Part shown: positions 1 through 64,000 of the stretch, piece after piece | Layout of the letters: each line of letters begins with the position of its first letter | How positions within the stretch are numbered: the stretch's first letter is position 1 | From: an uncultured Methanosarcinales archaeon | Lineage (GTDB): Archaea > Nanobdellota > Nanobdellia > Woesearchaeales > UBA525 | NCBI GenBank assembly: GCA_964589765.1 | Contig: CAZPUM010000001.1 | Location: forward strand, 29,118 to 93,117 | DNA length: 64,000 nt | Direction of reading: 5' to 3' | Notes under the pieces: generated by a model | The model's database searches: none | What the model saw: only the letters and a program-made list of their open reading frames with translations | Told to the model about the DNA's origin: nothing | Made by a program: the position numbers and the translations under genes

Positions 1-110
1 AGACCTTGTTGTTAGCCAGGATGACTTCGTCAATGTCCCCGAAATAGTCACCACTGTCTGTGAAAACCTTCATCTCGTACGTCTCGGAAACGCGCTTCAT
101 GTTCAACATA
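1..110 (-). CDS. N-terminal fragment of a gene that continues past the window edge; start is an ATG whose reverse complement lies at about 108-110. The fragment reads MLNMKRVSETYEMKVFTDSGDYFGDIDEVIL and may be PRC-barrel-like.
   Basis: Reverse-complement translation of 1-110 gives an open frame from ATG to the window edge. The product call rests on weak motif similarity only. Confidence 0.3.
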
Positions 111-217
111 TTTTACCACCTGTAAGTATTCCAGAGTAAAAAACATGCTCTCCCCCAACTATTTAAGCATTTCGCACCGACGAATAGACCTTCTTAAACC
201 TCTACTGCACTGCCTTG

Positions 218-227
218 TATAAAAACC
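218..227 (+). promoter_or_regulatory. Archaeal TATA box (tgtataaaaa) preceding the GC-rich island; coordinates approximate.
   Basis: A TATA-like octamer with upstream purine-rich BRE-like bases sits about 25 nt before the onset of a GC-rich, hairpin-rich segment. Confidence 0.35.
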
Positions 228-235
228 AAGGCGTG

Positions 236-425
236 AGTGTGGGGCAAGGGACCCCACATTACGAACGCCGGAACAAATACCTGTGGGTCAGGCAGGAATA
301 CGCAGTGCCACCTAACTCTCATGCTTTGTCGTATTTTGCCTCGCTCCGCTACGGCCAGGGTCTCGGCTCTCGCCCGATTTCCTTCAGAAATACTCGAGCC
401 TCGGGTTTGACTCAGGACAAAGCAC
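236..425 (+). ncRNA. Candidate structured ncRNA, class unresolved (SRP RNA or RNase P RNA are the main possibilities).
   Basis: A local GC spike in AT-rich DNA. A strong 7-bp hairpin (tgtgggg/ccccaca) and an alternative pairing partner (tgtgggt) lie about 30 nt downstream. A GUCAGG...GGAA...GCAG motif is reminiscent of SRP RNA helix 8. The overlapping ORF 215..637 has no recognisable protein features. Confidence 0.25.
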
Positions 426-679
426 TTAAAAACAGGAAGAGAATCCTTAAAGAGATGAAAAAAGACCCTGGATACTACCCGATTGGTCATTACTGGACGA
501 ACAATGACTTGCCCGAAAAATTTGGCGAGGGACCTAAAACTCTGATTCCAGAAGGATGGATGCCACTACCGAAGAAACCACTCAGAGAGCTTGAAGGGGC
601 CTACTTCCAATGTGGAAATCATTATCACTTCTATTGAACCACCCCAGCATTTATATATCAAATACTCGGTTCGGTTTTT

Positions 680-1849
680 ATGAGCATTAAGGACGCGGAT
701 ATGGGGGACGATAAAGCCCGAGAGATAGAGTTCCGACTAACTGAGGAAATCTCGGCCTTAGAAGAAGAGAATCAACTTCTTAGGCAGTCCGTTACACAAC
801 TCCGTACAGAAATCGACAGGTACAGAAGCCCAGCACTTCTTGTAGCGGAGCTCATTGACCTTATTCAGAAGGACGGCAGGAGAATGGCAATTATCCGCGT
901 CCCAAACGGCAACAAGTTCCTAGTAGAAGTATCCTCAGACGCTGAAAATCTGAGACCAGGAATAAGCATTGTTGTCGAGCAAAAAAATCTCACAGTCATT
1001 GAAGAGATCAACGAAGGAGCCAACTTCAACGTTGAACAGTATGTGATTATCAACAAACCAGAAGTTAAGTGGACAGATATCGGCGGACTTGCTGACCAAG
1101 TCAGAGAAATACAAGAGGTTATCGAGCTTCCACTAGAAAAACCCGAACTTTTCAAGAAAGTAGGAATCACACCACCAAAAGGAATTCTGCTACACGGCCC
1201 TCCAGGAACTGGAAAGACACTTATGGCAAAGGCTGTTGCTAACAGCACAGGCAGTACATTCATCGAAGTAGTCGGTTCTGAACTTGTTCAGAAGTTCATC
1301 GGCGAGGGAGCCAAACTGGTCAAAGAGATATTCGACCTCGCGCGCTCCAAAGCGCCAGCGATTGTATTCATAGACGAGATTGACTCGCTCGCAGCAAAGA
1401 GAATAGAACTCGGAACAAGTGGCGAGCGAGAGGTTCAGAGAACATTCATGCAACTCCTTGCCGAGATTGACGGGTTCAACAACCTTGGCAATGTCAAAAT
1501 CATAGGCGCCACCAACAGAAAGGACATACTCGACCCGGCAATCATCAGACCGGGTAGACTGGACCGACTCATAGAAGTCCCCGCTCCGGATATTGACGGC
1601 CTAAAACAGATTTTCAAAATCCACACCAAAAACATGAAGATTAGCAAGAAGACAAACATAGACAAAGTCCTAAGATTCATGAAAGGGTTCACAGGAGCAG
1701 AAGTAAAAGCTACAGTCACAGAGGCAGGTTACTTTGCTATTCGCGAGGACAGGACAACTGTAAAGGAAGAGGACCTCCTTTCAGGTATTGAAAAGGTCAA
1801 CAGAGAAGAAAAACTCGAAGGCCACGACTATATGAACATGTTCGGCTAG
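680..1849 (+). CDS. pan: Proteasome-activating nucleotidase (PAN), an AAA+ ATPase.
   Basis: N-terminal coiled coil; Walker A GPPGTGKT; Walker B IVFIDEID; AAA lid; length about 390 aa, typical of archaeal PAN. Confidence 0.9.
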   Translation: MSIKDADMGDDKAREIEFRLTEEISALEEENQLLRQSVTQLRTEIDRYRSPALLVAELIDLIQKDGRRMAIIRVPNGNKFLVEVSSDAENLRPGISIVVEQKNLTVIEEINEGANFNVEQYVIINKPEVKWTDIGGLADQVREIQEVIELPLEKPELFKKVGITPPKGILLHGPPGTGKTLMAKAVANSTGSTFIEVVGSELVQKFIGEGAKLVKEIFDLARSKAPAIVFIDEIDSLAAKRIELGTSGEREVQRTFMQLLAEIDGFNNLGNVKIIGATNRKDILDPAIIRPGRLDRLIEVPAPDIDGLKQIFKIHTKNMKISKKTNIDKVLRFMKGFTGAEVKATVTEAGYFAIREDRTTVKEEDLLSGIEKVNREEKLEGHDYMNMFG

Positions 1850-1936
1850 TATTATAAGTCAGAACATATTCTGCTAATTACGCGCAATGACGATGTGAAC
1901 ACCCAGGTAGCCTTAGGGCAATGACCGTCGGATGTA

Positions 1937-2066
1937 ACTGCCGAGCGCGTATTCTACACACTCGCAGAAGTTTGAGGAAACCCCAAACCAACTGCCGAGC
2001 GCGTATTCTACACACTCGCAGAAGTTTGAGGAAACCCCAAACCAACTGCCGAACGCGTACTTCTCA
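1937..2066. repeat. Tandem direct repeat, about 54-bp unit, two full copies plus a partial third.
   Basis: aactgccgagcgcgtattctacacactcgcagaagtttgaggaaaccccaaacc is repeated head-to-tail twice, followed by a degenerate partial copy (aactgccgaacgcgtacttctc). Confidence 0.8.
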
Positions 2067-2111
2067 ATATCTGCTGAAAACAATAAAAGCATAACCTCAA
2101 TCCTATAAAGA

Positions 2112-2519
2112 ATGGGTAGAAGGGGTATGTTGGTAGCAGTTACGATCTGCGGTTTTTTATGTTGTGGAAGTCCTACTAACGCAGGAAAGTACTATGAGTC
2201 CAAAAAACCAATAATACCACACTATATTATCCCATCCACGACCGCATGTAAACCCAACTGGCACAAGAAGTTCGCGGATTGGGCGCTAAACCCTAAATCA
2301 GTTGACAACACTTATTCCATGGCAGCCATAGAACTTAGTGATGGCCGAAAAAGGGTTTTCTATTGGACTAGCACAGGATATTCAGATTCTTTCAGAGCAA
2401 TGGATACCCACGCAAAAATTGTAGGAACCTATGATAATGGAAAAAGATGGCAGACAATCGTAGATTTTAGTAGGGGTGTAAAAAAACAACAGAAACCCCA
2501 AGAAATTCCTAGCCAATAA
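2112..2519 (+). CDS. Small secreted hypothetical protein with an N-terminal signal peptide.
   Basis: Hydrophobic N-terminus MLVAVTICGFLCCGS; no recognisable domain. Confidence 0.35.
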   Translation: MGRRGMLVAVTICGFLCCGSPTNAGKYYESKKPIIPHYIIPSTTACKPNWHKKFADWALNPKSVDNTYSMAAIELSDGRKRVFYWTSTGYSDSFRAMDTHAKIVGTYDNGKRWQTIVDFSRGVKKQQKPQEIPSQ

Positions 2520-3531
2520 CCGCGTCAATACATATTCTCCAGACTCGCGGAGCGTGTTGACCTGCTTTTATGACTTCATAAGACAACAAACGCCTGTTCT
2601 TTTTCTCAACAACACGCCTGAGTGTGCTTATGGCACGGTCAAATTCGCCCTCCTGCTCAAAAGTATAACAGTGGATTGTTCCTCCTTTTTTAGTCACACT
2701 CAAAACAAGCTCTATAAAATCCATCGCAGACTCAGGAAGAGGCATTGTGATTCTGTCAAATTTCTCATCGTGCAATTTAGGAACAATATCTTTTGCGTCT
2801 CCTCTGAGCAAACGGACATTGGTACACCTATTCTTTCCAATGTTCTCAAGAGCAAGCTGGTGTGCTTGGGGATTAATCTCAACCCCCACTATTCTATCCG
2901 CAGATGTATGAACACTAAAAGTTATAGGGTAAGGACCAACACCAGAAAAAAGACATAGAATGTCCTCCCCGGGTTTTATCATCTCGGCAATTCTCTTTCT
3001 TTCTGTTGCCATTCTGACACTATAATACGCATCTTCAACATTAACACGAAGTTTTATCCCGTTCTCTATAACGGTTGCTATTCTAGTGTCCTCCCCTGCC
3101 AGAAACTCCAGAGGTTGTAGTCTGAATGTTCCTGAACGGCCTCCTGCTTTCTTCAACACAGTCTTTATTGACGGGTTCATTTCAAGCAGTTTTTCAGCCA
3201 GAACCTTTTGTTTTGATTCCAGTTCAGGCATTATCTCTATTATCGCTATTGAGCCTACCTGGTCAAAGGCGGTTCTCAAGTGCTCTTTCTCTTCATTTGA
3301 GAGCAAAGGTTCAATCGCCTCCTTCCAGCTACACGGAACCAGTCTTTCCTGTGCCTCTTCTCTCACAAACTCAACATCAAAATCCCAAGGAGGTCCAAAC
3401 TCCCTCACGACGGGAAAAACTATCCCGTCTGCCTGATGAAGAACACTAAATGACTTATCCAGCAGGTTATTGTCTACCAGGTACTGTTTCACTTTTTCCG
3501 CTTCCCTAAAAGGGACTTTAAGGCCAATCAC
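2509..3531 (-). CDS. trm5: tRNA (guanine37-N1)-methyltransferase of the Trm5/Taw2 (Met-10+) family.
   Basis: Class I SAM methyltransferase core (GVGPYPI, VEINP) with the archaeal Trm5 N-terminal D1/D2 architecture; about 340 aa. Confidence 0.75.
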   Translation of the reverse strand: MIGLKVPFREAEKVKQYLVDNNLLDKSFSVLHQADGIVFPVVREFGPPWDFDVEFVREEAQERLVPCSWKEAIEPLLSNEEKEHLRTAFDQVGSIAIIEIMPELESKQKVLAEKLLEMNPSIKTVLKKAGGRSGTFRLQPLEFLAGEDTRIATVIENGIKLRVNVEDAYYSVRMATERKRIAEMIKPGEDILCLFSGVGPYPITFSVHTSADRIVGVEINPQAHQLALENIGKNRCTNVRLLRGDAKDIVPKLHDEKFDRITMPLPESAMDFIELVLSVTKKGGTIHCYTFEQEGEFDRAISTLRRVVEKKNRRLLSYEVIKAGQHAPRVWRICIDAVIG

Positions 3532-3555
3532 ACAGTAAGAATTTCAGTTATCTTA

Positions 3556-4206
3556 TTACTTCTTGCGCTTTTTTTGCTCTCCAAGCTTAATTCTGCCTGA
3601 TTTATCCACGTAAAGCCTTCCCTCCCTTAGGTCGCTTAGAATATTAAGTGATTCGGCAACATCCTTCTCAACCTTGAGGTTCACCTGATAGTCCAGGTCT
3701 GCTCGCATCTCGCTTTTGTCTGCTAGAATGTTCTGTGATATCAAAATGAAAGTTGCAAGGAAAATTGCTTCCAAGCTAACAACAAGGACGAGGAACTGAA
3801 AGGGGTATGGGTCGAACCCACCATATAGCATCAGATTTCTGGAGCCAGTATTCAGGTATATCCAGCTTCCAAACCAAATAATATGGAACCACACAAACCA
3901 TATGTTTCCCGCAAAATCTGCAATGGATTGAGCAAGTTTTACACTCCACCCTTCAACATGAGAAAATTCCGAGTTCAGGTTCTTGCTTACAAAATGAAGA
4001 ACCTCGTTTGTCTTGTACCATCCTTGTTCGTGACTTGGCAAAGAGCAGTCTGGACAAGGAGTAAAATTCTCTCCTTTTTTGAAGGGTGTTATTTGCTCAC
4101 ATTCACTACACTCATACATAGCAGAGGTTGGTACCTCCTCGGTCAATCTAAACTCGTGCTTGAACTTATTGATAATGCTTGTTGAATGGTGCTCACCCTC
4201 ACTCAT
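3556..4206 (-). CDS. DUF1003-family membrane protein with an N-terminal zinc ribbon.
   Basis: CxxC...CxxC at the N-terminus. Two TM helices with the conserved GSWxYL...FDPYPF...SLEAIFL...QN motif of DUF1003. Confidence 0.55.
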   Translation of the reverse strand: MSEGEHHSTSIINKFKHEFRLTEEVPTSAMYECSECEQITPFKKGENFTPCPDCSLPSHEQGWYKTNEVLHFVSKNLNSEFSHVEGWSVKLAQSIADFAGNIWFVWFHIIWFGSWIYLNTGSRNLMLYGGFDPYPFQFLVLVVSLEAIFLATFILISQNILADKSEMRADLDYQVNLKVEKDVAESLNILSDLREGRLYVDKSGRIKLGEQKKRKK

Positions 4207-4281
4207 TACCTGTTTTATAAGAAACTGTCTTTTAAATTATACTGTGGAAAACCTTATGAACAACCACGCGAAGGCCACTCC

Positions 4282-5610
4282 ATGGTGGAGAGACTCCCAG
4301 ACTGGGAGGGCAAGATTGAAGCCTTGACCCAGGAGGGACTTGGCGTTGGTAATTTCGAGGTAGAGGAAAACGGAAAAAAGTTCACTAGACCTATCTTTAT
4401 TCCGTTTACAGTCCCTGGAGATACCATTTCAGCCAAAATTAAAGAGAGTAAAGGAAAGTACAATTTTGGAGAGCTTGAGAGGGTCATTGAACCATCAGAA
4501 AACAGAATCGAACCCCGATGCCCTCATTTCACAATTTGTGGCGGGTGTAATCTTCAGCACGTGAAATACGAGACACAGCTTGGCGAAAAAGCCAGACAAA
4601 TCAAGTATCTTCTTGAAAGAAAGGGCATCACTATTCCTGAAAATATCAAGGTTTGGCCCTCCAGAAAACTGCACAAATACAGATGGCGTGCGAGGGTCGC
4701 AGTCGGATTTGGGCAGGGTATACGGGCGGGTTTCAGGAAGGCACACTCAAGAGAGATTGTTAAAATCAACCAATGCTACATTGTCGCCGGCGAAGTTATG
4801 GAGTTTATCGAACTTCTTAACCAACAAAAGTCAGAGCCCAAAGAGACGGAGGTTGAAATCACTGTTGTCACAGGGCAAAAACAGAAAGTGGGCATTTTAG
4901 TTCATCTCGACAAAACTAAAGAGACTGAGTACCTTAAGGAGTTCTTTTCAAACCTGTACGCGAACAACAGGAAACTGATCGGGAACCTTTTCTTTGAACA
5001 AAATGACCAAGTAAAAACCATAGGACAGGTTCAGGAACATATCACTTATCCTCTTGGAGATATGGAGTTCATGTTTCTTCCTGAAACTTTCATTCAGGCC
5101 AACATCCTGACAAACGACCTTTTAGTTAAGAGGGCAACTGAGCTTCTGTTCAAAGACCAAGACCCTCGTGATGCTGTTGTTTTAGATCTTTATGCAGGCA
5201 TAGGAAATTTCTCTTTGCCAATCGCTAGAATGTGCAAAGAGGTTATAGCTGTGGAGGGCCAAAAGAGTTCAGTTCTGGCTGGTGAGGCAAACGCTCTAAG
5301 GAATAAAGTGGATAATGTCAAGTTTGTACACAGTCCTACGGGAAAATTTCTTGGTAAGTACCGAAAGAAAAGTTCTAAAGCATCACACGCCATTATTGAC
5401 CCCCCAAGAACGGGTGTTTCTGACAAAGCGATGAAAGACTTATTGGGCTCTGAGATACCCAGAATTGTGTATGTGAGCTGTAATCCTATATCACTTTCTA
5501 AGGACCTACTCAAATTAAAAGAAAGGTATGACATCACTGAAATACTCGGTGTTGATATGTTTCCCGACGTGAGCCATGTTGAGGTTGTCGTACTACTTGA
5601 CAAAAAATAA
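4282..5610 (+). CDS. RNA (uracil-5)-methyltransferase of the RumA/TrmA family, with TRAM domain, Fe-S cysteines and a SAM methyltransferase core.
   Basis: TRAM-like N-terminus; CPHFTICGGCNLQH cluster; DLYAGIGNFSLP SAM motif; catalytic SCNP near the C-terminus. The internal start MVERL avoids overlap with the upstream gene. Confidence 0.8.
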   Translation: MVERLPDWEGKIEALTQEGLGVGNFEVEENGKKFTRPIFIPFTVPGDTISAKIKESKGKYNFGELERVIEPSENRIEPRCPHFTICGGCNLQHVKYETQLGEKARQIKYLLERKGITIPENIKVWPSRKLHKYRWRARVAVGFGQGIRAGFRKAHSREIVKINQCYIVAGEVMEFIELLNQQKSEPKETEVEITVVTGQKQKVGILVHLDKTKETEYLKEFFSNLYANNRKLIGNLFFEQNDQVKTIGQVQEHITYPLGDMEFMFLPETFIQANILTNDLLVKRATELLFKDQDPRDAVVLDLYAGIGNFSLPIARMCKEVIAVEGQKSSVLAGEANALRNKVDNVKFVHSPTGKFLGKYRKKSSKASHAIIDPPRTGVSDKAMKDLLGSEIPRIVYVSCNPISLSKDLLKLKERYDITEILGVDMFPDVSHVEVVVLLDKK

Positions 5611-5821
5611 TTAATTTCGTTATAGCAACTATTGATTTCTACCTTATTGAAATAAAATTTTTTAAATCCATATAGAAAGTAAATATCAAAATCAATACTA
5701 AAAACAACCAATTTAGTCTTAGAGAGGCTGAAACCTCCTAAAAACCAAATATTAGGGTTTTTTTCAAGACGGGATAACAATAAAAACAGGTAGTTCCCAA
5801 CCACCCTAGGGGGTTGATGAG

Positions 5822-7213
5822 TTGGCGATTGACCATAAAGACGCCAAAAAACTACTAAGTCAACTGGTCGTCAGACTGGAAAGAGTTGCTGTTTACGCAG
5901 ACGCAATGTACTCAGAGAACTCTACTTCTGTATACGCAAAAGACAAAACAGGCATACAGATGCACAACGACCAAGACGAAGGTGTCAAACTTCGCGCATT
6001 CGATGGTTCTAAGTTTCATGAAGCAGGAGTTCAGGGATTCAACCCAACAGCGCTGAAAAAAGCAACAGAACAACTGGTCGAGAGGGTTAAAAAATCCGAA
6101 AGAGGAATACAACTCACTCTGAAAATAGATAGGAAAACAAAAACAGCCCACTACACAACAATCGGCAAAGAAGACCCAAGGACCGTCGAGCCCAAAAGAA
6201 AAACAGAACTTCTTGAAAAAATTCACAAAGAGGTAATTGAAAAAGGGTTCCTTGAATGCCAAATGAGGTATCAGGAACAGACTGAACAGAGACTTTTCGT
6301 TAACAGATTCAAACAATTATCCAGCGAGTGGACGGGTTGTGTTCTAACAGTTATGCCGATGGTACAGGCCAAAACGGGAGAGATTAGAAGTGATTTCTTT
6401 AGGCGTTTTGGAAACGGGTTTGAAGTGACCGAGTTTAGTGAAGAAGAACTTGACAAAGTTCTGAAAAGAACCAAGAAACTCGAGAAGTCTAAACGAATCA
6501 AACCAGGAAAATACAAAGTGGTCCTGGCACCAAACGTAGCAGGGCTTCTCGCTCACGAAAGTTTTGGACACGGAATGGAAGCAGACACTATCCTTCACGG
6601 CAGAGCAAGAGCCGAACAGTATATCGGAAAAAGAATCGCATCCCCAAAAGTGAATATATGCGAAAACCCAGGATACGAAGGGGCTTACGGATACCTGTCC
6701 TTCGATGATGAAGGAATGATTCCCAATGAGATTTTCATGGTTGAACGCGGCGTAGTAAGAGACCCGTTGACAGACCTGGCAAGCGCCTCCAGAGGAGGTT
6801 TCAGGCGGAGCGCAAACGGCAGGTCAGAGGCTTTCGACCGAAAAGTGTACGCAAGAATGACAAACACCTACTTTAAGTCGGGAAAAGATTCGGTCGAGAA
6901 ACTAATAAAATCTGTGAAAGAAGGATACTATCTTCACTATGGAACCGCAGGAATGGAAGACCCACGAGGTTGGGGAGTACAGCTCTCAGGCATCCTTGCT
7001 GAAAAAATAAAGAATGGAAAACTGACAGGGGAACTTGTTGCCGAAGTTTCCATGGGGGGTTACCTGCCCGAAATTCTAAATAACATTACAGGAGTCGGTT
7101 CCGACTTCGAGATAGTTCACGACGCAGGACACTGCGCAAAAAACACAAAGGAGTGGGTGCGCGTTAGTAGTGGCGGACCCCACCTCTTGATTAAGGAGGT
7201 GCCTTTGTCATGA
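5822..7213 (+). CDS. tldD: TldD-family metallopeptidase; a TTG start is predicted.
   Basis: HESFGH (HExxxH) motif; TldD/PmbA fold signature GGxxxxxG; about 460 aa. Confidence 0.8.
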   Translation: MAIDHKDAKKLLSQLVVRLERVAVYADAMYSENSTSVYAKDKTGIQMHNDQDEGVKLRAFDGSKFHEAGVQGFNPTALKKATEQLVERVKKSERGIQLTLKIDRKTKTAHYTTIGKEDPRTVEPKRKTELLEKIHKEVIEKGFLECQMRYQEQTEQRLFVNRFKQLSSEWTGCVLTVMPMVQAKTGEIRSDFFRRFGNGFEVTEFSEEELDKVLKRTKKLEKSKRIKPGKYKVVLAPNVAGLLAHESFGHGMEADTILHGRARAEQYIGKRIASPKVNICENPGYEGAYGYLSFDDEGMIPNEIFMVERGVVRDPLTDLASASRGGFRRSANGRSEAFDRKVYARMTNTYFKSGKDSVEKLIKSVKEGYYLHYGTAGMEDPRGWGVQLSGILAEKIKNGKLTGELVAEVSMGGYLPEILNNITGVGSDFEIVHDAGHCAKNTKEWVRVSSGGPHLLIKEVPLS

Positions 7214-8898
7214 GTCCTAAGAAACCTGCCAAAAAAGCTGCTAAAAAAGGCAAGAAGGTTGTAAAGAAGGTCGTGAAAAAAAAGGTCGTGAAAAAATCTT
7301 CCAAGAAAAAAATAGTGAAGAGAATTACTAAACCTACAAAAGTTAAGAAAATCACCAAAAAAACAACCAAACCCAAAAAAGTTGCAAAAAAAGGCAAGAA
7401 GGTTGTAAAGAAGGTTGTAAAAAAATCTTCCAAGAAAAAAACAGCTAAAAAACCAACCCCAAAAAAAATTACCAAGAAACCCAAAAAAGAGATTAGAAAA
7501 GAGCTGGAGAAAAAACTTCTGATATCAGTATCAACACCTCAACCCAAGAAAAATATAGATTACCCTGTTCTTGAAGGAGCAAACATAACAAGAATTGAGG
7601 TTGCAAAAGATATTCTCAAAGAGATGAAAAAGAAACATCTCATCACAGACTGGAAAATCAACGCACTAAGCGTGAACAGAGCTAATATCTACACTGGAAA
7701 GGAGTTTGAGATTGAGAATCAGCTTACAGCTTATCGCGAAGATGTCACAGTAACAATCTACAAACGCCACAAAAACAACACAATGGGCGACGCACAGATT
7801 CAAATCACAAGCCATCTGAAACGCGACATAAGACAAGCACTGAACAAAGCTCTGCCTGTTTGTGAAGTGGCAAATAGAAAAGCGTTCCAACTACCTGAAC
7901 CTGTAGCAGACATCGAATTCCCAGAAGGACACGACAAAGAGATGTGGAATCTTTTCCAAACCGACAACAGCCTTGAGGTACCTCAAACAATTCTTGGCAA
8001 AGCAAAAAAGGCAAAATTACAGGAAGCACACATATCACAGTTTGAGGTCTTAACTTCAGCAAGTACACACAGAATCCTGAACAGTGAAGGCATAGACATC
8101 AGTTTCAAAAAAACTGCAGTGTATATCGAGGCAGCAATCCAGTCAGGAGACCAGGAGTTCTACACGAGCAGGTCAGGGGTTAGTCCCGTTCAGTTCGATA
8201 CAACAGAGATACTTGAGGATGCTGCTCTCCGCGCAAAAGATGCGGACTCCTCCAAAAAGGTAGAACCTTTCAAAGGGGATGTTCTCTTGACAAACGAATC
8301 ACTAGTCCAGTTTATGGCCAAGGGCGATGACATCAATCCTATTTTCATTCATGCCCTTGCGAGATGTGAACTTTTGGGAATGTCCAGACTTACAAAGGGA
8401 GAGCCAATAGGAGAATTCACAGGAGAATACCCTACAATCATGATTAATCCTAACCTACCGCTCGGGCTCATGACTGCCCCTGTTGATGATGATGGCACCC
8501 ATCTGAAAAACTACACTCTGTTCAGAAATGGAGTCTTCAGACGGCATATTGCGCCAGCAAGAGAAGCACAAGAACTTGGTGTGGAAGCAACAGGTCAGAT
8601 AAGTAACATCCACATTCAGGATGGTGCAACCCGTGAAGAACATCTACGGGGAGGAAACTACATAGAAATAGTGAGTTTTAGCTGGTTCCACCCCGACCCT
8701 TACTCAGGAGATTTCTCCGCAGAAATCCGCTTGGGTTACAAGTGGTATATGGGTAAAAAAACTCCCTTCAGAGGGGGCTTCTTTGTTGGCAACATTTTCA
8801 ACAGCATACTTTCTGTGAGGTTTTCTAAAGAGATTATGCAAGAAGGATATTATTATGGCCCCCGAGCAATGCTTTTCAAGGATGGTGAGATTCAGTAA
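7210..8898 (+). CDS. tldE: TldE/PmbA-family protein with an N-terminal lysine-rich, histone-H1-like repeat extension of about 100 aa.
   Basis: The C-terminal about 350 aa match PmbA/TldE and lack HExxxH. There is an ATGA overlap with tldD. The N-terminus is KKVVKK/KKxTKK repeats encoded by an internally duplicated DNA segment. Confidence 0.7.
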   Translation: MSPKKPAKKAAKKGKKVVKKVVKKKVVKKSSKKKIVKRITKPTKVKKITKKTTKPKKVAKKGKKVVKKVVKKSSKKKTAKKPTPKKITKKPKKEIRKELEKKLLISVSTPQPKKNIDYPVLEGANITRIEVAKDILKEMKKKHLITDWKINALSVNRANIYTGKEFEIENQLTAYREDVTVTIYKRHKNNTMGDAQIQITSHLKRDIRQALNKALPVCEVANRKAFQLPEPVADIEFPEGHDKEMWNLFQTDNSLEVPQTILGKAKKAKLQEAHISQFEVLTSASTHRILNSEGIDISFKKTAVYIEAAIQSGDQEFYTSRSGVSPVQFDTTEILEDAALRAKDADSSKKVEPFKGDVLLTNESLVQFMAKGDDINPIFIHALARCELLGMSRLTKGEPIGEFTGEYPTIMINPNLPLGLMTAPVDDDGTHLKNYTLFRNGVFRRHIAPAREAQELGVEATGQISNIHIQDGATREEHLRGGNYIEIVSFSWFHPDPYSGDFSAEIRLGYKWYMGKKTPFRGGFFVGNIFNSILSVRFSKEIMQEGYYYGPRAMLFKDGEIQ

Positions 8899-9439
8899 CT
8901 CTGACCCAGTCCTGGGACAAATCATCTAGCTCCTCACACCGCACATTCATCTCTTCCCAACCAGTATAGTTGACATCAGCAGTCATAGTTGTGATAACAG
9001 GGCGCGTAGTTCTGAAAGAAAGCCCGAAGTACTGCCTAAGTAGAGATATCATAACAAGTCCGTTTCCTGCCCACACACTTTGATGCGCTTCGTAACTCTC
9101 AACAAAACTCGTGGTAAGAGAATTAAAGGTCTCATAAAGAGCGGTTTCAACCGTAGGAGGGCGGGGGACTAAAGTCTCGCCCTCGACCAGTTTTTCAACC
9201 AACCCATAATCCAGAACTCTTCCAACGACAAGTTGATTTAAGACATTCACCCGGTCTTTCCCAACAATTGAAATTTTTATGTCACGGTCAATATAATCAT
9301 TTAAATCAATGAAAGACTGGACCATCTCTTTGTATAAAAGGTCATAAGAACAAGGCATGCTGAAACCTGCATTAGAAAGCTCATAAGAAGTGTATACTGA
9401 ATTAGCAAGAATCTCGACATATTTTGAGTGCATAAGCAT
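8876..9439 (-). CDS. Hypothetical protein.
   Basis: A 187-aa ORF with a clean start, lying tail-to-tail with tldE; no recognisable motif. Confidence 0.35.
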   Translation of the reverse strand: MLMHSKYVEILANSVYTSYELSNAGFSMPCSYDLLYKEMVQSFIDLNDYIDRDIKISIVGKDRVNVLNQLVVGRVLDYGLVEKLVEGETLVPRPPTVETALYETFNSLTTSFVESYEAHQSVWAGNGLVMISLLRQYFGLSFRTTRPVITTMTADVNYTGWEEMNVRCEELDDLSQDWVRVTESHHP

Positions 9440-9477
9440 GGTACTGAAATAATGTTATTAAACATAACTGGCAAAAA

Positions 9478-9489
9478 CCCTTATAAAGC
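9478..9489 (+). promoter_or_regulatory. BRE/TATA element CCCTTATAAAGC about 25 nt upstream of the Sec61beta ATG (leaderless); coordinates approximate.
   Basis: A TATA-like octamer at the canonical archaeal distance. The identical 12-mer recurs upstream of the gene at 39779. Confidence 0.4.
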
Positions 9490-9508
9490 GACCCATATTT
9501 GCACAATT

Positions 9509-9676
9509 ATGCCAAGAGACAACAAGGTAAGAATGCCCAGTTCAAGCGCTGGAGTACTCAGTTTTTACGATGAGGAAAGGTCCAAAATTCTACTAAAGCC
9601 GGCCCACGTTGTGGCCCTTTGTATAATAGTGGCACTCTTCGTCATGATGCTGAACTACACAAACATATTCGGGTGA
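9509..9676 (+). CDS. secG: Preprotein translocase subunit Sec61beta (archaeal SecG).
   Basis: MPRDNKVRMPSSSAGVLSFYDEE...single C-terminal TM matches the archaeal Sec61beta signature (SSAGL-RYY-EE). The track ORF starts upstream; the internal ATG sits at the correct TATA distance. Confidence 0.7.
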   Translation: MPRDNKVRMPSSSAGVLSFYDEERSKILLKPAHVVALCIIVALFVMMLNYTNIFG

Positions 9677-9680
9677 TTGA

Positions 9681-10016
9681 ATGCTTCCAGGTATGAACTC
9701 CAGACAGATGAAGCAGATGATGAAGCAGATGGGTATTCAGCAACAGGATATCCCTGCCGACCGAGTTGAAATCTATCAGGGCAACACTAAGCTTGTTATT
9801 GATAACCCTCAGGTTGCCAAGGTCAATATGATGGGTCAGAACACATGGCAGGTTATCGGTGAGGCGCGCCAGGAGACTCTGGATACTAAAGCAGAGATTA
9901 ATCAAGAAGATATCCAGACCGTTATGGAACAAACAGGCGCTTCCGAAGAAGATGCCAAAAAAGCAATTGAAGAGGCCGACGGCGACCTGGCAGAAGCGAT
10001 TATGAAACTTTCTTAA
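9681..10016 (+). CDS. nac: Nascent polypeptide-associated complex alpha subunit (NAC domain plus a C-terminal UBA domain).
   Basis: N-terminus MLPGMNSRQMKQMMKQMGI is the archaeal NAC-alpha hallmark. The C-terminal EEDAKKAIEEADGDLAEAI is UBA-like. Confidence 0.85.
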   Translation: MLPGMNSRQMKQMMKQMGIQQQDIPADRVEIYQGNTKLVIDNPQVAKVNMMGQNTWQVIGEARQETLDTKAEINQEDIQTVMEQTGASEEDAKKAIEEADGDLAEAIMKLS

Positions 10017-10027
10017 TAATTTTTAAT

Positions 10028-10333
10028 TCAATCAAATAGTGGAGTAACTCTATCAAGTAAGTCTTGTTTTAAGCGGGGGTTGCCATAAGAGTAAACGTCA
10101 GGGATTCCTGCTGTAAAAATCTTTTTTGTCAGAAAAGCTTCTGGAAACACCTGTTTCAATTCTTCCCTTTGAAACTCTTCCATCAGCACAACGGTATCGG
10201 CCCATTCAATCTTTTCTTTTGTTACAAAATTGTTGAAAACCCCTGCATACTGAGTTGAAAAACTATCCGAAAATATCTCTGCAGCAGCTCTACTCCTATG
10301 TTTACCCTGATTACATACAAAAAGCACGTTCAT
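10028..10333 (-). CDS. Low-molecular-weight phosphatase-like protein with a CX5R motif.
   Basis: VCNQGKHRS P-loop (C-X5-R) near the N-terminus; about 100 aa. Confidence 0.45.
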   Translation of the reverse strand: MNVLFVCNQGKHRSRAAAEIFSDSFSTQYAGVFNNFVTKEKIEWADTVVLMEEFQREELKQVFPEAFLTKKIFTAGIPDVYSYGNPRLKQDLLDRVTPLFD

Positions 10334-10361
10334 TTCATACCTTAACTTTTAACACATATTT

Positions 10362-10787
10362 CTATCTTCCCGAACTACCGAACCCGCCATCTCCTCGAAC
10401 GGTATCATCGAGTTCATCCACATCCAGAATCTCGGCAGTATGGACTGGCTGGACCAGAAGCTGAGCAATTCTGTCACCTTTTCTTACTTCGTAAGGTTCA
10501 TCATGAGTGTTTAGAAGAACAATCTTCAGCTCACCACGGTAAGTGTTGTCAAGGACGCCCGCCATGGTCTTGATACCGTGTTTTGCCGCCATCCCCGACC
10601 TGTCCCAAACCAAACCAACAGTTCCTTCGGGAATGGCAAGTGCGATGGCGGTCGAGACTATGCGTCGCTCTCCCGGCTGTAGAATAACCGTCTCGTACGC
10701 ATGGATATCCATTCCCGCATCGCCAGACCTGCCGTACTTCGGCAACTGTGCATCTGAGTGTAACCTTTTAATTTTCACCTTAGTCAT
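10362..10787 (-). CDS. dut: dUTP diphosphatase.
   Basis: dUTPase motifs GDAGMD, RSG and the C-terminal GGFGSSG. Confidence 0.85.
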   Translation of the reverse strand: MTKVKIKRLHSDAQLPKYGRSGDAGMDIHAYETVILQPGERRIVSTAIALAIPEGTVGLVWDRSGMAAKHGIKTMAGVLDNTYRGELKIVLLNTHDEPYEVRKGDRIAQLLVQPVHTAEILDVDELDDTVRGDGGFGSSGR

Positions 10788-11236
10788 TTTCTTTTCCTCA
10801 TAACATCTACAATCGCTGCTTTGAAATCTTCTGGATCTTTGAAATCCATGTATACAGACGCAAACCTGATGTATGCTATCTTATCAAGGCGTTTTAGCCT
10901 CTTCATCATCAGTTCACCTATAACCTTACTGGAAACCTCTCCTGAGCGCCTCTTTTTAATCTGGTCTTCAACATAATCCAGAGCTGATTCTATCTTGGTA
11001 ACACTTATTGGACGTTTTTCACATGCTCTCAAAATACCATTTCTGAGTTTTTCACGATTAAACTGCTCTCGTCTGCCATCTCTTTTTGCAACAAGAACTG
11101 ATGTGGCTTCAACCCTTTCATAAGTAGTGAACCTCTTTTTACACTTCTTACACTCACGCCTTCTTCTTAGAGCATCTTCAGAATTTCTACTTTCTAGAAC
11201 TTTGCAATCGTCGTTTTTACAGAAAGGACATCTCAT
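10784..11236 (-). CDS. nrdR: Transcriptional repressor NrdR (zinc ribbon plus ATP-cone).
   Basis: MRCPFCKN...CKKCKKRF zinc ribbon followed by an ATP-cone; 4-bp overlap with dut. Confidence 0.8.
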   Translation of the reverse strand: MRCPFCKNDDCKVLESRNSEDALRRRRECKKCKKRFTTYERVEATSVLVAKRDGRREQFNREKLRNGILRACEKRPISVTKIESALDYVEDQIKKRRSGEVSSKVIGELMMKRLKRLDKIAYIRFASVYMDFKDPEDFKAAIVDVMRKRK

Positions 11237-11790
11237 TCAGAATCATCGGGGAAATCCCCGAAGAAGATACACTCAACCAGAGCTGACTCTTCTCCTTCTG
11301 AAGTGTGAAACGCTCTTATATTGGCAGTCGGCATCTGTGTGTGAATGTGGTCAATAATACGAAGTTTCTCATTTTCAGGAAGCTCTCCCCCAACATGAAC
11401 GATTCCATGTTTTACAAGATTGCCTGGAACCGTACTTGATAGGTTTAGCATGCCTTTGTTTAGTTCTCTTGAGTCAACACCTATGTTCTTGGTTTTTTGT
11501 TCTAAATCAATTGTTGCGGTTATTGGCAACACCATCTTGTGAAACTTGTACTCTTCCTCCATCTTCAGGAGTTTCTTAACCAGTTTCATCAGCTTTTCAT
11601 TTGATACAAAAGTGTCTGAGAATATTGCCCCAATCTCTTGGGTCATGAATTCCTCGTAGATAACCTGGTCATCAAGATGGATGGATTCCAAAACTTTTCG
11701 GAGTTCAGGCAGAGTGGACAGAGGGTCATTACTTGTCAATTCAAGTTGAAACGAAGGTAAATCAATCTTAATTTTCATACCATCCTTCAA
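11233..11790 (-). CDS. Hypothetical protein, first gene of the hyp-nrdR-dut operon.
   Basis: A 185-aa ORF with a 4-bp overlap onto nrdR; no recognised domain. Confidence 0.4.
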   Translation of the reverse strand: MKDGMKIKIDLPSFQLELTSNDPLSTLPELRKVLESIHLDDQVIYEEFMTQEIGAIFSDTFVSNEKLMKLVKKLLKMEEEYKFHKMVLPITATIDLEQKTKNIGVDSRELNKGMLNLSSTVPGNLVKHGIVHVGGELPENEKLRIIDHIHTQMPTANIRAFHTSEGEESALVECIFFGDFPDDSE

Positions 11791-11926
11791 ATAACACCAC
11801 CTATGTTACAAATAACCATGTTAATTATAAGCCTTCCTCTAAAAATCATACGATTTTCGTTAAATTCTGACAATTATTCTCATTTTCCATGAGCACGTTT
11901 AATAACCCAAAAAACCTACTGAATAC

Positions 11927-12133
11927 ATGAGTAAACTAGAACTTTGGGCGAAGAGCCACAAAAAAACTGTGGCTGCCACCAGTACCGCCTTTGTGGTAGC
12001 TACTTTGGCGGCTATTTACACAGCAAAAACTCATTCAGAGAAACAGGGAGAGGTTCAGGAGTTTGGCCCCGTGGACCTCTACCAGGATTTTGAGAACGAG
12101 TTTGACCGCGGGTATGCGTTCAAACAGATTTAG
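11927..12133 (+). CDS. Small hypothetical membrane protein.
   Basis: A 68-aa ORF with one predicted TM helix. Confidence 0.2.
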   Translation: MSKLELWAKSHKKTVAATSTAFVVATLAAIYTAKTHSEKQGEVQEFGPVDLYQDFENEFDRGYAFKQI

Positions 12134-12584
12134 CCCATAACCCGCCGGAAAGTATGGCGAGCATTATGACTGCCAGTTGACTGCCCAGGCATACAATACA
12201 TAGAGCACCAATCACAAACACTTCTATGCACGTCAAGTATATTTGGAAAGCAAGCATTACAAAGACAATTATCGATATGTACTGCCAGAAATCTTTGCTG
12301 GTGAAACCTGAGATTCTTTCTATGACCTTTCTTAGGGTAACTAAAAGTGCTACGAAAAGATAGGCCAATAGTCCAAGTGCTGCTACAGGAATTCCTAGAA
12401 TGGTTGCCCATGGACTTTTGTTTACTTTGTCGCAATTGAAACTGGCCGAAATATTACAAAAACTACTGTCATCCGGCGCAAAGTGAAGACCTACGCCGTA
12501 TGTAGCTATTACAACTCCCATCAATGCCACCAGTATGAAAGCCCATTCTTGCCAGGATTTTACCATAAACTGTCTATAAACCAC
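12120..12584 (-). CDS. Vitamin K epoxide reductase (VKOR) family protein.
   Basis: Four or five TM helices; a loop Cys pair (CNISASFNC) and a TM-embedded CIVC (CXXC) active-site motif. Confidence 0.6.
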   Translation of the reverse strand: MVYRQFMVKSWQEWAFILVALMGVVIATYGVGLHFAPDDSSFCNISASFNCDKVNKSPWATILGIPVAALGLLAYLFVALLVTLRKVIERISGFTSKDFWQYISIIVFVMLAFQIYLTCIEVFVIGALCIVCLGSQLAVIMLAILSGGLWAKSV

Positions 12585-12709
12585 CCATTTATACTGTTTG
12601 TGGAGACATATATCTGTAAAACATATCTGTTAAATCCCCAGAAAGTATTTAAATGAGCAATATACTAATGTGGCTACTAGCATACAGCGACAACACTTGG
12701 TGAGATACA

Positions 12710-13132
12710 GTGTACAGTGACTACTTAACGCTCGAAGAGGCCGAAACCCGACTAAAAAACGTCCGACCACTACTCGAATCTGCGCGCAGACTAAAGAGAG
12801 AGATTGAGATGATAGCCGCGGGTTACGACTATGACACAACACTTCTTGAACACGAAATGCCACGACTTAACACCCTTGCGCATAAGCTAGGACTGAAACT
12901 TGAGAGAATGGAAGAACTCGGTTGTTACGTAAAAGACCTCGACATAGGAATAGTAGACTTTCTAACACAATTCGAAGGACGCGATGTTTTCTTAAGCTGG
13001 AAACTTGGCGAACATAAAATTCAGTTCTGGCATGAGATGGACGAAGGGTTCAGCCAGAGACAACCAATTCTCGACTTAAGTCAGCTCGACCTGGATTTCG
13101 AATTCGAAACTCCCCTCATGAATGAGGACTAG
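12710..13132 (+). CDS. Hypothetical protein.
   Basis: A 140-aa acidic ORF; no recognised domain. Confidence 0.4.
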   Translation: MYSDYLTLEEAETRLKNVRPLLESARRLKREIEMIAAGYDYDTTLLEHEMPRLNTLAHKLGLKLERMEELGCYVKDLDIGIVDFLTQFEGRDVFLSWKLGEHKIQFWHEMDEGFSQRQPILDLSQLDLDFEFETPLMNED

Positions 13133-13437
13133 TCAGGAAATTTACTCTTAATCTGAGATTCTACAGCCTCTAATGCAACCTTTACAGCAACAGGAAGCTC
13201 CCACGAATCTTTAGATGAGTGAATTGAACCCCCAGGATAGTTTACTCTTGCGTTAACCGCAAACTTCTGCCTGTCACCATCCTTTTGATATGCTTTTGTG
13301 TGAATTACAACCTCAAGTTCATTGTTAAGCAGTTGCTTATACCTGTCAGCAAACTTTGCTGCATGGTCATAAGCTAACTGAAAATGCTCTTCTTCCGTAT
13401 TAATTCCGTCAATTCCAACAAACTTCACATTAGCCAT
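13129..13437 (-). CDS. hpf: Ribosome hibernation promoting factor / RaiA (YfiA) family protein.
   Basis: Alignable to bacterial short HPF: ...VNARVNYPGGSIHSSKDSWELPVAVKVALEAVESQIKSKF versus [35 protein letters not shown]. Confidence 0.6.
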   Translation of the reverse strand: MANVKFVGIDGINTEEEHFQLAYDHAAKFADRYKQLLNNELEVVIHTKAYQKDGDRQKFAVNARVNYPGGSIHSSKDSWELPVAVKVALEAVESQIKSKFPD

Positions 13438-13683
13438 TTTATCACCCTAGGTTAAGAAAACAGAGCAACTATTTAGTTATTATGAAGGGGGTGGCCAAAG
13501 AATCATGATACAGGCGCGTATGGGGACGACAGAAGCTATGACCACCACCTACTAAAGTTAACGATAGTTTATTCTTAAATCTTTTCCACAATTAAAAACG
13601 CCTTTGCCCCGCAAAGTCAATTATTGGAAAAACAGCATTTATTGTTCATAAATACTTTAATACATAGCCACAATAGTCAAATT

Positions 13684-14496
13684 ATGGTAATAGACCTTTC
13701 CCCATATGATGATGAGTTCAAGAACCTCAAAAAGGACCTCAACATCAAACGCCAGAGAGAGACAACCCTTGCCAGCGTTAAAAGACGAGTGGCAATCCAC
13801 AGTGGCAAGGGAGGGGTAGGAAAGACATTCATGACTGTGAATGTAGCTTATGCCCTTGCCGAGCGAGGCTACCAAGTAGGCATTCTGGACGCGGACGTTG
13901 ACTGTCCAAACATCCCAAAGTTTTTGGGAATCACCGCGTCCATGAGAGTTGATCAGGACAAAAAATTCATTCCAATTAATCATCAGGGAGTTAAGATTGT
14001 TAGCATGGGCCTGACAAGAGACGACGAAGGAGAACCCTTCCTTATTCGAGGCCCAGCAAAACACAGGATAGCAATAGACCTCCTGACCAACACAAACTGG
14101 GGGGCATTAGACTTTCTGATTATAGACTTACCCCCCGGAACAGCAGATGTTCCTATGAGTTTACTTGAGTTTGGAAAAGTGGAGGAGATTCTTTATGTTA
14201 CAAGTCCTCAGAAAGACTCCTTAATGGATACAAGAAAATCCATAGAGATGGGCAGACAGTTCGGGATTCACGCAACGGGAATCGTGGAGAACATGTCAGG
14301 AGGATTCTTTGGCACAGGAAAAGCTCTGAGTCTCGCTGAAGAGACAGGGATTCCTCTTGTCGGCACAGTACCTCTTGACAAAAACATTCTTTCTATGAAT
14401 GAAAGAGGGGACATAGCTTTCACAGACGTAGATTTTGAAGAAGTCTCTAAACCGATTGTTGACGCCATTATTGCCAATCTCGAATCTAGGACATGA
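13684..14496 (+). CDS. apbC: Mrp/NBP35/ApbC-family Fe-S cluster carrier ATPase.
   Basis: Deviant Walker A GKGGVGKT; Mrp family signature. Internal ATG chosen about 28 nt downstream of a TATA-like ctttaata. Confidence 0.8.
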   Translation: MVIDLSPYDDEFKNLKKDLNIKRQRETTLASVKRRVAIHSGKGGVGKTFMTVNVAYALAERGYQVGILDADVDCPNIPKFLGITASMRVDQDKKFIPINHQGVKIVSMGLTRDDEGEPFLIRGPAKHRIAIDLLTNTNWGALDFLIIDLPPGTADVPMSLLEFGKVEEILYVTSPQKDSLMDTRKSIEMGRQFGIHATGIVENMSGGFFGTGKALSLAEETGIPLVGTVPLDKNILSMNERGDIAFTDVDFEEVSKPIVDAIIANLESRT

Positions 14497-15226
14497 GAGA
14501 TTCATAACCGACAGTTTCTATCTCATTAGCAAGCTCTTTTCCACCTGATTTTATTATTTTTCCGTCAGAAAAAATATGGACTTTATCAGGCACAACATAG
14601 TGAAGTATTCTGTTGTAATGAGTTATCAAAAGAGCGCCATGCTCAGGACCTCTAAGTTTGTTTATTCCTTCTGCAACAATTTTCAGAGCATCAACATCCA
14701 AACCTGAATCAGTCTCATCGAGAATAGCAAACTTAGGCATAAGCATAAGCATCTGGAGAATCTCCATTCGCTTTTTTTCTCCACCTGAGAACCCCTCATT
14801 AAGATAGCGCTTTGCGAAAGTAGGGTCAACCTTGAAATTGTGTAGTTTCTCATCGAATTTTCTGTGAAACTCAAGAACATCCTGTTCCTCGCCAGTAACT
14901 TCCTTCACTGCTTGCCTCATAAAGTTCTCAACAGTCACCCCTGGAATCTCTACAGGGTACTGGAAACTAAGGAACAACCCTTTTTTAGCACGTTCGTCTG
15001 GAGACCAGTCATTGAAAACCTCCCCATCAAGAAGCATAACCCCTTCAGTAATCTCATACTTGGGATGACCCATTATTACAAACGCGAGAGTGCTCTTACC
15101 ACTTCCATTTGGACCCATTAAAGCGTGGACCTCATTTGTATCTATCTCTAAGGATACCCCTTTCAGTATCTCTTTTCCATTGACACTTGCGTGAATATTT
15201 TTTAGTTCAAGAGTTGCCATTTTCAA
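14486..15226 (-). CDS. sufC: Fe-S cluster assembly ATPase SufC.
   Basis: GPNGSGKST Walker A; ABC signature SGGEKKR; SufC length. Confidence 0.9.
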   Translation of the reverse strand: MKMATLELKNIHASVNGKEILKGVSLEIDTNEVHALMGPNGSGKSTLAFVIMGHPKYEITEGVMLLDGEVFNDWSPDERAKKGLFLSFQYPVEIPGVTVENFMRQAVKEVTGEEQDVLEFHRKFDEKLHNFKVDPTFAKRYLNEGFSGGEKKRMEILQMLMLMPKFAILDETDSGLDVDALKIVAEGINKLRGPEHGALLITHYNRILHYVVPDKVHIFSDGKIIKSGGKELANEIETVGYESLMS

Positions 15227-16832
15227 CCTCCCTTATTGCGCACTGAGTAGCCCTAAGACCAAGCATTGCGCATCTTGCCCTGACAGGCTTTGTTGAGAAA
15301 TCTATCCCTGTTATTTTGTTTACAAAACTTAAATCCAGTTCCTGGACATCAATAACAGACATGCCTTTCAGCTTTGTTGTCAAAATGCTCATTGTTGCTT
15401 GCGATATCGCGCAACCATCGCCCATAAAAGCCACTTCCTTAATTTTGTCTTCAGAAACAACAACTGTTGCCTTGATTGTGTCTCCGCAATTAGGGTTTTT
15501 ACCAAGGCAACTATGACCTTCAATATCTTTTTTGTTTCTAGGGTTGAGCACATGGTCTCTGATATGCTCTTTAATCACTTCATCATCGACATCAATTGAG
15601 GCAGGGTCGTATGACTCGTTCATTGTATTTATGGCTTTGATTAGCCTGTCAACATCATCTTTTGTATTGTAAACCCCCAGGCTTATTCTGATAGTAAATA
15701 CTTCCTTGCCTGTTCCAATATCATTCTCATGCTCAAGACCTAACGCACAATGAAGAGGGTGTGTACAGTGGCTTCCCGCCCTCACAGCTATACCTTGCAT
15801 GTCAAGAGTTGAGGCAAAATCGTGGGGGTGCCAACCTTTCATAAGAACACTTACATCACCTATTCTGTTCTCAATTGTGTCAGGACCTATTATTGTTATC
15901 TCCGCGATATTTTTTAGCGAGTCCAAAAGATACTGAAGAACGTCTTGTTCGATTTTCTGAATCTTTACCCAACCCGTTTTTTGTATGAAATCTATCGCTG
16001 CCGAAAGCCCAACCGCCTGTGCTAGCGTGGGCGTTCCTGCCTCAAACTTTGCAACACCCTCTTTGAAAAGGGTGTCTTCAACCGTGACCTTTTCTACCAT
16101 TTCCCCCCCATAAATTACTGGAGGCCATGCTTTCAGAAGTTCTCTTTTTGCGTACAGGACTCCTATTCCAGAAGGCCCGTACATTTTGTGGGCGCCAAAA
16201 CAGTAGACATCAACATCAAGCGCCTTCACATCAACAGGCATGTGCGCAACTGCCTGCGCACCATCAACAACGAATGTTGCTTGTGGAGAATTTTCTCTTA
16301 CAATTTTACCAATCTCAACTATCTGATTTATAGTTCCAAGAACATTGCTCACATGTGTACAAGCGAAAACCTTCGTATTTTCGTTTAGTTTCTCTTTCAA
16401 CACCTCAAGGTCCAATCTGAAATCAGGAGTTATTGGAACAACATCAAACTTCAAGCCAAATTTTTTTGCCAGTTGTTGCCATACAACAAAGTTGCTGTGG
16501 TGCTCCATAATAGTTACAAGAACTTGATCTCCAGGTTTGAGTCCCTCAAATATTGCCCGCGCAGAAATATTCAATGCGAGTGTTGTTCCCGAACAGAAGA
16601 CTATCTCATCCGGTTCGGCATTGATGAACTGCGCGGTCTTATTTCTTGAATCCTCAAACGCTTTTGTTGCCCTTTCGGCAAGAACATGTGCACTCCTGTG
16701 CACATTTGCGTTGGAGGTCTCGTAGAACTTCCGTTCTGCATCCAACACCGCTTCAGGTTTCTGCGAGGTTGCCGCGGTGTCAAAGTAAACAATTCCAGGA
16801 TTGTTTTTTAGTAGGGGAAAAAACTCTTTCAT
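15207..16832 (-). CDS. sufS: Fusion protein: cysteine desulfurase SufS (N-terminal) plus a SufU/IscU-type scaffold domain (C-terminal).
   Basis: PLP-lysine motif GAHKMYGPSGIGVLY and RAGSHCTHP active-site Cys in the first about 400 aa. The C-terminal about 130 aa carry the three SufU cysteines (NCGD..., GDGCAISQA, RARCAML). Confidence 0.8.
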   Translation of the reverse strand: MKEFFPLLKNNPGIVYFDTAATSQKPEAVLDAERKFYETSNANVHRSAHVLAERATKAFEDSRNKTAQFINAEPDEIVFCSGTTLALNISARAIFEGLKPGDQVLVTIMEHHSNFVVWQQLAKKFGLKFDVVPITPDFRLDLEVLKEKLNENTKVFACTHVSNVLGTINQIVEIGKIVRENSPQATFVVDGAQAVAHMPVDVKALDVDVYCFGAHKMYGPSGIGVLYAKRELLKAWPPVIYGGEMVEKVTVEDTLFKEGVAKFEAGTPTLAQAVGLSAAIDFIQKTGWVKIQKIEQDVLQYLLDSLKNIAEITIIGPDTIENRIGDVSVLMKGWHPHDFASTLDMQGIAVRAGSHCTHPLHCALGLEHENDIGTGKEVFTIRISLGVYNTKDDVDRLIKAINTMNESYDPASIDVDDEVIKEHIRDHVLNPRNKKDIEGHSCLGKNPNCGDTIKATVVVSEDKIKEVAFMGDGCAISQATMSILTTKLKGMSVIDVQELDLSFVNKITGIDFSTKPVRARCAMLGLRATQCAIREVENGNS

Positions 16833-17701
16833 ACGGACACCTTCATGAACATTTTTTGTTTAATATGTTCTCCGTGACTTCCCATCCTGCTCAAAATACC
16901 ATCAAAAAACCCGTGAAGTATTAACTGCACTGCTGTTTTTGTAGGTATCCCTCTGGTTCTAAAATAGAATATCAGCTCATCATCCAATTGGCCCAGAGAA
17001 ACACCATGACTACATTTTACGTTTTCATTATTTATCTCGAGGTTGGGCTCAGCATCCATTTTCGCGTTCTCTGAAAGTAGTATTGTCTCCTCTTTCTGGT
17101 AAGCGTCACAATCTTTGGCATCTTTTTCAATACGAATCATTCCTTTATAGACACCTTCGCTTTCATCAAACATCACCGCTCTGGTTAACATGTTACTTGT
17201 GCTGTTCGGTCCTGCATGAATCATCATACTTTTTACGTCGCACTTGTTTTTGTCTTTACCCAGAACAACACTCTCAAATCTGGCATTGGACCCTTTGCCC
17301 GCCAGAAAACTTGTCACAGCAATCCTGCTGGTTCCTGATGTTGCGTCAACCCACATAATACTGGCGTCTGACATCAAGTGAGCATGTCTTGAAATCTGTT
17401 TATCAGTTGTTTCGCTGAAATATTTTATGAAAGCATTTGGGTGAACAAGAATGTCAATATTCGCACAACCTTCTGTTTTTTCAAGAATTGTTGCGTTTGC
17501 ACCCGGAGAAACAATTATTGTAACAGTCTCGTCTTCTGCCATACAAATCTCAACAGGCATGTCATTTACCCAAGTTTCAGGAATTACATAAACAACCTCT
17601 TTTCCTTTTCCAGGACGCCAACCAGGACAGTTCTGAAAGTGTGTCATCGCCCCATCCAATTTTTTGCAAGAGTCCAACCCCTGTAATGGTCTGAGTTTCA
17701 A
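16829..17701 (-). CDS. sufD: Fe-S cluster assembly protein SufD (short form).
   Basis: SufB/SufD C-terminal beta-helix signature (SHGVSLGQLDDELIFYFRTRGI); 4-bp overlaps with both neighbours. Confidence 0.75.
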   Translation of the reverse strand: MKLRPLQGLDSCKKLDGAMTHFQNCPGWRPGKGKEVVYVIPETWVNDMPVEICMAEDETVTIIVSPGANATILEKTEGCANIDILVHPNAFIKYFSETTDKQISRHAHLMSDASIMWVDATSGTSRIAVTSFLAGKGSNARFESVVLGKDKNKCDVKSMMIHAGPNSTSNMLTRAVMFDESEGVYKGMIRIEKDAKDCDAYQKEETILLSENAKMDAEPNLEINNENVKCSHGVSLGQLDDELIFYFRTRGIPTKTAVQLILHGFFDGILSRMGSHGEHIKQKMFMKVSV

Positions 17702-19119
17702 CCTACACTCCCCTCCATTTCAAGTTCTATCAGTTTGTTAAGTTCAACCGAGTATTCCAAAGGCAGAGCTTTCACAATCGGTTCAATAAACCCGCTGACA
17801 ACAAGCTGTTTTGCTCGTTCCTCAGATAGACCACGGCTCATTAAGTAGAATATTTCATCAGTTCCTATTTTTCCTACAGTAGCCTCATGCGCAATTGTAA
17901 CTTTATCGTTCGCAATTTTCATAGTCGGATAAGTGTTACTTGTGCTTTCCTCTCCAACTAACAACGCGTCACAATCGACACTAACCTTGCTGTTTATTGC
18001 TCTCTGAGTAACCTTTACCAAACCTCGATAAGAACTGATGCCCCCGTCCTTGCTGATGGATTTCGCAACTATGTTGCTGGATGTGTCAGGGGCCGCATGT
18101 ATCACCTTGCTACCAGTATCCTGGTTCTGACCCTCTGAGGCGAACGCGATTCCTAAACTGTCTGAACGCGCACCCCTCCCTGCCAGGATACTACAGGGGT
18201 ACAGCATTGTTACACCACTCCCAAGATTGCCGTTGATCCATTCTATCACCCCTCCTTCTTGAACAACGGCACGTTTAGTGTTCAGATTGTAAGTGTTTTT
18301 GCTCCAGTTTTCTACACTGCTGTATCGTACGCGGGCCCCTTTCATAACATGTATCTCTACGCATCCCGCGTGTAGTGCACTTGTGTTGAACTGAGGGGCA
18401 GAACACCCCTCGATGTAATGAACCTCACTTCCCTCATCGGCAATAATCAAAGTGTGTTCAAACTGACCGCCGTACTCGGCGTTCATTCTGAAATAGGCTT
18501 GAAGTGGAATCTTGACCTTGACACCTTTCGGTATATATATGAAGGTTCCTCCTGACCAGACAGCTGTGTGAAGCATCACAAATTTGTGGTCGTTAATTGG
18601 AACACAGGATGTCATAAAGAACCTTTTAACTAAATCTTCGTGTTCTCTAAGAGCTGTGTCCATGTTTGTAAAAATAACTCCTTGTGATTCCCATTCTTTC
18701 TTTAGATTGTGGTAAACAACTTCGCTGTCGTACTGTGCACCGACACCTGATAGAGATTTCTTTTCAGCTTCTGGAATTCCAATACGTTCGTATGTTTTAC
18801 GGATATCTTCCGGCAGGTCTTCCCATTTTGTAGACTCTGTAGCTTTTGGTTTGATAAAAAATTTGATTTTAGGAATATCTCTGATAAGTTTTGAAAGGTC
18901 AGGTCCCCATTTGGGAAAGTCGGTTTTGTTGTAAAGTTCCAAACCTCTCAACCTCTTTTGAAGCATCCAGAGTGGTTCTTTTTTTAGAGCACTGATGATT
19001 TTCACAAGCTCCCTATTTACTCCAGGGGGCGCTTCAAACTCCGGGTCATGTAAATTCGCAGAGTCATAACGCGAACGGTCTATGTTGAAAGTGCTCACAT
19101 CGAGCATCGGAAGTGCCAT
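17698..19119 (-). CDS. sufB: Fe-S cluster assembly protein SufB.
   Basis: About 470 aa; conserved SufB core (…AHEATVGKIGTDEIFYLMSRGL…). Confidence 0.9.
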   Translation of the reverse strand: MALPMLDVSTFNIDRSRYDSANLHDPEFEAPPGVNRELVKIISALKKEPLWMLQKRLRGLELYNKTDFPKWGPDLSKLIRDIPKIKFFIKPKATESTKWEDLPEDIRKTYERIGIPEAEKKSLSGVGAQYDSEVVYHNLKKEWESQGVIFTNMDTALREHEDLVKRFFMTSCVPINDHKFVMLHTAVWSGGTFIYIPKGVKVKIPLQAYFRMNAEYGGQFEHTLIIADEGSEVHYIEGCSAPQFNTSALHAGCVEIHVMKGARVRYSSVENWSKNTYNLNTKRAVVQEGGVIEWINGNLGSGVTMLYPCSILAGRGARSDSLGIAFASEGQNQDTGSKVIHAAPDTSSNIVAKSISKDGGISSYRGLVKVTQRAINSKVSVDCDALLVGEESTSNTYPTMKIANDKVTIAHEATVGKIGTDEIFYLMSRGLSEERAKQLVVSGFIEPIVKALPLEYSVELNKLIELEMEGSVG

Positions 19120-19361
19120 TATTCCCCTCTTTTTGGCGTGCCTTCAGAATATTCATCGAGTTGTTTCAGTGCTTTCTCAACACCATCACTCTTATCTTCT
19201 AGTTGAATCTCAGGAGTCAGTTTTGATATCTCTGGAAGATTCTTTTTTGGCAAAACATCTTCAGGGAAGTCCTCTGCCAGAGCATCTATTTCATTCGCCT
19301 CTTGTTCTGATACATCTCGTCCGTCCGCAGTCATGTTGTTGTATTTTTTCATTTGAAACAA
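19119..19361 (-). CDS. Small acidic hypothetical protein.
   Basis: An 80-aa ORF lying between the regulator and sufB. Confidence 0.25.
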   Translation of the reverse strand: MFQMKKYNNMTADGRDVSEQEANEIDALAEDFPEDVLPKKNLPEISKLTPEIQLEDKSDGVEKALKQLDEYSEGTPKRGE

Positions 19362-19708
19362 ACATCACACCCTTTGGGTATGCCTCCTTCCAATTTTTCG
19401 TGAAGTTTACAGATAAAGCGCTGTTTTTTTGCCAGAGCAATTATTTTTTGCGTCTCCTTAATCATCATGTTAGTGTCAGTGATTTTTGGCGCCGCATTTT
19501 CTATAGCTTTTATCAGCTCTTTTGGAAATTTAACAGTTTTCCCCCTTTTTTCTTTGAGGTACTGGCTTACAGCAGACTCTGTAACCCCCAGAAGCTCTGA
19601 AATCTTCTTCTGCGACTTGCCTGAAGACTTCATGGCTATCGCCAGTTCCCTTCTTATCGTCGGGAGGATATAATGGACTTCCACTTCCTGTGGTTGCAAC
19701 AGCTTCAT
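19349..19708 (-). CDS. HTH-type transcriptional regulator with a C-terminal Cys cluster.
   Basis: HTH (ISELLGVTESAVSQYL); C-terminal CKLH...CDVC; first gene of the suf operon. Confidence 0.55.
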   Translation of the reverse strand: MKLLQPQEVEVHYILPTIRRELAIAMKSSGKSQKKISELLGVTESAVSQYLKEKRGKTVKFPKELIKAIENAAPKITDTNMMIKETQKIIALAKKQRFICKLHEKLEGGIPKGCDVCFK

Positions 19709-19748
19709 CTTAACTATGGTTAACTCAGGCTGTTTTTATGTGTTTTGA

Positions 19749-20723
19749 CTAATAAGGCCTTCTTGTTCCATCTTCGTCCACATGGAAGTCCTCTAGAAAG
19801 TCTTCTACCGTTATAGGGTACGGTTTTTCGTAGAAGTTATGGTCGTACCTGCCCAGAATCTTGAAATCGAAATGTGAAATACCCTGTGCCCAATCCCTGA
19901 GTCGTTCTCTCACATTATCGTTATGGTCTGAATCTAGTATCTCAACACCGTTTTTGTTGACCTTGACAAAATAGGCCCATCCTCTAGCGCCCCCATCGTA
20001 GTCTTGAAACAGTTTGTAACAGTTTCCATCCGCTGAGACTCTGTCATTTCTGGACAACATCCTGATAATATCAGGTTCAGGATTCTCATAGTTAATATCT
20101 TGGGGCCTATGATGGTTACAAAGAACAACTGTTTTCCTGTTGATATAGATTCCCGCGCCTTCCAGTAACCAAGAATAAACGTTGGCCTCCTGTTTTAGGA
20201 AGAAAATGTTTGGCCCAGAACCCCCAACTAACATATCAAAGATTGAGCCCATATTTAGTTGGAATCTGAAACTATCTGCGACATGAATTTTACCACCCAA
20301 ACATTTTGCCCAGCACTCTGCGTCCTCACCGACAAAGCATCTGTAAATATCCCCTCTTCTGATAAGAGCCTCTGATACTTCGTCCACTTTTTGTGGTCGC
20401 TTTGATTTGGCCTTTTTGTATTCCTCGACACGCTCAGCGGGACTCTTACTTTGAAGCCTTTCTGTTTTTGAAGTAGTCAGTAACTCTTTATGGACAACCA
20501 TTGTTTCAACAGTCCCTTCCAGGTCCTTGTCGAAGTTTGGCCTGTATGTCCTGGCATCAATAACTCTATTATCTTTCAAAGAAAATTCAGAAAGCTCTAT
20601 TTCTACAGGAAAACCCGATTCTGGCTCTTCTGCGAACACAACATCTCCATCCGCCGTGGCGTCGAGAACTGCTCTTTCGAGCCTCCTGGCTGAATCCATC
20701 TTCACGTATATTTTCCTGCCCAT
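19749..20723 (-). CDS. Hypothetical protein.
   Basis: About 325 aa with an internal start 25-30 nt downstream of a TATA-like catataaata; no recognised family. Confidence 0.4.
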   Translation of the reverse strand: MGRKIYVKMDSARRLERAVLDATADGDVVFAEEPESGFPVEIELSEFSLKDNRVIDARTYRPNFDKDLEGTVETMVVHKELLTTSKTERLQSKSPAERVEEYKKAKSKRPQKVDEVSEALIRRGDIYRCFVGEDAECWAKCLGGKIHVADSFRFQLNMGSIFDMLVGGSGPNIFFLKQEANVYSWLLEGAGIYINRKTVVLCNHHRPQDINYENPEPDIIRMLSRNDRVSADGNCYKLFQDYDGGARGWAYFVKVNKNGVEILDSDHNDNVRERLRDWAQGISHFDFKILGRYDHNFYEKPYPITVEDFLEDFHVDEDGTRRPY

Positions 20724-20810
20724 GCCATAATAGTAAAAAAGCACTCATATAAATATTCTGTAACAAGAAAATTACATAATAGTTAATAAGGGCAATCCCC
20801 GCACAATATT

Positions 20811-21224
20811 ATGGAACTACTAAAACCCCCTGGTAATTATTGGTACTCGCGGGTCAGATATATAACTGAACCACCAAATGGACTTAAGTTATTGATTGCT
20901 AGTAGAAAAATTTTAGGACATAAGAGAAATAACTTTGAAAGCACCGATGTTTTCTTGTCCGTCATGGGCAATCCTGTCAGAGATTATCGACCAAACAATG
21001 GGCGCTTTGAAGAGATATACGGCATTTATGTTTACAAAGGCGACACAATAGTTACAGCAGGAGATCTTCGATTCAGAGAACTTTTGTATGAAGGACACGA
21101 ATTTTTCTCACACAAAAAAGTTCCCTTAGAAGAAAGAATTGATGCGTTTGTTGCAGAGTTAGTTGCAATGGAAGCAATAAAAGAAAAAGATGTCCGTGTT
21201 GGAAAGATAAAGTGGGGGTTATGA
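20811..21224 (+). CDS. Hypothetical protein.
   Basis: A 137-aa ORF with a TATA-like gttaataa about 25 nt upstream. Confidence 0.35.
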   Translation: MELLKPPGNYWYSRVRYITEPPNGLKLLIASRKILGHKRNNFESTDVFLSVMGNPVRDYRPNNGRFEEIYGIYVYKGDTIVTAGDLRFRELLYEGHEFFSHKKVPLEERIDAFVAELVAMEAIKEKDVRVGKIKWGL

Positions 21225-21311
21225 CCTCATCCCTTCTGTGTCTTAATACGGCACTCACCCAGTATCTGCGCATTCGCTTGATACATGAGCGCCTCGGATT
21301 TTATTAGGAAT

Positions 21312-21335
21312 TAGAATAAAAAAAAAGAAAAGTGG
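21312..21335 (-). terminator. Oligo-T archaeal terminator after the five-gene cluster.
   Basis: A(9)GAAAAG on the plus strand equals a T-rich run on the minus strand immediately after the stop of the 21340..22317 gene. Confidence 0.4.
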
Positions 21336-21339
21336 AGAA

Positions 21340-22317
21340 TTAATTCTCCTGAGGAACAGCCTGAATAATGATTGGCTGTTCGATGAACTCTCCGTACCTG
21401 TACTCAAGCTTGATGTCCATTGCGTCCGTATAGACCCTTGTTGCCGGACTACCACCAATTACTGTACATGTTACGGTCTGCGGGCTTCCTGCAAACAGAG
21501 TCACAATACCTGAGCCACCGCCACCAAGTCGTCCACATGATACTGTAGCACTCGGGTCCTGCATACTGACGTCCACATCGACCTTGAACTTATTACTGTT
21601 AGTAAAGCTGGGGTCACAGTTTTCATCAGGTTGCCTGCCGTAGAACTCTCCTGGACCGATGTGGTCTAGAACGAAGTTCACCATGATTCTGTTATCGGCC
21701 ATTGGACTCTGAGATACACCTGTGACATGAACAGGACCGCCTGAATTGTGGAAAGGCCTGTCTCCAACAAGAGTACATATGCTGTTGTCCTGAACGTTCT
21801 CAACAATCTCGTCTTTGAAGCATAGTTGTGTTGTGACATCAGTATGATAGTCGTAACATGCTGTTGCTCTGATTGTTATCAGGTCGTTACCCTGTCTTCT
21901 TCCCTGATAGTTCAGGTTGTCGAAAACAAAGTTTGTCACAAGCCCTCCAATTATTGTGCCATCGAAATTTTTCTGAGCACCACGGACCGGTTCCTGTAAT
22001 GTTTGTTGCATGTCCGCCTCTGTGATTCCGAAGTTTGACGGGTTGATACCCTCCAAACGCATCGTCATGTACGGGTTTTCAGTTCCCGGACCGATGTCGG
22101 CTTCACCGACGTTCTCAACAACTATATTGACGCTGAACGGGTAGTTTCCTCCGTCGTAGACTGCCGGAGGAGGAGCGCCATCCTGTAAGTAAAGCATAAC
22201 TCCAAGGTTTCCTCCAATGAAAGGGTCTACAACAGGGCCTCCCTGACCGCCTCCACCACAACCCGTTAGGATTAGTAGCGAAAGGACTACTGGTATCAAG
22301 AGATTCCTTGTTTTCAT
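21340..22317 (-). CDS. Secreted lipoprotein (lipobox LTGC), paralog family member A.
   Basis: Signal peptide plus Cys lipobox and a G-rich linker. Carries the shared module ...TACYDYHTDVTTQLCFKD...GGPVHVTGV.... Confidence 0.6.
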   Translation of the reverse strand: MKTRNLLIPVVLSLLILTGCGGGGQGGPVVDPFIGGNLGVMLYLQDGAPPPAVYDGGNYPFSVNIVVENVGEADIGPGTENPYMTMRLEGINPSNFGITEADMQQTLQEPVRGAQKNFDGTIIGGLVTNFVFDNLNYQGRRQGNDLITIRATACYDYHTDVTTQLCFKDEIVENVQDNSICTLVGDRPFHNSGGPVHVTGVSQSPMADNRIMVNFVLDHIGPGEFYGRQPDENCDPSFTNSNKFKVDVDVSMQDPSATVSCGRLGGGGSGIVTLFAGSPQTVTCTVIGGSPATRVYTDAMDIKLEYRYGEFIEQPIIIQAVPQEN

Positions 22318-22326
22318 TTTTCCACC

Positions 22327-23646
22327 TTATACTATTCTTTTAATTTGTACTTGTCTCTGTTGTGTCTGACTGTAACCATACCACAACTCTACAACAAGTG
22401 GTGCTTGGTATGCCGACTTAAGGTTGGCAAACTGAAGCGGATATGAACATGTTGTGGTTCCCCTTTCTGTCTTGGGATCCAATCTTATGACTTCAGGACT
22501 ACACTCGATTCCACCACGACCGCCACGGCCTGAAAGACCCAGTGTTCCAACTCTGACGTCACCAAGATAAACAATATTCTTGTGTTCAGGAGTAACTCTT
22601 CCAGGATAGTAGGGACTACACCTTTCAAGGTGACCTGCATCCCAGACCGTTCCGGAACCTACATTCTGAACATTAATTCTGAAAATAATCTTTTGCGGTG
22701 TGTTTTCCTGCTCAATGCTTGTGATTGCTACAGGAGCGCCGTTTCCTCCGTTCCATGTTTTACTCTGAGGATAGCAAACCTTTCTTATGTCAGAGTAAGG
22801 GTCAGGGTCTATACAGACAATCGGGTCTGCGTATGTTGTGTACTGGTAGCACGTTGTCAGCAAGAAACTCTGAACTGTCTGGTCAAGACCAGGAGGCCAG
22901 TTCACAATCTTTCCATTGTAAAGCAGATAATCTGTTTCGCCTCCTGGAAAATTATAGTCGTCCGCCGCCAGGAGGAATTCACGGCCGTTATGAATTCTGT
23001 AGTCAATCCCCGCGAGAAGCGCGATGAAAAGACGGCCGTTCTGATAATATTCAACGTTTCCAAGAATATTGTCTATGTTGAATGAGAACACTGAGCCAGA
23101 GGGGCTATCTGTATAGTCTATACCAATATCGAACTTTGTGGGGTCCCACCAGGATGAACCATGCCTACCAGAGATTGCGTTGATTAAATCAGCCAAACTG
23201 TCTAACCTGACTCTGGCTGTGTCCCCCCCGTAGTTTACCTCTAGGCCGTCACACCTGAATATACCTCCGTAATCTCCAAATCCTATGTTTCCGAATGTGA
23301 ACCCGCATGCACCTATGCCTCCTTCAGTTATACTGATTTCGTCAAAGACAAGTAGACTTGGGTCGAACCCGCTAACAAAAATTCCTCCTCTAGTATACGA
23401 TGCTCCTTTGTTTTGTAGGGCAACTCCGAAAGAGAACTCATTGTTTGAGTTATCCTGGGGACCATAATAGTACAGTCTCTGAGGAAGTCCTTCAAAATAT
23501 GATTCAACTCCTTCCTTACCTTTATAGTAATTTGCGTACTCGTTAATTCTATTATTATCGTTACCGCCTGAACCACACGCCGTCACTAAGAACATAGTTG
23601 AGACTAGCATCAGAAACAACACCAACCTGTTCTTCGTCATCACCAC
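22327..23646 (-). CDS. Secreted lipoprotein (lipobox VTAC), paralog family member B.
   Basis: Signal peptide plus lipobox. Shared module ...TTCYQYTTYADPIVCIDPDPYSD...NGAPVAITSIEQEN. Confidence 0.6.
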   Translation of the reverse strand: MVMTKNRLVLFLMLVSTMFLVTACGSGGNDNNRINEYANYYKGKEGVESYFEGLPQRLYYYGPQDNSNNEFSFGVALQNKGASYTRGGIFVSGFDPSLLVFDEISITEGGIGACGFTFGNIGFGDYGGIFRCDGLEVNYGGDTARVRLDSLADLINAISGRHGSSWWDPTKFDIGIDYTDSPSGSVFSFNIDNILGNVEYYQNGRLFIALLAGIDYRIHNGREFLLAADDYNFPGGETDYLLYNGKIVNWPPGLDQTVQSFLLTTCYQYTTYADPIVCIDPDPYSDIRKVCYPQSKTWNGGNGAPVAITSIEQENTPQKIIFRINVQNVGSGTVWDAGHLERCSPYYPGRVTPEHKNIVYLGDVRVGTLGLSGRGGRGGIECSPEVIRLDPKTERGTTTCSYPLQFANLKSAYQAPLVVELWYGYSQTQQRQVQIKRIV

Positions 23647-23688
23647 GTCGATACACTCCCGTTCTGAATTTTTAAATGTTCCGTCGAT

Positions 23689-25476
23689 TTAGCAAGAGAT
23701 AAAACCAAAGTAATCACCAACAACCAAATCTTGTCTTGAAACAGTTCGTTTTGCGACTGTATTTCCAACATTGCCTCCTACTATCTCCACTTTGTCTCCC
23801 TCTATACTAGTAATAATGTCGCAATGACTTGTAACGCCCGGCGCATAAGGATCAGTGTAACTTATAGGACAGCTGGAGCCTCTACAATTGCATACAATGT
23901 CACCAACTTTAATCTTTGATACCTCTTCAACTCTAAGAGTTCTACAACTACCTTCACCGCCCCTTACTTTTGTAAAGTACTCCCAGTGGTTACAACTTCT
24001 AGGGAAATTAACACCTGATTTACCCATTACATATGATATGTATGCTGCAGACCAAGGAGTTCCTCCACAAGTCCCAGAGCAACCTCCCGCTCTAAAGTAA
24101 TCTGCGACCCTGCCACTCACAGCAGAATCACACTCAGACCTTCCTCCAAAGTAATTATACTCATCAAGAGCTATTTGGCCTATTCGATTTGTTGAAACTG
24201 TTGTTTCCCTTGTTTTATCGCAACAGTAGGTTCCAGGCCTGCAAAGACCGACAATACACTTGCCTGAGCTGGCAAGCGCCAGACACGCATCCCTGCTACA
24301 AGAGCAACTGAACTCTGGATTTATTCTGTCCTGTATCTCTGAAGGCGCTTTATCAGGGTTCTCAGCGTAGTACCTACACTCTGTGTAAACAGTTCCATAA
24401 TCGTCAACAACAGGCTCCTCTCCTTGGTACATGACGCCTGTTTCTTTACCATAAGGTTCTAGGTCATTGGGAGTTATGTCAGGTCTTTCAGTTCCAGGTA
24501 TTCTGTTAACTTCCAGCGTTTTTGTCGTTGCGGTCTTGTACATGTAAGTTAGGTTAACAATCAGAACAGACTGAAAGTTCTGCTTACTGGCATAGATAGG
24601 GTCATTAAGATTATTGCTTGGAACAGTGCACCTAGCTACACCCTCGCCATCAAACATTTTGATTAGTTCACCCGGCTGACACTCAAGTTTGGTGCCCAAT
24701 AACCAAGCGTCCAGCTTAACTGTGTTTATCTGTTCAGAGGGGATTCCCTTAAGGAAACATGCTGTGTCCATAGGAAGTGATGCAGGACCAATAAGTCTGC
24801 CATCCCCAACATCTCTAAAATGAATTGTAAAATGTGGCCTTATTGATTCAGTGCCTAGCAGATTATCAACAACAGGGAAACTCTGAACCTCAATATCGGT
24901 TACTGTTATTGGAGCGCCTTGACCATTCGAGAAAGACACGTCTTGCTGTACACAAGGTTGTTCTCTTTCGTTTGCGTAGTACACATTTGTATCAATACAA
25001 ACATCAGATGTTGCAAGAGTGTTATACTTGTAACAAATACTTGCAGCAAGGTCTGTTTCAGGTTTTTGACGAGTTCCATAAACGGGTTTTACGAAAAATG
25101 AATAGAATGCAGGGACTGAGAATATCTTTTTCTCACCATCAGGCCATCCTAAAGAACGCCCCCTTATCAGTTCGCTCTCAGGATCATGTATGGTGGGCTC
25201 GTACTGCTGGACCTCTACAGGAATGTTAATGTACAACGGGTCTCCTGAGAATGTTATTAGCAAGTCATCATAATGAACGTTTGCCGCACCCATATTGTGA
25301 ACGCCTAATTTTACAGGGAAAGGTGTGTTTTCGTACACGGCATCAGGTGGTGCGTTTGATGCAAACTCAGGCACTAAACCGTTTTGTCCTTCGTAAGGGT
25401 TGTAGTTCTCCATACTTCCCCCCCTACACGAAGTGAGCATAAGAACCATTACTAACATGAGAATCCAGAATCTCAT
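23689..25476 (-). CDS. Secreted lipoprotein (lipobox LTSC), paralog member C, with a Cys-rich linker and a C-terminal NlpC/P60-CHAP-like cysteine peptidase domain.
   Basis: Shared module ...SICYKYNTLATSDVCIDTN...QGAPITVTDIEVQ. C-terminal GGCSG...AAYISYVMGKSGVNFPRS (Cys motif), GDIV, SHCDIITSIEGDKVEIVGGNVGNTV (His motif). Confidence 0.6.
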   Translation of the reverse strand: MRFWILMLVMVLMLTSCRGGSMENYNPYEGQNGLVPEFASNAPPDAVYENTPFPVKLGVHNMGAANVHYDDLLITFSGDPLYINIPVEVQQYEPTIHDPESELIRGRSLGWPDGEKKIFSVPAFYSFFVKPVYGTRQKPETDLAASICYKYNTLATSDVCIDTNVYYANEREQPCVQQDVSFSNGQGAPITVTDIEVQSFPVVDNLLGTESIRPHFTIHFRDVGDGRLIGPASLPMDTACFLKGIPSEQINTVKLDAWLLGTKLECQPGELIKMFDGEGVARCTVPSNNLNDPIYASKQNFQSVLIVNLTYMYKTATTKTLEVNRIPGTERPDITPNDLEPYGKETGVMYQGEEPVVDDYGTVYTECRYYAENPDKAPSEIQDRINPEFSCSCSRDACLALASSGKCIVGLCRPGTYCCDKTRETTVSTNRIGQIALDEYNYFGGRSECDSAVSGRVADYFRAGGCSGTCGGTPWSAAYISYVMGKSGVNFPRSCNHWEYFTKVRGGEGSCRTLRVEEVSKIKVGDIVCNCRGSSCPISYTDPYAPGVTSHCDIITSIEGDKVEIVGGNVGNTVAKRTVSRQDLVVGDYFGFISC

Positions 25477-27272
25477 CTGACCATCACCTGTGTTGCAGCC
25501 TCAATTGTGTAACTGTAATAAGCCACAGCTATAATGCTTCTCTCTGTTTTGTCTGCCTCGCTGATTAATGGGTACAAATCAGCACCTTCACGCACACCAA
25601 GTTTACAAGTTATGCTTGTATAAGTGGTAATTGGACCTGCATTCTTGTTTTCAAAGACATAGTTAGTATAATCTGGTTCGAATGGGTCAGGCTCCTGTCT
25701 ACACTCGTTAGGATTGTTCTCGCACCTATCACATTCGTAAAGTTCGAACGGTTCAGGCACCTTGAGTTCTATTTTGTTAACTTGATTTAGTTGACCGCTC
25801 CCCCACCCAGGGTCTAGAGTTAAACCGATTCTTGTTCCTGCGGGGATTGGGTTTTCCTCGGCCGGATTAATCCTGATTGGCTGAGGAGTGCCTCCCATTC
25901 CTATCTTTAATGGTCCCGCCGTGAAAATGGCGGTTGGATTAGGATCGATATCCAGAACATCTCTTACATCCAGGCCTTGCCTGGCAAGGTTTCTTGCCCT
26001 TTCATCATCTACAAAAGAGAATGTTATGTATGCCCAGGTCTGGAAAGGGAATGTTGCGAAAGATTTGATTCTGTAAGTTCCCGTTTCATCTATAGCACCA
26101 AATTTACACTCATATACCCCTGCAGTACCAAGAACAATATCGAGTATTTCGGGATCGACACTTGCCTCTTCAGTAATGGCTCGCCTATCAATCACACAAG
26201 ACGGAACAACCTTCAAAGAGTCTTCGTCATCTATGAATGTTTTTGCGTAGATTGTTCCGTAAACTGATAAGGGCATGTCTGTCGTGATAGTTCTATCAAT
26301 AGGCCTTAAATCTTCAAACTTAACACCTATGTCTGCCTCAGCATTATCTTCTACCCGCCCAGTATAATAAGCACCAGGGTTCAGGGTTTCATTTATTGTT
26401 CGGCCTATGCCTGAACCTATGTTTGTGAAAGCCTCGACAAAAGTATCAAACATATTTATTGCCGAGCCAGAAACATCCAACCCTCCAACCCCTACGATGG
26501 GCATGGTTGACAATGTCGGGAAGAAAATCAGACCAAAGAATAACACGATGAAGGATATCATCAATAATATTTTGTATATTCTGAATATCTTTGCTGCAGT
26601 TTCACTTGCCTGAGACAGTCTTTGTAACATGTAGATTGGCCAAACAGGAACAATGACTGCCAAGAAAAACAAAGCTCCGTGAATATTCTCGCTCCATGTG
26701 AACGCCTCTGCAACAGCAGGCATACAGTACATTACCGCACCTGCCAAAGAAACAACAAAAATTGACTTCTTACTCGTGTCACCAATTGCAACAATATAGG
26801 TTAGTCCTAAAGCGGACATCACAGCAAAGTATGTTATGAATGAGGCTGTTGAAGCACCAAATCTGAAAACAAAAATTACAAACAAGTGTATAAGTATTGA
26901 AATTATGAAAAAAAGAGTCGGGCCTCCTGTAAGAGCGTCAGCTGTCACGTTACCCCCTACGTTCAGTAGTTTTTTACCACCTGCCTTTCCCACTGCCCCC
27001 GCACCTTTTGCCAGACCTGAAATAGCATCTTTCAGAGTTGAACGCGCCTCGCTTATCCCTTTTTCAGCCTTTAAGTCATCTGAATGAGAATCACCTGATG
27101 GAACAGAAGGAGTGGCAATTGACGAAGAACCTTCTCCAGTTCCTCCGTCCGTTTTTACATCAATATCTAGCTCCACTTTGTTTCCATCTTTACTTACTTC
27201 AGAACCAACAGGACCTTTTAGCTTAGCCTCAACTTCCTCTCTTAGCTTCTCTTCTTCGTCAGCCATGCTCAC
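25473..27272 (-). CDS. Polytopic membrane protein (about 5-6 TM helices) with an acidic/K-rich cytoplasmic N-terminus and an extracytoplasmic C-terminal domain of about 330 aa.
   Basis: Hydrophobic helices span aa about 125-330. The C-terminal domain carries a related Cys-containing motif (YECDRCENNPNECRQEPDPFEPDY...GPITTYTSITC). Overlaps flanking genes by 4 bp. Confidence 0.55.
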   Translation of the reverse strand: MSMADEEEKLREEVEAKLKGPVGSEVSKDGNKVELDIDVKTDGGTGEGSSSIATPSVPSGDSHSDDLKAEKGISEARSTLKDAISGLAKGAGAVGKAGGKKLLNVGGNVTADALTGGPTLFFIISILIHLFVIFVFRFGASTASFITYFAVMSALGLTYIVAIGDTSKKSIFVVSLAGAVMYCMPAVAEAFTWSENIHGALFFLAVIVPVWPIYMLQRLSQASETAAKIFRIYKILLMISFIVLFFGLIFFPTLSTMPIVGVGGLDVSGSAINMFDTFVEAFTNIGSGIGRTINETLNPGAYYTGRVEDNAEADIGVKFEDLRPIDRTITTDMPLSVYGTIYAKTFIDDEDSLKVVPSCVIDRRAITEEASVDPEILDIVLGTAGVYECKFGAIDETGTYRIKSFATFPFQTWAYITFSFVDDERARNLARQGLDVRDVLDIDPNPTAIFTAGPLKIGMGGTPQPIRINPAEENPIPAGTRIGLTLDPGWGSGQLNQVNKIELKVPEPFELYECDRCENNPNECRQEPDPFEPDYTNYVFENKNAGPITTYTSITCKLGVREGADLYPLISEADKTERSIIAVAYYSYTIEAATQVMVR

Positions 27273-27281
27273 CTCAAACCA

Positions 27282-28553
27282 CTATACTATCTCGAGCTTG
27301 AGCTCGGCCACATCCAGGCGGTCAACGTGCGGCGCAATCTGAATAGTGTTCGGGCCAGGATTTATTATTCCTGGGTCAATGACCGCCTGCCATACATAAT
27401 CCTGCGTGCTGAAACTCTGAACAAATCCGTTCACCACAACCTCGCCTGATTTTACATTTCGATAATCTGTGAACGTCATGGTAAGAACCAATTGACCATA
27501 GCCAAGGTCGATTCCCTCATACATTTCCATTGGCAGATTGAAGTAATACACAGGGTAATCAGACTGTCGCATCTCTAAGGTCAACTTGATGTTGTCAACG
27601 ACATACTGTCCTCCCTGGACAGCAGCCATGAAAAGTCTGTTTTCTCCAACCCTCAGATACTCTTTTGGAACATCTGTCTTGAACCGGACTCCACAGTCCA
27701 CAAGACCTGTGTAGAGTATGTTTGGTACTGTGAATGTGTTATTGTCAGAATCCCTGACAAGCCTGTCGTTTAAATGAACGACCAACCTGCCTGCGTTGCT
27801 CGGGTCACAGTCAGGAATAAATTCAAGCTGAGCTGCTCTGAAAGCACCTATCTCTTCCTCAGAAACACTGAAAGTTTGTTCACTCACACTTCCTGACTGG
27901 TCAATAACGTCCGCACTTATCTGAATGTTTCTTAGCTTATACGCATTTGGTTGCCAGAATGCAAGACCTGTATCGTCTGTCTGGAGAGTTATAACATTCT
28001 CTCCTTCAACAAAGTAGTCTGTTGGCAACTGAATTGGTGGCGGGCTTGGTTCTCTAATGGGCCTTTCGTAAATCTGGTTTCCATTGATAAGAATCCTTAA
28101 AGGTCCTGAACCCGCCTCTTCTAAACTGAAGCTCAAAAGATAGTTTCCACTCCCCTCTTTTCCCGGAGTGAATGGTATCGACATGTCTTTCTTTGCAAAA
28201 ATACCATTCTTTACAATTCCTGAGTCTATAGATTTCACAACCTGTGTGTTGATTCTTGTGAATATTGTTGAAGTAGGAATATTATGTTCTTGTATCGGAC
28301 TCCTCAGAAATCTCAGAGTCCCCGGGGTCTCTGTAAGTACCAAAACTGGGCCATACTGCGTGAAGCTTCCGCCTCCTGAACCACCTCCCGACCAGGACTG
28401 GCCACCAAACCCCCCATCACCACCAAAAAGCAACTGGTCACGTTCGGCAGGAGGAAGGAATAAGATATAGAGCAGAAGGAAACCTGCTATGATTGCAATC
28501 AAGACAGCTGAGCCCGAAGCAGTCTGTCCCCGTCGAGAGCCTCCACCTAACAT
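27282..28553 (-). CDS. Signal-anchored (single N-terminal TM) surface protein with a Gly-rich linker and repeated beta-rich segments.
   Basis: N-terminal TM AVLIAIIAGFLLLYILFL; GGDGGFGGQSWSGGGSGGGS linker; three xVxxNGxx-type repeats. Confidence 0.5.
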   Translation of the reverse strand: MLGGGSRRGQTASGSAVLIAIIAGFLLLYILFLPPAERDQLLFGGDGGFGGQSWSGGGSGGGSFTQYGPVLVLTETPGTLRFLRSPIQEHNIPTSTIFTRINTQVVKSIDSGIVKNGIFAKKDMSIPFTPGKEGSGNYLLSFSLEEAGSGPLRILINGNQIYERPIREPSPPPIQLPTDYFVEGENVITLQTDDTGLAFWQPNAYKLRNIQISADVIDQSGSVSEQTFSVSEEEIGAFRAAQLEFIPDCDPSNAGRLVVHLNDRLVRDSDNNTFTVPNILYTGLVDCGVRFKTDVPKEYLRVGENRLFMAAVQGGQYVVDNIKLTLEMRQSDYPVYYFNLPMEMYEGIDLGYGQLVLTMTFTDYRNVKSGEVVVNGFVQSFSTQDYVWQAVIDPGIINPGPNTIQIAPHVDRLDVAELKLEIV

Positions 28554-28609
28554 ATTTAAAACCCCGACGAAACAGCATATATAAAAGTTTCCGTTGTTTT
28601 CCTCGAGAG

Positions 28610-29632
28610 ATGCGAATCACCCATAAGGACCTAAAACAGGGAACCATTGCGGTTCAAACACAAACTCCCGACGATTTATGGTATTTGACTACCATAGTTA
28701 ACGAGGGAGATATAGTGCTGGGTAGCTCTGAGTACAAATTCAAACTAGGCGGTTCAGATGCCAAGCAGAAGATTGTGAAAAAAAAGGTCACAGTTGAGCT
28801 GGAAGTGGAGAAAGTCGAACTTTCAGGAAATATAACTCGGATTTCAGGAGTTGTGACAGGAGGTTCAGAGGATGTTCCCAGGGGAAGCCACCACGGAATT
28901 GACATTGAGGAAGGTTCCAGAATAACAATCAAAAAGGAAAGATGGCTGGATTTCCAGCTCGAAAAACTAAAAGAGGCCTGTAACTCTGGCGGTTCTGGTA
29001 CAGTACTCTGTCTTTTTGACAGAGAGTTTGCCAGAATTCTCAGACTAAAGCCTAACGGGGTGGATGTTTTATCGGAGATAAAGGGCGATGTTCCCAAGAA
29101 AGGTGTTGATGAAGAGAAACAACACAGGTTTTACAAGGAGATAGCAGAAAGACTTGAAACAGTTGAGGCCCAGCAAATTCTTGCTGCCAGTCCGGCTTTC
29201 TGGAAACAGTACTTAGAGAAAGAACTTTCCGCTGAGACGAAGAATAAGACCATATTCACTTCAGTCAGCGGAACAGATGATACTGCTGTAAAAGAATTGT
29301 TGAAATCAAAAGAGTTACAGCAGGTTCTACAAAACGAACGTTCTGCCCGTGAAGAGAACATGCTCGAAGATGTTATGTCCGCCTTGGGAAAAGACATGCT
29401 CGTTTACGGCAAGGACGATGTCAAGGCGGTTCTATCAGAGGGTAACTGTCTCGCGCTTTATGTTTCTGAGAATGAGATTGTGAAAGCGCGAGCCGAGAAC
29501 AGGTATCCCTCTCTTGAGGCTATCATGAAAACCGCAGGCGACCTCGATGCAAAGGTCCGTCTGTTCTCAACACGGGAACCTATGGTTAAGATTGACGGGC
29601 TTGGCGGAGTTGTGGTGGTCAAGAGATGGTGA
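28610..29632 (+). CDS. pelA: Pelota (Dom34) ribosome-rescue factor.
   Basis: N-terminus MRITHKDLKQGTIAVQTQTPDDLWYL matches the Pelota signature; eRF1-like three-domain length about 340 aa. Internal ATG chosen 28 nt after a TATA (atatataaaag). Confidence 0.8.
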   Translation: MRITHKDLKQGTIAVQTQTPDDLWYLTTIVNEGDIVLGSSEYKFKLGGSDAKQKIVKKKVTVELEVEKVELSGNITRISGVVTGGSEDVPRGSHHGIDIEEGSRITIKKERWLDFQLEKLKEACNSGGSGTVLCLFDREFARILRLKPNGVDVLSEIKGDVPKKGVDEEKQHRFYKEIAERLETVEAQQILAASPAFWKQYLEKELSAETKNKTIFTSVSGTDDTAVKELLKSKELQQVLQNERSAREENMLEDVMSALGKDMLVYGKDDVKAVLSEGNCLALYVSENEIVKARAENRYPSLEAIMKTAGDLDAKVRLFSTREPMVKIDGLGGVVVVKRW

Positions 29633-30225
29633 TTCCGGTATTCACTGTATCAGTTCCTGAATACCAAGTTAGAAAATATGATTCAGATGGCCGAGTATTT
29701 GAAGTTCCTAATTACGGTATTGAAATACCTGAGATTTATGAGGATAACAAGCCCAACTTTGAGAAATATGGTAGAATTATTGATGGTTGTCTGAAAGAAC
29801 ATTTTCTAGGAAAAAAAGTAGCCATACGGGTTCTTGGCTCTTGTGAACACCCTAATAGAACCCAAGATGAATTGATTGAAATCATCAAAGAGATAGGACA
29901 CGATAGATATGATGCTGACCGTACAGGAGATCGATATGAAAACATTGAGAACAAAGAAATTGAAATTTTCGCCATGCCACCATATGTGGTAAAAGAAAAT
30001 GAAGAATATTTCAAAAATTTCCTAATCCCTTTTTACTATTGGCCCATCAAACAAAGAGGATATCCTGTAAGGGTTGATATTGCCATAATCTACAACCCCG
30101 CCCTGCTTATCGAAGTCCCTCACATATACAAAGGAAGGGAAAACGAACTAAAGAAAGATGGATTTGTGTTTAAAGACCCAAAAAACAAATCAAACGCCAT
30201 TATAGGCATAATAAAAATTGAATAA
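29626..30225 (+). CDS. Hypothetical protein co-operonic with pelota.
   Basis: A 199-aa ORF with a 7-bp overlap onto pelota and an 8-bp overlap onto the downstream methyltransferase. Confidence 0.4.
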   Translation: MVIPVFTVSVPEYQVRKYDSDGRVFEVPNYGIEIPEIYEDNKPNFEKYGRIIDGCLKEHFLGKKVAIRVLGSCEHPNRTQDELIEIIKEIGHDRYDADRTGDRYENIENKEIEIFAMPPYVVKENEEYFKNFLIPFYYWPIKQRGYPVRVDIAIIYNPALLIEVPHIYKGRENELKKDGFVFKDPKNKSNAIIGIIKIE

Positions 30226-31063
30226 AATGGTAACTATCAACGAAGTCGTTTCCGCAATCAAGTCGAAAAAGGAACTATCAACTCTCGACGATAATTTCGT
30301 CCGGAAAAAGGTGGAGAAAATCCTTGATGGTAACGCAAAAATCGTTCGCAAAATGGAATCCTCGAAAGATTTCGAACAGTTTTCACGTTCGCAAGAGTTC
30401 AAAGGTATGATGAAGCATGTTCGTAAAGAGTTGCGAACTGTTTATGGTGTGTTCCAGGAGGGAGACAGGAATGAGCTTCTGAAAAAACTGACCGTTGATA
30501 ATATTGAGGTCGTTTCAGAAATTCTGGAAACCCACACAAGCACACGGGAAAGAATTCCTTATTATGACCAAATCTACAAGGAACTTTCAGATAGAATTCC
30601 TAAGCCAAAGAAAATTATCGATTTGGGTTGTGGTTTAAACCCTTTGAGCCACGTTTTCATGCGCAAACATGGCTGGAATCCTGAATGGTTCGCTTCCGAC
30701 ATAAGCCAGACAGACATGGAGTTCCTTTCTGAGTGTTTCTCAGTTCTTAACATAACTGGAACCGTGATGGCTTTAGACTTAACCAAGGATTATGATAAAC
30801 TTGCTAACCTGGAAGGGAATATCACTTTTGTTCTCAAACTTTTGGACTCGTTGGAAGAGACTGAAAGACACATATCTTACAAAATATTTGAGAATATCAA
30901 AACCAAGTGGATTGTTGTCAGTTTTCCAACTAAATCTCTTGGCGGAAATAAAAACATCTCAACCCGTGGCAGATTATGGTTTGAACGCTTGCTGAACAGG
31001 TTTGAACTCAAGCACGATACATTCCAAGTTGAGAATGAGCTGTTTTATGTTATTGAGAGGTAA
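30218..31063 (+). CDS. Class I SAM methyltransferase resembling the FmrO/ArmA/Rmt 16S rRNA (G1405-N7) methyltransferases.
   Basis: H-x-ST-x-ER motif (ETHTSTRER) ahead of the Rossmann SAM motif IIDLGCGLNPLS; about 280 aa, as in ArmA/RmtB. Confidence 0.5.
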   Translation: MNKMVTINEVVSAIKSKKELSTLDDNFVRKKVEKILDGNAKIVRKMESSKDFEQFSRSQEFKGMMKHVRKELRTVYGVFQEGDRNELLKKLTVDNIEVVSEILETHTSTRERIPYYDQIYKELSDRIPKPKKIIDLGCGLNPLSHVFMRKHGWNPEWFASDISQTDMEFLSECFSVLNITGTVMALDLTKDYDKLANLEGNITFVLKLLDSLEETERHISYKIFENIKTKWIVVSFPTKSLGGNKNISTRGRLWFERLLNRFELKHDTFQVENELFYVIER

Positions 31064-31176
31064 CGGACCTCATCCTTCAGTCATTGTTTCGGACTCATAC
31101 CGTCATTTTCGCTTCGCTCAATGTCACGAGTCCTCAGAAGCGATTAAGAATGAGAAAAAAATAAAGAAATTAGGCC

Positions 31177-32013
31177 TTATTTGACCTTTACCTTTTTCAT
31201 GTCCTTCCAAGCCAGGTCAAACAACTGGTCCAAAGCACTTGCGAAGAAAGGCGTGTTAATCCAAATGCCAACGTCGTAAGTCGGGTGTACTTCTGCGTCA
31301 TCCATAACCATGAAGACAACTTCCTTACCATCAACAACACAGAAGCGCGCGTTTACTTTTGCATCGCGTACTTCCACAATTCCTTCTAACTCCTTAGCGG
31401 CGGTCTGAAGGTCTTTGCTCATCGGAGCGGCAAGACGAATCTTTACTCCGCGCGCTGCAATCTCCTCAAACACAGGCCTCAATCCCTCAATCTTCCTTAG
31501 AAGACCGCTTGTTGTTGATACAAGTGTCACAGAAGACTCGGCACCTCGAATTGTTAGTTCGATGTGGTTGTACAGATTGTGTCTGCCACGAAGACTTCCT
31601 GAAAGGTCCGTTGGCTCAACAAGCTCAATCCCCTGCTTGTGCAGGTTCTTAAGCTCGCCAATCACATCCGTTTCCTTGAGTTTCTCAAGCCTTACAACAG
31701 ATTCATCTGCCTCTTTCTTGACATTTTTCTTTACACGTTCAACTACTTCATGTGGATCCACAGCGATATACTTGATTGGCTTACCAATCTTCATCACTAT
31801 GAATCCTTTCTTCTCGAGTGACTCGAGAACGTCGTAGCTACGGCTTCTTGGAACATTTGCGATATCAGAAAGCTCACCTGCTGTGGAAACTCCACGGCTC
31901 AGCAGAGCTGTCCATATCTTGACTTCGTACAAATTCAGTCCAAAGTACCTTCTTAGCCTCGACAGAAAGTCATCACGCACTATCATTCTTCTACCCCCTA
32001 TTCGGGTTCTCAC
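31177..32013 (-). CDS. trmB: TrmB-family transcriptional regulator.
   Basis: N-terminal TrmB wHTH (LNLYEVKIWTALLSRGVSTAGELSD...SRSYDVLESLEKKGF) plus a C-terminal effector domain. Confidence 0.75.
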   Translation of the reverse strand: MRTRIGGRRMIVRDDFLSRLRRYFGLNLYEVKIWTALLSRGVSTAGELSDIANVPRSRSYDVLESLEKKGFIVMKIGKPIKYIAVDPHEVVERVKKNVKKEADESVVRLEKLKETDVIGELKNLHKQGIELVEPTDLSGSLRGRHNLYNHIELTIRGAESSVTLVSTTSGLLRKIEGLRPVFEEIAARGVKIRLAAPMSKDLQTAAKELEGIVEVRDAKVNARFCVVDGKEVVFMVMDDAEVHPTYDVGIWINTPFFASALDQLFDLAWKDMKKVKVK

Positions 32014-32167
32014 CCCTTTTTAGAAATAACATTCGGATAACTACTTTAAATAAGTTACTCAGAGTTATCTAAAAACACAGTTAAGTACCGACATAACTCC
32101 TCAGTGTTCAACACTGACTGTCAGTGTCTCGCAAGTATTAAAAACCCCGTCTGAACTCAAAATAAGC

Positions 32168-33709
32168 ATGGGGGATGAGGGTATTGCGGGCCTTTTGTCA
32201 AGATTACATCCATTAGAGGTAAAACTTCTTCCGCATCTAAAAGAAACAACGCTTAGCGAAATAGCAACATCTGCCAAAATGCAGGAAGTAGAAGCTATGC
32301 GGGCATGTCAGTGGCTAGAAAACAAAAAAGCAATCAATATGGATGTTCTTTCGGTTCATGAACTAACCCTTGGTAACAATGGAGAGAAAGCTCTCAAACA
32401 AGGAATGCCTGAGGAGATATTCCTAAAATCACTATCCAAGCCTCTAACATCTACAGAGATAGCCAAGAAAACAGGTCTTGACAGGCACGAGGTTGGTGCT
32501 TCTATTGGCGTCCTGAAGAATAATGGATTTATCGATATGAATAATAAAAAAATTTCAATTACGCCAAAAGGAAAAAAATTCAGTGCAAAGCCAACTCTGG
32601 ATTTGCTAAAAAAAGTAAAGAAAGGTGTTATTCTTGAAACTCTTTCCGATAAAGAACAAGAGATTGCTAAAGAGTTAAGGAAACGAAAAGACTACCTTGT
32701 TCAGAAAGAAAGACGGGACCGCAAAATAACTCTAACTGAAACAGGTAAAAAACTTGTTAAGATTGATACTAAAACAATAAAATTTCAAGAAAAACTCTCA
32801 AAAGAGGACCTCGAAACAGGTGCTTGGAAGAAAAAACAGTACCGCGCTTACGATGTATCTGCAAGAGTTCCGGGAATACCCGCGGGGAAAGTTCATTTTG
32901 TTCAGGAAGCTATTGATTACATTAGAAAAATCTGGGTGGAAATGGGATTCACAGAGATGACTGGTAACATGGTCCAGACAGCGTTCTGGGACCTTGACGC
33001 GTTGTTCATGCCACAAGACCACCCTGCGAGAGAAACCCAAGACACATTCTACCTTGAACATCCTGAAAAGTCATCTGTTGATAAAGAGGTTTACGAAAGA
33101 GTCAGGGATGTTCACGAATTCGGTGGAAACACCGGAAGTAAGGGTTGGGAGTACAAGTTTGACAGGAAGGAGTCAGAACAACTCATGCTACGCACACACA
33201 CCACCGTTCTTTCTGCACAGACTCTCTGGGCCATCAGAAACGGTGAAGCTAAACTGCCTGGCAAATATTTCACAGTAGGAAAGGTTTTCCGCAATGAAAA
33301 ACTTGACTGGAAGCACCTGTTTGAGTTCCACCAAGTGGAAGGCATTGTTGTTGACAAAAATGTAACATTCGCACAGCTAATCGGGTATCTGAAAATATTT
33401 TTCCGTAAAATGGGCTACCCCGATGTGAGAGTCAGGCCTCATTACTTTCCTTACACAGAACCTAGTGTGGAAGTTGATGTCTGGCACCCCAAGAAAAAAC
33501 AGTGGATTGAGCTCGGTGGCGCGGGGGTATTCCGTCCAGAGGTTTCGAAAACACTGATAGGTGAAGAGGTGCCCGTTCTTGCTTGGGGGATCGGTATGGA
33601 AAGAATAATCGTTGATTATTTCCAGCTCCAGGACTTAAGAGACCTTTACCGCAATGACATCAAACAGCTTCAGGGAATGAAGAGATTCATCAAGGTGACA
33701 AATGGTTAG
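32168..33709 (+). CDS. pheS: Phenylalanine--tRNA ligase alpha subunit (archaeal type).
   Basis: Class II aaRS motifs 2 and 3 (FEFHQVEG; GAGVFRPEV); archaeal N-terminal extension. Confidence 0.9.
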   Translation: MGDEGIAGLLSRLHPLEVKLLPHLKETTLSEIATSAKMQEVEAMRACQWLENKKAINMDVLSVHELTLGNNGEKALKQGMPEEIFLKSLSKPLTSTEIAKKTGLDRHEVGASIGVLKNNGFIDMNNKKISITPKGKKFSAKPTLDLLKKVKKGVILETLSDKEQEIAKELRKRKDYLVQKERRDRKITLTETGKKLVKIDTKTIKFQEKLSKEDLETGAWKKKQYRAYDVSARVPGIPAGKVHFVQEAIDYIRKIWVEMGFTEMTGNMVQTAFWDLDALFMPQDHPARETQDTFYLEHPEKSSVDKEVYERVRDVHEFGGNTGSKGWEYKFDRKESEQLMLRTHTTVLSAQTLWAIRNGEAKLPGKYFTVGKVFRNEKLDWKHLFEFHQVEGIVVDKNVTFAQLIGYLKIFFRKMGYPDVRVRPHYFPYTEPSVEVDVWHPKKKQWIELGGAGVFRPEVSKTLIGEEVPVLAWGIGMERIIVDYFQLQDLRDLYRNDIKQLQGMKRFIKVTNG

Positions 33710-35354
33710 CCTCACAATCAACAAGGAGAAACTGTTCAAGGAGCTGGGCCAGAAAGAGTCTGAAAAAATCATCAACAAGATTGTGATGATGGGTGTGGAG
33801 ATTGATGAAGTAACAGAAGATGCTTTGCTTTTAGATATCACACCCAACAGACCTGACTTGTTAAGTCAGCAGGGATTCACAAGAGCGCTGAAAGCTTTCC
33901 TTGGAATTTCTCATAGTCTCCAAGAGTACCACACAACAAGAAGCAGACTCAAAGTTAAAGTCGACAGTTCGTGCCAGAGAATCCGACCTTACACTGCAGC
34001 AGCAGTTGTGAAAGGACTCAAACTTGACGATGCGACCCTGAAAGAAATTATCGAGATTCAGGAAAAACTACACGGAACTTTTTGTAGGAACAGAAAAAAG
34101 GCTGCTATTGGTGTTTACCCTATGGAATCGATTAATGGAAATATCACGTTCAAGGCGTTGCCTCCTGAAAAAATCAATTTCCGCGCTCTCGAATCAGAAA
34201 AAGAGATGCACGCAAAAGATATTCTTGAAAAGCACCCTAAGGGTAAAGAGTTTGCGCACCTTCTAAAGGGCCTGCCCATGTACCCTGTCTTTGTTGATAG
34301 TAAGAATAATGTTTTGAGCATGCCTCCTGTTATCAACAGCCACAGAACCGGAAAAGTAGATATCAAGACAAAAGAGGTTTTTATAGAGGCATCAGGGCAC
34401 GATTTCAAAACCTGCCATGAGATTATAAAAATCATATGTAGCGCCATGGCAGACATGGGAGGGAAGATTCAGACTGTCGATGTTATCTACGGCAAGAAAA
34501 TAATTTCAACTCCCAACATGACCCCCTCAAGACAACAGTTTTACAGGTACTATGTCAACAGGAGGCTTGGCACTAATCTGAAAAAAGAACAGCTCCCCGA
34601 CCTTTTGGGGAAGATGGGTCTGGGCTTTGAAGATGGAAGAATAAAAGAGACGCATTACGCAATCATTCCTCCTTACAGAGTGGATTTCTTACATCAAATA
34701 GATGTTGTTGAGGATTTGGCAATAGCGTATGGTTATGAAAACATCGAGGCAAAACTGCCAGAGCTTGACACAACTGCAAACGAATCACCACAAACAGTAT
34801 TTGCCGACAAGGTTCGTCAATCATTAGCTAGCACCTGTCTTCTTGAGGCAAAGAACTACCAACTTATCTCAAAAAAGCTTCAGAAAAATCTGAATGAGAA
34901 TGAAGAGATGGTTACTCTGAAGAGTTCTGTAAGCGAAGAGTTTGATTCAATGCGAACCAGCCTACTTATCTCTTTACTGCAAACATTGCAGCGTAACCGC
35001 CTCCATGAATATCCACAACAAATGTTTGAAATCGGCAAAGTCTTCATACCAAATCAAGACCTGGTCGCCGAGCCATTAAGGCTCGGAGTTGTCCTGGCGG
35101 GAGATGTTGACTACACAAAAATCCGCCAGGTTGTTGATTCACTCCTATTACAGCTTGGCCTTGAGGGCAAGTATGATTCCTTTGAAGACAACAAGTATTT
35201 CTCAGGGAGAACTGCCAAGCTGAGCGTTGATGGCCACGATGTTGGTGTTGTTGGCGAAGTCTCGCCAAGAAGTCTCGAACTCTTCGAGCTTAATGTTCCC
35301 GTGGCCGCTTGTGAGCTCCGCCTCGACGTTTTGATGATGCTTGTGATTGGTTAG
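33702..35354 (+). CDS. pheT: Phenylalanine--tRNA ligase beta subunit (archaeal type).
   Basis: B3/B4 and B5 domains; 550 aa; 8-bp overlap with pheS. Confidence 0.9.
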   Translation: MVSLTINKEKLFKELGQKESEKIINKIVMMGVEIDEVTEDALLLDITPNRPDLLSQQGFTRALKAFLGISHSLQEYHTTRSRLKVKVDSSCQRIRPYTAAAVVKGLKLDDATLKEIIEIQEKLHGTFCRNRKKAAIGVYPMESINGNITFKALPPEKINFRALESEKEMHAKDILEKHPKGKEFAHLLKGLPMYPVFVDSKNNVLSMPPVINSHRTGKVDIKTKEVFIEASGHDFKTCHEIIKIICSAMADMGGKIQTVDVIYGKKIISTPNMTPSRQQFYRYYVNRRLGTNLKKEQLPDLLGKMGLGFEDGRIKETHYAIIPPYRVDFLHQIDVVEDLAIAYGYENIEAKLPELDTTANESPQTVFADKVRQSLASTCLLEAKNYQLISKKLQKNLNENEEMVTLKSSVSEEFDSMRTSLLISLLQTLQRNRLHEYPQQMFEIGKVFIPNQDLVAEPLRLGVVLAGDVDYTKIRQVVDSLLLQLGLEGKYDSFEDNKYFSGRTAKLSVDGHDVGVVGEVSPRSLELFELNVPVAACELRLDVLMMLVIG

Positions 35355-36177
35355 ATTTCTCAAGTATGTATGTGTATGAATGGAATATAAACAGGGATAT
35401 GAATACCAGGAACAGTATCTGAACCAGCTGAATCAGTATCTGTACCGCAACACCAAAAGTGGCGAGACTTGTTGGTATTATTGCTTCTGCGTATGGCCTG
35501 AATAGTTCAGCCATTCCAATACCAACCATAAACTCGATTAAGGTATAAACAACTAAAATAACTGTTGAAATCAAAAGCAGACCAATCATTTTTTTCACAT
35601 TTCTGTTTGCCAACCGGGCCGATTGAATTATTGCGCCCCTGACCGTTTCGTCTTCAAACACTATAACTTCAACAACCCAGAACAACCAATAGAAATTCAC
35701 TAGAAGAAATAAAAGAACAGCAATGACCACAAGAGATAGAAGTACCCAAGGATGAACTTTTGAAACGGTGTCCACTATTGTAAGCTGTGCGAAAACGTAT
35801 ACGGGCCCAAACAACAATAGAGGGATTACAAAATACTTCAGCATGTAGACCAAAACGCAACGGCCCCAGTATCTTCTGACACCTGGGAAAAACTCACGGA
35901 TGGTTGTTGAGCCATCCTTTATCACGTTCTTTACCATGAAATAGAAACCTGCTGCAAAAACCCCTACAACAAGAGGAATTGCAACACTGAAAGTAAACAG
36001 AAGTAGTAACACTATTCCTGTATTGATGACTCCCATCTTAGCTATCTCAAAAGACAAAAGTTCTATCATCAACCCTATAAGAAATAGCAAAATTAGCTGA
36101 GCAACTCCTACCGCAATGAGCGAGGGGTTCTGAAAAGTCTCTTTGAAAGATAATGATAACCGTTTAATGTGTGTCAT
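35290..36177 (-). CDS. Multi-pass membrane protein of unknown function.
   Basis: Six to seven predicted TM helices and a basic C-terminal tail. Confidence 0.45.
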   Translation of the reverse strand: MTHIKRLSLSFKETFQNPSLIAVGVAQLILLFLIGLMIELLSFEIAKMGVINTGIVLLLLFTFSVAIPLVVGVFAAGFYFMVKNVIKDGSTTIREFFPGVRRYWGRCVLVYMLKYFVIPLLLFGPVYVFAQLTIVDTVSKVHPWVLLSLVVIAVLLFLLVNFYWLFWVVEVIVFEDETVRGAIIQSARLANRNVKKMIGLLLISTVILVVYTLIEFMVGIGMAELFRPYAEAIIPTSLATFGVAVQILIQLVQILFLVFISLFIFHSYTYILEKSNQSQASSKRRGGAHKRPREH

Positions 36178-36258
36178 AATAGGGCGGATAAGTTAGAAGT
36201 TAAAAATATTGGTAATACCACAAAATATAAATAAATATAACAATTATATAAAATTATA

Positions 36259-36483
36259 ATGAATACCACTATAGCCATATCAAAGGAAACGAGAAATATT
36301 CTAAAGGAATTCGGAAAAAAATCGGAAAACTACGACGAAATCATTAGAAGAATGCACAACACAATAATGATGCAGATGGAACTCGGAAAATTTGTAGACG
36401 AAAACGAATACTCAAGCATTGAGGAAGCTAAAAACTGGACCAAACTCAGGATTGCAAATGATAAAAATCGTAGTTCTCAATGA
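36259..36483 (+). CDS. Possible antitoxin-like small protein.
   Basis: A 74-aa ORF immediately upstream of, and overlapping, a RelE/ParE-like ORF. Confidence 0.25.
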   Translation: MNTTIAISKETRNILKEFGKKSENYDEIIRRMHNTIMMQMELGKFVDENEYSSIEEAKNWTKLRIANDKNRSSQ

Positions 36484-36781
36484 ACTCAGAAATGAAATCT
36501 ATAAGACCTTCAAAAAGGACTCTCTGAAAGTATATACCCTAATAGAATCTCTGAAAGACAACCCTCAAAAGGTTGTTGGTTTAGTTGGTTCGATACTGAT
36601 TAAAGAATTGAAGTATGGGAGTTTCAGATTCTACTTCATAATAGATGGCCACAGACTGTATCTATTTACTAAAGGACAGATCAGGGACATTCTACTAAGA
36701 TTCATAAAAATGTCTAAAAAGAACAATCAGAAAAAAACGATAGAAGAGATAAAAAATATACTAAAGAGAATCACTCACTAG
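36458..36781 (+). CDS. RelE/ParE-fold toxin-like protein.
   Basis: About 107 aa with a beta-rich core (GSFRFYFIIDGHRLYLFTKGQ) resembling RelE/ParE. Overlaps the upstream small ORF. Confidence 0.35.
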   Translation: MIKIVVLNELRNEIYKTFKKDSLKVYTLIESLKDNPQKVVGLVGSILIKELKYGSFRFYFIIDGHRLYLFTKGQIRDILLRFIKMSKKNNQKKTIEEIKNILKRITH

Positions 36782-37145
36782 TCTTCGGAGACTCATTTTT
36801 CTCCTCTGGTTTTTCTGGAATTACCTTCTTGGTAGATTTTTTAGCAGGCGCCTTCTTCACGGGCTCGGGCTTCATAGCAACCCTTTTTCTAGGACGCTCA
36901 GCAGACTTCTTTGGCTTGCTCTTTCTGGGTTCAATACCAAGGGCCTTCATAACAGAATCGTGGCTGTCCCCCTTCTTTACTTTGACAACCTCACCAGTCG
37001 GCTCTATGTGCTTCATGTTCACCTTTCGCCTTCTCGTTTCTCCTTCAACCAGAACCATGTGTTCTTCCAGTTCTTCAACAATAACGCACTTTTTTCCTGC
37101 GTCTCGTCCTGCTATTTTCAGACATACTGCTCCAATCTTGAACAT
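36771..37145 (-). CDS. rpl14e: Ribosomal protein eL14 (L14e) with a K-rich C-terminal tail.
   Basis: KOW-like N-terminus (CLKIAGRDAGKKCVIVE). Confidence 0.8.
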   Translation of the reverse strand: MFKIGAVCLKIAGRDAGKKCVIVEELEEHMVLVEGETRRRKVNMKHIEPTGEVVKVKKGDSHDSVMKALGIEPRKSKPKKSAERPRKRVAMKPEPVKKAPAKKSTKKVIPEKPEEKNESPKTSE

Positions 37146-37201
37146 TTGTTTTCCTCCAAGACCCTATAAACCCTCACGCGTCGCCGCAATGGGTGGGTCT
37201 C

Positions 37202-37471
37202 CTACTTGTTTCGTGCCTTTCTTTTGAAAAGGTTACGCATTGCGGTACTCGACAACATTCCTGCGAATGGCCTGGAAGGAACCTTCTGACTCCTTGTCAG
37301 TTTCTTCAATTTCCCAGGCCTCTCACGGGCAACACCATGAAGCTCTTCGCCGGTCTCTGCACAGTGCGCCTTTTTCGGCTTTCGCAGAGTGTGCCTGAGG
37401 ACATTCTTGCCTCCAGGAGTGCGTACGCGCTTCCTAGCGTATGTTCTTGAACGGAATTTGCCGCTTACCAT
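37202..37471 (-). CDS. rpl34e: Ribosomal protein eL34 (L34e).
   Basis: RSRTYARKRVRTPGGKNV...C..TG..L.G signature. Confidence 0.85.
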   Translation of the reverse strand: MVSGKFRSRTYARKRVRTPGGKNVLRHTLRKPKKAHCAETGEELHGVARERPGKLKKLTRSQKVPSRPFAGMLSSTAMRNLFKRKARNK

Positions 37472-37486
37472 ATAATCGCAGAAACT

Positions 37487-37514
37487 CCAAACGGTTTATA
37501 AAGGTATTGTTTGG
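37487..37514 (-). promoter_or_regulatory. Ribosomal-protein promoter: TATA (TTTATAAA) inside a 28-bp inverted repeat, about 25 nt upstream of the eL34 ATG (leaderless); coordinates approximate.
   Basis: CCAAACGGTTTATAAAGGTATTGTTTGG. A near-identical element precedes the uL3 operon at about 56591. Confidence 0.45.
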
Positions 37515-37576
37515 CTCTCGACGAGAACAAATCTTACTCAACGGCCACCTTTCAATGAGCACCTGGTTTGGCGTAG

Positions 37577-38350
37577 CTAAGCCACATTCAACAGCTTCCT
37601 AAACCCTAAGCTGATAGGAATGCTGGATAATATGTAGTAGAATATCCACCCTGGCTTCCAGCCAAACAGTTGAAACCCTTCTCCACCCGGCAGAATTTTC
37701 TTGTTCCATACATTGAACTCTTTAACCACGCCCGACATTTTCTGCTCAGGAGGAAGGTAAGACCTCTCGGTAGTTATTAGCACCTGCCGTTCAAAAATCA
37801 CTCCCGCAACAGAAAGGTACAAGGTATGAGTTCCCTCTTCCCCAACAGCCCTCCACCCGGCAGTGCTCTGTTCAATCTGCTGTTCAGGATTTAGAATGTT
37901 AATTCCTGAACTTCCGTTCAGATAGACATTACCTGAGACACCATCCTCAAAGTTGGCTGTAACAGCAAACTCCTGCCCTGGCTCAATAGGATAGAACGCA
38001 AAGTGGTTACTCAGCCAGAAGAAAATAACCAAGAAAGGTATCATGGTAAACAGCAAGGGCTTGAAGCTCTGCTTCATCATGTCCAGTTGCATCGGCATCA
38101 TCTGGTTCTGGATCTTCATCACTCTGCCTGTATCACCTTTCTTCTGAGCCTCACGAATCTGTTTCTGATACTTTTTAGTATCCGCCTTCAACCTCTTTAG
38201 CTTGGCCTGGTCAGTAGCATACTTCTGAATAAGAATGCTGACCAGCCCCAGAAATGCGGATAGTATCAGGATGGCCAAAAGAGAAGGTATGTCCAACAGC
38301 CAACCAAATACAGGATTTAGCATCATATCGATTATCTGTTGAAACGCCAT
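37577..38350 (-). CDS. DUF106 (archaeal YidC/Oxa1-like, EMC3/TMCO1 family) membrane protein with an extended extracytoplasmic insertion.
   Basis: TM1, coiled-coil (KLKRLKADTKKYQKQIREAQKK), TM2 and TM3 topology typical of DUF106, adjacent to secY. An insert of about 100 aa lies between TM2 and TM3. Confidence 0.65.
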   Translation of the reverse strand: MAFQQIIDMMLNPVFGWLLDIPSLLAILILSAFLGLVSILIQKYATDQAKLKRLKADTKKYQKQIREAQKKGDTGRVMKIQNQMMPMQLDMMKQSFKPLLFTMIPFLVIFFWLSNHFAFYPIEPGQEFAVTANFEDGVSGNVYLNGSSGINILNPEQQIEQSTAGWRAVGEEGTHTLYLSVAGVIFERQVLITTERSYLPPEQKMSGVVKEFNVWNKKILPGGEGFQLFGWKPGWIFYYILSSIPISLGFRKLLNVA

Positions 38351-38351
38351 T

Positions 38352-39683
38352 TTAACCTGCCATGAACTTTCTCATAGCTGGATTGAAATCCATCATGTGC
38401 TGTTGAGCGATATCCATGTACATCCTGTACACAATCATGACCGTCAGTAGGATACCTGTTCCGCTTCCAAGCGCACCTGTAAGGTCAGCAACGCTTGCCA
38501 GCAAACCTACAGCAAGACCTCCAAGTATTGTCAGAGGCCAGATGTACCTGTCTAGCATTCTCTGAAGAACACGAGGGTCCTTTCTGAAACCCGGAATCTG
38601 TAACCCTGAGTTCATTATCTGTTTAGCTTGAGATCTTGAGTCAAGACCTGCTGTCTGAACCCAGAAAGACGCAAATATAACGCTTCCAATCATGAACAGC
38701 AGAATGTATGTTAAAGCCTGCCCTATGGCCAAGAATGATAAACTTCCTTCTATTGTGAGTTGGATAATATTCTGTGGAGACACCCAATTAACCAGCGATT
38801 CTGCCCACCCTGTACCAACAAGTCTTGCCAAGAGTTGGACGTTCGCCAACAGTGCTGCCGTCAAAATAACAGGGATGTTGCTTGTGTAAAAGAAGCTCAA
38901 AGGCCACCTAATTCCGTGCCCGCGAATTCTCCCAAAGCTTAGAGGGATTTCCACTTTCATTGCCTGCGTATAAACAACAAACATGAAAACCACTATCGTT
39001 GCCAATATCGTGAAGAAAGCGATTGAAGCAACTATGGTGTCTCCTGCCTGCAGAGCTTGAACAAGTTCAAACACTTTACCAACAGAGTAGTTGGCACCTG
39101 CAGGGGTCACCCAGTTAAACAACTGGACAAATATAGACTGACTTACACCTGCAGCGATGAACAGAGATATTCCTGAACCAAAGCCCCACTTACTGGTGAC
39201 TTCGTCCATGAACATAATCATAACTCCTCCCAGGATAAGTTGGAATATCAAAATCCATGTACTGACTCCTGGCAAGGGCGACAGACCCCCAAGTTTAACA
39301 TAAACAATGGCTTCCAATATAACGAAACCATACGCAAGTAGCTTCTGAATACCCTGGTATCTCCTCTTTCCATCAGGGCTGGATAAATCGAAATTTACGA
39401 GTCCTGAACCATTAAGCAACTGCAAAACGATGCTTGCGGTTACGATAGGACCAATACCAAGACTCAATACTGAACCAAAACTTGCTCCCAACACTGTACT
39501 TAGGAACTCAAAGTTTGCGAGTGCGTTCTGTCCTAGACCAAACAAAGGAATCAAACTAAGCGTGAAAAACAGAACCAGAATGATTCCCGTCCATTTCAGC
39601 TTCTCTTTGAAAGATAGCTTTTTCTGGGTCGGTCCCTGCACTTCAGGGAGGTGTGAGATAATCGTGTCGAGTAAGTCTGCCAA
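38352..39683 (-). CDS. secY: Preprotein translocase subunit SecY.
   Basis: 10-TM SecY/Sec61alpha with typical N-terminal and plug regions. Confidence 0.9.
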   Translation of the reverse strand: MADLLDTIISHLPEVQGPTQKKLSFKEKLKWTGIILVLFFTLSLIPLFGLGQNALANFEFLSTVLGASFGSVLSLGIGPIVTASIVLQLLNGSGLVNFDLSSPDGKRRYQGIQKLLAYGFVILEAIVYVKLGGLSPLPGVSTWILIFQLILGGVMIMFMDEVTSKWGFGSGISLFIAAGVSQSIFVQLFNWVTPAGANYSVGKVFELVQALQAGDTIVASIAFFTILATIVVFMFVVYTQAMKVEIPLSFGRIRGHGIRWPLSFFYTSNIPVILTAALLANVQLLARLVGTGWAESLVNWVSPQNIIQLTIEGSLSFLAIGQALTYILLFMIGSVIFASFWVQTAGLDSRSQAKQIMNSGLQIPGFRKDPRVLQRMLDRYIWPLTILGGLAVGLLASVADLTGALGSGTGILLTVMIVYRMYMDIAQQHMMDFNPAMRKFMAG

Positions 39684-39744
39684 TGTGCACCCCCTCTATT
39701 TCATGTTCGAGACAGTCCACGCTTTAAAAACATTATCCCTCAAA

Positions 39745-39756
39745 GCCCTTATAAAG
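39745..39756 (+). promoter_or_regulatory. BRE/TATA element CCCTTATAAAGC about 25 nt upstream of the Cys-rich surface-protein gene; coordinates approximate.
   Basis: The same 12-mer as upstream of Sec61beta. Confidence 0.35.
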
Positions 39757-39778
39757 CACGACGGCAAATAAACTCTTT

Positions 39779-41443
39779 ATGAAGAAGGGAAGCCCTCCTA
39801 TGCCTGTCTTATTGGTTTTGGCCACGTCTCTCTTAGTTGCGGGCATTCTGACCACTTACACTGCAGGAATCTATGCCTCTACAACGGTGTTTGGAGTGGG
39901 AATTCTACTGTTCTTCGGCATAGCACTTTACAATACAAAGATAGATGCGGGAAAACCCACAGCAATAGTCAGCATAACCGTTGCTGTGGTGTTGGCCATA
40001 ATTATGGCATCAACATTGTTCACAATTGTCCAGACTACCATTCCTGTCTGCGGTGATGGCATTTGCGCACCGTACGAGTGCGACGAGAATTGTGAAGACT
40101 GCACTCCTGACGATTGTCTAAACGGCATATGTCAAAGACCACTTGAGACTTGCGAGAACAGCCCTGACTGTTCTTGTCCGGGCGGAACTATCTGTGTTCC
40201 GGAAAGACCGGGAGTGGACCCTACAGGTTGCTTCTGGATTAAGTGTGGCGACAATTATTGCGACAAAGGAGAGTCCTCAAAAAACTGTTGTTCCGATTGT
40301 AAATGCGAAGCAGGGTATGAATGTAGACAAAATCAATGTTTCTTTTTACCGCCTAAGATGGCTTTCAACACTTTCCTTTTCAGCGATGAAATCGGTGCCA
40401 GCACTTTAGCTGCCAACCCCAACCTGAGAAATGAATCAGGAACCCCCCACCCCTTGGTGGCATTGGATTTGACAAACCAAGGAAGCTTCGCATCAGATGT
40501 TAGAGTCAGATTCAAGCTAGATGAGGTTTTTGAAGAGAGTTTTTCAGTGGGTTCTATGGATAAAGGAGACAACAAAGATGTTTTGTGGTTCCTTGACGAA
40601 ACCCCTCTTTATCTCTCGATTGTAGAAGATATTGATACAAACATAACTGTGACTGTAGAGTACACGACAACTGAAAATATTAGGAACTCTTTCAGCGTTA
40701 ACTATCCAATCAAAATTTTAAACAGAGGCAAACTTGATGATATTGGGGAGCTCGCATACTACGTAACCAAGGATATCAAACCAAATGGTAAAACCATAGA
40801 TATGATTTGGGAAGAATACAGAAAACAACTAGAACTCAGACCTAATGATGGAATTATTCAGTATCCTTTAGAGACTCTTATTTATGGCGGAGGCGACGAT
40901 AAAGACTTAGCCGTTTTCTTTGCCAGCGCTTTTTATGGTGCGGGAAAAATTACCCAGTTTGCCAACACAACTGATGGGATGATGCTTTGGGTAAGGTACA
41001 GAGGTAATTACGAAGTACTTGATACAAGACACGTTGACTTAAATTTTGCTAAGGCGCTTGACTCGCGACCGGAACGTACCACATTGAGCAGTTTCGATGA
41101 GGTTTGGGAAATGCACAGCATAGAACCGACAACATTTGACGCGAGAATGCTTCCTGGAATGAAAATAATCTCCTCATCAGAGGTTAGCCAGGAATGTGAC
41201 TGTGTAAGCTATTGCGGTCAAAAGGTTGAAGCAATCCACAAGATTATCAACCGAGGCTTGGTTAAATCAAAACTCTGCGCCAAATCTACAATAGAACTTA
41301 ACGATGAAATTCTCAACCAAAAAGAATGGTGTTTTTCTGTAAGCCCCGAACATTTAATCTCACTAGAACACCTATGGAAAAGCAACTCAACATGTCAAGA
41401 TGTTGATGTAGAAATCAAAGTGTGGAACGCTACCTTTTCATGA
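39779..41443 (+). CDS. Membrane-anchored (3 N-terminal TM) Cys-rich surface protein with CGDGIC-type repeats and a C-terminal globular domain.
   Basis: Three TM helices. Repeats CGDGICAPYECDENCEDCTPDDC.../...CKCEAGYEC. The C-terminal region has transglutaminase-like spacing (AVFFASAFYGAGKI...MMLWVRY) without an obvious catalytic Cys. Confidence 0.55.
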   Translation: MKKGSPPMPVLLVLATSLLVAGILTTYTAGIYASTTVFGVGILLFFGIALYNTKIDAGKPTAIVSITVAVVLAIIMASTLFTIVQTTIPVCGDGICAPYECDENCEDCTPDDCLNGICQRPLETCENSPDCSCPGGTICVPERPGVDPTGCFWIKCGDNYCDKGESSKNCCSDCKCEAGYECRQNQCFFLPPKMAFNTFLFSDEIGASTLAANPNLRNESGTPHPLVALDLTNQGSFASDVRVRFKLDEVFEESFSVGSMDKGDNKDVLWFLDETPLYLSIVEDIDTNITVTVEYTTTENIRNSFSVNYPIKILNRGKLDDIGELAYYVTKDIKPNGKTIDMIWEEYRKQLELRPNDGIIQYPLETLIYGGGDDKDLAVFFASAFYGAGKITQFANTTDGMMLWVRYRGNYEVLDTRHVDLNFAKALDSRPERTTLSSFDEVWEMHSIEPTTFDARMLPGMKIISSSEVSQECDCVSYCGQKVEAIHKIINRGLVKSKLCAKSTIELNDEILNQKEWCFSVSPEHLISLEHLWKSNSTCQDVDVEIKVWNATFS

Positions 41444-41966
41444 GATAATCTCTAAGTTTGTCAAGTGCAATGCGCCTATGACTAATATTGTTTTTCATCT
41501 CCTTGGACATCTGTGCATACGAAAGACAAAATCCATCAGGTTGAAAGACAGGGTCCCAACCAAAATCAGTTTCGCCTTTAGGAGAGACAATCCTTCCGTT
41601 TACAACGCCCTCGAAAAAATAGATTTCCCCAGAATCATATAACCCCATAGTACATCTTGCCTGTGCACCATACTCACCAAATTTTTCAGCAATCTTGAAT
41701 AGGTGTGGAGCTCCACCATGGTTCATAAACCACTTTATCAACGGTCCGGGCAGTCCATTCAAACAATCCATATGAAGACTCGTGTCCTCAACTATCAAGG
41801 GCCCCTTATGATGTATGATTGCAGATTCTAGTTTTGCTCGTATAACCTCTTCAGGGTCGGAACTTTGAATCTCAGCAAGGTTTAAATCCAGATGAATCAC
41901 GTCACCCAAAATTGCTCTTACCTCTTTTAGTTTGTTAGGATTTCCAGTAATGAAGTACAAAGTCAT
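41430..41966 (-). CDS. Non-canonical purine NTP pyrophosphatase (HAM1/RdgB, ITPase).
   Basis: ITGNPNKLKE motif and HAM1 fold length. Internal ATG (MTLYFITGN) chosen to avoid overlap with the ABC gene. Confidence 0.8.
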   Translation of the reverse strand: MTLYFITGNPNKLKEVRAILGDVIHLDLNLAEIQSSDPEEVIRAKLESAIIHHKGPLIVEDTSLHMDCLNGLPGPLIKWFMNHGGAPHLFKIAEKFGEYGAQARCTMGLYDSGEIYFFEGVVNGRIVSPKGETDFGWDPVFQPDGFCLSYAQMSKEMKNNISHRRIALDKLRDYLMKR

Positions 41967-42001
41967 AATCAAATAGAAAAAAAGAGGAGTGATAAAGTTT
42001 A

Positions 42002-43807
42002 CTACTTCACGTAACCGCCCTTCTGTAGGTTCCACAGTTTTTTGTACTGGCCTTCTTGTTTAATCAGATGGCTATGCTTGCCAACCTGTACAATATTTCC
42101 CTTGTCAAGCACGACTATCTTGTCTGCGTGCATGATTGTGGAAAGTCTGTGCGCGATGATTAGTGAAGTCCTTCCTTCCATCAGTCTTTCAAGGTCCTTC
42201 TGAATCTCATGTTCAGTCTCACTGTCCAATGCTGATGTCGCCTCGTCCAGAACAAGTATCTTCTTGTTGGCAAGGAGTGCTCGTGCAATTCCTACACGTT
42301 GCTTCTCTCCGCCCGACAGTCTGACACCTCGCTCTCCAACAATTGTGTACTCCTTTTTGGGCATGTCAACAATCACTTTGTCCAGTTGGGCAAACTTAAT
42401 CGCTTTCCACACCTGTTCACGGCTCGCCGTGGGGTTGCTGAACCTGATGTTGTTCCAAATAGTGTCATCGAACAACACAGATTCCTGTGGCACAATTGAC
42501 AGTTCAGCACGTAGTGAGTCCTGCTTCAGGTTCCTGATGTCCTTGTTGTCAATCAGGATGCTTCCTTCATCAACGTCGTACAGTCTGTACAGCAACTTCA
42601 CCAAGGTAGACTTTCCGCTTCCTGAGTGTCCTACAAAAGCCACTTTCTGGTTTGGCTCAATTTTCAGGTTGAAGTTCCTGAAAACAAACCTTTTGTAGTA
42701 TTTGAACCCCATATCACGGAACTCAATCTTTCCTTTTCTGACTTTCAGCACTTTCGAATCGTGCTTGTCTTTGATTTCGTTCTCGTACTTTTCATACTCG
42801 AATATACTCTCAAAGTCAGCCATACTGCGGGTGAAGTTTCTGATTCCGTGCATGAAACCGAACAGAGGTCCCAGCAGAGATGTGTACACCGTGTAGATGA
42901 ACGCAACATCTCCTACTGTGGCTTTACCGTTCAGGAGGTCCATTATTGGAAGCGCAACTACGAAGAAGGCTCCTAACCCCAGGATAAATGCGTGTCCCGC
43001 ATCCAGCCACCTAAAGTAACCCCATAACCTGTAAAACGCATCTCTTGTCTGGTGCGTTAGGCCAAGGAAGTTTCTTTTGACGGTTTTCTCCTTTCCGTAG
43101 TACTTTATGCTCTCTATGTTTGTGAAGTAGTCTGCCATAACAGCTTTCTCCACATCCTCCTTGTGGTTCGCAAGCACGTGTAAGTCCATCTGTTTGTTCT
43201 GAATTATGAGGCCCCATCCAAGGAACACCACAATCATTACTGTTATCACTATTGCAGATGTGACATTGACAGTCAGAAGAGCCGCAGCAGCCACTATGAA
43301 GAGGAATGTCATAGGCGCAAAGTTAAACACTATAACGTCTACTAATGCCTCCACAGAACGGCCTCCTCTGCTCATTCTGCTAATCATGCTTCCTGTCTTG
43401 TTTGTTGTGTGAAACCGATGGCTCAGGTGAATCAGGTGGTTGAAAAACCTCTTTTTCAGGTCAACAATAAGCCCGCTATCCAACTTGTTAATGAAATGGA
43501 TGTGAACAAATTTCAACACTGTCCTGACAACCAGCATTACGGCGAACACTGTAGCAACAATTCCTAGAATCACTAGGAAAGGGTCTGCTGACAGGGTTCC
43601 GGTCGCGTACTCTGTGCCATTATCGATAATAAGCTTGAACAGATATTTTTCCAACACATAGCTCGCTTCAATCACCAAGATGACTGCAAGCAGTGCGATG
43701 AATCGCCATCTGTAAGGCTTGACCATCGAATAGAGATTCCTCAGGTTCCGCCTGACATCAACCTTGAACTTCAGGTCTTCTTGCCGGTCTTCAGGTTCCA
43801 TTCCCAT
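42002..43807 (-). CDS. ABC transporter, fused permease-ATPase (type I exporter, MsbA-like).
   Basis: Six-TM domain plus a nucleotide-binding domain with Walker A GHSGSGKST, signature LSGGEKQR and Walker B ILVLDEATSALD. Confidence 0.85.
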   Translation of the reverse strand: MGMEPEDRQEDLKFKVDVRRNLRNLYSMVKPYRWRFIALLAVILVIEASYVLEKYLFKLIIDNGTEYATGTLSADPFLVILGIVATVFAVMLVVRTVLKFVHIHFINKLDSGLIVDLKKRFFNHLIHLSHRFHTTNKTGSMISRMSRGGRSVEALVDVIVFNFAPMTFLFIVAAAALLTVNVTSAIVITVMIVVFLGWGLIIQNKQMDLHVLANHKEDVEKAVMADYFTNIESIKYYGKEKTVKRNFLGLTHQTRDAFYRLWGYFRWLDAGHAFILGLGAFFVVALPIMDLLNGKATVGDVAFIYTVYTSLLGPLFGFMHGIRNFTRSMADFESIFEYEKYENEIKDKHDSKVLKVRKGKIEFRDMGFKYYKRFVFRNFNLKIEPNQKVAFVGHSGSGKSTLVKLLYRLYDVDEGSILIDNKDIRNLKQDSLRAELSIVPQESVLFDDTIWNNIRFSNPTASREQVWKAIKFAQLDKVIVDMPKKEYTIVGERGVRLSGGEKQRVGIARALLANKKILVLDEATSALDSETEHEIQKDLERLMEGRTSLIIAHRLSTIMHADKIVVLDKGNIVQVGKHSHLIKQEGQYKKLWNLQKGGYVK

Positions 43808-44084
43808 TGTTATTCACCTTAACATACCTTCATAGGTTTTATATTCTATCGTTGCCTTCCGAAGTACGAATGCCTGAACCTAACGCCATGTTTGGACGAT
43901 ATTACCGTATGCTCAAGTCGTACTCCGATATGGAAGATGAAGAACTAGAGATTACGGAGCCTGAACGTGACGATGGTACAGACCACGAACTACCAGTAGA
44001 TGCCCATGAGGAACGTTGGTAGTTTCATATTTCGTCACTCTCCGTAACCTGGAAGTGGCAACAGATCTTATTTAAGATTTTCTA

Positions 44085-44112
44085 TAAAAATTTCTCGACG
44101 AAAAAATAGACG
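44085..44112 (-). terminator. T-rich terminator region downstream of uL15.
   Basis: Minus-strand runs ctattttttcg and aaatttttatag lie 50-80 nt after the uL15 stop. Confidence 0.35.
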
Positions 44113-44162
44113 GAGAATAATCACAAGAATTTAGTGTAACAGGTTAACGAGAATTGAGTTAA

Positions 44163-44672
44163 TCACTCCTCAACAACTTCTTCGGTCTCTGGTGCATCTT
44201 CAAAACTGTCTTCCTGACCAGTTACATACTCTGCCTCTAGAACTCCGCCTGCTTTCTTGAGCTTCTCTTCCGCTTTAGGAGATGCAAACTTGACGCTGAC
44301 AGAAAGCTTCTGTGTGACTTTCCCAGCACCCAGTAGTTTTGTGTATCCGAGCTGTCTCAAGTTAACAATGACTTTGCCATCTTTCTCAAGAGCCTTACCT
44401 GAACGAACAAGCGCAGGCACAATCGAGTTGAGATGTCCTACGTTAATTGTGACCTCAACAGTCTCATAGGATGTAAATCCGCGCTTGGATGGGTCCTTCC
44501 CTGACTTGTACTCCTTCCATACAGAGGGCTTCTTTGCGTCTCCTTTTGCTCCGGTTCCGGCCATTCCGCGACCTCCGCGGTTTCCTGCACCACGGTGCTT
44601 CTTCATAGAACCCCAACCGTGTGTGGTTGAGCGACGCTGTCTAACATTTTTCTTGCGGTGGCGAACAACCAT
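44163..44672 (-). CDS. rpl15: Ribosomal protein uL15.
   Basis: G/R-rich N-terminus (HGWGSMKKHRGAGNRGGRG), typical of L15. Confidence 0.85.
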   Translation of the reverse strand: MVVRHRKKNVRQRRSTTHGWGSMKKHRGAGNRGGRGMAGTGAKGDAKKPSVWKEYKSGKDPSKRGFTSYETVEVTINVGHLNSIVPALVRSGKALEKDGKVIVNLRQLGYTKLLGAGKVTQKLSVSVKFASPKAEEKLKKAGGVLEAEYVTGQEDSFEDAPETEEVVEE

Positions 44673-45092
44673 TTACATCATCCTCCTTATCAGGTCGTCC
44701 ATGCTTGGCCTTTTGCCAAGGACGCCACCGTTTTGATAACTGACCTTAATACCCTTCCGGGAGAAACCACCGCGTGGCGGTGCTAGTCTGAAAACATTTT
44801 CACTGACGGGCTTTCTCTTTGCGGAAAGCTCTTTGATAACTTCAGGGCTGACCTCTCCGTAAGCCGTGAAATCTTTCACCTTTCTCAGAATCCCCTGATT
44901 CACCTTGTTGTCAGGAATGATTGCACAAACATGCTTTCTAAGTAGTTTTAGCGAGTCAAGCGCTTTTAGGATGTCGTGCCTTACGCCTATCTGGCGACCT
45001 CTGATTAGAATAACCGCAAACTGCTTTGCCTTTGGCGCAGGTTTCTCCACTGGCGCCGGCTTCTCTGTTTTTTTCTCTTCGGTCATAATCAC
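44673..45092 (-). CDS. rpl30: Ribosomal protein uL30.
   Basis: Archaeal L30 core (FAVILIRGRQIGVRHDILKAL). Confidence 0.85.
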   Translation of the reverse strand: MIMTEEKKTEKPAPVEKPAPKAKQFAVILIRGRQIGVRHDILKALDSLKLLRKHVCAIIPDNKVNQGILRKVKDFTAYGEVSPEVIKELSAKRKPVSENVFRLAPPRGGFSRKGIKVSYQNGGVLGKRPSMDDLIRRMM

Positions 45093-45871
45093 TCACTCGC
45101 TTCTGCCTGAATCTCTTCAGGAGTCTCAATCTTCTTGGTATTTTTCTTCTCACTACCATCTATAACAAGATGCTGTGCTTTGTAAGCCTCTGACATCTTC
45201 ATCTTGTTCAATTGACGAAGTGCTTTCTCACAAGCTTTAATCAGGTTGGTCTTAGTTTTTGTTTGGCCTAAGGTCTTACTCCAGACATTCTTAACGCCTG
45301 CGAGTGCTAAAATCTTTGCCACTTCTTTCTCAGTTGCAAGACCTTTACCTTTAGGTGCGGGCAACAATCTAAGAATGACGCTTCCGCACTTGCCTTCAAC
45401 AGCAAATGGCAGACTGTGTCCTGTCTCTGCCTTATCTTCCCAGCTTCCAACTCCACGTCGGATTTTAAAGAGGTTAAGCTTTGCCTGTCGAATCGCTTTG
45501 TCTCTTGCAGGGACTGTTTCCTTGCTACTTCCAAATCCAATTCCGACGTGTCCATTCCTGTCACCTACAACTGCGGTAACGCTGAACTTTGGCTTGTTTC
45601 CTTCTTTGGTCTTTTTCTGGGTGTTTTTGAAAATCCTTCTCTGACCTCCTCCGAACTTACCCTTGGCCTGGCCAATTAGCAGGAAGTCCATTTCGAGGTT
45701 TGGTATTAACGCATCGATTATCTCAGGTTCCAGAATTCTCTCACCGGAGTCAAGAATCTTATCGATATCTTTAATCTCCTTGTTCTTTACCGCGCGACCC
45801 AGAGCGGTTTTTGGTTTCCACTCTGCCACGTCGAATTCGGGCATTGTTTCCTTTCTTTTTTGATACGCCAT
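45089..45871 (-). CDS. rps5: Ribosomal protein uS5 with a K/E-rich C-terminal tail.
   Basis: dsRBD plus S5 C-terminal domain (VTAVVGDRNGHVGIGFGSSKE). Confidence 0.9.
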   Translation of the reverse strand: MAYQKRKETMPEFDVAEWKPKTALGRAVKNKEIKDIDKILDSGERILEPEIIDALIPNLEMDFLLIGQAKGKFGGGQRRIFKNTQKKTKEGNKPKFSVTAVVGDRNGHVGIGFGSSKETVPARDKAIRQAKLNLFKIRRGVGSWEDKAETGHSLPFAVEGKCGSVILRLLPAPKGKGLATEKEVAKILALAGVKNVWSKTLGQTKTKTNLIKACEKALRQLNKMKMSEAYKAQHLVIDGSEKKNTKKIETPEEIQAEASE

Positions 45872-45875
45872 ATTT

Positions 45876-46367
45876 TCACTTCGTAATCTTGCCTTTCACA
45901 TCGGTCACCATCTTTGTGACCTTTTCATCGATGTGCTTTCCGTTAATGCGGTCGTCTGATGGAAGCGCTTCTTCACTGATGCGAACTTTCAGTCCGCCTT
46001 CGATTGCTCCTTTTGCTACCGCATAAATTCTGCCACCCTTGTGGTGCTTCTGCAGACCTATGTCAACAATGATTTCATCTTTGATGTTGCTCTTCTTTGC
46101 AAGAAGAATTCCTGTCAGGTATGCCGCAGGAGTGTTTCCTGTGTTTCCCTTCCAGCCAAGCTTCGATAAATCCGTCGCTCTTGCAGTCGCAAGTACTATG
46201 TCACCATCTTCATGATACTGAACCAACTGTGCTTGGACGCTTTTATTGCTACCTCTGACAACCAGTCGGGGTAAGTGGCTTTTCAGCAATGACAATCGCT
46301 TCTTATAATCCGTACGACCTTCACGCTTCCTCCTGTATGCTAGTACTCTTGCGCCCATTTTAATCAC
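45876..46367 (-). CDS. rpl18: Ribosomal protein uL18.
   Basis: L18/L5e signature (RLVVRGSNKSVQAQLV). Confidence 0.9.
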   Translation of the reverse strand: MIKMGARVLAYRRKREGRTDYKKRLSLLKSHLPRLVVRGSNKSVQAQLVQYHEDGDIVLATARATDLSKLGWKGNTGNTPAAYLTGILLAKKSNIKDEIIVDIGLQKHHKGGRIYAVAKGAIEGGLKVRISEEALPSDDRINGKHIDEKVTKMVTDVKGKITK

Positions 46368-46818
46368 TCTTCACCATATTATTTTCATTCATGTACAACT
46401 TAATGTGACGGACACTTCTAAAGTATCCTCCTTTCACTTTTCTGTAAAGTAATCTGTAGCCCTCTGATGTCAGAATGCTTTTGTCTTTAAGCTCCTTGAT
46501 GAAATTTCTCTGTGCTCTGACCTTTCTCATCCAAGCTTCTTTTGAGGGGTTTCTTGCTGTGGATTTTCCTTCGCGACTTCCCGCACCTTTTCTAAGCCCC
46601 TTACTTCTCTGTACGGCATTCTTTCTTGCTCTGACTCTGCTCACTCCCTTTATGGGTTCAGCAGATATTAGTCCTTCACGAACCAGCTCGCGAATATCCT
46701 CCTTTGTGATTGCTGCTTTGATATCATTAAGCCTGGAAGGGTCAAACTTGACTCTCTTCTGGGTTGCTTTTAGGACATCAGCGGACAATCTTTTCTGGAG
46801 TGTTAGGTCATATGCCAT
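46360..46818 (-). CDS. rpl19e: Ribosomal protein eL19 (L19e).
   Basis: L19e N-terminus (LQKRLSADVLK). Confidence 0.9.
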   Translation of the reverse strand: MAYDLTLQKRLSADVLKATQKRVKFDPSRLNDIKAAITKEDIRELVREGLISAEPIKGVSRVRARKNAVQRSKGLRKGAGSREGKSTARNPSKEAWMRKVRAQRNFIKELKDKSILTSEGYRLLYRKVKGGYFRSVRHIKLYMNENNMVKSD

Positions 46819-46824
46819 GTATCA

Positions 46825-47526
46825 TCACTTTTTTTCGGAAGGTTTTGGTTCTAGAGAGTCCTTGGAATTCACATTAGCTTTAGTTCCCTGTTGGGTTTTG
46901 GGCTTCTTTGGAGACTCCTTTGTTGACTCTTCTTTCTTGACGGTTGGTTTTTCATCCGCCTTTACTTCCTTCTCTATTTTTTTCTCAAGAGCTTCTGTGG
47001 GTTTCGAAGTTTCTTCGGAATCTTTTTTCTTCTCAGACTCTTCCGCTTCTTTTTCCAGCTCTTTTTGTTTCTTTTCTCGCTCCTGATCGCGCTCCTTCTT
47101 GGACTTACTCTGTGCTTCAAAGTCAGCTTTAATCTTGTCTGCGCGCTCTTTGGATGCGTTTAGGAATGTGAATCCTGCTTTTAGGCCAGCCTCAATGACA
47201 ACTGCCTTTTTCTTGCCCCCTAGTTTTCCACTAACAACAAGTGTGTGCACTTTTGGGTCGAAGTCTTCAAAGTTAACAGATGTTACGATAACAGGAAATA
47301 GACCGTCTTTAGTCTGACCGCGCACAACAACAGGGGTCTGATACCCTCCTTTGAGGTGCTTACGATATCCTTTCCTGTTGTCACCAATTTTGTTGTGAAG
47401 GCCTGTTGGCTTTCTCCACTTTGATGCGAGTTTACTCTTTTTGTGAGCATCCTGTCTGATGAACTTTGGCTGTTTTTTCTTCAAGTTAGCCTTCACATCC
47501 AACAGTCTCTTTTTGTCATCTGCCAT
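46825..47526 (-). CDS. rpl32e: Ribosomal protein eL32 (L32e) with a long K/E-rich C-terminal extension.
   Basis: L32e core (KFIRQDAHKKSKLASKWRKPTGLHNK); tail EKKQKELEKEAEESEKKK.... Confidence 0.85.
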   Translation of the reverse strand: MADDKKRLLDVKANLKKKQPKFIRQDAHKKSKLASKWRKPTGLHNKIGDNRKGYRKHLKGGYQTPVVVRGQTKDGLFPVIVTSVNFEDFDPKVHTLVVSGKLGGKKKAVVIEAGLKAGFTFLNASKERADKIKADFEAQSKSKKERDQEREKKQKELEKEAEESEKKKDSEETSKPTEALEKKIEKEVKADEKPTVKKEESTKESPKKPKTQQGTKANVNSKDSLEPKPSEKK

Positions 47527-47528
47527 GA

Positions 47529-48074
47529 TTATACCTTTTTACCGTCTTTTTCCACGATGTAGATTCCATCCTGGAATACTCTTGAATCAAAACCAGGCCT
47601 CCTAGTGAGCAATTCTATTGCACTGGCCTGGTTTCCTGCGCGAACCTTGTCTAATGACTCTACAACTATATCTGTGCCTTCCATTTTGACATCGACATCA
47701 TCCATTAGCTTGAGCCTTCTTGGAACAGCCTCACCAATGAAGTTCTTTACCTCAAGGACACCGTCCTTGATACTTACATTCATTGGAAAGTGTCCGCTAC
47801 AGATTTTCAGTTTGTAAGTGTGACCCTCAGTTACGCCTCTTGCCGTATTTCGCACAATTGTTGCGGCGGTGTTCATAAGACGCTTGTCTTTCCTGGTGGC
47901 GTTTTTTCTTGTGAAAGTTACTTTGTCACCCTCAATTTTTATGTCATAGTTCTTACTACCAACATCCTTTGACAGCTCTCCTTTTGCTCCCTTTATAGTC
48001 ATAGTGCGACCGCTCATTGAAACGGTCACTCCTTCGGGGAGCTCCACAGTTGCTGTTAGTTCTTCGAGGTGCAT
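47529..48074 (-). CDS. rpl6: Ribosomal protein uL6.
   Basis: Duplicated L6 alpha/beta domains. Confidence 0.9.
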   Translation of the reverse strand: MHLEELTATVELPEGVTVSMSGRTMTIKGAKGELSKDVGSKNYDIKIEGDKVTFTRKNATRKDKRLMNTAATIVRNTARGVTEGHTYKLKICSGHFPMNVSIKDGVLEVKNFIGEAVPRRLKLMDDVDVKMEGTDIVVESLDKVRAGNQASAIELLTRRPGFDSRVFQDGIYIVEKDGKKV

Positions 48075-48086
48075 TGTTTCACTTCC

Positions 48087-48488
48087 TTAGTATGCGAAAG
48101 CAATCAAATTTCCGCCAACATTGGCTTCTTTTGCCTGCTTATGTGTAATTATTCCCTTGTTTGTTGTTAGGATTATAACTCCAAAGTCTTTTGCCGGAAG
48201 GTATCTCTTCTCAAACCTTACGAACTCATCAACACCCACATTGAAGTTAGGCGTAATGACTCCTGTCTTGTTCAGGTTTCCTGAAAGTTTGACTGTGAGC
48301 AGATTACCCTTCGCGTCTTTGGTTTCTTCAAAGCCTTCGATGTAACCTTCCTCTTTTAGGATTGTTAGGACCTGGCGAATCAGGTTACTGTTGCACTTGG
48401 TTGTAAATCCCTTCTTACCAATGCGCTCAGCATTCTGAATTCTACTCAGGACGGCTGCGAGTGGGTTGTTCATGCTCATTTTATTCAC
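48087..48488 (-). CDS. rps8: Ribosomal protein uS8.
   Basis: S8 signature. Confidence 0.9.
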   Translation of the reverse strand: MNKMSMNNPLAAVLSRIQNAERIGKKGFTTKCNSNLIRQVLTILKEEGYIEGFEETKDAKGNLLTVKLSGNLNKTGVITPNFNVGVDEFVRFEKRYLPAKDFGVIILTTNKGIITHKQAKEANVGGNLIAFAY

Positions 48489-48719
48489 CTAGTTATACTG
48501 CTTAAAGCCGAGGTCGACTGCGTTCTCTCTGAAACACTGACGGCAGATGTTCAATCCATATGAACTGATGTGCCCGCCTGCGCGTCCGCATCGCTTACAT
48601 CTCTTAGAGCTCTTACCAAATTTTCTGTCATCTGGTTTGTTGTGCTTCTTGTACTTTGCAACCTTTCCTGGCTTCTTACTTATCTGCTTCAGTACTTTGC
48701 TGTGATGCGATACGGTCAT
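48489..48719 (-). CDS. rps14: Ribosomal protein uS14 (zinc-binding type).
   Basis: [11 protein letters not shown]...CRQC zinc ribbon. Confidence 0.85.
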
Positions 48720-48721
48720 GT

Positions 48722-49267
48722 TTATTCCTCTAGCTTTGTGTTGAAAGTCGCGTTCATGAAAGCGACCGCCTCATCCTTTTTGATAAGGTGCTTTTTGTTG
48801 ACTTTACCAGGCCTGAAATTTCGTCTCTTGACTCTGTACCCAGGTCTCTCAAGACTGATACACGCCTGAAGACCGATGATTCCAATCTCAGGGTCGTACT
48901 TGCTTCCGTCAATATCAATGTACTCCGGAATTCCGAAACTGATGTTGCCTGCATCATCATAGTTATTTTTCTTCAAATGATTTTCTTTGGCGGAGAGCAG
49001 TCTTGGGATTACCTCTTCTGCCTGCTTTCCTCTTAGTGTAATTTTACAGCCAATAGGCAAGCCAGGTCGAAGTCCCCAACCGGGAATCCTCTTTTTGGTC
49101 ACGGTTTTTACCGGAGGAATTCCTGTCAACTGCTCAAGCAGTTTCATTCCCTTTTCTAGGAGCTGTGCATCCTTTCCTGCTCCGATGTTTAAGGTGACTT
49201 TCTCTACCCTTATCTGTTTCATCGGTTGCTCCGTGACTGTTTTTGCTTGCTGTGTCATATGTATCAA
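48722..49267 (-). CDS. rpl5: Ribosomal protein uL5.
   Basis: L5 signature. Confidence 0.9.
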
Positions 49268-49947
49268 CCTAGTGTTATGATTGGCTTGTCCTTGCCGATT
49301 ACAAATGCGTAATCGATAGATGTCTGGAATGTTTCTTTTCCAGATTTGATTGTCAGTGAACCTTCCTCTTTGTCAATCTCTTCGATAGACCCGACTTTTC
49401 CGATGTGGTTTCCACCGACAACAAGAATTGCTGCGCCTTTCTCGAAGGTGAGCTTCTCCTTGATTTTACCGTCAAGGTCAACCACTACTGAATCTCTGTT
49501 CTTGTACTGACCAACATCTACTAGAAGGTTGAAACCTCCTCTGCAGTTAAGCTGAATCTTTCCGCCTCCTACAGTTGTTTTACCTCTTACTTGGTAGATG
49601 ACAAACTCCTCGCCTTTCTTTACGGGGGTTACAGTCAGCACGTTATTCTTGTTAATCAGAACTCTGTAATTGTCTTTGTCGATTGTTAGTAAGTCCATGA
49701 ACCCTACAGGATCATCTGTGTGATGCAATTTTCTGCCATTAATCTTTACCTCAGAGTTCTTCAGCACGAGCTGTGCTTGCCTTGCAGTCTGTACTAGACC
49801 AAGTACTTCTCGAAGTACTATTGCCACAGGCATACTCAGCGCCAAAGTGTGTCCACTAGGTCTTGGCCTCATGATGAAGGTTGTTTCCTTCCTAGGTATT
49901 GGCCAGGTCCTCGGTGCCGCTTTCCTCTTTAGATGGTATTTTGTCAT
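49264..49947 (-). CDS. rps4e: Ribosomal protein eS4 (S4e).
   Basis: S4e N-terminus (HLKRKAAPRTWPI); KOW. Internal ATG chosen to limit overlap with uL24. Confidence 0.85.
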   Translation of the reverse strand: MTKYHLKRKAAPRTWPIPRKETTFIMRPRPSGHTLALSMPVAIVLREVLGLVQTARQAQLVLKNSEVKINGRKLHHTDDPVGFMDLLTIDKDNYRVLINKNNVLTVTPVKKGEEFVIYQVRGKTTVGGGKIQLNCRGGFNLLVDVGQYKNRDSVVVDLDGKIKEKLTFEKGAAILVVGGNHIGKVGSIEEIDKEEGSLTIKSGKETFQTSIDYAFVIGKDKPIITLG

Positions 49948-49951
49948 TTGA

Positions 49952-50335
49952 TCACTTCTTCTTTGCAAGCCTTCGCTTGTCTGTTGTATCCAACTCAACA
50001 ATCATCAAGTTGCTCGCATTCATTCCATAAGGAACCTTTGTTGCGCCGTCTTTCTTGACAATCTCAACCTTTGTTACATAGACTTTACTTCGAGTTGTGT
50101 CGACCTTGTCAACCTTGCCCTCGCGTCCTTTGAAAGTGCCTCTTAGTACGCGGACCTTGTCACCTTTTCTCACTCGGAGTGAGCGGGTGCCGTGCTTTTC
50201 ACGGAGGTCCTTGGCAAGGGTTGCATGAAGGAAGCTACCTCGAATATGATGTGGCGCATTGTACCTGTACTTGCGCTGCTTTCTTGGTTGCTTGCTTGCA
50301 TTCCATGTCGAACTGAATCTTGTCATTGTTATCAC
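49952..50335 (-). CDS. rpl24: Ribosomal protein uL24.
   Basis: KOW (RVRKGDKVRVLRGTFKGREGKV). Confidence 0.85.
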   Translation of the reverse strand: MITMTRFSSTWNASKQPRKQRKYRYNAPHHIRGSFLHATLAKDLREKHGTRSLRVRKGDKVRVLRGTFKGREGKVDKVDTTRSKVYVTKVEIVKKDGATKVPYGMNASNLMIVELDTTDKRRLAKKK

Positions 50336-50733
50336 ACGATTATGTTAGCAACTTTGGCCACTGCTGGCCATCTCGCTGCCACTTCTTTTGCTATTGGTCC
50401 CTTGAAGATTGTACCCTTCGGGTTACCCTTTTCATCCTTGAGTACAACCGCACAGTTATCCTCGAAACTAACTCTAGTCCCGTCGGCTCTGCGGTACTCT
50501 TTTTTCTGTCGGACTATGATTGCGTGAACAACCTGTTTTCTCATGTCAGGCCTTCCTTTTTTTACTGCCGCGAGTACCATGTCACCGACACCTGCCGCGG
50601 GGGACTGACCCTTGCGGGTCTTGTGTCGCTTAACTGAGAATATTTTCAGGACCTTGGCACCCGAGTTATCACAGGTTTCAAGCTCTGCCCCGACTGGGAT
50701 TCCTCTTGTTACTCTTGCATTGACAGATTTCAT
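50332..50733 (-). CDS. rpl14: Ribosomal protein uL14.
   Basis: L14 signature (CDNSGAK...). Confidence 0.9.
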   Translation of the reverse strand: MKSVNARVTRGIPVGAELETCDNSGAKVLKIFSVKRHKTRKGQSPAAGVGDMVLAAVKKGRPDMRKQVVHAIIVRQKKEYRRADGTRVSFEDNCAVVLKDEKGNPKGTIFKGPIAKEVAARWPAVAKVANIIV

Positions 50734-50735
50734 GA

Positions 50736-51056
50736 TTATGCCTCTAGTATCTTTGTTACGATGAAGTTCTTTGTCTTGCTGATGGGTCTTGTTTCGCGAA
50801 TCTCAACAAGGTCGCCGGTTTTAGCACCGATGTCATTGTGTGCTTTGACCCTTGTTCTTGCCTTTGTGTAACGCTGGTACTTTGGAATGTACTTTCTTCG
50901 TTCCCAAACAACAGTTACTGTTTTGGCCATTTTATCAGAAACAACTGTGCCTGTGAAAGTTCTTCCTCTAACTGGGAAAGCGGTCTTCTCCTTCTCAGGA
51001 GTTTTTTTTGCAGACGTTTTTGTCGCCTTCTTTGCAGTGGTTTTTTCTTCGGTCAT
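50736..51056 (-). CDS. rps17: Ribosomal protein uS17.
   Basis: OB-fold S17 core (GTVVSDKMAKTVTVVWERRKY). The internal ATG at 51056 is used because the longer track ORF overlaps SUI1 and the mini-Rpp29 ORF. Confidence 0.85.
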   Translation of the reverse strand: MTEEKTTAKKATKTSAKKTPEKEKTAFPVRGRTFTGTVVSDKMAKTVTVVWERRKYIPKYQRYTKARTRVKAHNDIGAKTGDLVEIRETRPISKTKNFIVTKILEA

Positions 51057-51211
51057 TTTGTTTCCTCGATTTGGTCTTTTATTATTTTTTTTCTTTCGTT
51101 TTTGGTGTCGATGATGAGTGTGTTTTTGGTTTCGTTGACGATGGTTCCTGTTGTTCCTTGAAACGTTTTGTTGGTTGCTTTGGTAATCGTAATTGTTTCT
51201 CCGATCTTCAC
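51053..51211 (-). CDS. rnp1: Unannotated 52-codon ORF with RNase P protein Rpp29 (component 1) core similarity; GTG start.
   Basis: Translation VKIGETITITKATNKTFQGTTGTIVNETKNTLIIDTKNERKKIIKDQIEETK aligns with the archaeal Rpp29 core (...[32 protein letters not shown]...RIWKVPKD...). The GTG overlaps the SUI1 stop (GTGA) and the stop overlaps the uS17 ATG (ATGA). The position is syntenic with Rpp29 in other archaea. Confidence 0.55.
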   Translation of the reverse strand: MKIGETITITKATNKTFQGTTGTIVNETKNTLIIDTKNERKKIIKDQIEETK

Positions 51212-51519
51212 TGCTTGACCTCAATGGTTTCCGGTGCGAATCCAAGCCTGATGAGCTCGTCTTTCACGTTTCTTCGGTGGTCACCTTGGAGTTCGATTTG
51301 ACCTCCTTTGGCTGTTCCCCCGCACGCGAATTTGTTCTTGAGCTTCTTCGCCAGGTCTTTTGTGTCAACCTCGTTTTCGTTGATTCCCGTAATGACTGTA
51401 TACGCCTTACCGAACTTTTTACGGTCCAGCTTCACCATTATTTTCTGCGATTCGCGAGCGATTGCCTCACATACGCAGAGGTCTTGTGGCAGGCCACATG
51501 TGTTACAGATATCAGTCAT
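51208..51519 (-). CDS. sui1: Translation initiation factor SUI1 (aIF1).
   Basis: SUI1 domain (KAYTVITGI...KKLKNKFACGGTAK). Confidence 0.85.
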   Translation of the reverse strand: MTDICNTCGLPQDLCVCEAIARESQKIMVKLDRKKFGKAYTVITGINENEVDTKDLAKKLKNKFACGGTAKGGQIELQGDHRRNVKDELIRLGFAPETIEVKQ

Positions 51520-51716
51520 TGCTTACTCATCACCTCCTTGTTTTTTATTGTCATGATTCTAGCAATTGTTCTCTTGATTTCGCGGATTCTTCCAGACTCT
51601 TTACCAGCACCGCCAGTTGCGGCTTGGGACTTGTACTTCATGAGCTCAAAATTTGCTTTCTGAAGCTCTTTGTCCAAATCCTCCGGACTCTTTTTCTGTA
51701 AATCCTTGAATTTCAT
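51516..51716 (-). CDS. rpl29: Ribosomal protein uL29.
   Basis: L29 helical signature (LQKKSPEDLDKELQKANFELMKYKSQ). Confidence 0.8.
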   Translation of the reverse strand: MKFKDLQKKSPEDLDKELQKANFELMKYKSQAATGGAGKESGRIREIKRTIARIMTIKNKEVMSKQ

Positions 51717-52501
51717 TATTCCTTAGCCTCCTTTTCTTCGGGCTTTTTCTCTTCGACCTTCTTGGCCTGTTTCTTAGGAGATTTCTTTTTGGTCTCCTCG
51801 GATTTTTTCTCTTCCTTGGGCTCAACCTTGGCAACCTTTACAGCCTCTTCAATCTCCTTTGCTTCTTTCTTTCCCGTCACTTCTTCAACAACGGGCGCGG
51901 TTGGCATATTGATATCAATCTGGTCAGGGAGTACTGTTGTCGAGGGCATTACACTTACCTTGATTCCAACGACCCCTGTCTTGAGTTCTGCGATTCTGTA
52001 TGCTACATTGACACCTTCAACTGCGATGTCGCCTGATTTCTTCAGATACCCTTGGTAAAATCTCCAGGTCTTTCCTCTCTGGCTAGGTACTTTTCCGCTG
52101 ATTAGGATTTCAACACCTAGTGCGCCTGCGCGCATCGCTTCGAAAATCGCTTTGTGACCTATTCCTTTGAATCGTCCAGCTCCGAATCGCTCCAGACTGT
52201 TGCTGATCATCTCTGCCAGAATGTCCGGCTCAATCATTGGGTTGACAAGCTCTTCAATCTCAATCTGGGGGTTCTCCAGCTTGAAATCTTCTTTCAGTTC
52301 CTTTGTAAGCTGGTGGATGTTCTGTCCTCCACGTCCTACAACAAGTCCTGGCCTGCTACAACTGACCAAGATTTTCTCACCAAGTGGTGTTCTCTGGAGC
52401 TTAACTCTTGCAACACCAACCTTCCCTAGGCTGTTGAAGATATGCTCCTTTATCTGGAACTCGCGCATTTTCTGCTGGATGAATTTTCGTTCGATTGCCA
52501 T
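51716..52501 (-). CDS. rps3: Ribosomal protein uS3 with a K/E-rich C-terminal tail.
   Basis: KH domain plus S3 C-terminal domain. Confidence 0.9.
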   Translation of the reverse strand: MAIERKFIQQKMREFQIKEHIFNSLGKVGVARVKLQRTPLGEKILVSCSRPGLVVGRGGQNIHQLTKELKEDFKLENPQIEIEELVNPMIEPDILAEMISNSLERFGAGRFKGIGHKAIFEAMRAGALGVEILISGKVPSQRGKTWRFYQGYLKKSGDIAVEGVNVAYRIAELKTGVVGIKVSVMPSTTVLPDQIDINMPTAPVVEEVTGKKEAKEIEEAVKVAKVEPKEEKKSEETKKKSPKKQAKKVEEKKPEEKEAKE

Positions 52502-52505
52502 ATGA

Positions 52506-53171
52506 TTATTCCTTCTTTGCCTCTTCAGGCTTTTCTTCTACCTTTTCAACAGGCTTTTCCTCAACCTTCTCTTTTGAAACTTCCTTGTTATCTACAGGCT
52601 TTGGTTTTTCCTTTGATTCCTGTTTCTTAGGCTCAGGCTTCTGTTCCTCTTTTGGTGTTTCATCGGCCTCAGGCTTAGGTGTCTCTTTTTTCTCTGCAGG
52701 TTTTTCAGCTTTCTTTGGTTCAGATTTCTTCTTCGCCTTTTTCTCAGTCTCAACCACTATTACCTCAAGATGAGTCCTCTTGAACTCCCCACGGTACTTT
52801 GAGCGGTTTCTCATTGGCCTGCTTGCTCTGTTTGCCGCAAGGTGCTTGATTACAAGTGTTCCTGTGAAACCTTGCGCAGTTGCGTTGGCCTTTACAGCCG
52901 TGAACAAAACCAGGAACTCTGTGGCTGCCTTGACAGGGTATCGCCCTGCGCCCATTTTTCCTGGTCTATGTCCTACACCATCTGTGAATCTTTTGAATGG
53001 AATGGCTTGTGTCTTGCTTTTAACGCCTTCAAGAATTGTTATAGCATGTTCTATCTCTTTCCCTCTTAGGAAATTGCAAACCTCGATTGCGACCTTCGTA
53101 CTAATCGAAACGTCCTTTGCCATAGCTCTGGCGGACTTGGTCTCAACCGTTGTCATGTATGTGTGTGCCAT
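52506..53171 (-). CDS. rpl22: Ribosomal protein uL22 with a K/E/P-rich C-terminal tail.
   Basis: L22 core followed by AKKKSEPKKAEKPAEKKETPKPE.... Confidence 0.85.
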   Translation of the reverse strand: MAHTYMTTVETKSARAMAKDVSISTKVAIEVCNFLRGKEIEHAITILEGVKSKTQAIPFKRFTDGVGHRPGKMGAGRYPVKAATEFLVLFTAVKANATAQGFTGTLVIKHLAANRASRPMRNRSKYRGEFKRTHLEVIVVETEKKAKKKSEPKKAEKPAEKKETPKPEADETPKEEQKPEPKKQESKEKPKPVDNKEVSKEKVEEKPVEKVEEKPEEAKKE

Positions 53172-53172
53172 T

Positions 53173-53517
53173 TTACTTCTTTCCTACGTTGTGTTTTGCT
53201 ATCTTTCTCGTCATTACGAACTGTCCTAGTCGCTGACCGAGCATCTCTTCGGTGATTGTGACTGCAACATACTCGTTGCCTCTGTGAACCATCACGGTCT
53301 TGCCTACCATTTGAGGAATAATAACCATCTCACGTGCTTGAGTCTTGACTTTGTCTTTCTTTTCGAGCTTTTTCAAGAGGTTCCTCTCCTCCGTTGAGAA
53401 TCCTCTTAGGATACTTCTTCTTTCCCTGCTTGGGATTAGCTGTGCAAACTCTTTTGCACTCATCTGATTGAGCTGTTCAAGCTTCAAACCCTTGTACGTG
53501 AACTCTTTCTTTGCCAT
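53173..53517 (-). CDS. rps19: Ribosomal protein uS19.
   Basis: S19 signature (GKTVMVHRGNEYV...GQRLGQFVMTRK). Confidence 0.85.
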   Translation of the reverse strand: MAKKEFTYKGLKLEQLNQMSAKEFAQLIPSRERRSILRGFSTEERNLLKKLEKKDKVKTQAREMVIIPQMVGKTVMVHRGNEYVAVTITEEMLGQRLGQFVMTRKIAKHNVGKK

Positions 53518-53524
53518 TTTATCC

Positions 53525-54247
53525 TCAGTTGTTTCTTACTCTAGTACCGCGTGCACGGCCAGTCTTTCTTGGTCGAATCATTCCGACCTTGCGACCACGT
53601 GGTGCGTTCTTCGGTGAGATAGTTGGTCTTCCCTTTCGTCCGGAGCGCTTTCCTCCGAAGGGGTGCGCAACTGCGTTCATTGCAGCTCCGCTGACCTTTG
53701 GCCAGAACTTGTTCTTGGCCTTCATCTTATGGAACTTAATTCCTGCTTTCATCACAGGCTTCTCTAATCTGCCGCCCCCGGCAGCTGTTCCGAGCATTGC
53801 TCGGCATTCAGGATGGAAAGCTCTCTTTTTCTTGCTCGGCATCAGTACTAGGATTTTGTCCTTCTGCTTGCCGAGCACTCTTCCGACTGCACCACTTCCA
53901 CGAATGAACTTTCCACCGTCTCCTGGTGCAGCCTCAATATTGTAAACGAGGCATCCCTCTGGAAGCTCTTTCAAAGTGGTAGCATTACCGTAGTTCAGTT
54001 CTGCTGAACCAAGCGTGATTGTGTCTCCGACCTTGATGCCTTCAGGCGCAATCAGGTATGCTGTTTCGCCATCCTCAAACTTAACTTTCATCAAAGGTGC
54101 GGTATGATGTGAACAAGTCTCCAGGTCCAGAACTTTTGCATCACCATTCTTTCTTGGAAGCTTAACGTCTCCCTTTGAACGGAAACTCATAGCTCGGAAA
54201 GTGCTTGTTCCGCGTCCTCTCCTCTGCTGAATTAAGTTCTTACCCAT
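53525..54247 (-). CDS. rpl2: Ribosomal protein uL2.
   Basis: L2 signature. Confidence 0.9.
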   Translation of the reverse strand: MGKNLIQQRRGRGTSTFRAMSFRSKGDVKLPRKNGDAKVLDLETCSHHTAPLMKVKFEDGETAYLIAPEGIKVGDTITLGSAELNYGNATTLKELPEGCLVYNIEAAPGDGGKFIRGSGAVGRVLGKQKDKILVLMPSKKKRAFHPECRAMLGTAAGGGRLEKPVMKAGIKFHKMKAKNKFWPKVSGAAMNAVAHPFGGKRSGRKGRPTISPKNAPRGRKVGMIRPRKTGRARGTRVRNN

Positions 54248-54248
54248 A

Positions 54249-54512
54249 TTACATCAACCCTAGTTTTGTTGCGATATCTATCGCGGGCGTTTCCGGACTG
54301 AACTGTATGTAAGCGCGCTTCTCGCCCTTCGATGTGTTCATTGTGTTAACCTTCAACACCTTTGCATTGAGTTCTTCCTCGACTGCCTTCTTGATTTCCT
54401 CTTTTTTTGCGTCGCGTGCGACTACGAAAATCAGTTTGTTCTCAGCATCGATGTATCTGACCGCCTTTTCAGTTGCCAGTGGATACTTTAGGATTGAACT
54501 CATGATTATCAC
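54249..54512 (-). CDS. rpl23: Ribosomal protein uL23.
   Basis: L23 signature. Confidence 0.85.
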   Translation of the reverse strand: MIIMSSILKYPLATEKAVRYIDAENKLIFVVARDAKKEEIKKAVEEELNAKVLKVNTMNTSKGEKRAYIQFSPETPAIDIATKLGLM

Positions 54513-55453
54513 TTCTTAGCAGGCTTTACAGCCTTCTTTGGCACCTTCTTTGATACCTTCTTTGGTGTCTTTGCAACTTTTTTTGCAACTTTCTTTACTG
54601 GTTTCACAGGAGCAGGCTTCTCGGCCTTAACCCCTTTGTAGTCCTTAGTGAACAGCCCCTCTTTTTCGAGGCGCTCAATCGCGGACTTTGTGTAAAGTGT
54701 GAGTCTTCCCGGCCTTGTTCCTGGTGCTAACAACTCTGCATTGACTGCGTTAACTGTTGCGACCTCTGTGCCTGGGAGATTTCCTGCAGCCTTCTCGATT
54801 GGCTGGTCATCCTTTCCTGTTACAAAAAGGAAGCTAACCGGACTCTTGTATTTCCTGCCTCGGAGTTTTCCGATACCTGCACGGATTCTTTTTTGACTTG
54901 CCCTGGCAAGTTCATCTGCGAATCCTAGCTGGACAAGAACCTTCTCAAGCTCTGCGGTTTTCTGGATTGACTCAAAGGAGTCATCGATAATGAATGGAAA
55001 TCCTTCTGGTATTTTGTGCCCTCTTGCAGTAATAATGTCTGCGTTTACAGTTGCAGACAAGGCTGCCCTGATGGCTTTGCGGTTCTCAGTCTTGTTGATT
55101 TTCTGAGCCCACTTTTTCTCGGCTTTTGGACCGTGTGCTCTTCGTCCGCCGATTGTTCCTGGTGCCTCTGCACCTACCATGTGCATCTGACTTCCTCTTC
55201 TGCTGAGAATTTTTCTTGGGACTCTGCTGATTCCCTTACCGTAAGAACCACGGTACTTTCTTCTCCTTCTAGATAGGTCTGCAGCGTGCTGTAGTCCCGC
55301 GCGAGCAAATACTCCGTACGCCTGCCTTCTGGCTGACTGAAGTGCTAGAACCGCGCGGGTTATGATATCCTCACGTACTGACTCAGAGAACTGAATAGGA
55401 AGGGTGACATCCCCTGTGGCCTTGTTTTCTGTAGTCATTACTTTGAGTTTCAT
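54509..55453 (-). CDS. rpl4: Ribosomal protein uL4 with a K-rich C-terminal tail.
   Basis: L4/L1e core; tail KPAPVKPVKKVAKKVAKTPKKVSKK. Confidence 0.85.
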   Translation of the reverse strand: MKLKVMTTENKATGDVTLPIQFSESVREDIITRAVLALQSARRQAYGVFARAGLQHAADLSRRRRKYRGSYGKGISRVPRKILSRRGSQMHMVGAEAPGTIGGRRAHGPKAEKKWAQKINKTENRKAIRAALSATVNADIITARGHKIPEGFPFIIDDSFESIQKTAELEKVLVQLGFADELARASQKRIRAGIGKLRGRKYKSPVSFLFVTGKDDQPIEKAAGNLPGTEVATVNAVNAELLAPGTRPGRLTLYTKSAIERLEKEGLFTKDYKGVKAEKPAPVKPVKKVAKKVAKTPKKVSKKVPKKAVKPAKK

Positions 55454-55454
55454 A

Positions 55455-56450
55455 CTATTTCCTCTGTTTTGAGTTTAGGTCAATTTCTTCAACTGTTGGT
55501 CCCGAAACGGGCCTTTTGAGTCTGACCGGCTTGACTAATGTTATCATTCTTTTTTTTGGACCTGGAACACTACCACGAATTACTAGGAACTCGTTTCCTT
55601 GTTTTCCAACTCCATAATTGATGAACCCGCCTTTGACGTTTACTTCTTCAGGCTTGTCTGATATCTTGAGAATCTGGTTATTGTACTGTACGCGCTGATG
55701 GTATCCCATCTGGCCCGCCATTGCCGTTCTGTACATGGTGTGCTGTTGTGCAACCCATCCGCCAAGAGAACCAGGCCTCCTGACTCCTTTCTCTGACTTG
55801 TGACTTTTCAGGCTGATTCCGAATCTCTTGACCGGGCCCTGATATCCGTACCCTTTACTGATTGCGTGCAGATCAAGGTAGTCGCCTTCTTTGAACACCT
55901 CGCTTGCCTTGATTTCCTTTCCGACAAACTCCTTGATTACAGCTAGTTTGTCAGCATTTGTTTTTCCACCTACCGCCACTTCAAAGAGTTGTGGTTTCTT
56001 TTGACCAATGCCTGTTTTGCTTGGCTGGGTCATGAGAATAACGCGAATTTCAACAATTTCTGGAGAATCAAAGGAGGAGTCAAGGGCGCTTGCGTCACCG
56101 GTTTTCTTTGAAGGGGTGACCTTGCGCCCGAGGTGCTTGTCCTTGCCAACAATCACCTCCTTGGCAACTTTTAGACCATAAGAGTCTGATGTGTATCCTC
56201 TAACGCTAAAAATGCGCATTGGTGGACACTCAATAATTGTACATGGAATGCTGATGGGCTCATTTTTTGATTTGGCAGTCTTGTGTGTTGCGACTGCTTT
56301 AACATGGGTCATGCCCATTTTGAAACCTGCAAAAGCCTGTATTCCCTCGCCATTAAGGTCGTAGCTCCTAACCCTTACGTACGACTTTTTAGCCCTCTTT
56401 CTAGGCCAGAACTGCATACTTCCTGCGCGTGGTTGTTTGGGCTTTGGCAT
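55455..56450 (-). CDS. rpl3: Ribosomal protein uL3.
   Basis: MPKPKQPRAGSMQFWPRKRAKK N-terminus; about 330 aa archaeal L3. Confidence 0.9.
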   Translation of the reverse strand: MPKPKQPRAGSMQFWPRKRAKKSYVRVRSYDLNGEGIQAFAGFKMGMTHVKAVATHKTAKSKNEPISIPCTIIECPPMRIFSVRGYTSDSYGLKVAKEVIVGKDKHLGRKVTPSKKTGDASALDSSFDSPEIVEIRVILMTQPSKTGIGQKKPQLFEVAVGGKTNADKLAVIKEFVGKEIKASEVFKEGDYLDLHAISKGYGYQGPVKRFGISLKSHKSEKGVRRPGSLGGWVAQQHTMYRTAMAGQMGYHQRVQYNNQILKISDKPEEVNVKGGFINYGVGKQGNEFLVIRGSVPGPKKRMITLVKPVRLKRPVSGPTVEEIDLNSKQRK

Positions 56451-56590
56451 ATTGGATATCTCCAGCGCAGAACTATCTCAGAATCAACGGTTGTCCGTCG
56501 TACTGAAACGCATCCCGCGCCAGGCGTGGACAACAGGGTCCCGGCCCGTTTCCAGACGGGTCACTCTCCTGTGTTCATATCGCGGAAACG

Positions 56591-56618
56591 CCAAACCGTT
56601 TATAAAGGTGTTGGTTGG
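56591..56618 (-). promoter_or_regulatory. Ribosomal superoperon promoter: TATA (TTTATAAA) embedded in a palindromic 28-mer about 150 nt upstream of uL3; coordinates approximate.
   Basis: CCAAACCGTTTATAAAGGTGTTGGTTGG, nearly identical to the element at about 37487 upstream of eL34. Confidence 0.45.
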
Positions 56619-56920
56619 TGTCAAGCCACCCTTGGAAACTCCCGAATTTGGTCATATTCGACGGGAATGGGTTCGCCTTCATCAGGGTCAGGGCCATCCC
56701 ACATTGGCCTAGAGGCAGGGGCCAAAAAAACATACTGAAGTGGGAAAGGACTGTACAGCTCATAAAAACCTCCTGGAGTGCAGATTCGGGGCTTTGGATA
56801 AAATTGAGAGTTTAATTCTCTCTGTAAATCAACCTCTGACCTAAAGGTTGGAAATAGCGTAGTGAAAACAGAGTTGGCAAACTTTCCAATATCCATAAGA
56901 TAACAGGAGTTACCCGGGGT

Positions 56921-57583
56921 TTATTGGTGTTTCGAAACCCAGTTGACAACCGCTGAGACCATCGCATCTCTTTTTTCCAGATTATTGAAGTTATGGCCTG
57001 CCCCACCTATTATACATAGTTCCTTCTCCCCCTCAATTCCGAGGAAAAGTTCTTTGGCATCATCCAAAGGAACGGCAGTGTCCTCGGAACCGTGAACAAT
57101 CAGAACTGGACATTTGATTTCAGAGGCTCCTGCCAGAACATCCAGTTCTGCTCTCTGCTCGAAAAAATCCTTCTCAATAACAAAGTGGACATCCTTGTCC
57201 TCTCTGTGCCAGTCCACTTTCCCTTGTTTTTCGAGCTGTTCTCTCTGCTCAGCACTGAGTAACCTCAGAGGGTCCCGCAGTTCTGCGGGGCTTGCCAGAG
57301 AGACCACCCCTTTTACTTTCTCGCTTGACTGTGCTACGAGCAACGATAATAGTGCTCCAAGGGAGTGCCCAAGCAGAATCACATAGTCATGATTCCCCAC
57401 CTCTTCGATTAATTCATCGAGCATAGTCATTGGAGGGGTCTGGAGAAACTTGTTTTCATCAAGCGGTTTGGGGTAGTTCATAACCACCACTCTGTGTCCT
57501 TTTTCCCTCAGTGCTTTAACGCAGGAACCTATTGTTCCACTCTTGTCATTACTTAGAAACCCGTGGCTTGCTATGATTACCAT
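56921..57583 (-). CDS. Alpha/beta-fold hydrolase (esterase-like).
   Basis: Nucleophile elbow GHSLG; catalytic His and Asp regions (VHGSEDTAVP). Confidence 0.75.
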   Translation of the reverse strand: MVIIASHGFLSNDKSGTIGSCVKALREKGHRVVVMNYPKPLDENKFLQTPPMTMLDELIEEVGNHDYVILLGHSLGALLSLLVAQSSEKVKGVVSLASPAELRDPLRLLSAEQREQLEKQGKVDWHREDKDVHFVIEKDFFEQRAELDVLAGASEIKCPVLIVHGSEDTAVPLDDAKELFLGIEGEKELCIIGGAGHNFNNLEKRDAMVSAVVNWVSKHQ

Positions 57584-58086
57584 AATTCCTCCTTTAAGAA
57601 CATCTCAACCCTGTCAGCCCTCAAGTCTGGGGCCCAGCAGGGGATTGACCTGACGGGGATGCGTTTCGCACAGTAATGTGCCATTATTCTTGTCGTAAGA
57701 GTTTGTTCTGACAACTCTTTCAACCTTTCTTCTTCGGGAACAAAGTGCAAAGGTCTTCTATGAAGAGAGAACACAAATTCGTACATTGTCCTGTCGATAA
57801 GTTTTCTTTGCTCATCTGGAACGACCAAATCATCGTTATAAGCATATACCAGGTTCTCAATCATGCCTTCATCAACAAAAGCGCCATCGGGGGCTTCAGA
57901 TTCTAGTTCCGCCTGGCGATTTATCACGGCAATTCTGAACTCCAAAGGGTTGGAGTTTTCTGGAAACTCTTTTCTAACCATTTCAGTAGCATTTGGCATG
58001 ACCACATAGCCTCTTTCTCTTAGAATTTCTGCCACTGTTGTTTTTCCAACGTTTCTTCCACCACTAAGTGCATACAATTTTTTCAT
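57577..58086 (-). CDS. P-loop NTPase or small kinase-like protein.
   Basis: Walker A GGRNVGKTT in the first 20 aa; 169 aa. Confidence 0.45.
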   Translation of the reverse strand: MKKLYALSGGRNVGKTTVAEILRERGYVVMPNATEMVRKEFPENSNPLEFRIAVINRQAELESEAPDGAFVDEGMIENLVYAYNDDLVVPDEQRKLIDRTMYEFVFSLHRRPLHFVPEEERLKELSEQTLTTRIMAHYCAKRIPVRSIPCWAPDLRADRVEMFLKEELW

Positions 58087-58169
58087 TCTATTCTACCTCT
58101 AATCATTGCTTCAATCATATCTGTTGTTTTTCCTGAACCCAGGTCCTACTGAAAGAACATAAAGCTTCT

Positions 58170-59696
58170 TCATTTCTTCTTACCTATCTTCACCAATTTC
58201 ACGGAGTATTGGGCAGGGTTTTTTATCGTTTGGCATGTTTCATCCGGACGGCAAACCCCTAATTCCTGGTAGAACGCTTTACAGTTGGGGGGAGGAAATC
58301 TTTCCTTTTGACGTTTTTTGGAACGTAAGTGTGATTTCAATTCGACCTCTTTCAGATGCTCTGCGTTACACTCGTTCCATTTATCCAATCTTTCCTCAAT
58401 CATTTCGTGACTCCACCCACACACTTTAAGGAAATTTGTAAGAACAAACATCGCCCTTTTCCTTCCGTCAGAGAGCCCTTGTAGTATCAACTTAATACAA
58501 GGTGGAAACAACTCTTCAGGAATCGCTTCATCTGGAACTTCAAACTCTCTCTTTTCGTACTTTGCCTCTTTACTCTCCTGTGTTGACCATGCTAAACGGC
58601 AAAGATTTTCAGCTTCATCAGGAACGACTTTTTTCGTATCCAAGAAAGTCTTTTCAAAATTAATTTTTTCAGGTTCCGCGTCTGTTTTCTTGAAAGTTAG
58701 AACATCTTCTATTTCAACAACTATTCCTGACAAACCTGATTTTTCGTGAAGACTGTAAGGCATCCTGTAAAGGTGTCTGCTCGCCAACAGGACTGTGTCG
58801 ACTTCGACAATCTCTGTGATTTTCAATCGCGGTTCTGTTGGCCCTGTTGCTTCAGTTCTGCTGAGCGAGTAAAAATCCATCCAACCGTTGCACTTAGAGC
58901 ATACTCGCTCAGAATCTTCAGCCATCTCTTTTTCGTTTTGGCTGAATCTTTTTTCTGGTCTGTTTCCACACGAAGTACAGTGGAGTTTGTACAGACCTTC
59001 TTCTTTATTCACAAACTTTTTTGTTTTTGGATTGTAGTTTCCGATTAAGTCTTGTTTTGTTTTTCCGCATTTTTTTGCCAGCTCATTTATCGATGTTTTT
59101 ACTAGTCCCCCTAGTAGGAGTTCATCTTTGTTTATTTTGACCAGGTTGTTTTTTGAATCTCCTATGTAGTCTATCAAAAACTTTGCAATAGCTCTTGGCA
59201 TTTCGGGGAAAAGATTTTTCAGCACTATCTCTTCACCATCATCCGTTACAATCTTTTCAGGAAAAGATTCCCATGGAACACCTATGTGCCATCCTTTATT
59301 TCCTGAGAACTTAACTGAGACGCCTTTGATGTTATGCGCTTCCAATGCTTTAATGAAAAGCCATGCCGTTAATCTGGATATCTCCCAGTCTTTCGCATCG
59401 ATATCAAGAACTAGGTCCCATCCTATTCTCAGTTCGTCTGCTTCCTTTCTAGACATTCCTGTTTGAATTAGCATAGGGTTATCCCATCTCTCTTCAGAAC
59501 AGTGGAAGCTTGTTGTTTTTCTCTTCGCAAACTCCAGAACATCTTGGGGAAATGATAGAACGTCAGGCCTTTTCCCGAACCCTGTTCCATACCTTGGACT
59601 AACTTCGCGGTTTTCCGCATGTCTTACAAGTGCCTCTTGTACCTCGGGACGCTTGTAGTATTTCAGCGTCTTTGAGAACTGCTCCACATCCCCCAT
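58170..59696 (-). CDS. priS: Single-polypeptide DNA primase: a PriS catalytic domain fused to a PriL-like C-terminal Fe-S domain.
   Basis: Archaeo-eukaryotic primase motifs DLVLDID (DxD) and FSGNKGWHIG (SGxRGxH); a zinc knuckle (CTSCG...CSKC). The C-terminal approx. 140 aa carry the PriL-CTD-like Cys set (PPCIKLILQG...C...C...C). Confidence 0.65.
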   Translation of the reverse strand: MGDVEQFSKTLKYYKRPEVQEALVRHAENREVSPRYGTGFGKRPDVLSFPQDVLEFAKRKTTSFHCSEERWDNPMLIQTGMSRKEADELRIGWDLVLDIDAKDWEISRLTAWLFIKALEAHNIKGVSVKFSGNKGWHIGVPWESFPEKIVTDDGEEIVLKNLFPEMPRAIAKFLIDYIGDSKNNLVKINKDELLLGGLVKTSINELAKKCGKTKQDLIGNYNPKTKKFVNKEEGLYKLHCTSCGNRPEKRFSQNEKEMAEDSERVCSKCNGWMDFYSLSRTEATGPTEPRLKITEIVEVDTVLLASRHLYRMPYSLHEKSGLSGIVVEIEDVLTFKKTDAEPEKINFEKTFLDTKKVVPDEAENLCRLAWSTQESKEAKYEKREFEVPDEAIPEELFPPCIKLILQGLSDGRKRAMFVLTNFLKVCGWSHEMIEERLDKWNECNAEHLKEVELKSHLRSKKRQKERFPPPNCKAFYQELGVCRPDETCQTIKNPAQYSVKLVKIGKKK

Positions 59697-59810
59697 GATA
59701 TGGTTGACGCGTTTCCACTCATAAGGATTGCGACTGACCAGTGTAATACTTCTATATAGAAATAAATTATATTGGCAAACCATTTTATACAGCCGGGAAG
59801 CTTCTTTACC

Positions 59811-60938
59811 ATGCGAACTGCAAAAGTTCTCATCTTTTCTGGCATGGACAGCAACATGCGCTACGCAACAGGCCTGTGTTTACACGAGTCTTTCATCTGG
59901 GTCAGATACGGAGAAGGTAAATCTGCCAAAGAGTATATTCTTGTCAACAGACTAGAATTCCCGACCGTGAAAAAAGAGGCAAGAAAAGATATCAAAGTTA
60001 TCTGCTGGAATGATTTGGAGCTCGATAACATAAGAATTCCTAAACAAAGAAAGAAAAATCTTGCAGACATCGCGTCTTCTTTTCTTCTAAGTTACAATGT
60101 TGATGCAATTCAAGTTCCTGACAACACATGGGCAATACACATGGAGACTTTCAAAGAGCACAACCTCATCGCTAAACCAACCCAACCCTTTTTTCCTGAG
60201 AGAATAATCAAACGTAGCGATGAGGTGTTGGCCATCAAACAGACTGGCAAAGTTACCAAGATGGCCTTCAAGCACACCGTGAAAATACTCCGCGAAGCGG
60301 AGATTCAGTGGGACGATAGTCTCACATGGAACGGTGTGAAACTCACATCCGAATTTTTACAGAACGAAATAGAGAAGGTTTTCATCGATAACGGTTGTTC
60401 GTCTGGAGAATCAATTGTTTCCTGCGGAGAACAATCATCCGAACCTCATAACAGAGGGTCGGGAACTCTGAAAGCAGGCCACCCTATCGTCGTAGATTTA
60501 TTTCCAAAAGACAACAAGACAGGGTACTATTTTGATATGACCCGTACAATAATCAAAGGAACCCCCACCCCTGAGTTAAAAAATATGCTTCAAACTGTGA
60601 AAAGAGCCCAAAAAGAGGCGCTTGAACTGGTCAGACCTGGACCGGCAGAACATGTTCACCTTGCCGCCAGAAAAATTGTTGAAAGAGCAGGATTCAAGAC
60701 GACCGATGAAGAAGGGTTCCTTCATAGCACAGGGCACGGTGTGGGCGTAGATTTGCACGAACCCCCGAGAATAGGAGATAAGTCAGAGGATATTCTCGAA
60801 CCTGGAATGGTCATTACAGTTGAGCCGGGACTTTATTACAAAGAGCACGGCGGGGTCAGGATTGAAGACACAGTTCTTGTTACAAAAAACGGATACAAAA
60901 ATCTGACAAATCTTCCTAAACTATCCATTTTAAGATAA
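59811..60938 (+). CDS. M24-family metallopeptidase (Xaa-Pro aminopeptidase or dipeptidase).
   Basis: Pita-bread fold motifs (HSTGHGVGVDLHEPP, VEPGLYY, GVRIEDTVLVT). Internal ATG chosen to avoid overlap with the primase gene. Confidence 0.85.
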   Translation: MRTAKVLIFSGMDSNMRYATGLCLHESFIWVRYGEGKSAKEYILVNRLEFPTVKKEARKDIKVICWNDLELDNIRIPKQRKKNLADIASSFLLSYNVDAIQVPDNTWAIHMETFKEHNLIAKPTQPFFPERIIKRSDEVLAIKQTGKVTKMAFKHTVKILREAEIQWDDSLTWNGVKLTSEFLQNEIEKVFIDNGCSSGESIVSCGEQSSEPHNRGSGTLKAGHPIVVDLFPKDNKTGYYFDMTRTIIKGTPTPELKNMLQTVKRAQKEALELVRPGPAEHVHLAARKIVERAGFKTTDEEGFLHSTGHGVGVDLHEPPRIGDKSEDILEPGMVITVEPGLYYKEHGGVRIEDTVLVTKNGYKNLTNLPKLSILR

Positions 60939-61041
60939 CAATATTTTAAAGGAGAAAAACCGCTGTTATGTTATCCCTGGAACGACTAATAATCGGTTAC
61001 GCGGACATTCTTACCAGGGGGATTTATCGCACTTTTCGGAG

Positions 61042-61395
61042 GTGAACATGGAGCTGGAGCAGATCTATACAGAGATAGACAACGTCAGAACCAAAACAGT
61101 TCTCGTCGAAGGACGGAACGATAAACGAGCACTGGAGAAGCTCGGGTTCACGAACATTGTTCCATTGTCTGGGCCGTTGTACCAGATGGTGGAAAAGGTT
61201 GAGGATGAAGATGAGGTACTTATCCTCACAGACCTGGATAGCCACGGCCGAAGGCTTTACAGGTACTTCTACAACGAACTGACAAAGCGAGGAGTTAGAA
61301 TTAACAACCGCTTACGACAGATGTTATTCGGCACTCATATCAGGCAGATTGAGGGTTTAGACAACTACCTCAGACGACTCGAAATGATGGCGTGA
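61042..61395 (+). CDS. Small Toprim-domain protein.
   Basis: Conserved Glu (VLVEGRNDKRALEKLGF) and DxD (ILTDLDSHG) of the Toprim fold. Confidence 0.7.
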   Translation: MNMELEQIYTEIDNVRTKTVLVEGRNDKRALEKLGFTNIVPLSGPLYQMVEKVEDEDEVLILTDLDSHGRRLYRYFYNELTKRGVRINNRLRQMLFGTHIRQIEGLDNYLRRLEMMA

Positions 61396-61574
61396 CCGCT
61401 CTGAGGAGCCGGCCATTTCTATAGGGGGACCCTCGCGCAATTTTTTCAAACCCACATCTTGTATATGCCAATTTTATTGATAGTATCTCTAAAAATCTGT
61501 ACGCGATATTGTAAGATATTACTATTTCTCAAAAATACTGGAAATCTTATAAATCTCGTCTGTAAAAAACCCTT

Positions 61575-62387
61575 GTGGACTGGAAAATAATCTTGTTAAT
61601 CATAGTAGGAATAATTCTGCTCATAGCATTCCTATTCAGAAAACAGATTGGACATTGGTCCTCCGCGCTGGTCCATGACTATGTTTATGACTGGGGTCTT
61701 TCAACACTTGACAACTTAATAGGAGGTTTCGCAGGTCTGGATGTTGGAGACTGGGTTGGAGCTTTTCTTATATTCAGAGGTGAGAAAAAAATTATTGGAA
61801 CCCTGCCTGCATTAATTGTTGCATGGGAGGCCACCAACTTTATTCCACTCAGTTTTATTCCTGTGGTCGGAGAGGGAATTGAAGTTGTAACTAACATTAT
61901 ACCTGCATCGACCATCACAAGGTTTTTAGTCGCAAAATATGGCCCAGCTGAACGAATGGAAGTGCGCTTGATGGAAGAAGGCGCTGTTATGAAACAAGAA
62001 AACATCAATGTCCCTGACTTTGAAGGGGCTCTAAACCATATCAAGGAGTTAATTGACAAGAACAACCCTGTCGAGGCATACGCTATGGAGAAGGCAATTG
62101 ACAAAGCTGTCAGCCAGAAACTCAGAATCAAGATTGACAAACTTGTCAATCAAGTAGACGGTGAAATACAGCAGTTGATTCAACAAGACCCTGAAGGAAC
62201 TGATGACCAGCTCGAGGTTCTGACAAAAGGGATAGAACTGGCCAGAACACACCTTAATGATGCCAAGCTTTTTGAAAAAAAGAAAAATTTCGCCAGCGCA
62301 ATCAAAAAAGCAAAAGAGGCTCAGAGCGTGCTCAGTCAGTCTGTTGACGCTTTCAATGAATCACTGAGCATGGAGAAAGCCGCATGA
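61575..62387 (+). CDS. Hypothetical membrane protein.
   Basis: An N-terminal TM helix plus two or three more hydrophobic segments and a C-terminal coiled coil. A TATA-like tcttataaatc sits about 25 nt upstream. Confidence 0.4.
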   Translation: MDWKIILLIIVGIILLIAFLFRKQIGHWSSALVHDYVYDWGLSTLDNLIGGFAGLDVGDWVGAFLIFRGEKKIIGTLPALIVAWEATNFIPLSFIPVVGEGIEVVTNIIPASTITRFLVAKYGPAERMEVRLMEEGAVMKQENINVPDFEGALNHIKELIDKNNPVEAYAMEKAIDKAVSQKLRIKIDKLVNQVDGEIQQLIQQDPEGTDDQLEVLTKGIELARTHLNDAKLFEKKKNFASAIKKAKEAQSVLSQSVDAFNESLSMEKAA

Positions 62388-63313
62388 AACCTCTGATTTT
62401 ACTAACGATTTTGTTGCTGATAACCTCTTGTACCACAGAGAGTTTGCCCGAGGAGAAAACAATAATTGGACCTAATGATATCAAAATCCAGGAGAGCAGA
62501 AATCTGCAGAAAGGGGTCGCTGGAATCACTCCTAAAAACAATTACAGACCGAGCGACGAAGACTGGAATGATTACTTCTCAATGCTCGGAGAGTATGGCC
62601 CTCTGTGGGGAGTCTATGTTAACATAGAGGACAGCTTACAAGAGGGCATACCTCAACAGGTGCGTCTTGCTTACGAACTGGCAAAAATGCGTCCAGTCAC
62701 ACCTGTTGTTGCTCTGGGTTTCCAGAACGATATAGAAAAAGGATTTTTTGAACTGAACGGTCTTAGGTATCAGGAAACCGTTTTAGCTGTCGCAAAAGAG
62801 TACCACCCCGCCTATCTTGGTCTTGGTATTGATGTTAACAGGATTCCTGACGAAGAGTTTGACAACTACCTTAATTGGTACAAAGATACATACAATGAAG
62901 TGAAAAAAGTCAGTCCCTCCACTAAAATATTTCCAATCATTCAGTACGAACATTTACTTAACAGTCAGGAAGATGACTGGCTAGAGGAACTCGAAATGGA
63001 TGTTTTTGCCATAACCTTGTATCCTTTCCTTGCTTTTGATTCACCCGCTGATATTCCTCGTGACTATCTACCTAATGATGTGCCAATCTTAATCACGGAA
63101 ACTGGCTGGCCATCTAGCGAGGTTGGTCGAGTCCAGCCAGCACAGACTGAATATATTGACTGGCTTTCAACAACACCGACAAATGTTGAAGCTGTTTTGT
63201 GGAGTTTTTCGCACGACCCTATGTTAGGAGATAAAACGTGGGATTCAATCAGCCTAAAGTTCTCTAATGGAACTATGAAACCCGCGTTCAATAAATGGCA
63301 GAGTTTGAATTAA
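62384..63313 (+). CDS. Secreted lipoprotein (lipobox ITSC) with a GH5/GH17-like (beta-glucanase-type) TIM-barrel glycoside hydrolase signature.
   Basis: Signal peptide plus lipobox. Catalytic-nucleophile motif ILITETGWPS typical of GH17/GH5 clan A. Putative acid/base Glu region upstream. Confidence 0.5.
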   Translation: MKPLILLTILLLITSCTTESLPEEKTIIGPNDIKIQESRNLQKGVAGITPKNNYRPSDEDWNDYFSMLGEYGPLWGVYVNIEDSLQEGIPQQVRLAYELAKMRPVTPVVALGFQNDIEKGFFELNGLRYQETVLAVAKEYHPAYLGLGIDVNRIPDEEFDNYLNWYKDTYNEVKKVSPSTKIFPIIQYEHLLNSQEDDWLEELEMDVFAITLYPFLAFDSPADIPRDYLPNDVPILITETGWPSSEVGRVQPAQTEYIDWLSTTPTNVEAVLWSFSHDPMLGDKTWDSISLKFSNGTMKPAFNKWQSLN

Positions 63314-63326
63314 CAGCTCAGGAAAA

Positions 63327-63974
63327 TTACTTTGAATCCGGATTGTTAATGTATTTCTTCTCAGCAATCTCCTTGATTCGTTGTGCTTTCTTAGGACCTA
63401 TCAAATCAACCTCTTTTAGTTCTGTTTCACTTGCCTGAAGAACACCTAATATTGAACCAAATCTTTCCAACAAAGGTTTAGCCAGATGACTTCCCACCCC
63501 TGGAAAAGCAGCAATGATATACTCTTGTAACTCCTTATCAGACAGAGGTTTCGATGTGTGATACTGAAACTCCTGACCGCCTATCTGTTCGCGTTTGGCA
63601 AGAGCGATTAACAGTCCAACTGTTTCTTTTGAGTTTCTAGACCAAAGAATAGGAATGTTGTAAGACACAGCAATAGTTGCCAGCATACCCCTTATAGCAT
63701 TAGGATGCACCCTTCTTACTGAGTATATGTCCTGCGTCCCTTCAACAAGAATTATCGGGCGCGTATATTGTCGCAGAGCCTTAAGTTGTTCAAGCAATCT
63801 GCCATCAAGTATGCTATTAACAAAGTCAGGAACCTGCTTGTATTCAACAACAACTCTGTCGGAAACCTGAAAATCCCCAACTGACAACTGTTGTAATTCA
63901 AGATTGACTCCTGAGTCAAGTATCTCTTTCAGAACAGGACTTCCTTTTTCTCGGTAATCTGCAATAATCTTCAA
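63327..63974 (-). CDS. xpf: XPF/ERCC4-type nuclease (short archaeal form with a C-terminal HhH2 domain).
   Basis: ERCC4 nuclease motifs (IADYRE...GDFQV...ERK-like) and a helix-hairpin-helix C-terminus (AFPGVGSHLAKPLLERFGS). Confidence 0.7.
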   Translation of the reverse strand: MKIIADYREKGSPVLKEILDSGVNLELQQLSVGDFQVSDRVVVEYKQVPDFVNSILDGRLLEQLKALRQYTRPIILVEGTQDIYSVRRVHPNAIRGMLATIAVSYNIPILWSRNSKETVGLLIALAKREQIGGQEFQYHTSKPLSDKELQEYIIAAFPGVGSHLAKPLLERFGSILGVLQASETELKEVDLIGPKKAQRIKEIAEKKYINNPDSK

Positions 63975-64000
63975 ACTTTTTGCTTGTACCTGATTTTTTT

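Follow-up and report, generated by a model that had tools for sequence, protein, structure and literature searches.

A DUF2272 domain with serine in the nucleophile position on a predicted surface lipoprotein of a Woesearchaeota-type archaeon

Large extracellular proteins with SLT domains have been described from Woesearchaeota and Pacearchaeota and proposed to act on bacterial cell walls (Castelle 2021, PMC8204110; Vigneron 2022, PMC9723730), and killing of bacteria by archaeal peptidoglycan hydrolases has been demonstrated (Strock et al. 2025, PMC12352652). The survey reported in the latter study used a list of domains without PF10030 and PF06725 (DUF2272 and 3D, respectively) and required the presence of a known wall-binding domain. 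Ozhelvaci and Steczkiewicz (2023; PMC10318531) assigned DUF2272 to the NlpC/P60-CHAP-amidase group of papain-like enzymes; their classification already noted that this family has Ser instead of Cys and called the idea of a Ser nucleophile speculative. No biochemically characterised or structurally solved DUF2272 member was found in the literature and the PDB, and PDB sequence searches with the domain and the family profile as queries retrieved no solved relative. In bacteria, DUF2272 proteins are often small or fused to the peptidoglycan-binding domains PG_binding_1 and/or PG_binding_3 (37 of 120 bacterial DUF2272 proteins among the matches listed), whereas the protein described here carries the domain on an archaeal lipoprotein.

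The window, which is the whole 64,000-nucleotide stretch of DNA that was analysed, encodes the ribosomal proteins S4e and L32e, a Pelota/eRF1-like protein, and the large subunit of primase, and the closest relatives of its DUF2272 domain carry the names Woesearchaeota or Pacearchaeota. The window thus is archaeal and the DUF2272 gene is not a contamination. This gene occupies positions 23689..25476 on the minus strand, as a preliminary description of the locus had reported, and from its ATG start codes for a lipoprotein of 595 amino acids that is identical to the NCBI protein P0001, which is encoded on a 101-kb contig. All sequence strings quoted in that description were recovered from the translation, namely the Cys-rich stretch CSCSRDACLALASSGKCIVGLCRPGTYCC (aa 391-419), GGCSGTCGG (aa 464-472), YISYVMGKSGVNFPRS (aa 479-494), GDIV (aa 525-528), and SHCDIITSIEGDKVEIVGGNVGNTV (aa 550-574). 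The product combines a carrier module with a C-terminal DUF2272 domain.

The N-terminus (25426..25476, minus strand) consists of M1-R2, a hydrophobic run, and the lipobox L14-T15-S16-C17, which conforms to the pattern [LVI][ASTVI][GAS]C at the end of a signal peptide. Together with the archaeal genes in the window, this lipobox agrees with the earlier assignment as an archaeal lipoprotein. C17, which is invariant in all seven family members compared, is predicted to be lipid-modified and to anchor the protein in the membrane. The adjoining core module (aa ~18-330; 24487..25425, minus strand) is lineage-specific, has no match in Pfam or the PDB, and is paralogous to the two lipoproteins encoded downstream (BLASTP E 6e-13 for the 439-aa and 2e-6 for the 325-aa neighbour). 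It is followed by a spacer and a mini-domain with eight cysteines (C367, C391, C393, C398, C407, C412, C418, and C419; 24220..24486, minus strand), which includes the stretch that the preliminary description regarded as a Cys-rich linker preceding the peptidase domain. That stretch is part of the conserved N-terminal module: none of the eight Cys varies among the seven orthologues compared (7/7), irrespective of the C-terminal domain that these carry, and the 8-Cys stretch also occurs without an enzyme domain at two related loci (L008 and L021). No recognised peptidoglycan-binding domain was detected in the 595-aa protein.

The C-terminal domain matches the Pfam family DUF2272 (PF10030) with 72 bits, far above the gathering cutoff of 27 (E 7.7e-20; aa 471-579, profile positions 44-163 of 191), and reaches 75.6 bits when searched alone. 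This resemblance is well above chance. Its previously proposed span, 23689-24160, corresponds to aa 440-595 plus the stop codon; alignment and model move the start upstream by about ten residues, to aa 430 (24189), so that the domain covers aa 430-595 (23692..24189, minus strand). The C-terminal 170 aa by themselves retrieved no hit in a word-indexed homologue search, and homologues were obtained with the full-length query and with a profile of 35 sequences; an exhaustive profile search recovered 1568 relatives at E<=1e-3, of which 43 reach E<=1e-30. The DPANN subgroup of the family, to which the 595-aa protein belongs, is distinguished by a C-terminus ending in ...GFISC and by four extra conserved Cys, which are kept in 42-44 of the 45 sequences of this closest subgroup. 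An AlphaFold2 (AF2) model of the domain was built on the 35-sequence alignment, since an alignment of two sequences yielded a model too poor for use (pLDDT 47), and residues were placed in it by their secondary-structure positions. The model predicts an alpha+beta papain-like fold (Pfam clan Peptidase_CA), in which a helix bearing the nucleophile position precedes an antiparallel sheet with a His and a polar residue. The fold of the formerly suggested NlpC/P60-CHAP-like cysteine peptidase holds in the form of a papain-like DUF2272 domain, but cysteine catalysis as described there does not. CHAP (PF05257) gave no match at E<=1 to the full protein or the isolated domain in the Pfam search, nor was NlpC/P60 (PF00877; MEROPS C40) matched in the protein. 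Five of 35 relatives do match the CHAP profile (best E 1.7e-6), for which the cutoff is 26 bits; several DUF2272 proteins from bacteria reach 25.2-29.5 bits. Comparison of the family profile with the single sequences of the LysK CHAP domain or MepS by hhalign was not significant (Prob 0.4%), and a Cys-type CHAP relative, P0130, together with positions in the Pfam CHAP profile, was used as a bridge to CHAP instead.

The complete family signature W-S-A-A-F/Y ... G-D ... H-C-D ... G-G-N is present in the 595-aa protein. Among the 150 closest relatives, over which all residue counts were taken, W475, S476, G525, D526, H551, C552, D553, G567, G568, and N569 are each found in 137-149 sequences. The candidate nucleophile Ser476 (codon TCT, 24049..24051, minus strand; in the context PW-S-AAY) occurs in 147 of these, with one Cys and two gaps in the remainder, and is flanked by W475 (148/150). 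His551 of the H-C-D motif, the candidate general base (23824..23826, minus strand), is kept in 148 and the adjacent D553 in 144 relatives, and Asn569 of G-G-N, the candidate third polar residue (23770..23772, minus strand), in 147; the choice of this His and this Asn in the preliminary description was correct. In the model, the central helix (residues 54-65) begins with Ser476 (model residue 54), at the point where CHAP enzymes have their catalytic Cys, and His551 lies at the start of a strand (residues 128-137). Asn569 follows His551 by 18 residues, in agreement with the arrangement in CHAP domains, in which a His on a beta-strand is followed by a polar Glu or Asn about 17-19 positions later. 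When the DUF2272 profile is aligned to the bona fide CHAP domain P0130, WS, HCD, and GGN correspond to WC, HIG, and EGN, which places Ser476 on the catalytic Cys of P0130 and His551 on the His of its HIGVV. In the Pfam CHAP model, the Ser falls at profile position 9, the same as the Cys of P0130, and the equivalent of Asn569 at position 81, the last one, which is shared with N136 of LysK and the N of EGN in P0130. Without gaps in the first residues, LysK C54 would nominally fall at profile position 11 instead of 9; the nucleophile position was taken from P0130, and LysK was used for the C-terminal Asn only.

Conservation and model hence point to Ser476, His551, and Asn569 as a predicted catalytic set that would replace the usual Cys-His-Asn/Glu of the papain-like fold. 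The CHAP amidases and endopeptidases (LysK/LysGH15, PlyC, Ly7917, and PlyGRCS) differ in having a catalytic Cys, and the position of LysK E134 is a Gly in the 595-aa protein. Compared with the Cys-His-His (or Glu/Gln) triad of NlpC/P60 enzymes, Ser stands for Cys and Asn is third, and whereas MepS, LytE, and NlpC1 of Trichomonas vaginalis carry H...H motifs, the last position here is of the CHAP-type E/G-x-N, as G-G-N. C552 of H-C-D was also considered as a nucleophile and rejected: G, S, T, or A stands in its place in 11 of 150 sequences, and, being next to His551 in a strand, it should face the opposite side. Co-variation of C552 and C529 across the DUF2272 family suggests that they form a structural pair.

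The gene is one of five on the minus strand that make up an envelope cluster, whose synteny is conserved across Woesearchaeota. The product of the cluster's first gene (27282..28553) has 423 aa and a single hydrophobic anchor at its N-terminus (RRGQTASGSAVLIAIIAGFLLLYILF); this gene is kept in the same place at related loci, beside a divergently transcribed pelota gene. The second (25473..27272) codes for a 599-aa polytopic membrane protein with, judging from hydropathy, ~5 transmembrane segments and an ectodomain of ~330 aa; the stop codon of this gene and the start codon of the 595-aa lipoprotein gene overlap (ATGA), and an orthologue occupies the same position at most related loci. Downstream of the 595-aa lipoprotein lie its two paralogues, one of 439 aa (22327..23646; lipobox VTAC), which is 61% identical to its orthologues at loci L001 and L002, and one of 325 aa (21340..22317; lipobox LTGC) with 65% identity to its orthologue at L001. 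Tandem triplets of the core module were found at 38 loci of Woesearchaeota/Nanoarchaeota, at which the cluster is conserved. The lipobox, the four extra conserved Cys, and the membrane or secreted operon partners together argue for an extracytoplasmic location of the 595-aa protein.

At the orthologous position, the C-terminal domain varies. Four 90%-identity clusters and the genomic locus L004 have an SLT domain there and one orthologue, P0004, a 3D domain, as confirmed by Pfam; the 595-aa protein lacks SLT and has DUF2272 in its place. The SLT orthologues P0003, P0005, P0006, and P0007 (SLT match E 1.9e-7 to 1.3e-11) retain the catalytic E-S motif and are 40-43% identical to the 595-aa protein overall and 44-50% over the common N-terminal ~70%, so that they share its N-terminal carrier. 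Synteny of the SLT version was observed at L001, where P0005 is encoded, and at locus L004. The published large SLT proteins (PMC8204110, PMC9723730) come from the same lineage and have the same proposed role of attacking or attaching to bacterial walls, but the carrier proteins here measure 570-650 aa, compared with up to 3,000 aa in the published SLT family fam00969, and SLT proteins cleave glycan, whereas the DUF2272 domain is predicted to be of a peptide-bond hydrolase type. Woldo and Danwoldo of Halogranum salarium (PMC12352652) likewise are secreted archaeal proteins with bacterial-type catalytic domains aimed at murein; they differ in carrying M23 or glucosaminidase domains, PG_binding_1, and Tat signals instead of DUF2272 on a lipoprotein. 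The T6SS amidase effectors (Tse1/Tae1, Tae3, and Ssp1) and TIGR02594 are Cys enzymes that are injected and paired with immunity proteins. In contrast, the 595-aa protein would be anchored on the surface of its producer, with no T6SS and no immunity gene needed or seen.

In our view the data are best explained, with a confidence moderately above even, by a lipobox-anchored lipoprotein of Woesearchaeota type that consists of a carrier and a Ser-His-Asn DUF2272 domain cutting bacterial murein, a reading in which activity, substrate, bond, lipidation, and biological role are all inferred. The SLT and 3D swaps at the orthologous position and the peptidoglycan-binding fusions of bacterial DUF2272 proteins make murein of a bacterial host or prey the likeliest substrate. 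The occurrence of other wall-cutting domains at the same spot in sister genomes makes it probable that the wall-less archaea of this group attack the walls of bacteria. According to this reading, the first of the three paralogous lipoproteins would have become, in one clade, a carrier for exchangeable murein-cleaving domains (DUF2272, SLT, or 3D). The carrier of ~420 aa, composed of the core module and the 8-Cys mini-domain, would hold the C-terminal DUF2272 domain outward; His551, oriented by Asn569, would activate Ser476 at the start of the central helix, and Ser476 would attack an amide bond in the peptide part of bacterial peptidoglycan. By analogy with CHAP and NlpC/P60 enzymes, the bond cut may be MurNAc-L-Ala or lie within the stem peptide, and the consequence would be a local opening of the wall in a bacterial host or prey cell touched by the archaeon. 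A function as phage lysin was dropped, since no DUF2272 was found in 50,697 phage genomes (tblastn) or in PHROGs at the thresholds used, which indicates that it is not a known lysin type. A VirB1-like hole-puncher was also considered; two DUF2272 contexts on bacterial conjugative plasmids showed no clear link to the transfer machinery and lend this function no support. A bolder version, which we regard as tentative and rather doubtful, is that the pelota-adjacent five-gene cluster is a surface apparatus with which these episymbionts engage a partner cell, that the clade with SLT, 3D, and DUF2272 'warheads' consists of parasites or predators of bacteria and not of archaea, and that DUF2272 is an active serine-nucleophile enzyme.

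The presence of Ser in place of Cys would also fit a catalytically dead papain-fold module that binds a muropeptide or another ligand and serves as an adhesin to the wall of the partner. Inactive peptidoglycan-binding families related to NlpC/P60, such as DUF1175, are known from work cited within PMC10318531, and the searches of the literature and PDB found no activity reported for any DUF2272 member. Dead enzymes usually lose their catalytic residues by drift, yet of 150 diverse sequences, 147-148 retain each of Ser, His, and Asn, and the Ser, although a single base change away from Cys, is almost never replaced; moreover, the alternative SLT (with its E-S motif) and 3D domains at the same locus look catalytically competent. 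We therefore consider loss of catalysis unlikely. Similarly improbable is an enzyme directed at a polymer other than murein, be it the archaeon's own envelope during growth or division remodelling, or the pseudomurein of an archaeal host, for instance a methanogen, or some other host wall with a peptide component. A link of Woesearchaeota to methanogens, for which PMC9723730 cites other work, counts against murein as the substrate.

The preliminary description had assigned the nucleophile of a classical cysteine peptidase to Cys466 of 'CSG' (24079..24081, minus strand), shifted by an assumed short insertion, and C466-S467-G468 indeed resembles the DCSG motif of NlpC/P60. This Cys is found in 29 of the 45 sequences of the closest subgroup but in only six of the 105 relatives outside it (35/150 overall), and in the model it is residue 44, part of a loop, and precedes the catalytic helix by ten residues. 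The alignment with the CHAP domain sets the catalytic Cys on Ser476, and the i+3/i+4 hydrophobic pattern of LysK (C-x-x-L-I) and MepS (C-x-x-F-V) is matched by S476-A-A-Y-I, not by C466-S-G-T-C. Catalysis by Cys466 thus appears very improbable. Pfam describes DUF2272 as 'conserved in bacteria', and most of its relatives are bacterial, which might suggest that assembly or binning joined a bacterial gene to archaeal sequence. Such an artefact has a negligible probability: the domain shares one reading frame with a module restricted to genomes of Woesearchaeota/Nanoarchaeota type, the same fusion recurs in at least five separate 50%-identity clusters from different samples (P0001, P0002, P0009, P0010, and P0011), the genes on both flanks are archaeal and syntenic with other MAGs, and the GC content is even over the region.

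For the SLT version, murein hydrolases of Woesearchaeota have already been put forward in print; for the DUF2272 (serine) version and for the swapping of domains, no earlier publication was found. Since DUF2272 and 3D are absent from the domain list of the survey in PMC12352652 and the carrier does not count among the known wall-binding domains, that survey would miss this family, and archaeal anti-bacterial enzymes may consequently be under-counted. The near-invariant Ser where a CHAP-like fold would have its catalytic Cys represents a candidate catalytic variant with more than 1,500 relatives. If true, a serine-nucleophile DUF2272 would be a catalytic type new to the CHAP/NlpC-P60 superfamily, in which none has been demonstrated so far. 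Woesearchaeota are one of the most widespread DPANN groups, and a carrier with swapped wall-cutting domains bears on the question whether any DPANN archaeon lives on bacteria, for which the DUF2272, SLT, and 3D versions offer three concrete candidate enzymes for assay. The repeated exchange of predicted murein-cleaving domains at a fixed chromosomal position would be hard to explain unless bacterial walls are targeted.

The C-terminal domain of the target, a 595-aa protein encoded at window 23689..25476 on the minus strand, was assigned by Pfam to DUF2272 (PF10030) over aa 471–579, with a score of 72 bits (cutoff 27) and an E-value of 7.7e-20, whereas NCBIfam gave only a sub-threshold match to TIGR02594. 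Sequence searches against solved structures found no match for the domain or for a 35-sequence family profile. An AlphaFold2 model of aa 423–595 based on the 35-sequence alignment was confident (pLDDT 94.1, pTM 0.90; a 2-sequence alignment instead gave pLDDT 47). The Pfam match and the confident model together show that the NlpC/P60-CHAP-like fold proposed in the preliminary description was assigned correctly. Searched exhaustively with a profile, 1.84 billion representative proteins yielded 1568 relatives (E ≤ 1e-3). No DUF2272 member was detected in 50,697 phage genomes and PHROGs at the thresholds used, two inspected plasmid contexts offered nothing informative, and literature and structure searches found no characterised DUF2272 protein. 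Among the bacterial DUF2272 proteins listed, 37 of 120 are fused to PG_binding_1 and/or PG_binding_3. The same DPANN-type DUF2272 also occurs at or near the C-terminus of five giant proteins of 2212–2895 aa (P0013, P0014, P0021, P0037, and P0057), one of which carries a Pacearchaeota name; these parallel the published giant SLT proteins of Woesearchaeota/Pacearchaeota lineages.

Residue conservation was counted over the 150 closest relatives. Near-invariant positions are W475 (148/150), S476 (147/150, the rest being one Cys and two gaps), G525 and D526 (149/150 and 145/150), H551, C552, and D553 (148/150, 137/150, and 144/150), and G567, G568, and N569 (146/150, 147/150, and 147/150), so that the His and GGN motifs recognized earlier were upheld. 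In the model, the central helix (model residues 54–65) begins with S476, H551 lies at a strand start, and N569 comes after the following strand. P0130, a naturally occurring Cys-type relative, contains four complete domains, each of the form TPW-C-AAY ... GDAILFD ... H-IGVVE ... TIE-G-N ... GYINC, that are true CHAP domains by Pfam (46.9 bits). The DUF2272 profile pairs W-S, H-C-D, and G-G-N with W-C, H-I-G, and E-G-N of P0130. Position 9 of the Pfam CHAP model corresponds to the P0130 Cys and to the Ser that six bacterial DUF2272 proteins carry, and its last position, 81, to the Asn of E-G-N, the Asn of G-G-N, and LysK N136 (the LysK and MepS sequences were checked against the PDB prior to use). 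Conservation, model positions, and alignment therefore identify a CHAP-like fold with Ser476-His551-Asn569 as candidate catalytic set. Independently of this assignment, DUF2272 appears in a 2023 classification of papain-like enzymes as one of the families in which Ser replaces Cys (PMC10318531).

The nucleophile had originally been sought in the Cys of the CSG motif, C466, which would make the protein a cysteine peptidase. This finds little support and was rejected, because C466 is kept in only 35/150 relatives (6/105 outside the closest subgroup) and is located in a loop, whereas the CHAP-type Cys aligns with S476. That the domain is a dead binding module is less probable, since Ser, His, and Asn hardly vary. 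Besides the candidate serine set, the whole family conserves C529 (GDIVC; 144/150) and C552 (HCD). They sit on two strands of the modelled sheet and may form a structural pair or disulfide beside the active site. The DPANN-type subgroup alone has four more Cys (C511, C531, C536, and C595); the disulfide pattern is a prediction. P0130 itself, from the representatives library, is a giant of 1988 aa; its four tandem CHAP domains are nearly identical and, of the relatives that carry Cys, stand closest to the DUF2272 profile.

The N-terminus of the target carries a signal peptide ending in the lipobox L14-T15-S16-C17, and the protein is predicted to be lipidated. Full-length homologues are few. Seven proteins have aa 1–420 in common (39–44% identity overall, 42–50% in local alignments), including eight invariant Cys from C367 to C419, and the stretch previously regarded as a Cys-rich linker preceding the enzyme domain consequently belongs to the carrier. 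Beyond it, the carrier-sharing proteins diverge completely, ending in DUF2272 (target, P0002, P0009, P0010, P0011), SLT with the E-S catalytic motif retained (P0003, P0005, P0006, P0007), or a 3D domain (P0004). The 8-Cys mini-domain (window 24220..24378, aa 367–419; C..CxCx4Cx8Cx4Cx5CC) is invariant in all enzyme-bearing orthologues, matched no known family, and occurs without a subsequent enzyme domain at two loci (L008 1366–2748, L021 1433–2647).

The window is archaeal, encoding S4e, L32e, a Pelota/eRF1-like protein, primase large subunit, SecY, PheRS alpha and beta, and SufBCD, and its flanking proteins share 46–81% identity with those of a Woesearchaeota MAG (GCA_018221245.1); tRNA and Rfam searches of the window gave no match. 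The start codon of the target, ATG, and the preceding gene's stop codon overlap (ATGA). The SLT orthologue P0005 occupies exactly the target's position in its own genome, in the order FmrO, Pelota, 422-aa gene, 594-aa membrane protein, enzyme-bearing gene, 444-aa and 323-aa paralogues, and SufBD. The N-terminal core turned up at 38 loci in a scan of GTDB species genomes, every one in a Woesearchaeota/Nanoarchaeota-type MAG. The usual order is divergent pelota, an N-terminally anchored protein of ~400 aa, a polytopic membrane protein of 500–1245 aa, and three tandem ~310-aa paralogues; only in the clade including the window is the first paralogue extended with the mini-domain and an enzyme domain. 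Contamination was rejected because the domain is fused in frame to an archaeon-specific module in no fewer than five independent sequence clusters, and because archaeal synteny is conserved.

This five-gene cluster (window 21340..28553, minus strand) is conserved beside divergent pelota in most of the 38 loci. Its three tandem paralogues are lipoproteins, the anchored protein possibly has a class-III/pilin-like signal (RRGQ|TASGSAVLIAIIAGF...), and none of its proteins matched Pfam or the PDB. It may represent a core envelope or host-contact structure of the order. Eight records titled "uncultured Methanosarcinales archaeon" (L013, L015, L016, L021, L026, L027, L037, and L038) contain this Woesearchaeota-type cluster, and are probably mislabelled or mixed bins. 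Elsewhere in the window, a 541-aa protein joining a class-V aminotransferase (cysteine desulfurase type) to a NifU_N scaffold domain (15207..16832, minus) lies within the SufBD/ABC ATPase cluster, and ORFs of 554 aa (39779..41443, plus), 199 aa (29626..30225, plus), and 331 aa (19749..20744, minus) lack Pfam matches; the 199-aa ORF, between the Pelota and FmrO genes, is uncalled at the corresponding place of locus L001. Several ORFs of the ribosomal protein operon (45089..55453) far exceed their Pfam domains (L32e 233, L22 221, S5 260, and L4 314 aa), and could have real extensions or start codons called too far upstream.

In bacteria, SLT, 3D, and the NlpC/P60-CHAP fold all represent types of domain that cleave murein, and murein production is not known from archaea of this kind. 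The suggestion of a foreign substrate gained support from the exchange with SLT and 3D domains, the bacterial PG_binding fusions, and the absence of murein-synthesis genes among the window's genes. Overall, every string quoted in the preliminary description was found in the translation, confirming its observation, and its interpretation was partly supported. The DUF2272 family had been catalogued before, and for SLT the biological idea is in the literature (PMC8204110, PMC9723730, PMC10936187, proposing roles for SLT-domain proteins of Woesearchaeota and Pacearchaeota). As far as we found, three things are new: the serine-type DUF2272 version, the swapping of three types of murein-cleaving domain at a single syntenic position, and the linkage of these domains to a paralogue from a conserved envelope cluster of Woesearchaeota. 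Some archaeal peptidoglycan hydrolases were shown experimentally to kill bacteria (PMC12352652), which fits our reading of the target; that survey would have missed this family, because its domain list lacks PF10030 and PF06725 and a known wall-binding domain was required. The simplest reading, extending the published SLT proposals, is that the protein is a hydrolase anchored at the surface and directed against bacterial peptidoglycan, with Ser476 as putative nucleophile. Its activity, the bond cleaved, and the biological partner are likewise predictions, under which the protein would break through or remodel the wall of a bacterium that serves as host or prey.

What the first reader, a model, noticed from the sequence alone, without database searches (positions are those of the whole stretch)
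39684..44162. About 4.5-kb insertion splitting the nearly universal uL15-secY junction; adk and cmk missing from the locus
In archaea and bacteria secY almost always directly follows uL15. Here the superoperon terminates after uL15 at T-rich tracts near 44090. A Cys-rich membrane-anchored surface protein on the opposite strand, HAM1 ITPase and an MsbA-like ABC exporter follow before secY. The secY gene carries its own TATA. The usual downstream adk and cmk are absent. The order here is secY, then DUF106, then eL34, then eL14. This marks a rearranged hotspot in an otherwise highly conserved region and physically links an exporter and a surface protein to the translocon genes.
Basis: partly seen in the sequence, partly recalled or inferred. 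Interest (0 to 1): 0.55.

Follow-up and report, generated by a model that had tools for sequence, protein, structure and literature searches.

The report
Clade-specific split of uL15–secY junction
In one small branch of the tiny Woesearchaeota archaea, a gene for a lineage-specific cysteine-rich surface protein was wedged between two genes (uL15 and secY) that are neighbours in almost all microbes, and the gap has since collected other native genes; it is a real but fairly ordinary, inherited genome rearrangement, not a recent foreign insertion.

Summary
uL15 (44163-44672, -) and secY (38352-39683, -) are separated by 4,479 bp. That stretch holds an ABCB-type exporter, a HAM1 NTPase and, on the opposite strand, a 554-aa protein with three TM helices and a Cys-rich region. 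secY is followed by DUF106/EMC3 (YidC-like), eL34 and eL14, without adk or cmk.

The window comes from a Woesearchaeota (DPANN) archaeon. In 76 other Woesearchaeota species loci, uL15 and secY are adjacent. The junction is split only in one clade that is monophyletic on a SecY tree (bootstrap 100/100). It is split in every member I could read.

- **Conserved core.** The one constant is the opposite-strand Cys-rich gene. In one relative it is the only gene in the gap. The family has just 29 clusters among 1.84 billion representatives. Its ectodomain model shows a transglutaminase-like fold with no conserved catalytic Cys or His.
- **Variable content.** HAM1 is patchy across the clade. This ABC gene occurs only here. 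Other members carry toxin-antitoxin genes, TrmB, NUDIX or an ABC-2 system instead.
- **Not foreign.** Codon usage is native, there are no mobile-element marks, and the ABC gene's relatives are all DPANN.
- **adk and cmk.** Their absence holds across all surveyed Woesearchaeota loci and is unrelated to this event.

A BRE/TATA motif conserved upstream of secY across the clade supports a separate secY transcription unit.

The parts
44163..44672 (-). uL15, the last gene of the S10/spc-type ribosomal protein operon (uL3 ... uL30-uL15)
   Evidence: Pfam Ribosomal_L27A, E 5.9e-14. Orthologues were found in 80+ loci by tblastn.
44086..44106 (-). Two oligo-T tracts (T6 at 44106-44101, T5 at 44090-44086), 57-77 nt after the uL15 stop. 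Inferred archaeal terminator of the ribosomal protein operon.
   Evidence: Read directly from the sequence. Function is inferred and not tested.
43808..44162 (.). 355-nt non-coding spacer between uL15 and the ABC gene. It contains a TATA-like AATATAAAA (43845-43837, minus strand) and AAGGTGA (43820-43814) just upstream of the ABC ATG.
   Evidence: Sequence. No Rfam match. No similarity to any related locus by tblastn or blastn. The 71-aa plus-strand ORF at 43807-44022 has no family.
42002..43807 (-). ABCB-type half-transporter (six-TM exporter domain plus nucleotide-binding domain). A native DPANN gene found in this gap only in this genome.
   Evidence: Pfam ABC_membrane 2.5e-22 and ABC_tran 9.5e-34. 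MsbA models score well below their equivalog cut-offs (381 vs 602 bits). Homologues at 55-61% identity are all DPANN. Orthologues sit in unrelated neighbourhoods elsewhere. No ABCB-type copy lies near secY in any other locus; the only hit there is a weak one to the ATPase domain of an unrelated ABC gene about 9 kb from secY in L032.
41430..41966 (-). HAM1/RdgB-type non-canonical NTP pyrophosphatase. The ORF extends to a GTG at 42035; the probable start is M24 at 41966. Its 3' end overlaps the Cys-rich gene's 3' end by 14 bp, convergently.
   Evidence: Pfam Ham1p_like 3.9e-45, with the match starting at residue 26. Homologues in L002 and L003 start at MTLYFITGN. The same uL15 > HAM1 > < Cys-rich layout occurs in L003.
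39779..41443 (+). Founding gene of the split. A 554-aa clade-restricted membrane protein built from: three N-terminal TM helices; a disulfide-rich stalk with 19 conserved Cys (residues 91-187); a CARDB-like beta-sandwich; a transglutaminase-like domain with no conserved catalytic Cys or His; and a C-terminal beta-sandwich.
39684..39778 (.). 95-nt divergent promoter region. A TTATAAAG box (39749-39756, plus strand) lies about 27 nt before the Cys-rich ATG, implying a leaderless mRNA. A TTTTTAAA box (39730-39723, minus strand) lies 40-47 nt before the secY TTG. A GAGGGGGTG Shine-Dalgarno-like site is at 39696-39688.
   Evidence: Sequence. An AAC(C/G)TATTTAAA / TTTATAAA box sits at the same distance upstream of secY in L001-L004 and L084-L087. 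The sister clade has AAAGC(A/C)TTTATAAA. Promoter activity is inferred.
38352..39683 (-). secY (443 aa, TTG start), now the first gene of its own unit
   Evidence: Pfam SecY 3.1e-64 and Plug_translocon. 7,996 homologues were found, with the closest named ones from Woesearchaeota.
37577..38350 (-). DUF106/EMC3-TMCO1 family protein (archaeal YidC/Oxa1-like insertase), 1 nt downstream of secY
   Evidence: Pfam EMC3_TMCO1 5.1e-21. The conserved secY-YidC neighbourhood in archaea is described in PMC5898192.
37202..37471 (-). eL34
   Evidence: Pfam Ribosomal_L34e 4e-19.
36771..37145 (-). eL14, with a Lys-rich C-terminal extension
   Evidence: NCBIfam PRK04333 L14e 3.8e-22. Weak KOW match.

Best explanation
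The window comes from a Woesearchaeota (DPANN) genome. In the common ancestor of one Woesearchaeota sub-clade, the normally tight uL15-secY junction first loosened. The sister clade already shows a gap of more than 200 nt, and two of its three members (L007, L015) have a secY-proximal BRE/TATA.

A gene for a lineage-specific, membrane-anchored, disulfide-rich surface protein with a catalytically dead transglutaminase-like ectodomain was then fixed in that gap, in the opposite orientation. HAM1 may have arrived with it.

This cut the cluster into separate transcription units:
- the ribosomal protein operon, ending at oligo-T tracts after uL15;
- a unit of secY, the YidC-like DUF106 gene, eL34 and eL14, driven by its own BRE/TATA and a Shine-Dalgarno-like site;
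- a leaderless Cys-rich gene transcribed divergently from the same 95-nt region.

Once co-transcription was no longer required, the gap became a permissive site where native genes come and go. In this genome it holds an ABCB-type exporter and HAM1. In relatives it holds TrmB, NUDIX, MNT/HEPN, MazE, a periplasmic binding protein, an ABC-2 system, RibD_C or a Thi4-like gene.

The lack of adk and cmk is an older trait seen across all surveyed Woesearchaeota loci and is unrelated.

**Shown:** the gene order, its phylogenetic distribution, native composition, the fold, and the lack of conserved catalytic Cys and His. **Inferred:** the order of events, the promoters and terminators, and the surface-binding role of the Cys-rich protein.
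For: - **Gene identities.**
- **Organism.** SecY homologues named Woesearchaeota or Nanoarchaeota.
- **Distribution.** In 76 species-representative loci uL15 and secY are adjacent. Gaps over 600 nt occur only in the window's clade.
- **Split loci.** Nine have both flanks visible: the window, L002, L003, L084, L085, L086, L091 and two JGI contigs. Three more are truncated (L001, L087, L004).
- **Phylogeny.** The split clade is monophyletic in 100/100 NJ bootstraps on SecY. The clade plus its sister group gets 94/100.
- **Core gene.** A Cys-rich homologue is in every split locus whose DNA could be read across the gap and in no intact locus. L091 has only this gene in the gap.
- **Variable cargo.** Mapped onto the tree.
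- **Native origin.** Codon usage is native. No repeats or RNAs. ABC relatives are all DPANN and lie elsewhere in other genomes.
- **Promoter.** A conserved BRE/TATA lies upstream of secY in the clade and in the sister clade.
Against: - No transcript data, so promoters, terminators and unit boundaries are inferred from motifs only.
- The tree is a single-gene NJ tree of SecY. A phylogenomic tree could change details.
- Two JGI contigs had no DNA available, so their 535- and 540-aa opposite-strand proteins are assigned to the family by length and position only.
- L004 is too short to show what lies upstream.
- HAM1's patchy distribution fits either an ancestral co-insertion with several losses or repeated gains. 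I cannot tell which.
- All sequences are metagenome assemblies.
Confidence: 0.8

Rival explanations
1. A recent horizontally acquired island or mobile-element insertion of about 4.5 kb of foreign DNA between uL15 and secY in this genome.
For: The ABC gene is found at this site only in this genome. Its GC3 is somewhat high (0.563, z = +2.07). The gap content differs between relatives.
Against: Synonymous-codon likelihood is native for all three genes (z = 0.17, 0.22 and -0.03), and overall GC is within the window's range. There are no flanking direct or inverted repeats of note, no tRNA or other RNA, and no integrase or transposase. The Cys-rich core is shared by the whole clade down to 70% SecY identity. 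All 120 listed ABC homologues are 55-61% identical, and every one that carries an organism name is from a DPANN archaeon.
Confidence: 0.05
2. The conserved divergent pairing of the Cys-rich membrane protein with secY-YidC is functional. The protein is co-regulated with the translocon through the shared bidirectional promoter region. Either it is a translocon-associated or quality-control factor, or it is a major Sec/YidC-dependent surface adhesin for host contact whose dosage is tied to translocon expression.
Against: In L085 and in the two JGI contigs other genes (TrmB, a Thi4-like gene and small ORFs) lie between it and secY. Conserved adjacency over such short evolutionary distances (SecY at least 70% identical) is expected from inheritance alone. 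The TRAP-alpha match is a generic Ig-like fold among dozens of similar hits. L084 appears to carry a disrupted copy in two ORFs.
Confidence: 0.1
3. Assembly or binning artefact: a chimeric join inside a metagenome contig creates an apparent split.
For: All data are metagenome-assembled contigs.
Against: The same split, with the same orphan gene family, recurs in at least 11 independent assemblies. These come from different samples and data sources (NCBI, ENA, JGI, Logan) and have very different GC content (for example L085 and L004 are GC-rich). Composition is continuous across both junctions.
Confidence: 0.01

Closest known systems
Canonical archaeal spc-secY cluster (uS5-uL30-uL15-secY-[adkA]-YidC/DUF106-eL34-[cmk]-eL14), as described in PMC5898192 and PMC10833476
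   Same: The ribosomal protein order from uL3 to uL15 is the same. secY is immediately followed by the DUF106/EMC3 YidC-like gene, then eL34 and eL14.
   Different: uL15 and secY are 4.5 kb apart, with three unrelated genes between them, one on the opposite strand. secY has its own promoter-like element. adk and cmk are absent, but that holds for all surveyed Woesearchaeota and for the DPANN genome GW2011_AR10.
Transglutaminase-like / papain-fold superfamily (Pfam Transglut_core; for example PeiW pseudomurein endoisopeptidase 8jx4, LapG 4fgo, BDI_1141 3kd4)
   Different: No conserved Cys or His at the catalytic positions, or anywhere else in the domain, across 22 family members. The family is therefore not expected to be a Cys-dependent protease or transglutaminase. 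It has a distinct architecture: three TM helices, a 19-Cys stalk and CARDB-like sandwiches.
ABCB half-transporters (MsbA / ATM1 / HMT1-like type I exporters)
   Same: One polypeptide with a six-helix ABC_membrane domain followed by an ABC_tran ATPase. The best NCBIfam alignments are to MsbA-type models over the full length.
   Different: Scores are far below every equivalog cut-off (for example 381 vs 602 bits for MsbA), so the substrate is unknown. It belongs to a DPANN-wide orthologue group that some sources label 'subfamily B, heavy metal transporter'.
Variable insertion hotspots between conserved core genes (a genomic-island-like 'hotspot' concept; from general knowledge)
   Same: Fixed flanks (uL15 and secY), with cargo that differs in nearly every relative and includes toxin-antitoxin-like genes (MNT/HEPN, MazE) and regulators.
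   Different: No integrase, tRNA target or repeats. The cargo here is native housekeeping-type genes with native codon usage.

Membership tests
Canonical archaeal spc-secY gene cluster | secY directly follows uL15 (co-transcribed, short or no spacer) | tested here: not met
   There are 4,479 bp and three genes between them. By contrast, 76 other Woesearchaeota loci have adjacent genes.
Canonical archaeal spc-secY gene cluster | YidC-like DUF106/EMC3 gene and eL34-eL14 downstream of secY | tested here: met
   EMC3_TMCO1 5.1e-21, Ribosomal_L34e 4e-19 and L14e 3.8e-22, in that order and on the same strand.
Canonical archaeal spc-secY gene cluster | adk after secY and cmk between eL34 and eL14 | tested here: not met
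   No kinase-like P-loop ORF at these positions in the window or in about 90 related loci. The rest of the genome could not be searched.
HAM1/RdgB non-canonical NTP pyrophosphatase | Full-length match to the Ham1p_like domain above the curated threshold | tested here: met
   Pfam PF01725: 154.5 bits against a cut-off of 22.5, covering profile positions 1-186. The NCBIfam equivalog TIGR00042 scores 128.9 bits, below its 145.35 cut-off, so the exact orthology is less certain.
MsbA lipid A exporter | Score above the MsbA equivalog cut-off | tested here: not met
   TIGR02203: 381.4 bits against a cut-off of 602. NF008381: 323 against 867. It is an ABCB-type exporter in general, not MsbA.
ABC type I exporter (ABCB half-transporter) | ABC_membrane transmembrane domain fused to an ABC_tran nucleotide-binding domain with a Walker A motif | tested here: met
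   PF00664 at 80.3 bits and PF00005 at 117.4 bits. Walker A GHSGSGKS.
Transglutaminase-like superfamily (active enzymes) | Papain-like transglutaminase core fold | tested here: met
Transglutaminase-like superfamily (active enzymes) | Conserved Cys-His-Asp catalytic triad | tested here: not met
   Across 22 family members, no column in residues 330-450 has Cys or His in 60% or more of sequences. The position aligned to the nucleophile is variable (D/R/P/A/Q). Only D415 is nearly invariant.
Transglutaminase-like superfamily (active enzymes) | Significant sequence match to Pfam Transglut_core | tested here: inconclusive
   Three of 22 members match, best E = 0.01. The window protein has no match.
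Mobile genetic element / genomic island | Integrase or transposase, flanking repeats or tRNA target, deviant composition | tested here: not met
   No such Pfam families in the interval. Only short chance-level repeats. No RNA families. Native codon usage.

The most novel reading that the evidence does not exclude
The clade-restricted Cys-rich pseudo-transglutaminase membrane protein is not a passenger but a lineage-specific partner of the SecY/YidC machinery. It might act as a translocon-associated ectodomain factor. Alternatively it might be the main Sec-dependent host-attachment protein of these episymbiotic archaea. In either case its expression would be tied to secY through a shared bidirectional promoter, which would explain why it has stayed at this otherwise inviolate junction.
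Probability: 0.08. Interest if true: 0.6.

Novelty: new variant of a known kind. Interest (0 to 1): 0.33.

Why it matters
The uL15-secY adjacency is one of the most conserved gene neighbourhoods in prokaryotes. A dated, clade-wide break therefore serves three purposes.

- **Synteny marker.** It is a clean marker (synapomorphy) for a Woesearchaeota sub-lineage.
- **Operon decay.** It is a natural example of how an ancient operon can be broken. The sister clade suggests an internal secY promoter came first. An opposite-strand gene then entered the gap, and the gap afterwards turned into a hotspot of gene turnover.
- **A new surface-protein family.** It draws attention to a small, uncharacterised family of disulfide-rich surface proteins with a transglutaminase-like domain that has no conserved catalytic Cys or His. 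The family is confined to this clade and could be relevant to DPANN cell-cell contact.

It does not reveal a new kind of system. The exporter's position next to the translocon genes appears accidental.

Tried and rejected
1. **Word-index homology search with the Cys-rich protein.** It returned only the protein itself. An exhaustive phmmer search of representatives with residues 190-554 found the family.
3. **Profile search of the family against PDB sequences.** Nothing significant.
4. **Rfam scan of 35-46 kb.** No hits.
5. **Repeat search for island borders.** Only short chance-level matches.
6. **The 355-nt uL15-ABC spacer as a gene remnant.** No similarity to any related locus.
7. **adk in related loci.** I inspected ORFs in the larger secY-to-DUF106 gaps of seven loci, and none is kinase-like. 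P-loop scans for both archaeal-type and bacterial-type adk/cmk motifs were negative, apart from distant ORFs that resemble shikimate kinase or uridine kinase by eye.
8. **ABC and HAM1 as a conserved pair.** Rejected. ABC orthologues elsewhere are flanked by XPD, Dna2-like, TldD/PmbA or other genes and have no HAM1 nearby.
9. **The split as ancestral to all Woesearchaeota.** Rejected by the survey and the tree.


Full report
**1. What is in the window**

A long S10/spc-type ribosomal protein operon (uL3 at 55455-56450 ... uS5, uL30) ends with uL15 at 44163-44672. The features that follow are:

| Feature | Coordinates | Strand | Evidence |
|---|---|---|---|
| spacer | 43808-44162 (355 nt) | . 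| non-coding |
| ABC exporter | 42002-43807 | - | ABC_membrane + ABC_tran |
| HAM1 NTPase | 41430-42035 | - | Ham1p_like 3.9e-45 |
| Cys-rich protein (554 aa) | 39779-41443 | + | no Pfam or NCBIfam match |
| secY | 38352-39683 | - | SecY 3.1e-64 |
| DUF106/EMC3 | 37577-38350 | - | YidC-like insertase, 1 nt after secY |
| eL34 | 37202-37471 | - | Ribosomal_L34e |
| eL14 | 36771-37145 | - | L14e |

The HAM1 Pfam match and its homologues begin at M24, so the true start is probably 41966. The interval 39684-44162 is exactly the stretch between the secY start and the uL15 stop.

On the minus strand after uL15 there are a T6 tract (44106-44101) and a T5 tract (44090-44086). The 95-nt region between secY and the Cys-rich gene holds two TATA-like boxes and a GAGGGGGTG Shine-Dalgarno-like site just before the secY TTG. 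A P-loop scan of all six frames of the window found no adk or cmk candidate.

**2. Whose genome, and how unusual the split is**

SecY homologues identify the source as a Woesearchaeota (DPANN) archaeon. The identical protein sits on a 101,316-bp NCBI contig.

I fetched 80 species-representative Woesearchaeota loci with 10-kb flanks around secY. I mapped the window's proteins onto them by tblastn.
- Eighty-one loci, the window included, show both uL15 and secY. The median distance between the two hits is 78 nt.
- That distance is under 400 nt in 76 of them.
- After extending uL15 to its stop codon, the true spacer is 15 nt or less in most.

Gaps over 600 nt occur only in the window and its nearest relatives.

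**3. The split is a clade character**

Context look-ups for SecY proteins 70-84% identical to the window's, and for Cys-rich family members, gave more loci. Every one is split:

| Locus | Gap | Content between uL15 and secY |
|---|---|---|
| L091 | 1.67 kb | Cys-rich gene only |
| L003 | 2.4 kb | HAM1, Cys-rich gene |
| L084 | 2.6 kb | Cys-rich gene, apparently in two ORFs |
| L085 | 4.4 kb | 251-aa ORF, Cys-rich gene, TrmB |
| window | 4.5 kb | ABC, HAM1, Cys-rich gene |
| L086 | about 6.6 kb | RibD_C, a three-gene ABC-2 system, 213-aa ORF, TrmB, Cys-rich gene |
| L002 | 7.5 kb | NUDIX, MNT/HEPN, HAM1, binding protein, TrmB, MazE-like, Cys-rich gene |
| two JGI contigs (no DNA held) | 3.9 and 6.6 kb | 535- and 540-aa opposite-strand proteins without Pfam match, Thi4-like gene |

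L001 and L087 are truncated contigs in which the Cys-rich gene lies divergently next to secY. L004 is short and has no uL15 within 830 nt of secY.

On a SecY NJ tree the split loci form one clade in 100 of 100 bootstraps. Their sister group (L005, L007, L015) joins them in 94 of 100.

The sister group is intermediate. L005 and L007 have spacers of 212 and 237 nt. L007 has a long T-tract followed by AAAGCATTTATAAACC. L015 has a 78-aa zinc-ribbon ORF and AAAGCCTTTATAAAGC just upstream of secY.

**4. What the conserved core is**

tblastn finds homologues of the 554-aa protein in every split locus with readable DNA across the gap, always on the strand opposite the ribosomal operon. It finds none in the 76 intact loci. 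HAM1 is found only in the window, L002 and L003. The window's ABC gene is found at this site nowhere else.

An exhaustive phmmer search of 1.84 billion representative proteins with residues 190-554 found only 29 clusters, all 130-560 aa long. The family is small and, as far as I sampled it, confined to this junction.

An AlphaFold2 model built on 22 family members is confident (mean pLDDT 86). It shows, in order:
- three N-terminal TM helices (residues 8-87);
- a poorly structured Cys-rich stalk;
- a beta-sandwich;
- a mixed alpha/beta domain (about residues 330-450);
- a C-terminal beta-sandwich, which the 444-456-aa short forms lack.

The 19 conserved cysteines all lie in residues 91-187. 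No Cys or His is conserved in the transglutaminase-like domain, and the position aligned to the nucleophile is variable. I therefore read it as a membrane-anchored, disulfide-stabilised extracellular protein with a catalytically dead transglutaminase/protease-like binding module. A surface-binding role, for example in cell-cell contact of these probably episymbiotic archaea, is an inference and was not tested.

**5. Foreign or native?**

Per-gene synonymous-codon likelihood against the rest of the window is ordinary for all three genes: z = 0.17 for the Cys-rich gene, 0.22 for HAM1 and -0.03 for ABC. Only the ABC gene's GC3 is mildly high (z = +2.07). GC is continuous across both junctions. 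There are no flanking repeats beyond chance, no RNA family and no recombinase.

All 120 listed homologues of the ABC protein are 55-61% identical. Those with organism names come from Nanoarchaeota, Woesearchaeota or Pacearchaeota. In two relatives the orthologue sits in unrelated housekeeping neighbourhoods. It is therefore a native DPANN gene that has been relocated or duplicated into the gap in this genome. NCBIfam scores are far below the MsbA equivalog cut-offs, so 'MsbA-like' describes the architecture only.

**6. adk and cmk**

In nearly all of the roughly 90 loci, secY is directly followed by the DUF106 gene, and eL34 by eL14. Where the secY-DUF106 gap is larger, the ORFs are not kinases. 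Scans for archaeal-type and bacterial-type adk/cmk P-loop motifs found none within 10 kb of secY.

A published description of another DPANN genome gives L30-L15-secY-HP-L34e-L14e (PMC10833476). The canonical archaeal neighbourhood includes AdkA near secY and YidC (PMC5898192). So the missing kinases are a lineage-wide trait that predates the split. Whether they occur elsewhere in this genome could not be tested.

**7. How it most likely works**

The motif evidence is as follows.
- **secY promoter.** Upstream of secY in the split clade there is a conserved BRE/TATA-like box about 35-50 nt before the start codon. It reads AACCTATTTAAA in L002, L004, L084 and L086. L085 has the close variant AACCTTTTAAA. 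It reads GCTTTATAAAG or CGTTTATAAAG in L003 and L087, and TCTTTTTAAAA or TGTTTTTAAAG in L001 and the window. A G-rich Shine-Dalgarno-like site often follows.
- **Cys-rich gene promoter.** In the window a second box (TTATAAAG, 39749-39756) lies about 27 nt before the Cys-rich ATG, as expected for a leaderless archaeal mRNA.

Together with the T-tracts after uL15, this supports four transcription units:
1. the ribosomal protein operon;
2. ABC-HAM1, separated by 35 nt and ending convergently against the Cys-rich gene with a 14-bp overlap;
3. the Cys-rich gene;
4. secY-DUF106-eL34-eL14.

These unit boundaries are inferred from sequence motifs only.

The stepwise history is the most parsimonious reading of the tree: the spacer widens and gains a secY promoter, the opposite-strand gene inserts, and cargo then accumulates and turns over. 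The same uL15 > HAM1 > < Cys-rich layout occurs in both the window and L003, which lie in different sub-branches. That hints HAM1 may have been part of the ancestral insert and was later lost several times, but repeated gain is not excluded.

**8. Comparison with the known, and verdict**

This is a rearranged variant of the well-known archaeal spc-secY cluster. It is not a new kind of system. Three parts of the interpretation are not supported:
- the idea of a recent or foreign insertion;
- the grouping of the adk/cmk absence with this event;
- the suggested link between the exporter and the translocon.

What remains mildly interesting is a dated break of one of the most conserved gene adjacencies, and a tiny orphan family of Cys-rich proteins, with a transglutaminase-like domain that lacks the catalytic Cys and His, that was always found at that break.

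A functional tie between that protein and SecY/YidC is not excluded, but simple inheritance explains the data. I give the functional tie about 8-10%.

Noticed in passing
window 36259-36781 (+): Two small overlapping plus-strand ORFs sit between eL14 and the DUF7847 membrane protein. One is 74 aa and matches DUF7557 (E 2.8e-6). The other is 120 aa, has no family and looks RelE/ParE-like by eye. This is the lowest-GC spot of the window (0.328, z = -3.15 for the 120-aa ORF; 36-37 kb GC 0.358). It is possibly a recently acquired toxin-antitoxin pair. It is absent at this position in L001, L002 and L091.
   Followed up: partly
window 57577-58086 (-): A 169-aa P-loop protein of the AAA_28 family (E 3.3e-11) lies two genes upstream of the ribosomal operon start, with an alpha/beta hydrolase gene (56921-57583) between it and uL3. 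It is the only small kinase-like ORF in the window. It is not adk or cmk by Pfam.
   Followed up: partly
window 19749-28553 (-): A run of six consecutive same-strand genes (331, 325, 439, 595, 599 and 423 aa) has almost no Pfam matches. The only ones are a C-terminal DUF2272 in the 595-aa protein and a sub-threshold CBM-like hit. It is possibly a lineage-specific surface or cell-envelope gene block.
   Followed up: no
window 46825-47526 (eL32), 36771-37145 (eL14), 44163-44672 (uL15), 45089-45871 (uS5): Several ribosomal proteins carry long charged tails. eL32 is 233 aa with a roughly 100-residue Lys/Glu-rich C-terminal extension. eL14 has a Lys/Pro-rich tail. uL15 and uS5 end in acidic tails.
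   Followed up: no
L015 44-280 (+); L007 9750-9990: In the sister clade with the otherwise intact junction, L015 has a 78-aa zinc-ribbon ORF (CPKC...CNDC) immediately upstream of secY. L007 has a 237-nt pyrimidine-rich spacer with a T9 tract and a BRE/TATA. The junction had already loosened before the Cys-rich gene arrived.
   Followed up: partly
L084 8019-9417 (-): The Cys-rich family gene in this relative is called as two ORFs (271 and 207 aa), and tblastn matches it in two pieces. It is either a frameshifted pseudogene or an assembly error. If real, the gene is dispensable in at least one clade member.
   Followed up: no
window 15207-16832 (-): A SufS-like class V aminotransferase is fused to a NifU-N/IscU-like domain (541 aa). 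It lies next to sufB/sufD and a SufC-like ATPase, making a compact Fe-S assembly cluster.
   Followed up: no
L001 3017-3778, L002 12102-12839, JGI contig of P0012: An inositol-monophosphatase-family gene follows the DUF106 gene in L001 and L002. In one JGI contig it instead sits right after uL15, and it is absent from the window's cluster. This indicates local gene shuffling around secY in this clade.
   Followed up: no

Follow-up and report, generated by a model that had tools for sequence, protein, structure and literature searches.

A conserved half-size variant of the RNase P protein Rpp29 in the ribosomal operon of Woesearchaeal archaea

In the 64-kb stretch of DNA that we analysed (the window), an ORF track with a 60-aa minimum shows no gene between those of SUI1 and uS17 in the ribosomal operon. 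What is encoded in this gap, and if it is the RNase P protein Rpp29, can so short a form still belong to the enzyme? A preliminary description had proposed that a 52-codon frame with a GTG start fills the gap, overlapping SUI1 in a GTGA and uS17 in an ATGA, and that it encodes a much shortened Rpp29 (RNase P protein component 1), here called mini-Rpp29.

A 52-codon gene between SUI1 and uS17

The ORF listing placed the frame as proposed (51053..51211, minus strand), and both overlaps were seen when the minus strand was read (Table 1). The translation given by the ORF listing is VKIGETITITKATNKTFQGTTGTIVNETKNTLIIDTKNERKKIIKDQIEETK. A stop codon lies three codons 5' of the GTG in the mini-Rpp29 frame, which leaves the GTG as the earliest possible start. 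The corresponding SUI1/Rpp29 junction of relatives is ATGA or TGAATG or has a spacer of 2 nt, and the 4-nt ATGA overlap onto uS17 recurs in the L001, L081-L086, L088-L090, L091 and P0005 contigs. The gene is placed in the archaeal S10-spc ribosomal operon, with the order uL3-uL4-uL23-uL2-uS19-uL22-uS3-uL29-SUI1-[mini-Rpp29]-uS17-uL14-uL24-eS4-uL5, and operon placement of Rpp29 has been described for archaea (PMC4919917). The N-terminus of the downstream uS17 is rich in K, T and A and has no zinc knuckle.

Table 1. Coordinates of mini-Rpp29, its neighbours and the junction features in the window
Feature	Position	Strand	Description
Mini-Rpp29 CDS	51053..51211	minus	52 codons plus stop; GTG start, TGA stop (ORF listing and strand read)
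GTGA junction	51208..51211	minus	SUI1 stop TGA (51210-51208) overlaps mini-Rpp29 GTG (51211-51209); 2 bases common
Candidate Shine-Dalgarno-like GAGGT	51218..51222	minus	6 nt 5' of the mini-Rpp29 GTG, within the final SUI1 codons
ATGA junction	51053..51056	minus	mini-Rpp29 TGA (51055-51053) overlaps uS17 ATG (51056-51054)
Candidate Shine-Dalgarno-like GAGGA for uS17	51063..51067	minus	within the last mini-Rpp29 codons (I-E-E)
SUI1/YciH-type translation factor	51208..51519	minus	upstream neighbour, 103 aa; PF01253 E=2.2e-21; NF002096 144 bits against a cutoff of 98
uS17	50736..51056	minus	downstream neighbour, 106 aa; PF00366 E=3.1e-24; relatives start at the same ATG

GAGG- or AGGAG-like motifs were also found 5' of further operon genes, among them SUI1, uL29, uS17 and uL14; all of these Shine-Dalgarno calls are consensus matches only. 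The arrangement suggests that ribosomes ending SUI1 would probably restart at the mini-Rpp29 GTG, and that those ending mini-Rpp29 would restart at the uS17 ATG. The IEE or TEE that is conserved at the C-terminus of the short proteins described below may be partly constrained by the GAGGA signal of uS17.

The gene had been described as hidden. It is indeed absent from the 60-aa ORF track, but such proteins, with their PF01868 matches, are already present in public gene calls, and the 60-aa track is the only listing that hides it. Since a 60-aa floor in gene finders or ORF tracks misses the gene, completeness estimates for DPANN genomes, or calls of an absent subunit, can be wrong.

Homology, fold and the residues kept and lost

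Mini-Rpp29 matched the Pfam family PF01868 significantly (E=1.3e-9; 38.3 bits against a gathering cutoff of 27), a check that the preliminary description had called for. The chance of an open random frame of 52 codons in sequence of the same composition is p ~0.04; this becomes irrelevant given a homology that scores above the gathering threshold. The match spans residues 3-47, corresponding to positions 9-54 only of the 84 in the profile. The top two NCBIfam matches were both models of 'ribonuclease P protein component 1', NF046110 (39.3 bits against an equivalog cutoff of 90) and NF003020 (24.7 against 154), and the shortfall is due to the small size of mini-Rpp29. A profile of the short family matched Rpp29 of M. 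jannaschii (6K0A_E) with E=1.2e-10, aligning residues 2-46 to 12-57 of 95. A weak Pfam match to L21e was also recorded (E=0.036).

An AF2 model built on an alignment of homologues had a mean pLDDT of 86.4 and five predicted strands (residues 6-12, 21-27, 31-35, 40-44 and 48-51); because the alignment included full-length homologues, the model is no proof that the 52 residues form a stable chain by themselves. In a Foldseek search of the PDB with this model, the top matches were archaeal Rpp29 structures (1TS9, 6K0A chain E, 1TSF, 2ZAE, 1V76 and 2KI7), with TMq 0.76-0.81, rmsd 0.9-1.6 A over 43-50 columns and 29-33% identity, followed by Spt5 KOW domains (TMq ~0.7) and ribosomal-subunit chains. 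These KOW/SH3-like barrels of Spt5 and ribosomal chains are similar to mini-Rpp29 in fold, but their identity to it is just 13-22% and they gave no significant family match, and the signature residues of mini-Rpp29 are those of Rpp29. Pfam, NCBIfam, the profile match to 6K0A_E and Foldseek thus agree with the original proposal of a genuine Rpp29 homologue.

For comparison, an 82-aa Rpp29 of the same lineage was modelled with six strands and C-terminal helices; the Rpp29 barrel is given as seven strands in PMC4919917. Relative to the 82-aa model, mini-Rpp29 is without one strand and the helices, and as modelled it consists of Rpp29 strands 1-4 and a short strand 5.

Residue bookkeeping followed Samanta et al. 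(PMC4919917), who describe as conserved the G-x4-ET motif and a lysine that salt-bridges its glutamate (Pfu G68, E73, T74 and K91), together with the K-x4-F phenylalanine and a glycine of the late loop (Pfu F96 and G110). Mini-Rpp29 keeps G4 (the glycine of L-I-G), G19, the G-x4-ET loop (G22, E27, T28) and the salt-bridge lysine K45. G22, E27, T28 and K45 are invariant in the short family and the full-length relatives alike, and within the short family so are G4 and N14. The K-x4-F phenylalanine is absent: the tail reads K45-D-Q-I-E-E-T-K, with E at K+5, where other short forms have T. The late-loop glycine (IDG), the last strand and the C-terminal RPEDR(I/L)K segment are all missing, and an RPEDR-type segment was not found elsewhere in the 64-kb window. 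The residues that contact Rpp21 through salt bridges lie just before L-I-G (Pfu H46/E47; PMC4919917) and are also missing, as mini-Rpp29 begins x-I-G and has some 10-14 fewer N-terminal residues than its full-length relatives. Its net charge is about +3.

Solved archaeal Rpp29 proteins (PF01868; 1TS9, 1V76, 1OQK, 2KI7, 2ZAE and 6K0A chain E) thus share with mini-Rpp29 the operon slot, the barrel core, the G-x4-ET motif and the lysine. They differ in being 95-127 aa long, against 52 aa, and in having what mini-Rpp29 lacks: the Rpp21-contacting N-terminus, the phenylalanine of K-x4-F, the glycine-bearing last strand, and the RPEDR helix and tail. The preliminary description had contrasted the 52 residues with known lengths of 95-130 aa. 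Among the Rpp29 proteins of the papers searched none is nearly as short as mini-Rpp29, the smallest quoted being the 84-aa protein of Pyrobaculum (PMC13462272), but the local full length is 77-100 aa rather than 95-130: Rpp29 of Woesearchaeal relatives falls in that range and ends KRPEDRIK, and mini-Rpp29 has about 60% of this local norm.

Short, full-length and missing Rpp29 among relatives

Relatives were collected by a SUI1-based scan with one genome per species, which gave 80 loci. Titles of Woesearchaeota or Nanoarchaeota predominate, and many of the others are generic or seemingly wrong, for example 'uncultured Methanosarcinales'. The SUI1-uS17 slot holds an Rpp29 of 77-100 aa in 69 of the 80, in agreement with the earlier view that this is the canonical place of the gene. 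Two close relatives have short forms with the same N- and C-terminal boundaries as mini-Rpp29, namely L001 (48 aa; SUI1 83% identical) and L003 (54 aa; SUI1 79% identical). A third, L002 (CAYNGK01; SUI1 82% identical), has no Rpp29; a 6-codon ORF, MKGRSP*, retains the ATGA overlap onto uS17. Altogether, Rpp29 was not found within +/-10 kb of the locus in 9 of the 80 species, the others being L013, L018, L038, L049, L062, L068, L069 and L073, the last with a decayed in-frame Rpp29 remnant 5' of uS17. The nine empty loci, L002 included, imply that Rpp29 is either dispensable in this group or has moved elsewhere.

A rough neighbour-joining tree built from nine ribosomal proteins, without bootstrap support, united the short forms in a single clade, (window, L001), (L002, (L003, (L081, L088))), with L049 as sister, and put the remaining absences at about five separate places. 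On this rough tree the short form marks a single Woesearchaeota clade, in which the truncation has been kept ever since.

A profile built from three short proteins of the related loci found the family in public metagenomes; a single-sequence word-index search with the peptide gave nothing, and nor did exact-sequence look-ups of the peptide, SUI1 and uS17. About 23 clusters at 90% identity, 52-68 aa long, share the boundaries M-x-IG ... IIKDQ-I-x-x-EE and have the consensus MLIGKTITIKEAKNKSLxGKxGxVIDETKNTITIKTxxKxITIIKDQIITIEExx. All of them carry a precomputed PF01868 match, and some copies have already been automatically named 'RNase P/RNase MRP subunit p29' (JGI). An exhaustive search of 1.84 billion representatives returned 540 matches at E<=0.001; among the best 150 of these (representatives at 50% identity), about 28 were of 67 aa or less. 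Every context that we fetched, a comparison of synteny that had been suggested earlier, showed the order SUI1, short Rpp29, uS17, mostly with the 4-nt overlap onto uS17. Carriers of the short form include UBA525 (contig DAGG01000025), DPANNHV_H2.bin.42 (contig JAAOYH010000046) and contigs of 94-256 kb with P0019 and P0001. Another short type (62 aa) has kept roughly nine residues at the N-terminus and has the same C-terminal cut point. It is a complete internal gene in a distant lineage of 29-31% GC, at a ribosomal-protein distance of 0.52 from the window, indicating that the C-terminal truncation arose more than once. No description of a half-size Rpp29 was found in the literature searched. 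The half-size Rpp29 is a new conserved variant of a known protein, in part already annotated automatically.

To assess selection we calculated dN/dS by the Nei-Gojobori method. The short gene gave 0.16-0.38 in most pairs and up to 0.64 for L001; for the same genome pairs, SUI1 gave 0.04-0.09 and uS17 0.07-0.37. Synonymous change exceeded nonsynonymous change in six of eight pairs (p=8e-6 to 4e-3). When divergence of the 46-residue core was expressed relative to that of the ribosomal proteins in matched distance bins, short and full-length proteins were similar (0.46 vs 0.42 and 0.58 vs 0.55). The outlier was L001, with a core to ribosomal-protein distance ratio of 1.9-2.2, above the 95th percentile of full-length pairs (1.76). 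Taken together, the dN/dS values, the synonymous excess and a core rate like that of full-length proteins indicate that the protein is under purifying selection and is not a drifting remnant.

RNase P partners and alternative explanations

The preliminary description had taken the gene to imply that an RNase P RNA is encoded elsewhere in the genome. Neither this RNA nor any other Rfam family was found in the 64-kb window, at gathering thresholds or at E<=10, nor was the RNA found in eight related loci at Rfam gathering thresholds. Pfam scans of 30 further ORFs within these 64 kb gave no Rpp21, Rpp30, Pop5 or HARP, and the window has no tRNA gene; eight tRNAs, one of them doubtful, were predicted across 45 loci. 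As close relatives are without the gene, the step from an Rpp29 remnant to an RNase P RNA is weaker than had been assumed. Rpp21-Rpp29 raises substrate affinity about 16-fold and Pop5-Rpp30 raises the cleavage rate, and an RNA without its S-domain works with Pop5-Rpp30 alone (PMC3001054). HARP has not been found in DPANN genomes (PMC6380272). The type T RNase P of Thermoproteaceae (Pyrobaculum) combines an 84-aa Rpp29 with shorter Rpp30 and Pop5, no Rpp21 and a minimal S-domain (PMC13462272). Given these published observations, an RNase P that is reduced but still works is the most economical account, and a loss of Rpp29 becomes explicable too.

We therefore favour, with moderate confidence, the reading that this is a real gene under purifying selection which encodes a minimised Rpp29 and that the protein probably still acts in RNase P, a plausible role. 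Mini-Rpp29 would most likely sit on the RNase P RNA beside Rpp21 as a small basic wedge, where it would help to bring the specificity domain and the tRNA elbow into position. By analogy with the type T enzyme of Pyrobaculum, the protein scaffold of the enzyme, and probably the S-domain of its RNA too, would be reduced. In the holoenzyme of M. jannaschii, Rpp29 docks by its C-terminal tail into Rpp30, whose own tail contributes a strand at the edge of the Rpp29 barrel (PMC6565675); by the same principle, the exposed barrel edge of mini-Rpp29 could be completed in trans by the strand of a partner. Several observations were counted against this reading. The parts lost are those that tie Rpp29 to Rpp21 and Rpp30 (PMC4919917, PMC6565675); no RNase P RNA, Rpp21, Rpp30 or Pop5 was shown within the 64 kb; and the losses in L002 and the rest of the nine species, the fast copy in L001 and the score below the NCBIfam cutoffs were counted as well.

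Much of the same evidence bears on a rather unlikely alternative, in which the work in RNase P is gone and the ORF is kept mainly for the coupling of SUI1 to uS17 and for the ribosome-binding site of uS17, or the small barrel now serves in a different RNA-binding role, such as one connected with the ribosome. Complete losses have occurred repeatedly among relatives, once within the very clade of short forms, and the contacts to Rpp21 and Rpp30 are gone; the GAGGA of uS17 sits in the final codons of mini-Rpp29, the L001 copy is relaxed, and in structure the model comes closest, after Rpp29, to Spt5 KOW domains and chains of ribosomal subunits. The remnant ORF of L002 even suggests, by still having its ATGA overlap, that the coupling arrangement itself is under selection. 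However, the same 6-codon ORF illustrates that neither as many as 52 codons nor a preserved fold is required for coupling, and selection is seen at the level of the protein (dN/dS 0.16-0.38), whose invariant residues are the signature residues of Rpp29 and whose rate of change is about that of full-length cores. Another function also has no positive evidence in its favour.

DPANN genomes are known for split genes, as in Nanoarchaeum, and the truncation falls at a clean boundary of secondary structure, as would be expected if strand 6 and the RPEDR helix were encoded elsewhere and the two halves assembled. This is very improbable: searches for the C-terminal half (28 positions; HMM and motif scan) in all six frames of the 64-kb window and of the clade loci gave nothing better than E=0.5, and the same HMM gave 68 matches in the six-frame ORFs of all loci. 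We give almost no credence to the idea that there is no gene here at all, the 52 codons being either part of an N-terminal extension of uS17 or the product of a frameshift or assembly error in a full-length Rpp29 gene. A 169-aa ORF with a TTG start (50736..51245) does span the region in another frame, but only its residues 99-165 match uS17, the extension is of low complexity and matches no family, and relatives start uS17 at the homologous ATG. The extension was thus rejected as the translated frame, a possibility raised in the preliminary description, since Pfam covers the uS17 core alone and the conserved start is the shared ATG. A frameshift or assembly error was likewise excluded: this short ORF is found again, with both ends unchanged, in many independent assemblies, and uS17 begins immediately 3' of it, leaving no room for a frameshifted remainder.

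The closest precedent for a shrinkage of the whole enzyme is type T RNase P. It comes from another phylum, however, and its Rpp29 has a complete barrel, whereas mini-Rpp29 is cut much deeper. Nanoarchaeum equitans is not known to have any RNase P. The nanoarchaeal Nst1 enzyme has a smaller RNA and is without Pop5 (PMC4919917). Both resemble the Woesearchaeal group as DPANN archaea in which RNase P is trimmed or abandoned, and this fits the empty Rpp29 slots; they differ in that whole subunits are present or absent, as opposed to a conserved half-size subunit here. The finding is a pointer to RNase P reduction in DPANN and not a new kind of system, and it suggests that these tiny archaea are reducing their tRNA-processing enzyme, with RNase P in DPANN lineages probably simplified stepwise from a full-length to a half-size to an absent Rpp29.

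A more far-reaching proposal, which we put forward tentatively, is that this Woesearchaeota clade has cut the S-domain module of RNase P beyond any described type, having a five-strand Rpp29 of 52-60 aa without the Rpp30-docking tail or the Rpp21-contacting N-terminus, and sisters with no Rpp29. If true, the group would capture successive stages on the way to an RNase P with few proteins or no S-domain, or to leaderless tRNAs independent of RNase P as in Nanoarchaeum equitans. Rpp29 in the solved archaeal holoenzyme links the catalytic Pop5-Rpp30 to the specificity module Rpp21-L7Ae, and a selected Rpp29 without both linking ends represents the smallest form that evolution tolerates. Mini-Rpp29 is as such a natural minimal construct for reconstitution.

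Loss and shortening of Rpp29 at related loci

Rpp29 was not found between SUI1 and uS17, nor within +/-10 kb, in 9 of the 80 Woesearchaeal species loci (L002, L013, L018, L038, L049, L062, L068, L069 and L073). Placed on a rough ribosomal-protein tree (neighbour-joining, no bootstrap support), these loci fall at some six separate positions. L002, a close relative of the window in the short-form clade, has a residual 6-codon ORF (MKGRSP*) that retains the ATGA overlap with the uS17 start, while L073 carries a decayed Rpp29 remnant, ERELIDSQLKRIGSRNFSLVDSQ, fused in frame upstream of uS17.

A 62-aa Rpp29 was found in a distant DPANN lineage with a GC content of 29-31% (L092, L093 and L094). This form retains ~9 N-terminal residues and has the same C-terminal cut point as the short form of the window. 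Its gene occupies the SUI1-uS17 slot, as in the window, with overlapping starts and stops. The truncation in this low-GC lineage is an independent event.

Positions of features in the window and at related loci
Feature	Locus	Position	Strand	Length
Residual ORF	L002	10314-10334		6 codons
Rpp29 remnant	L073	10296-10390		
62-aa Rpp29	L092	3001-3189		62 aa
62-aa Rpp29	L093	125-313		62 aa
62-aa Rpp29	L094	3001-3189		62 aa
A-rich run	window	51075-51095	-	
uS17	window	50736-51056	-	
uS3	window	51716-52501	-	261 aa
uL22	window	52506-53171	-	221 aa
NrdR-dUTPase pair	window	10784-11236 and 10362-10787	both -	
ORF without Pfam match	window	29626-30225	+	
ORF without Pfam match	window	11233-11778	-	
ORF without Pfam match	window	8876-9439	-	
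ORF without Pfam match	window	19749-20723	-	
Thermometer match	window	8603-8627		

The A-rich run and neighbouring ribosomal proteins

Within the mini-Rpp29 gene, an A-rich run, gaaagaaaaaaaataataaaag, codes for ERKKIIK. Eight A's stand in a row within it, and such a sequence is prone to slippage or sequencing error; the reading frame is nonetheless intact and conserved.

Most Woesearchaeal uS17 proteins have a C-x-D-x2-CPFHG zinc knuckle, which in the window and its clade is replaced by an N-terminus rich in lysine, threonine and alanine. The uS3 and uL22 proteins of the window bear long lysine/glutamate-rich C-terminal tails of ~60-80 residues.

Other contents of the window

No tRNA gene, rRNA or other Rfam family was found across the 64 kb (1-64000); the sole sub-threshold match, to a thermometer, was at chance level. 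Several mid-sized ORFs (181-324 aa) gave no Pfam match at E<=0.01. The 199-aa member of this set has a Pelota/eRF1-like gene on one side and an FmrO-type rRNA methyltransferase on the other. In this archaeal genome, a dUTPase has as its neighbour an NrdR repressor of bacterial type, with a zinc ribbon and an ATP-cone.
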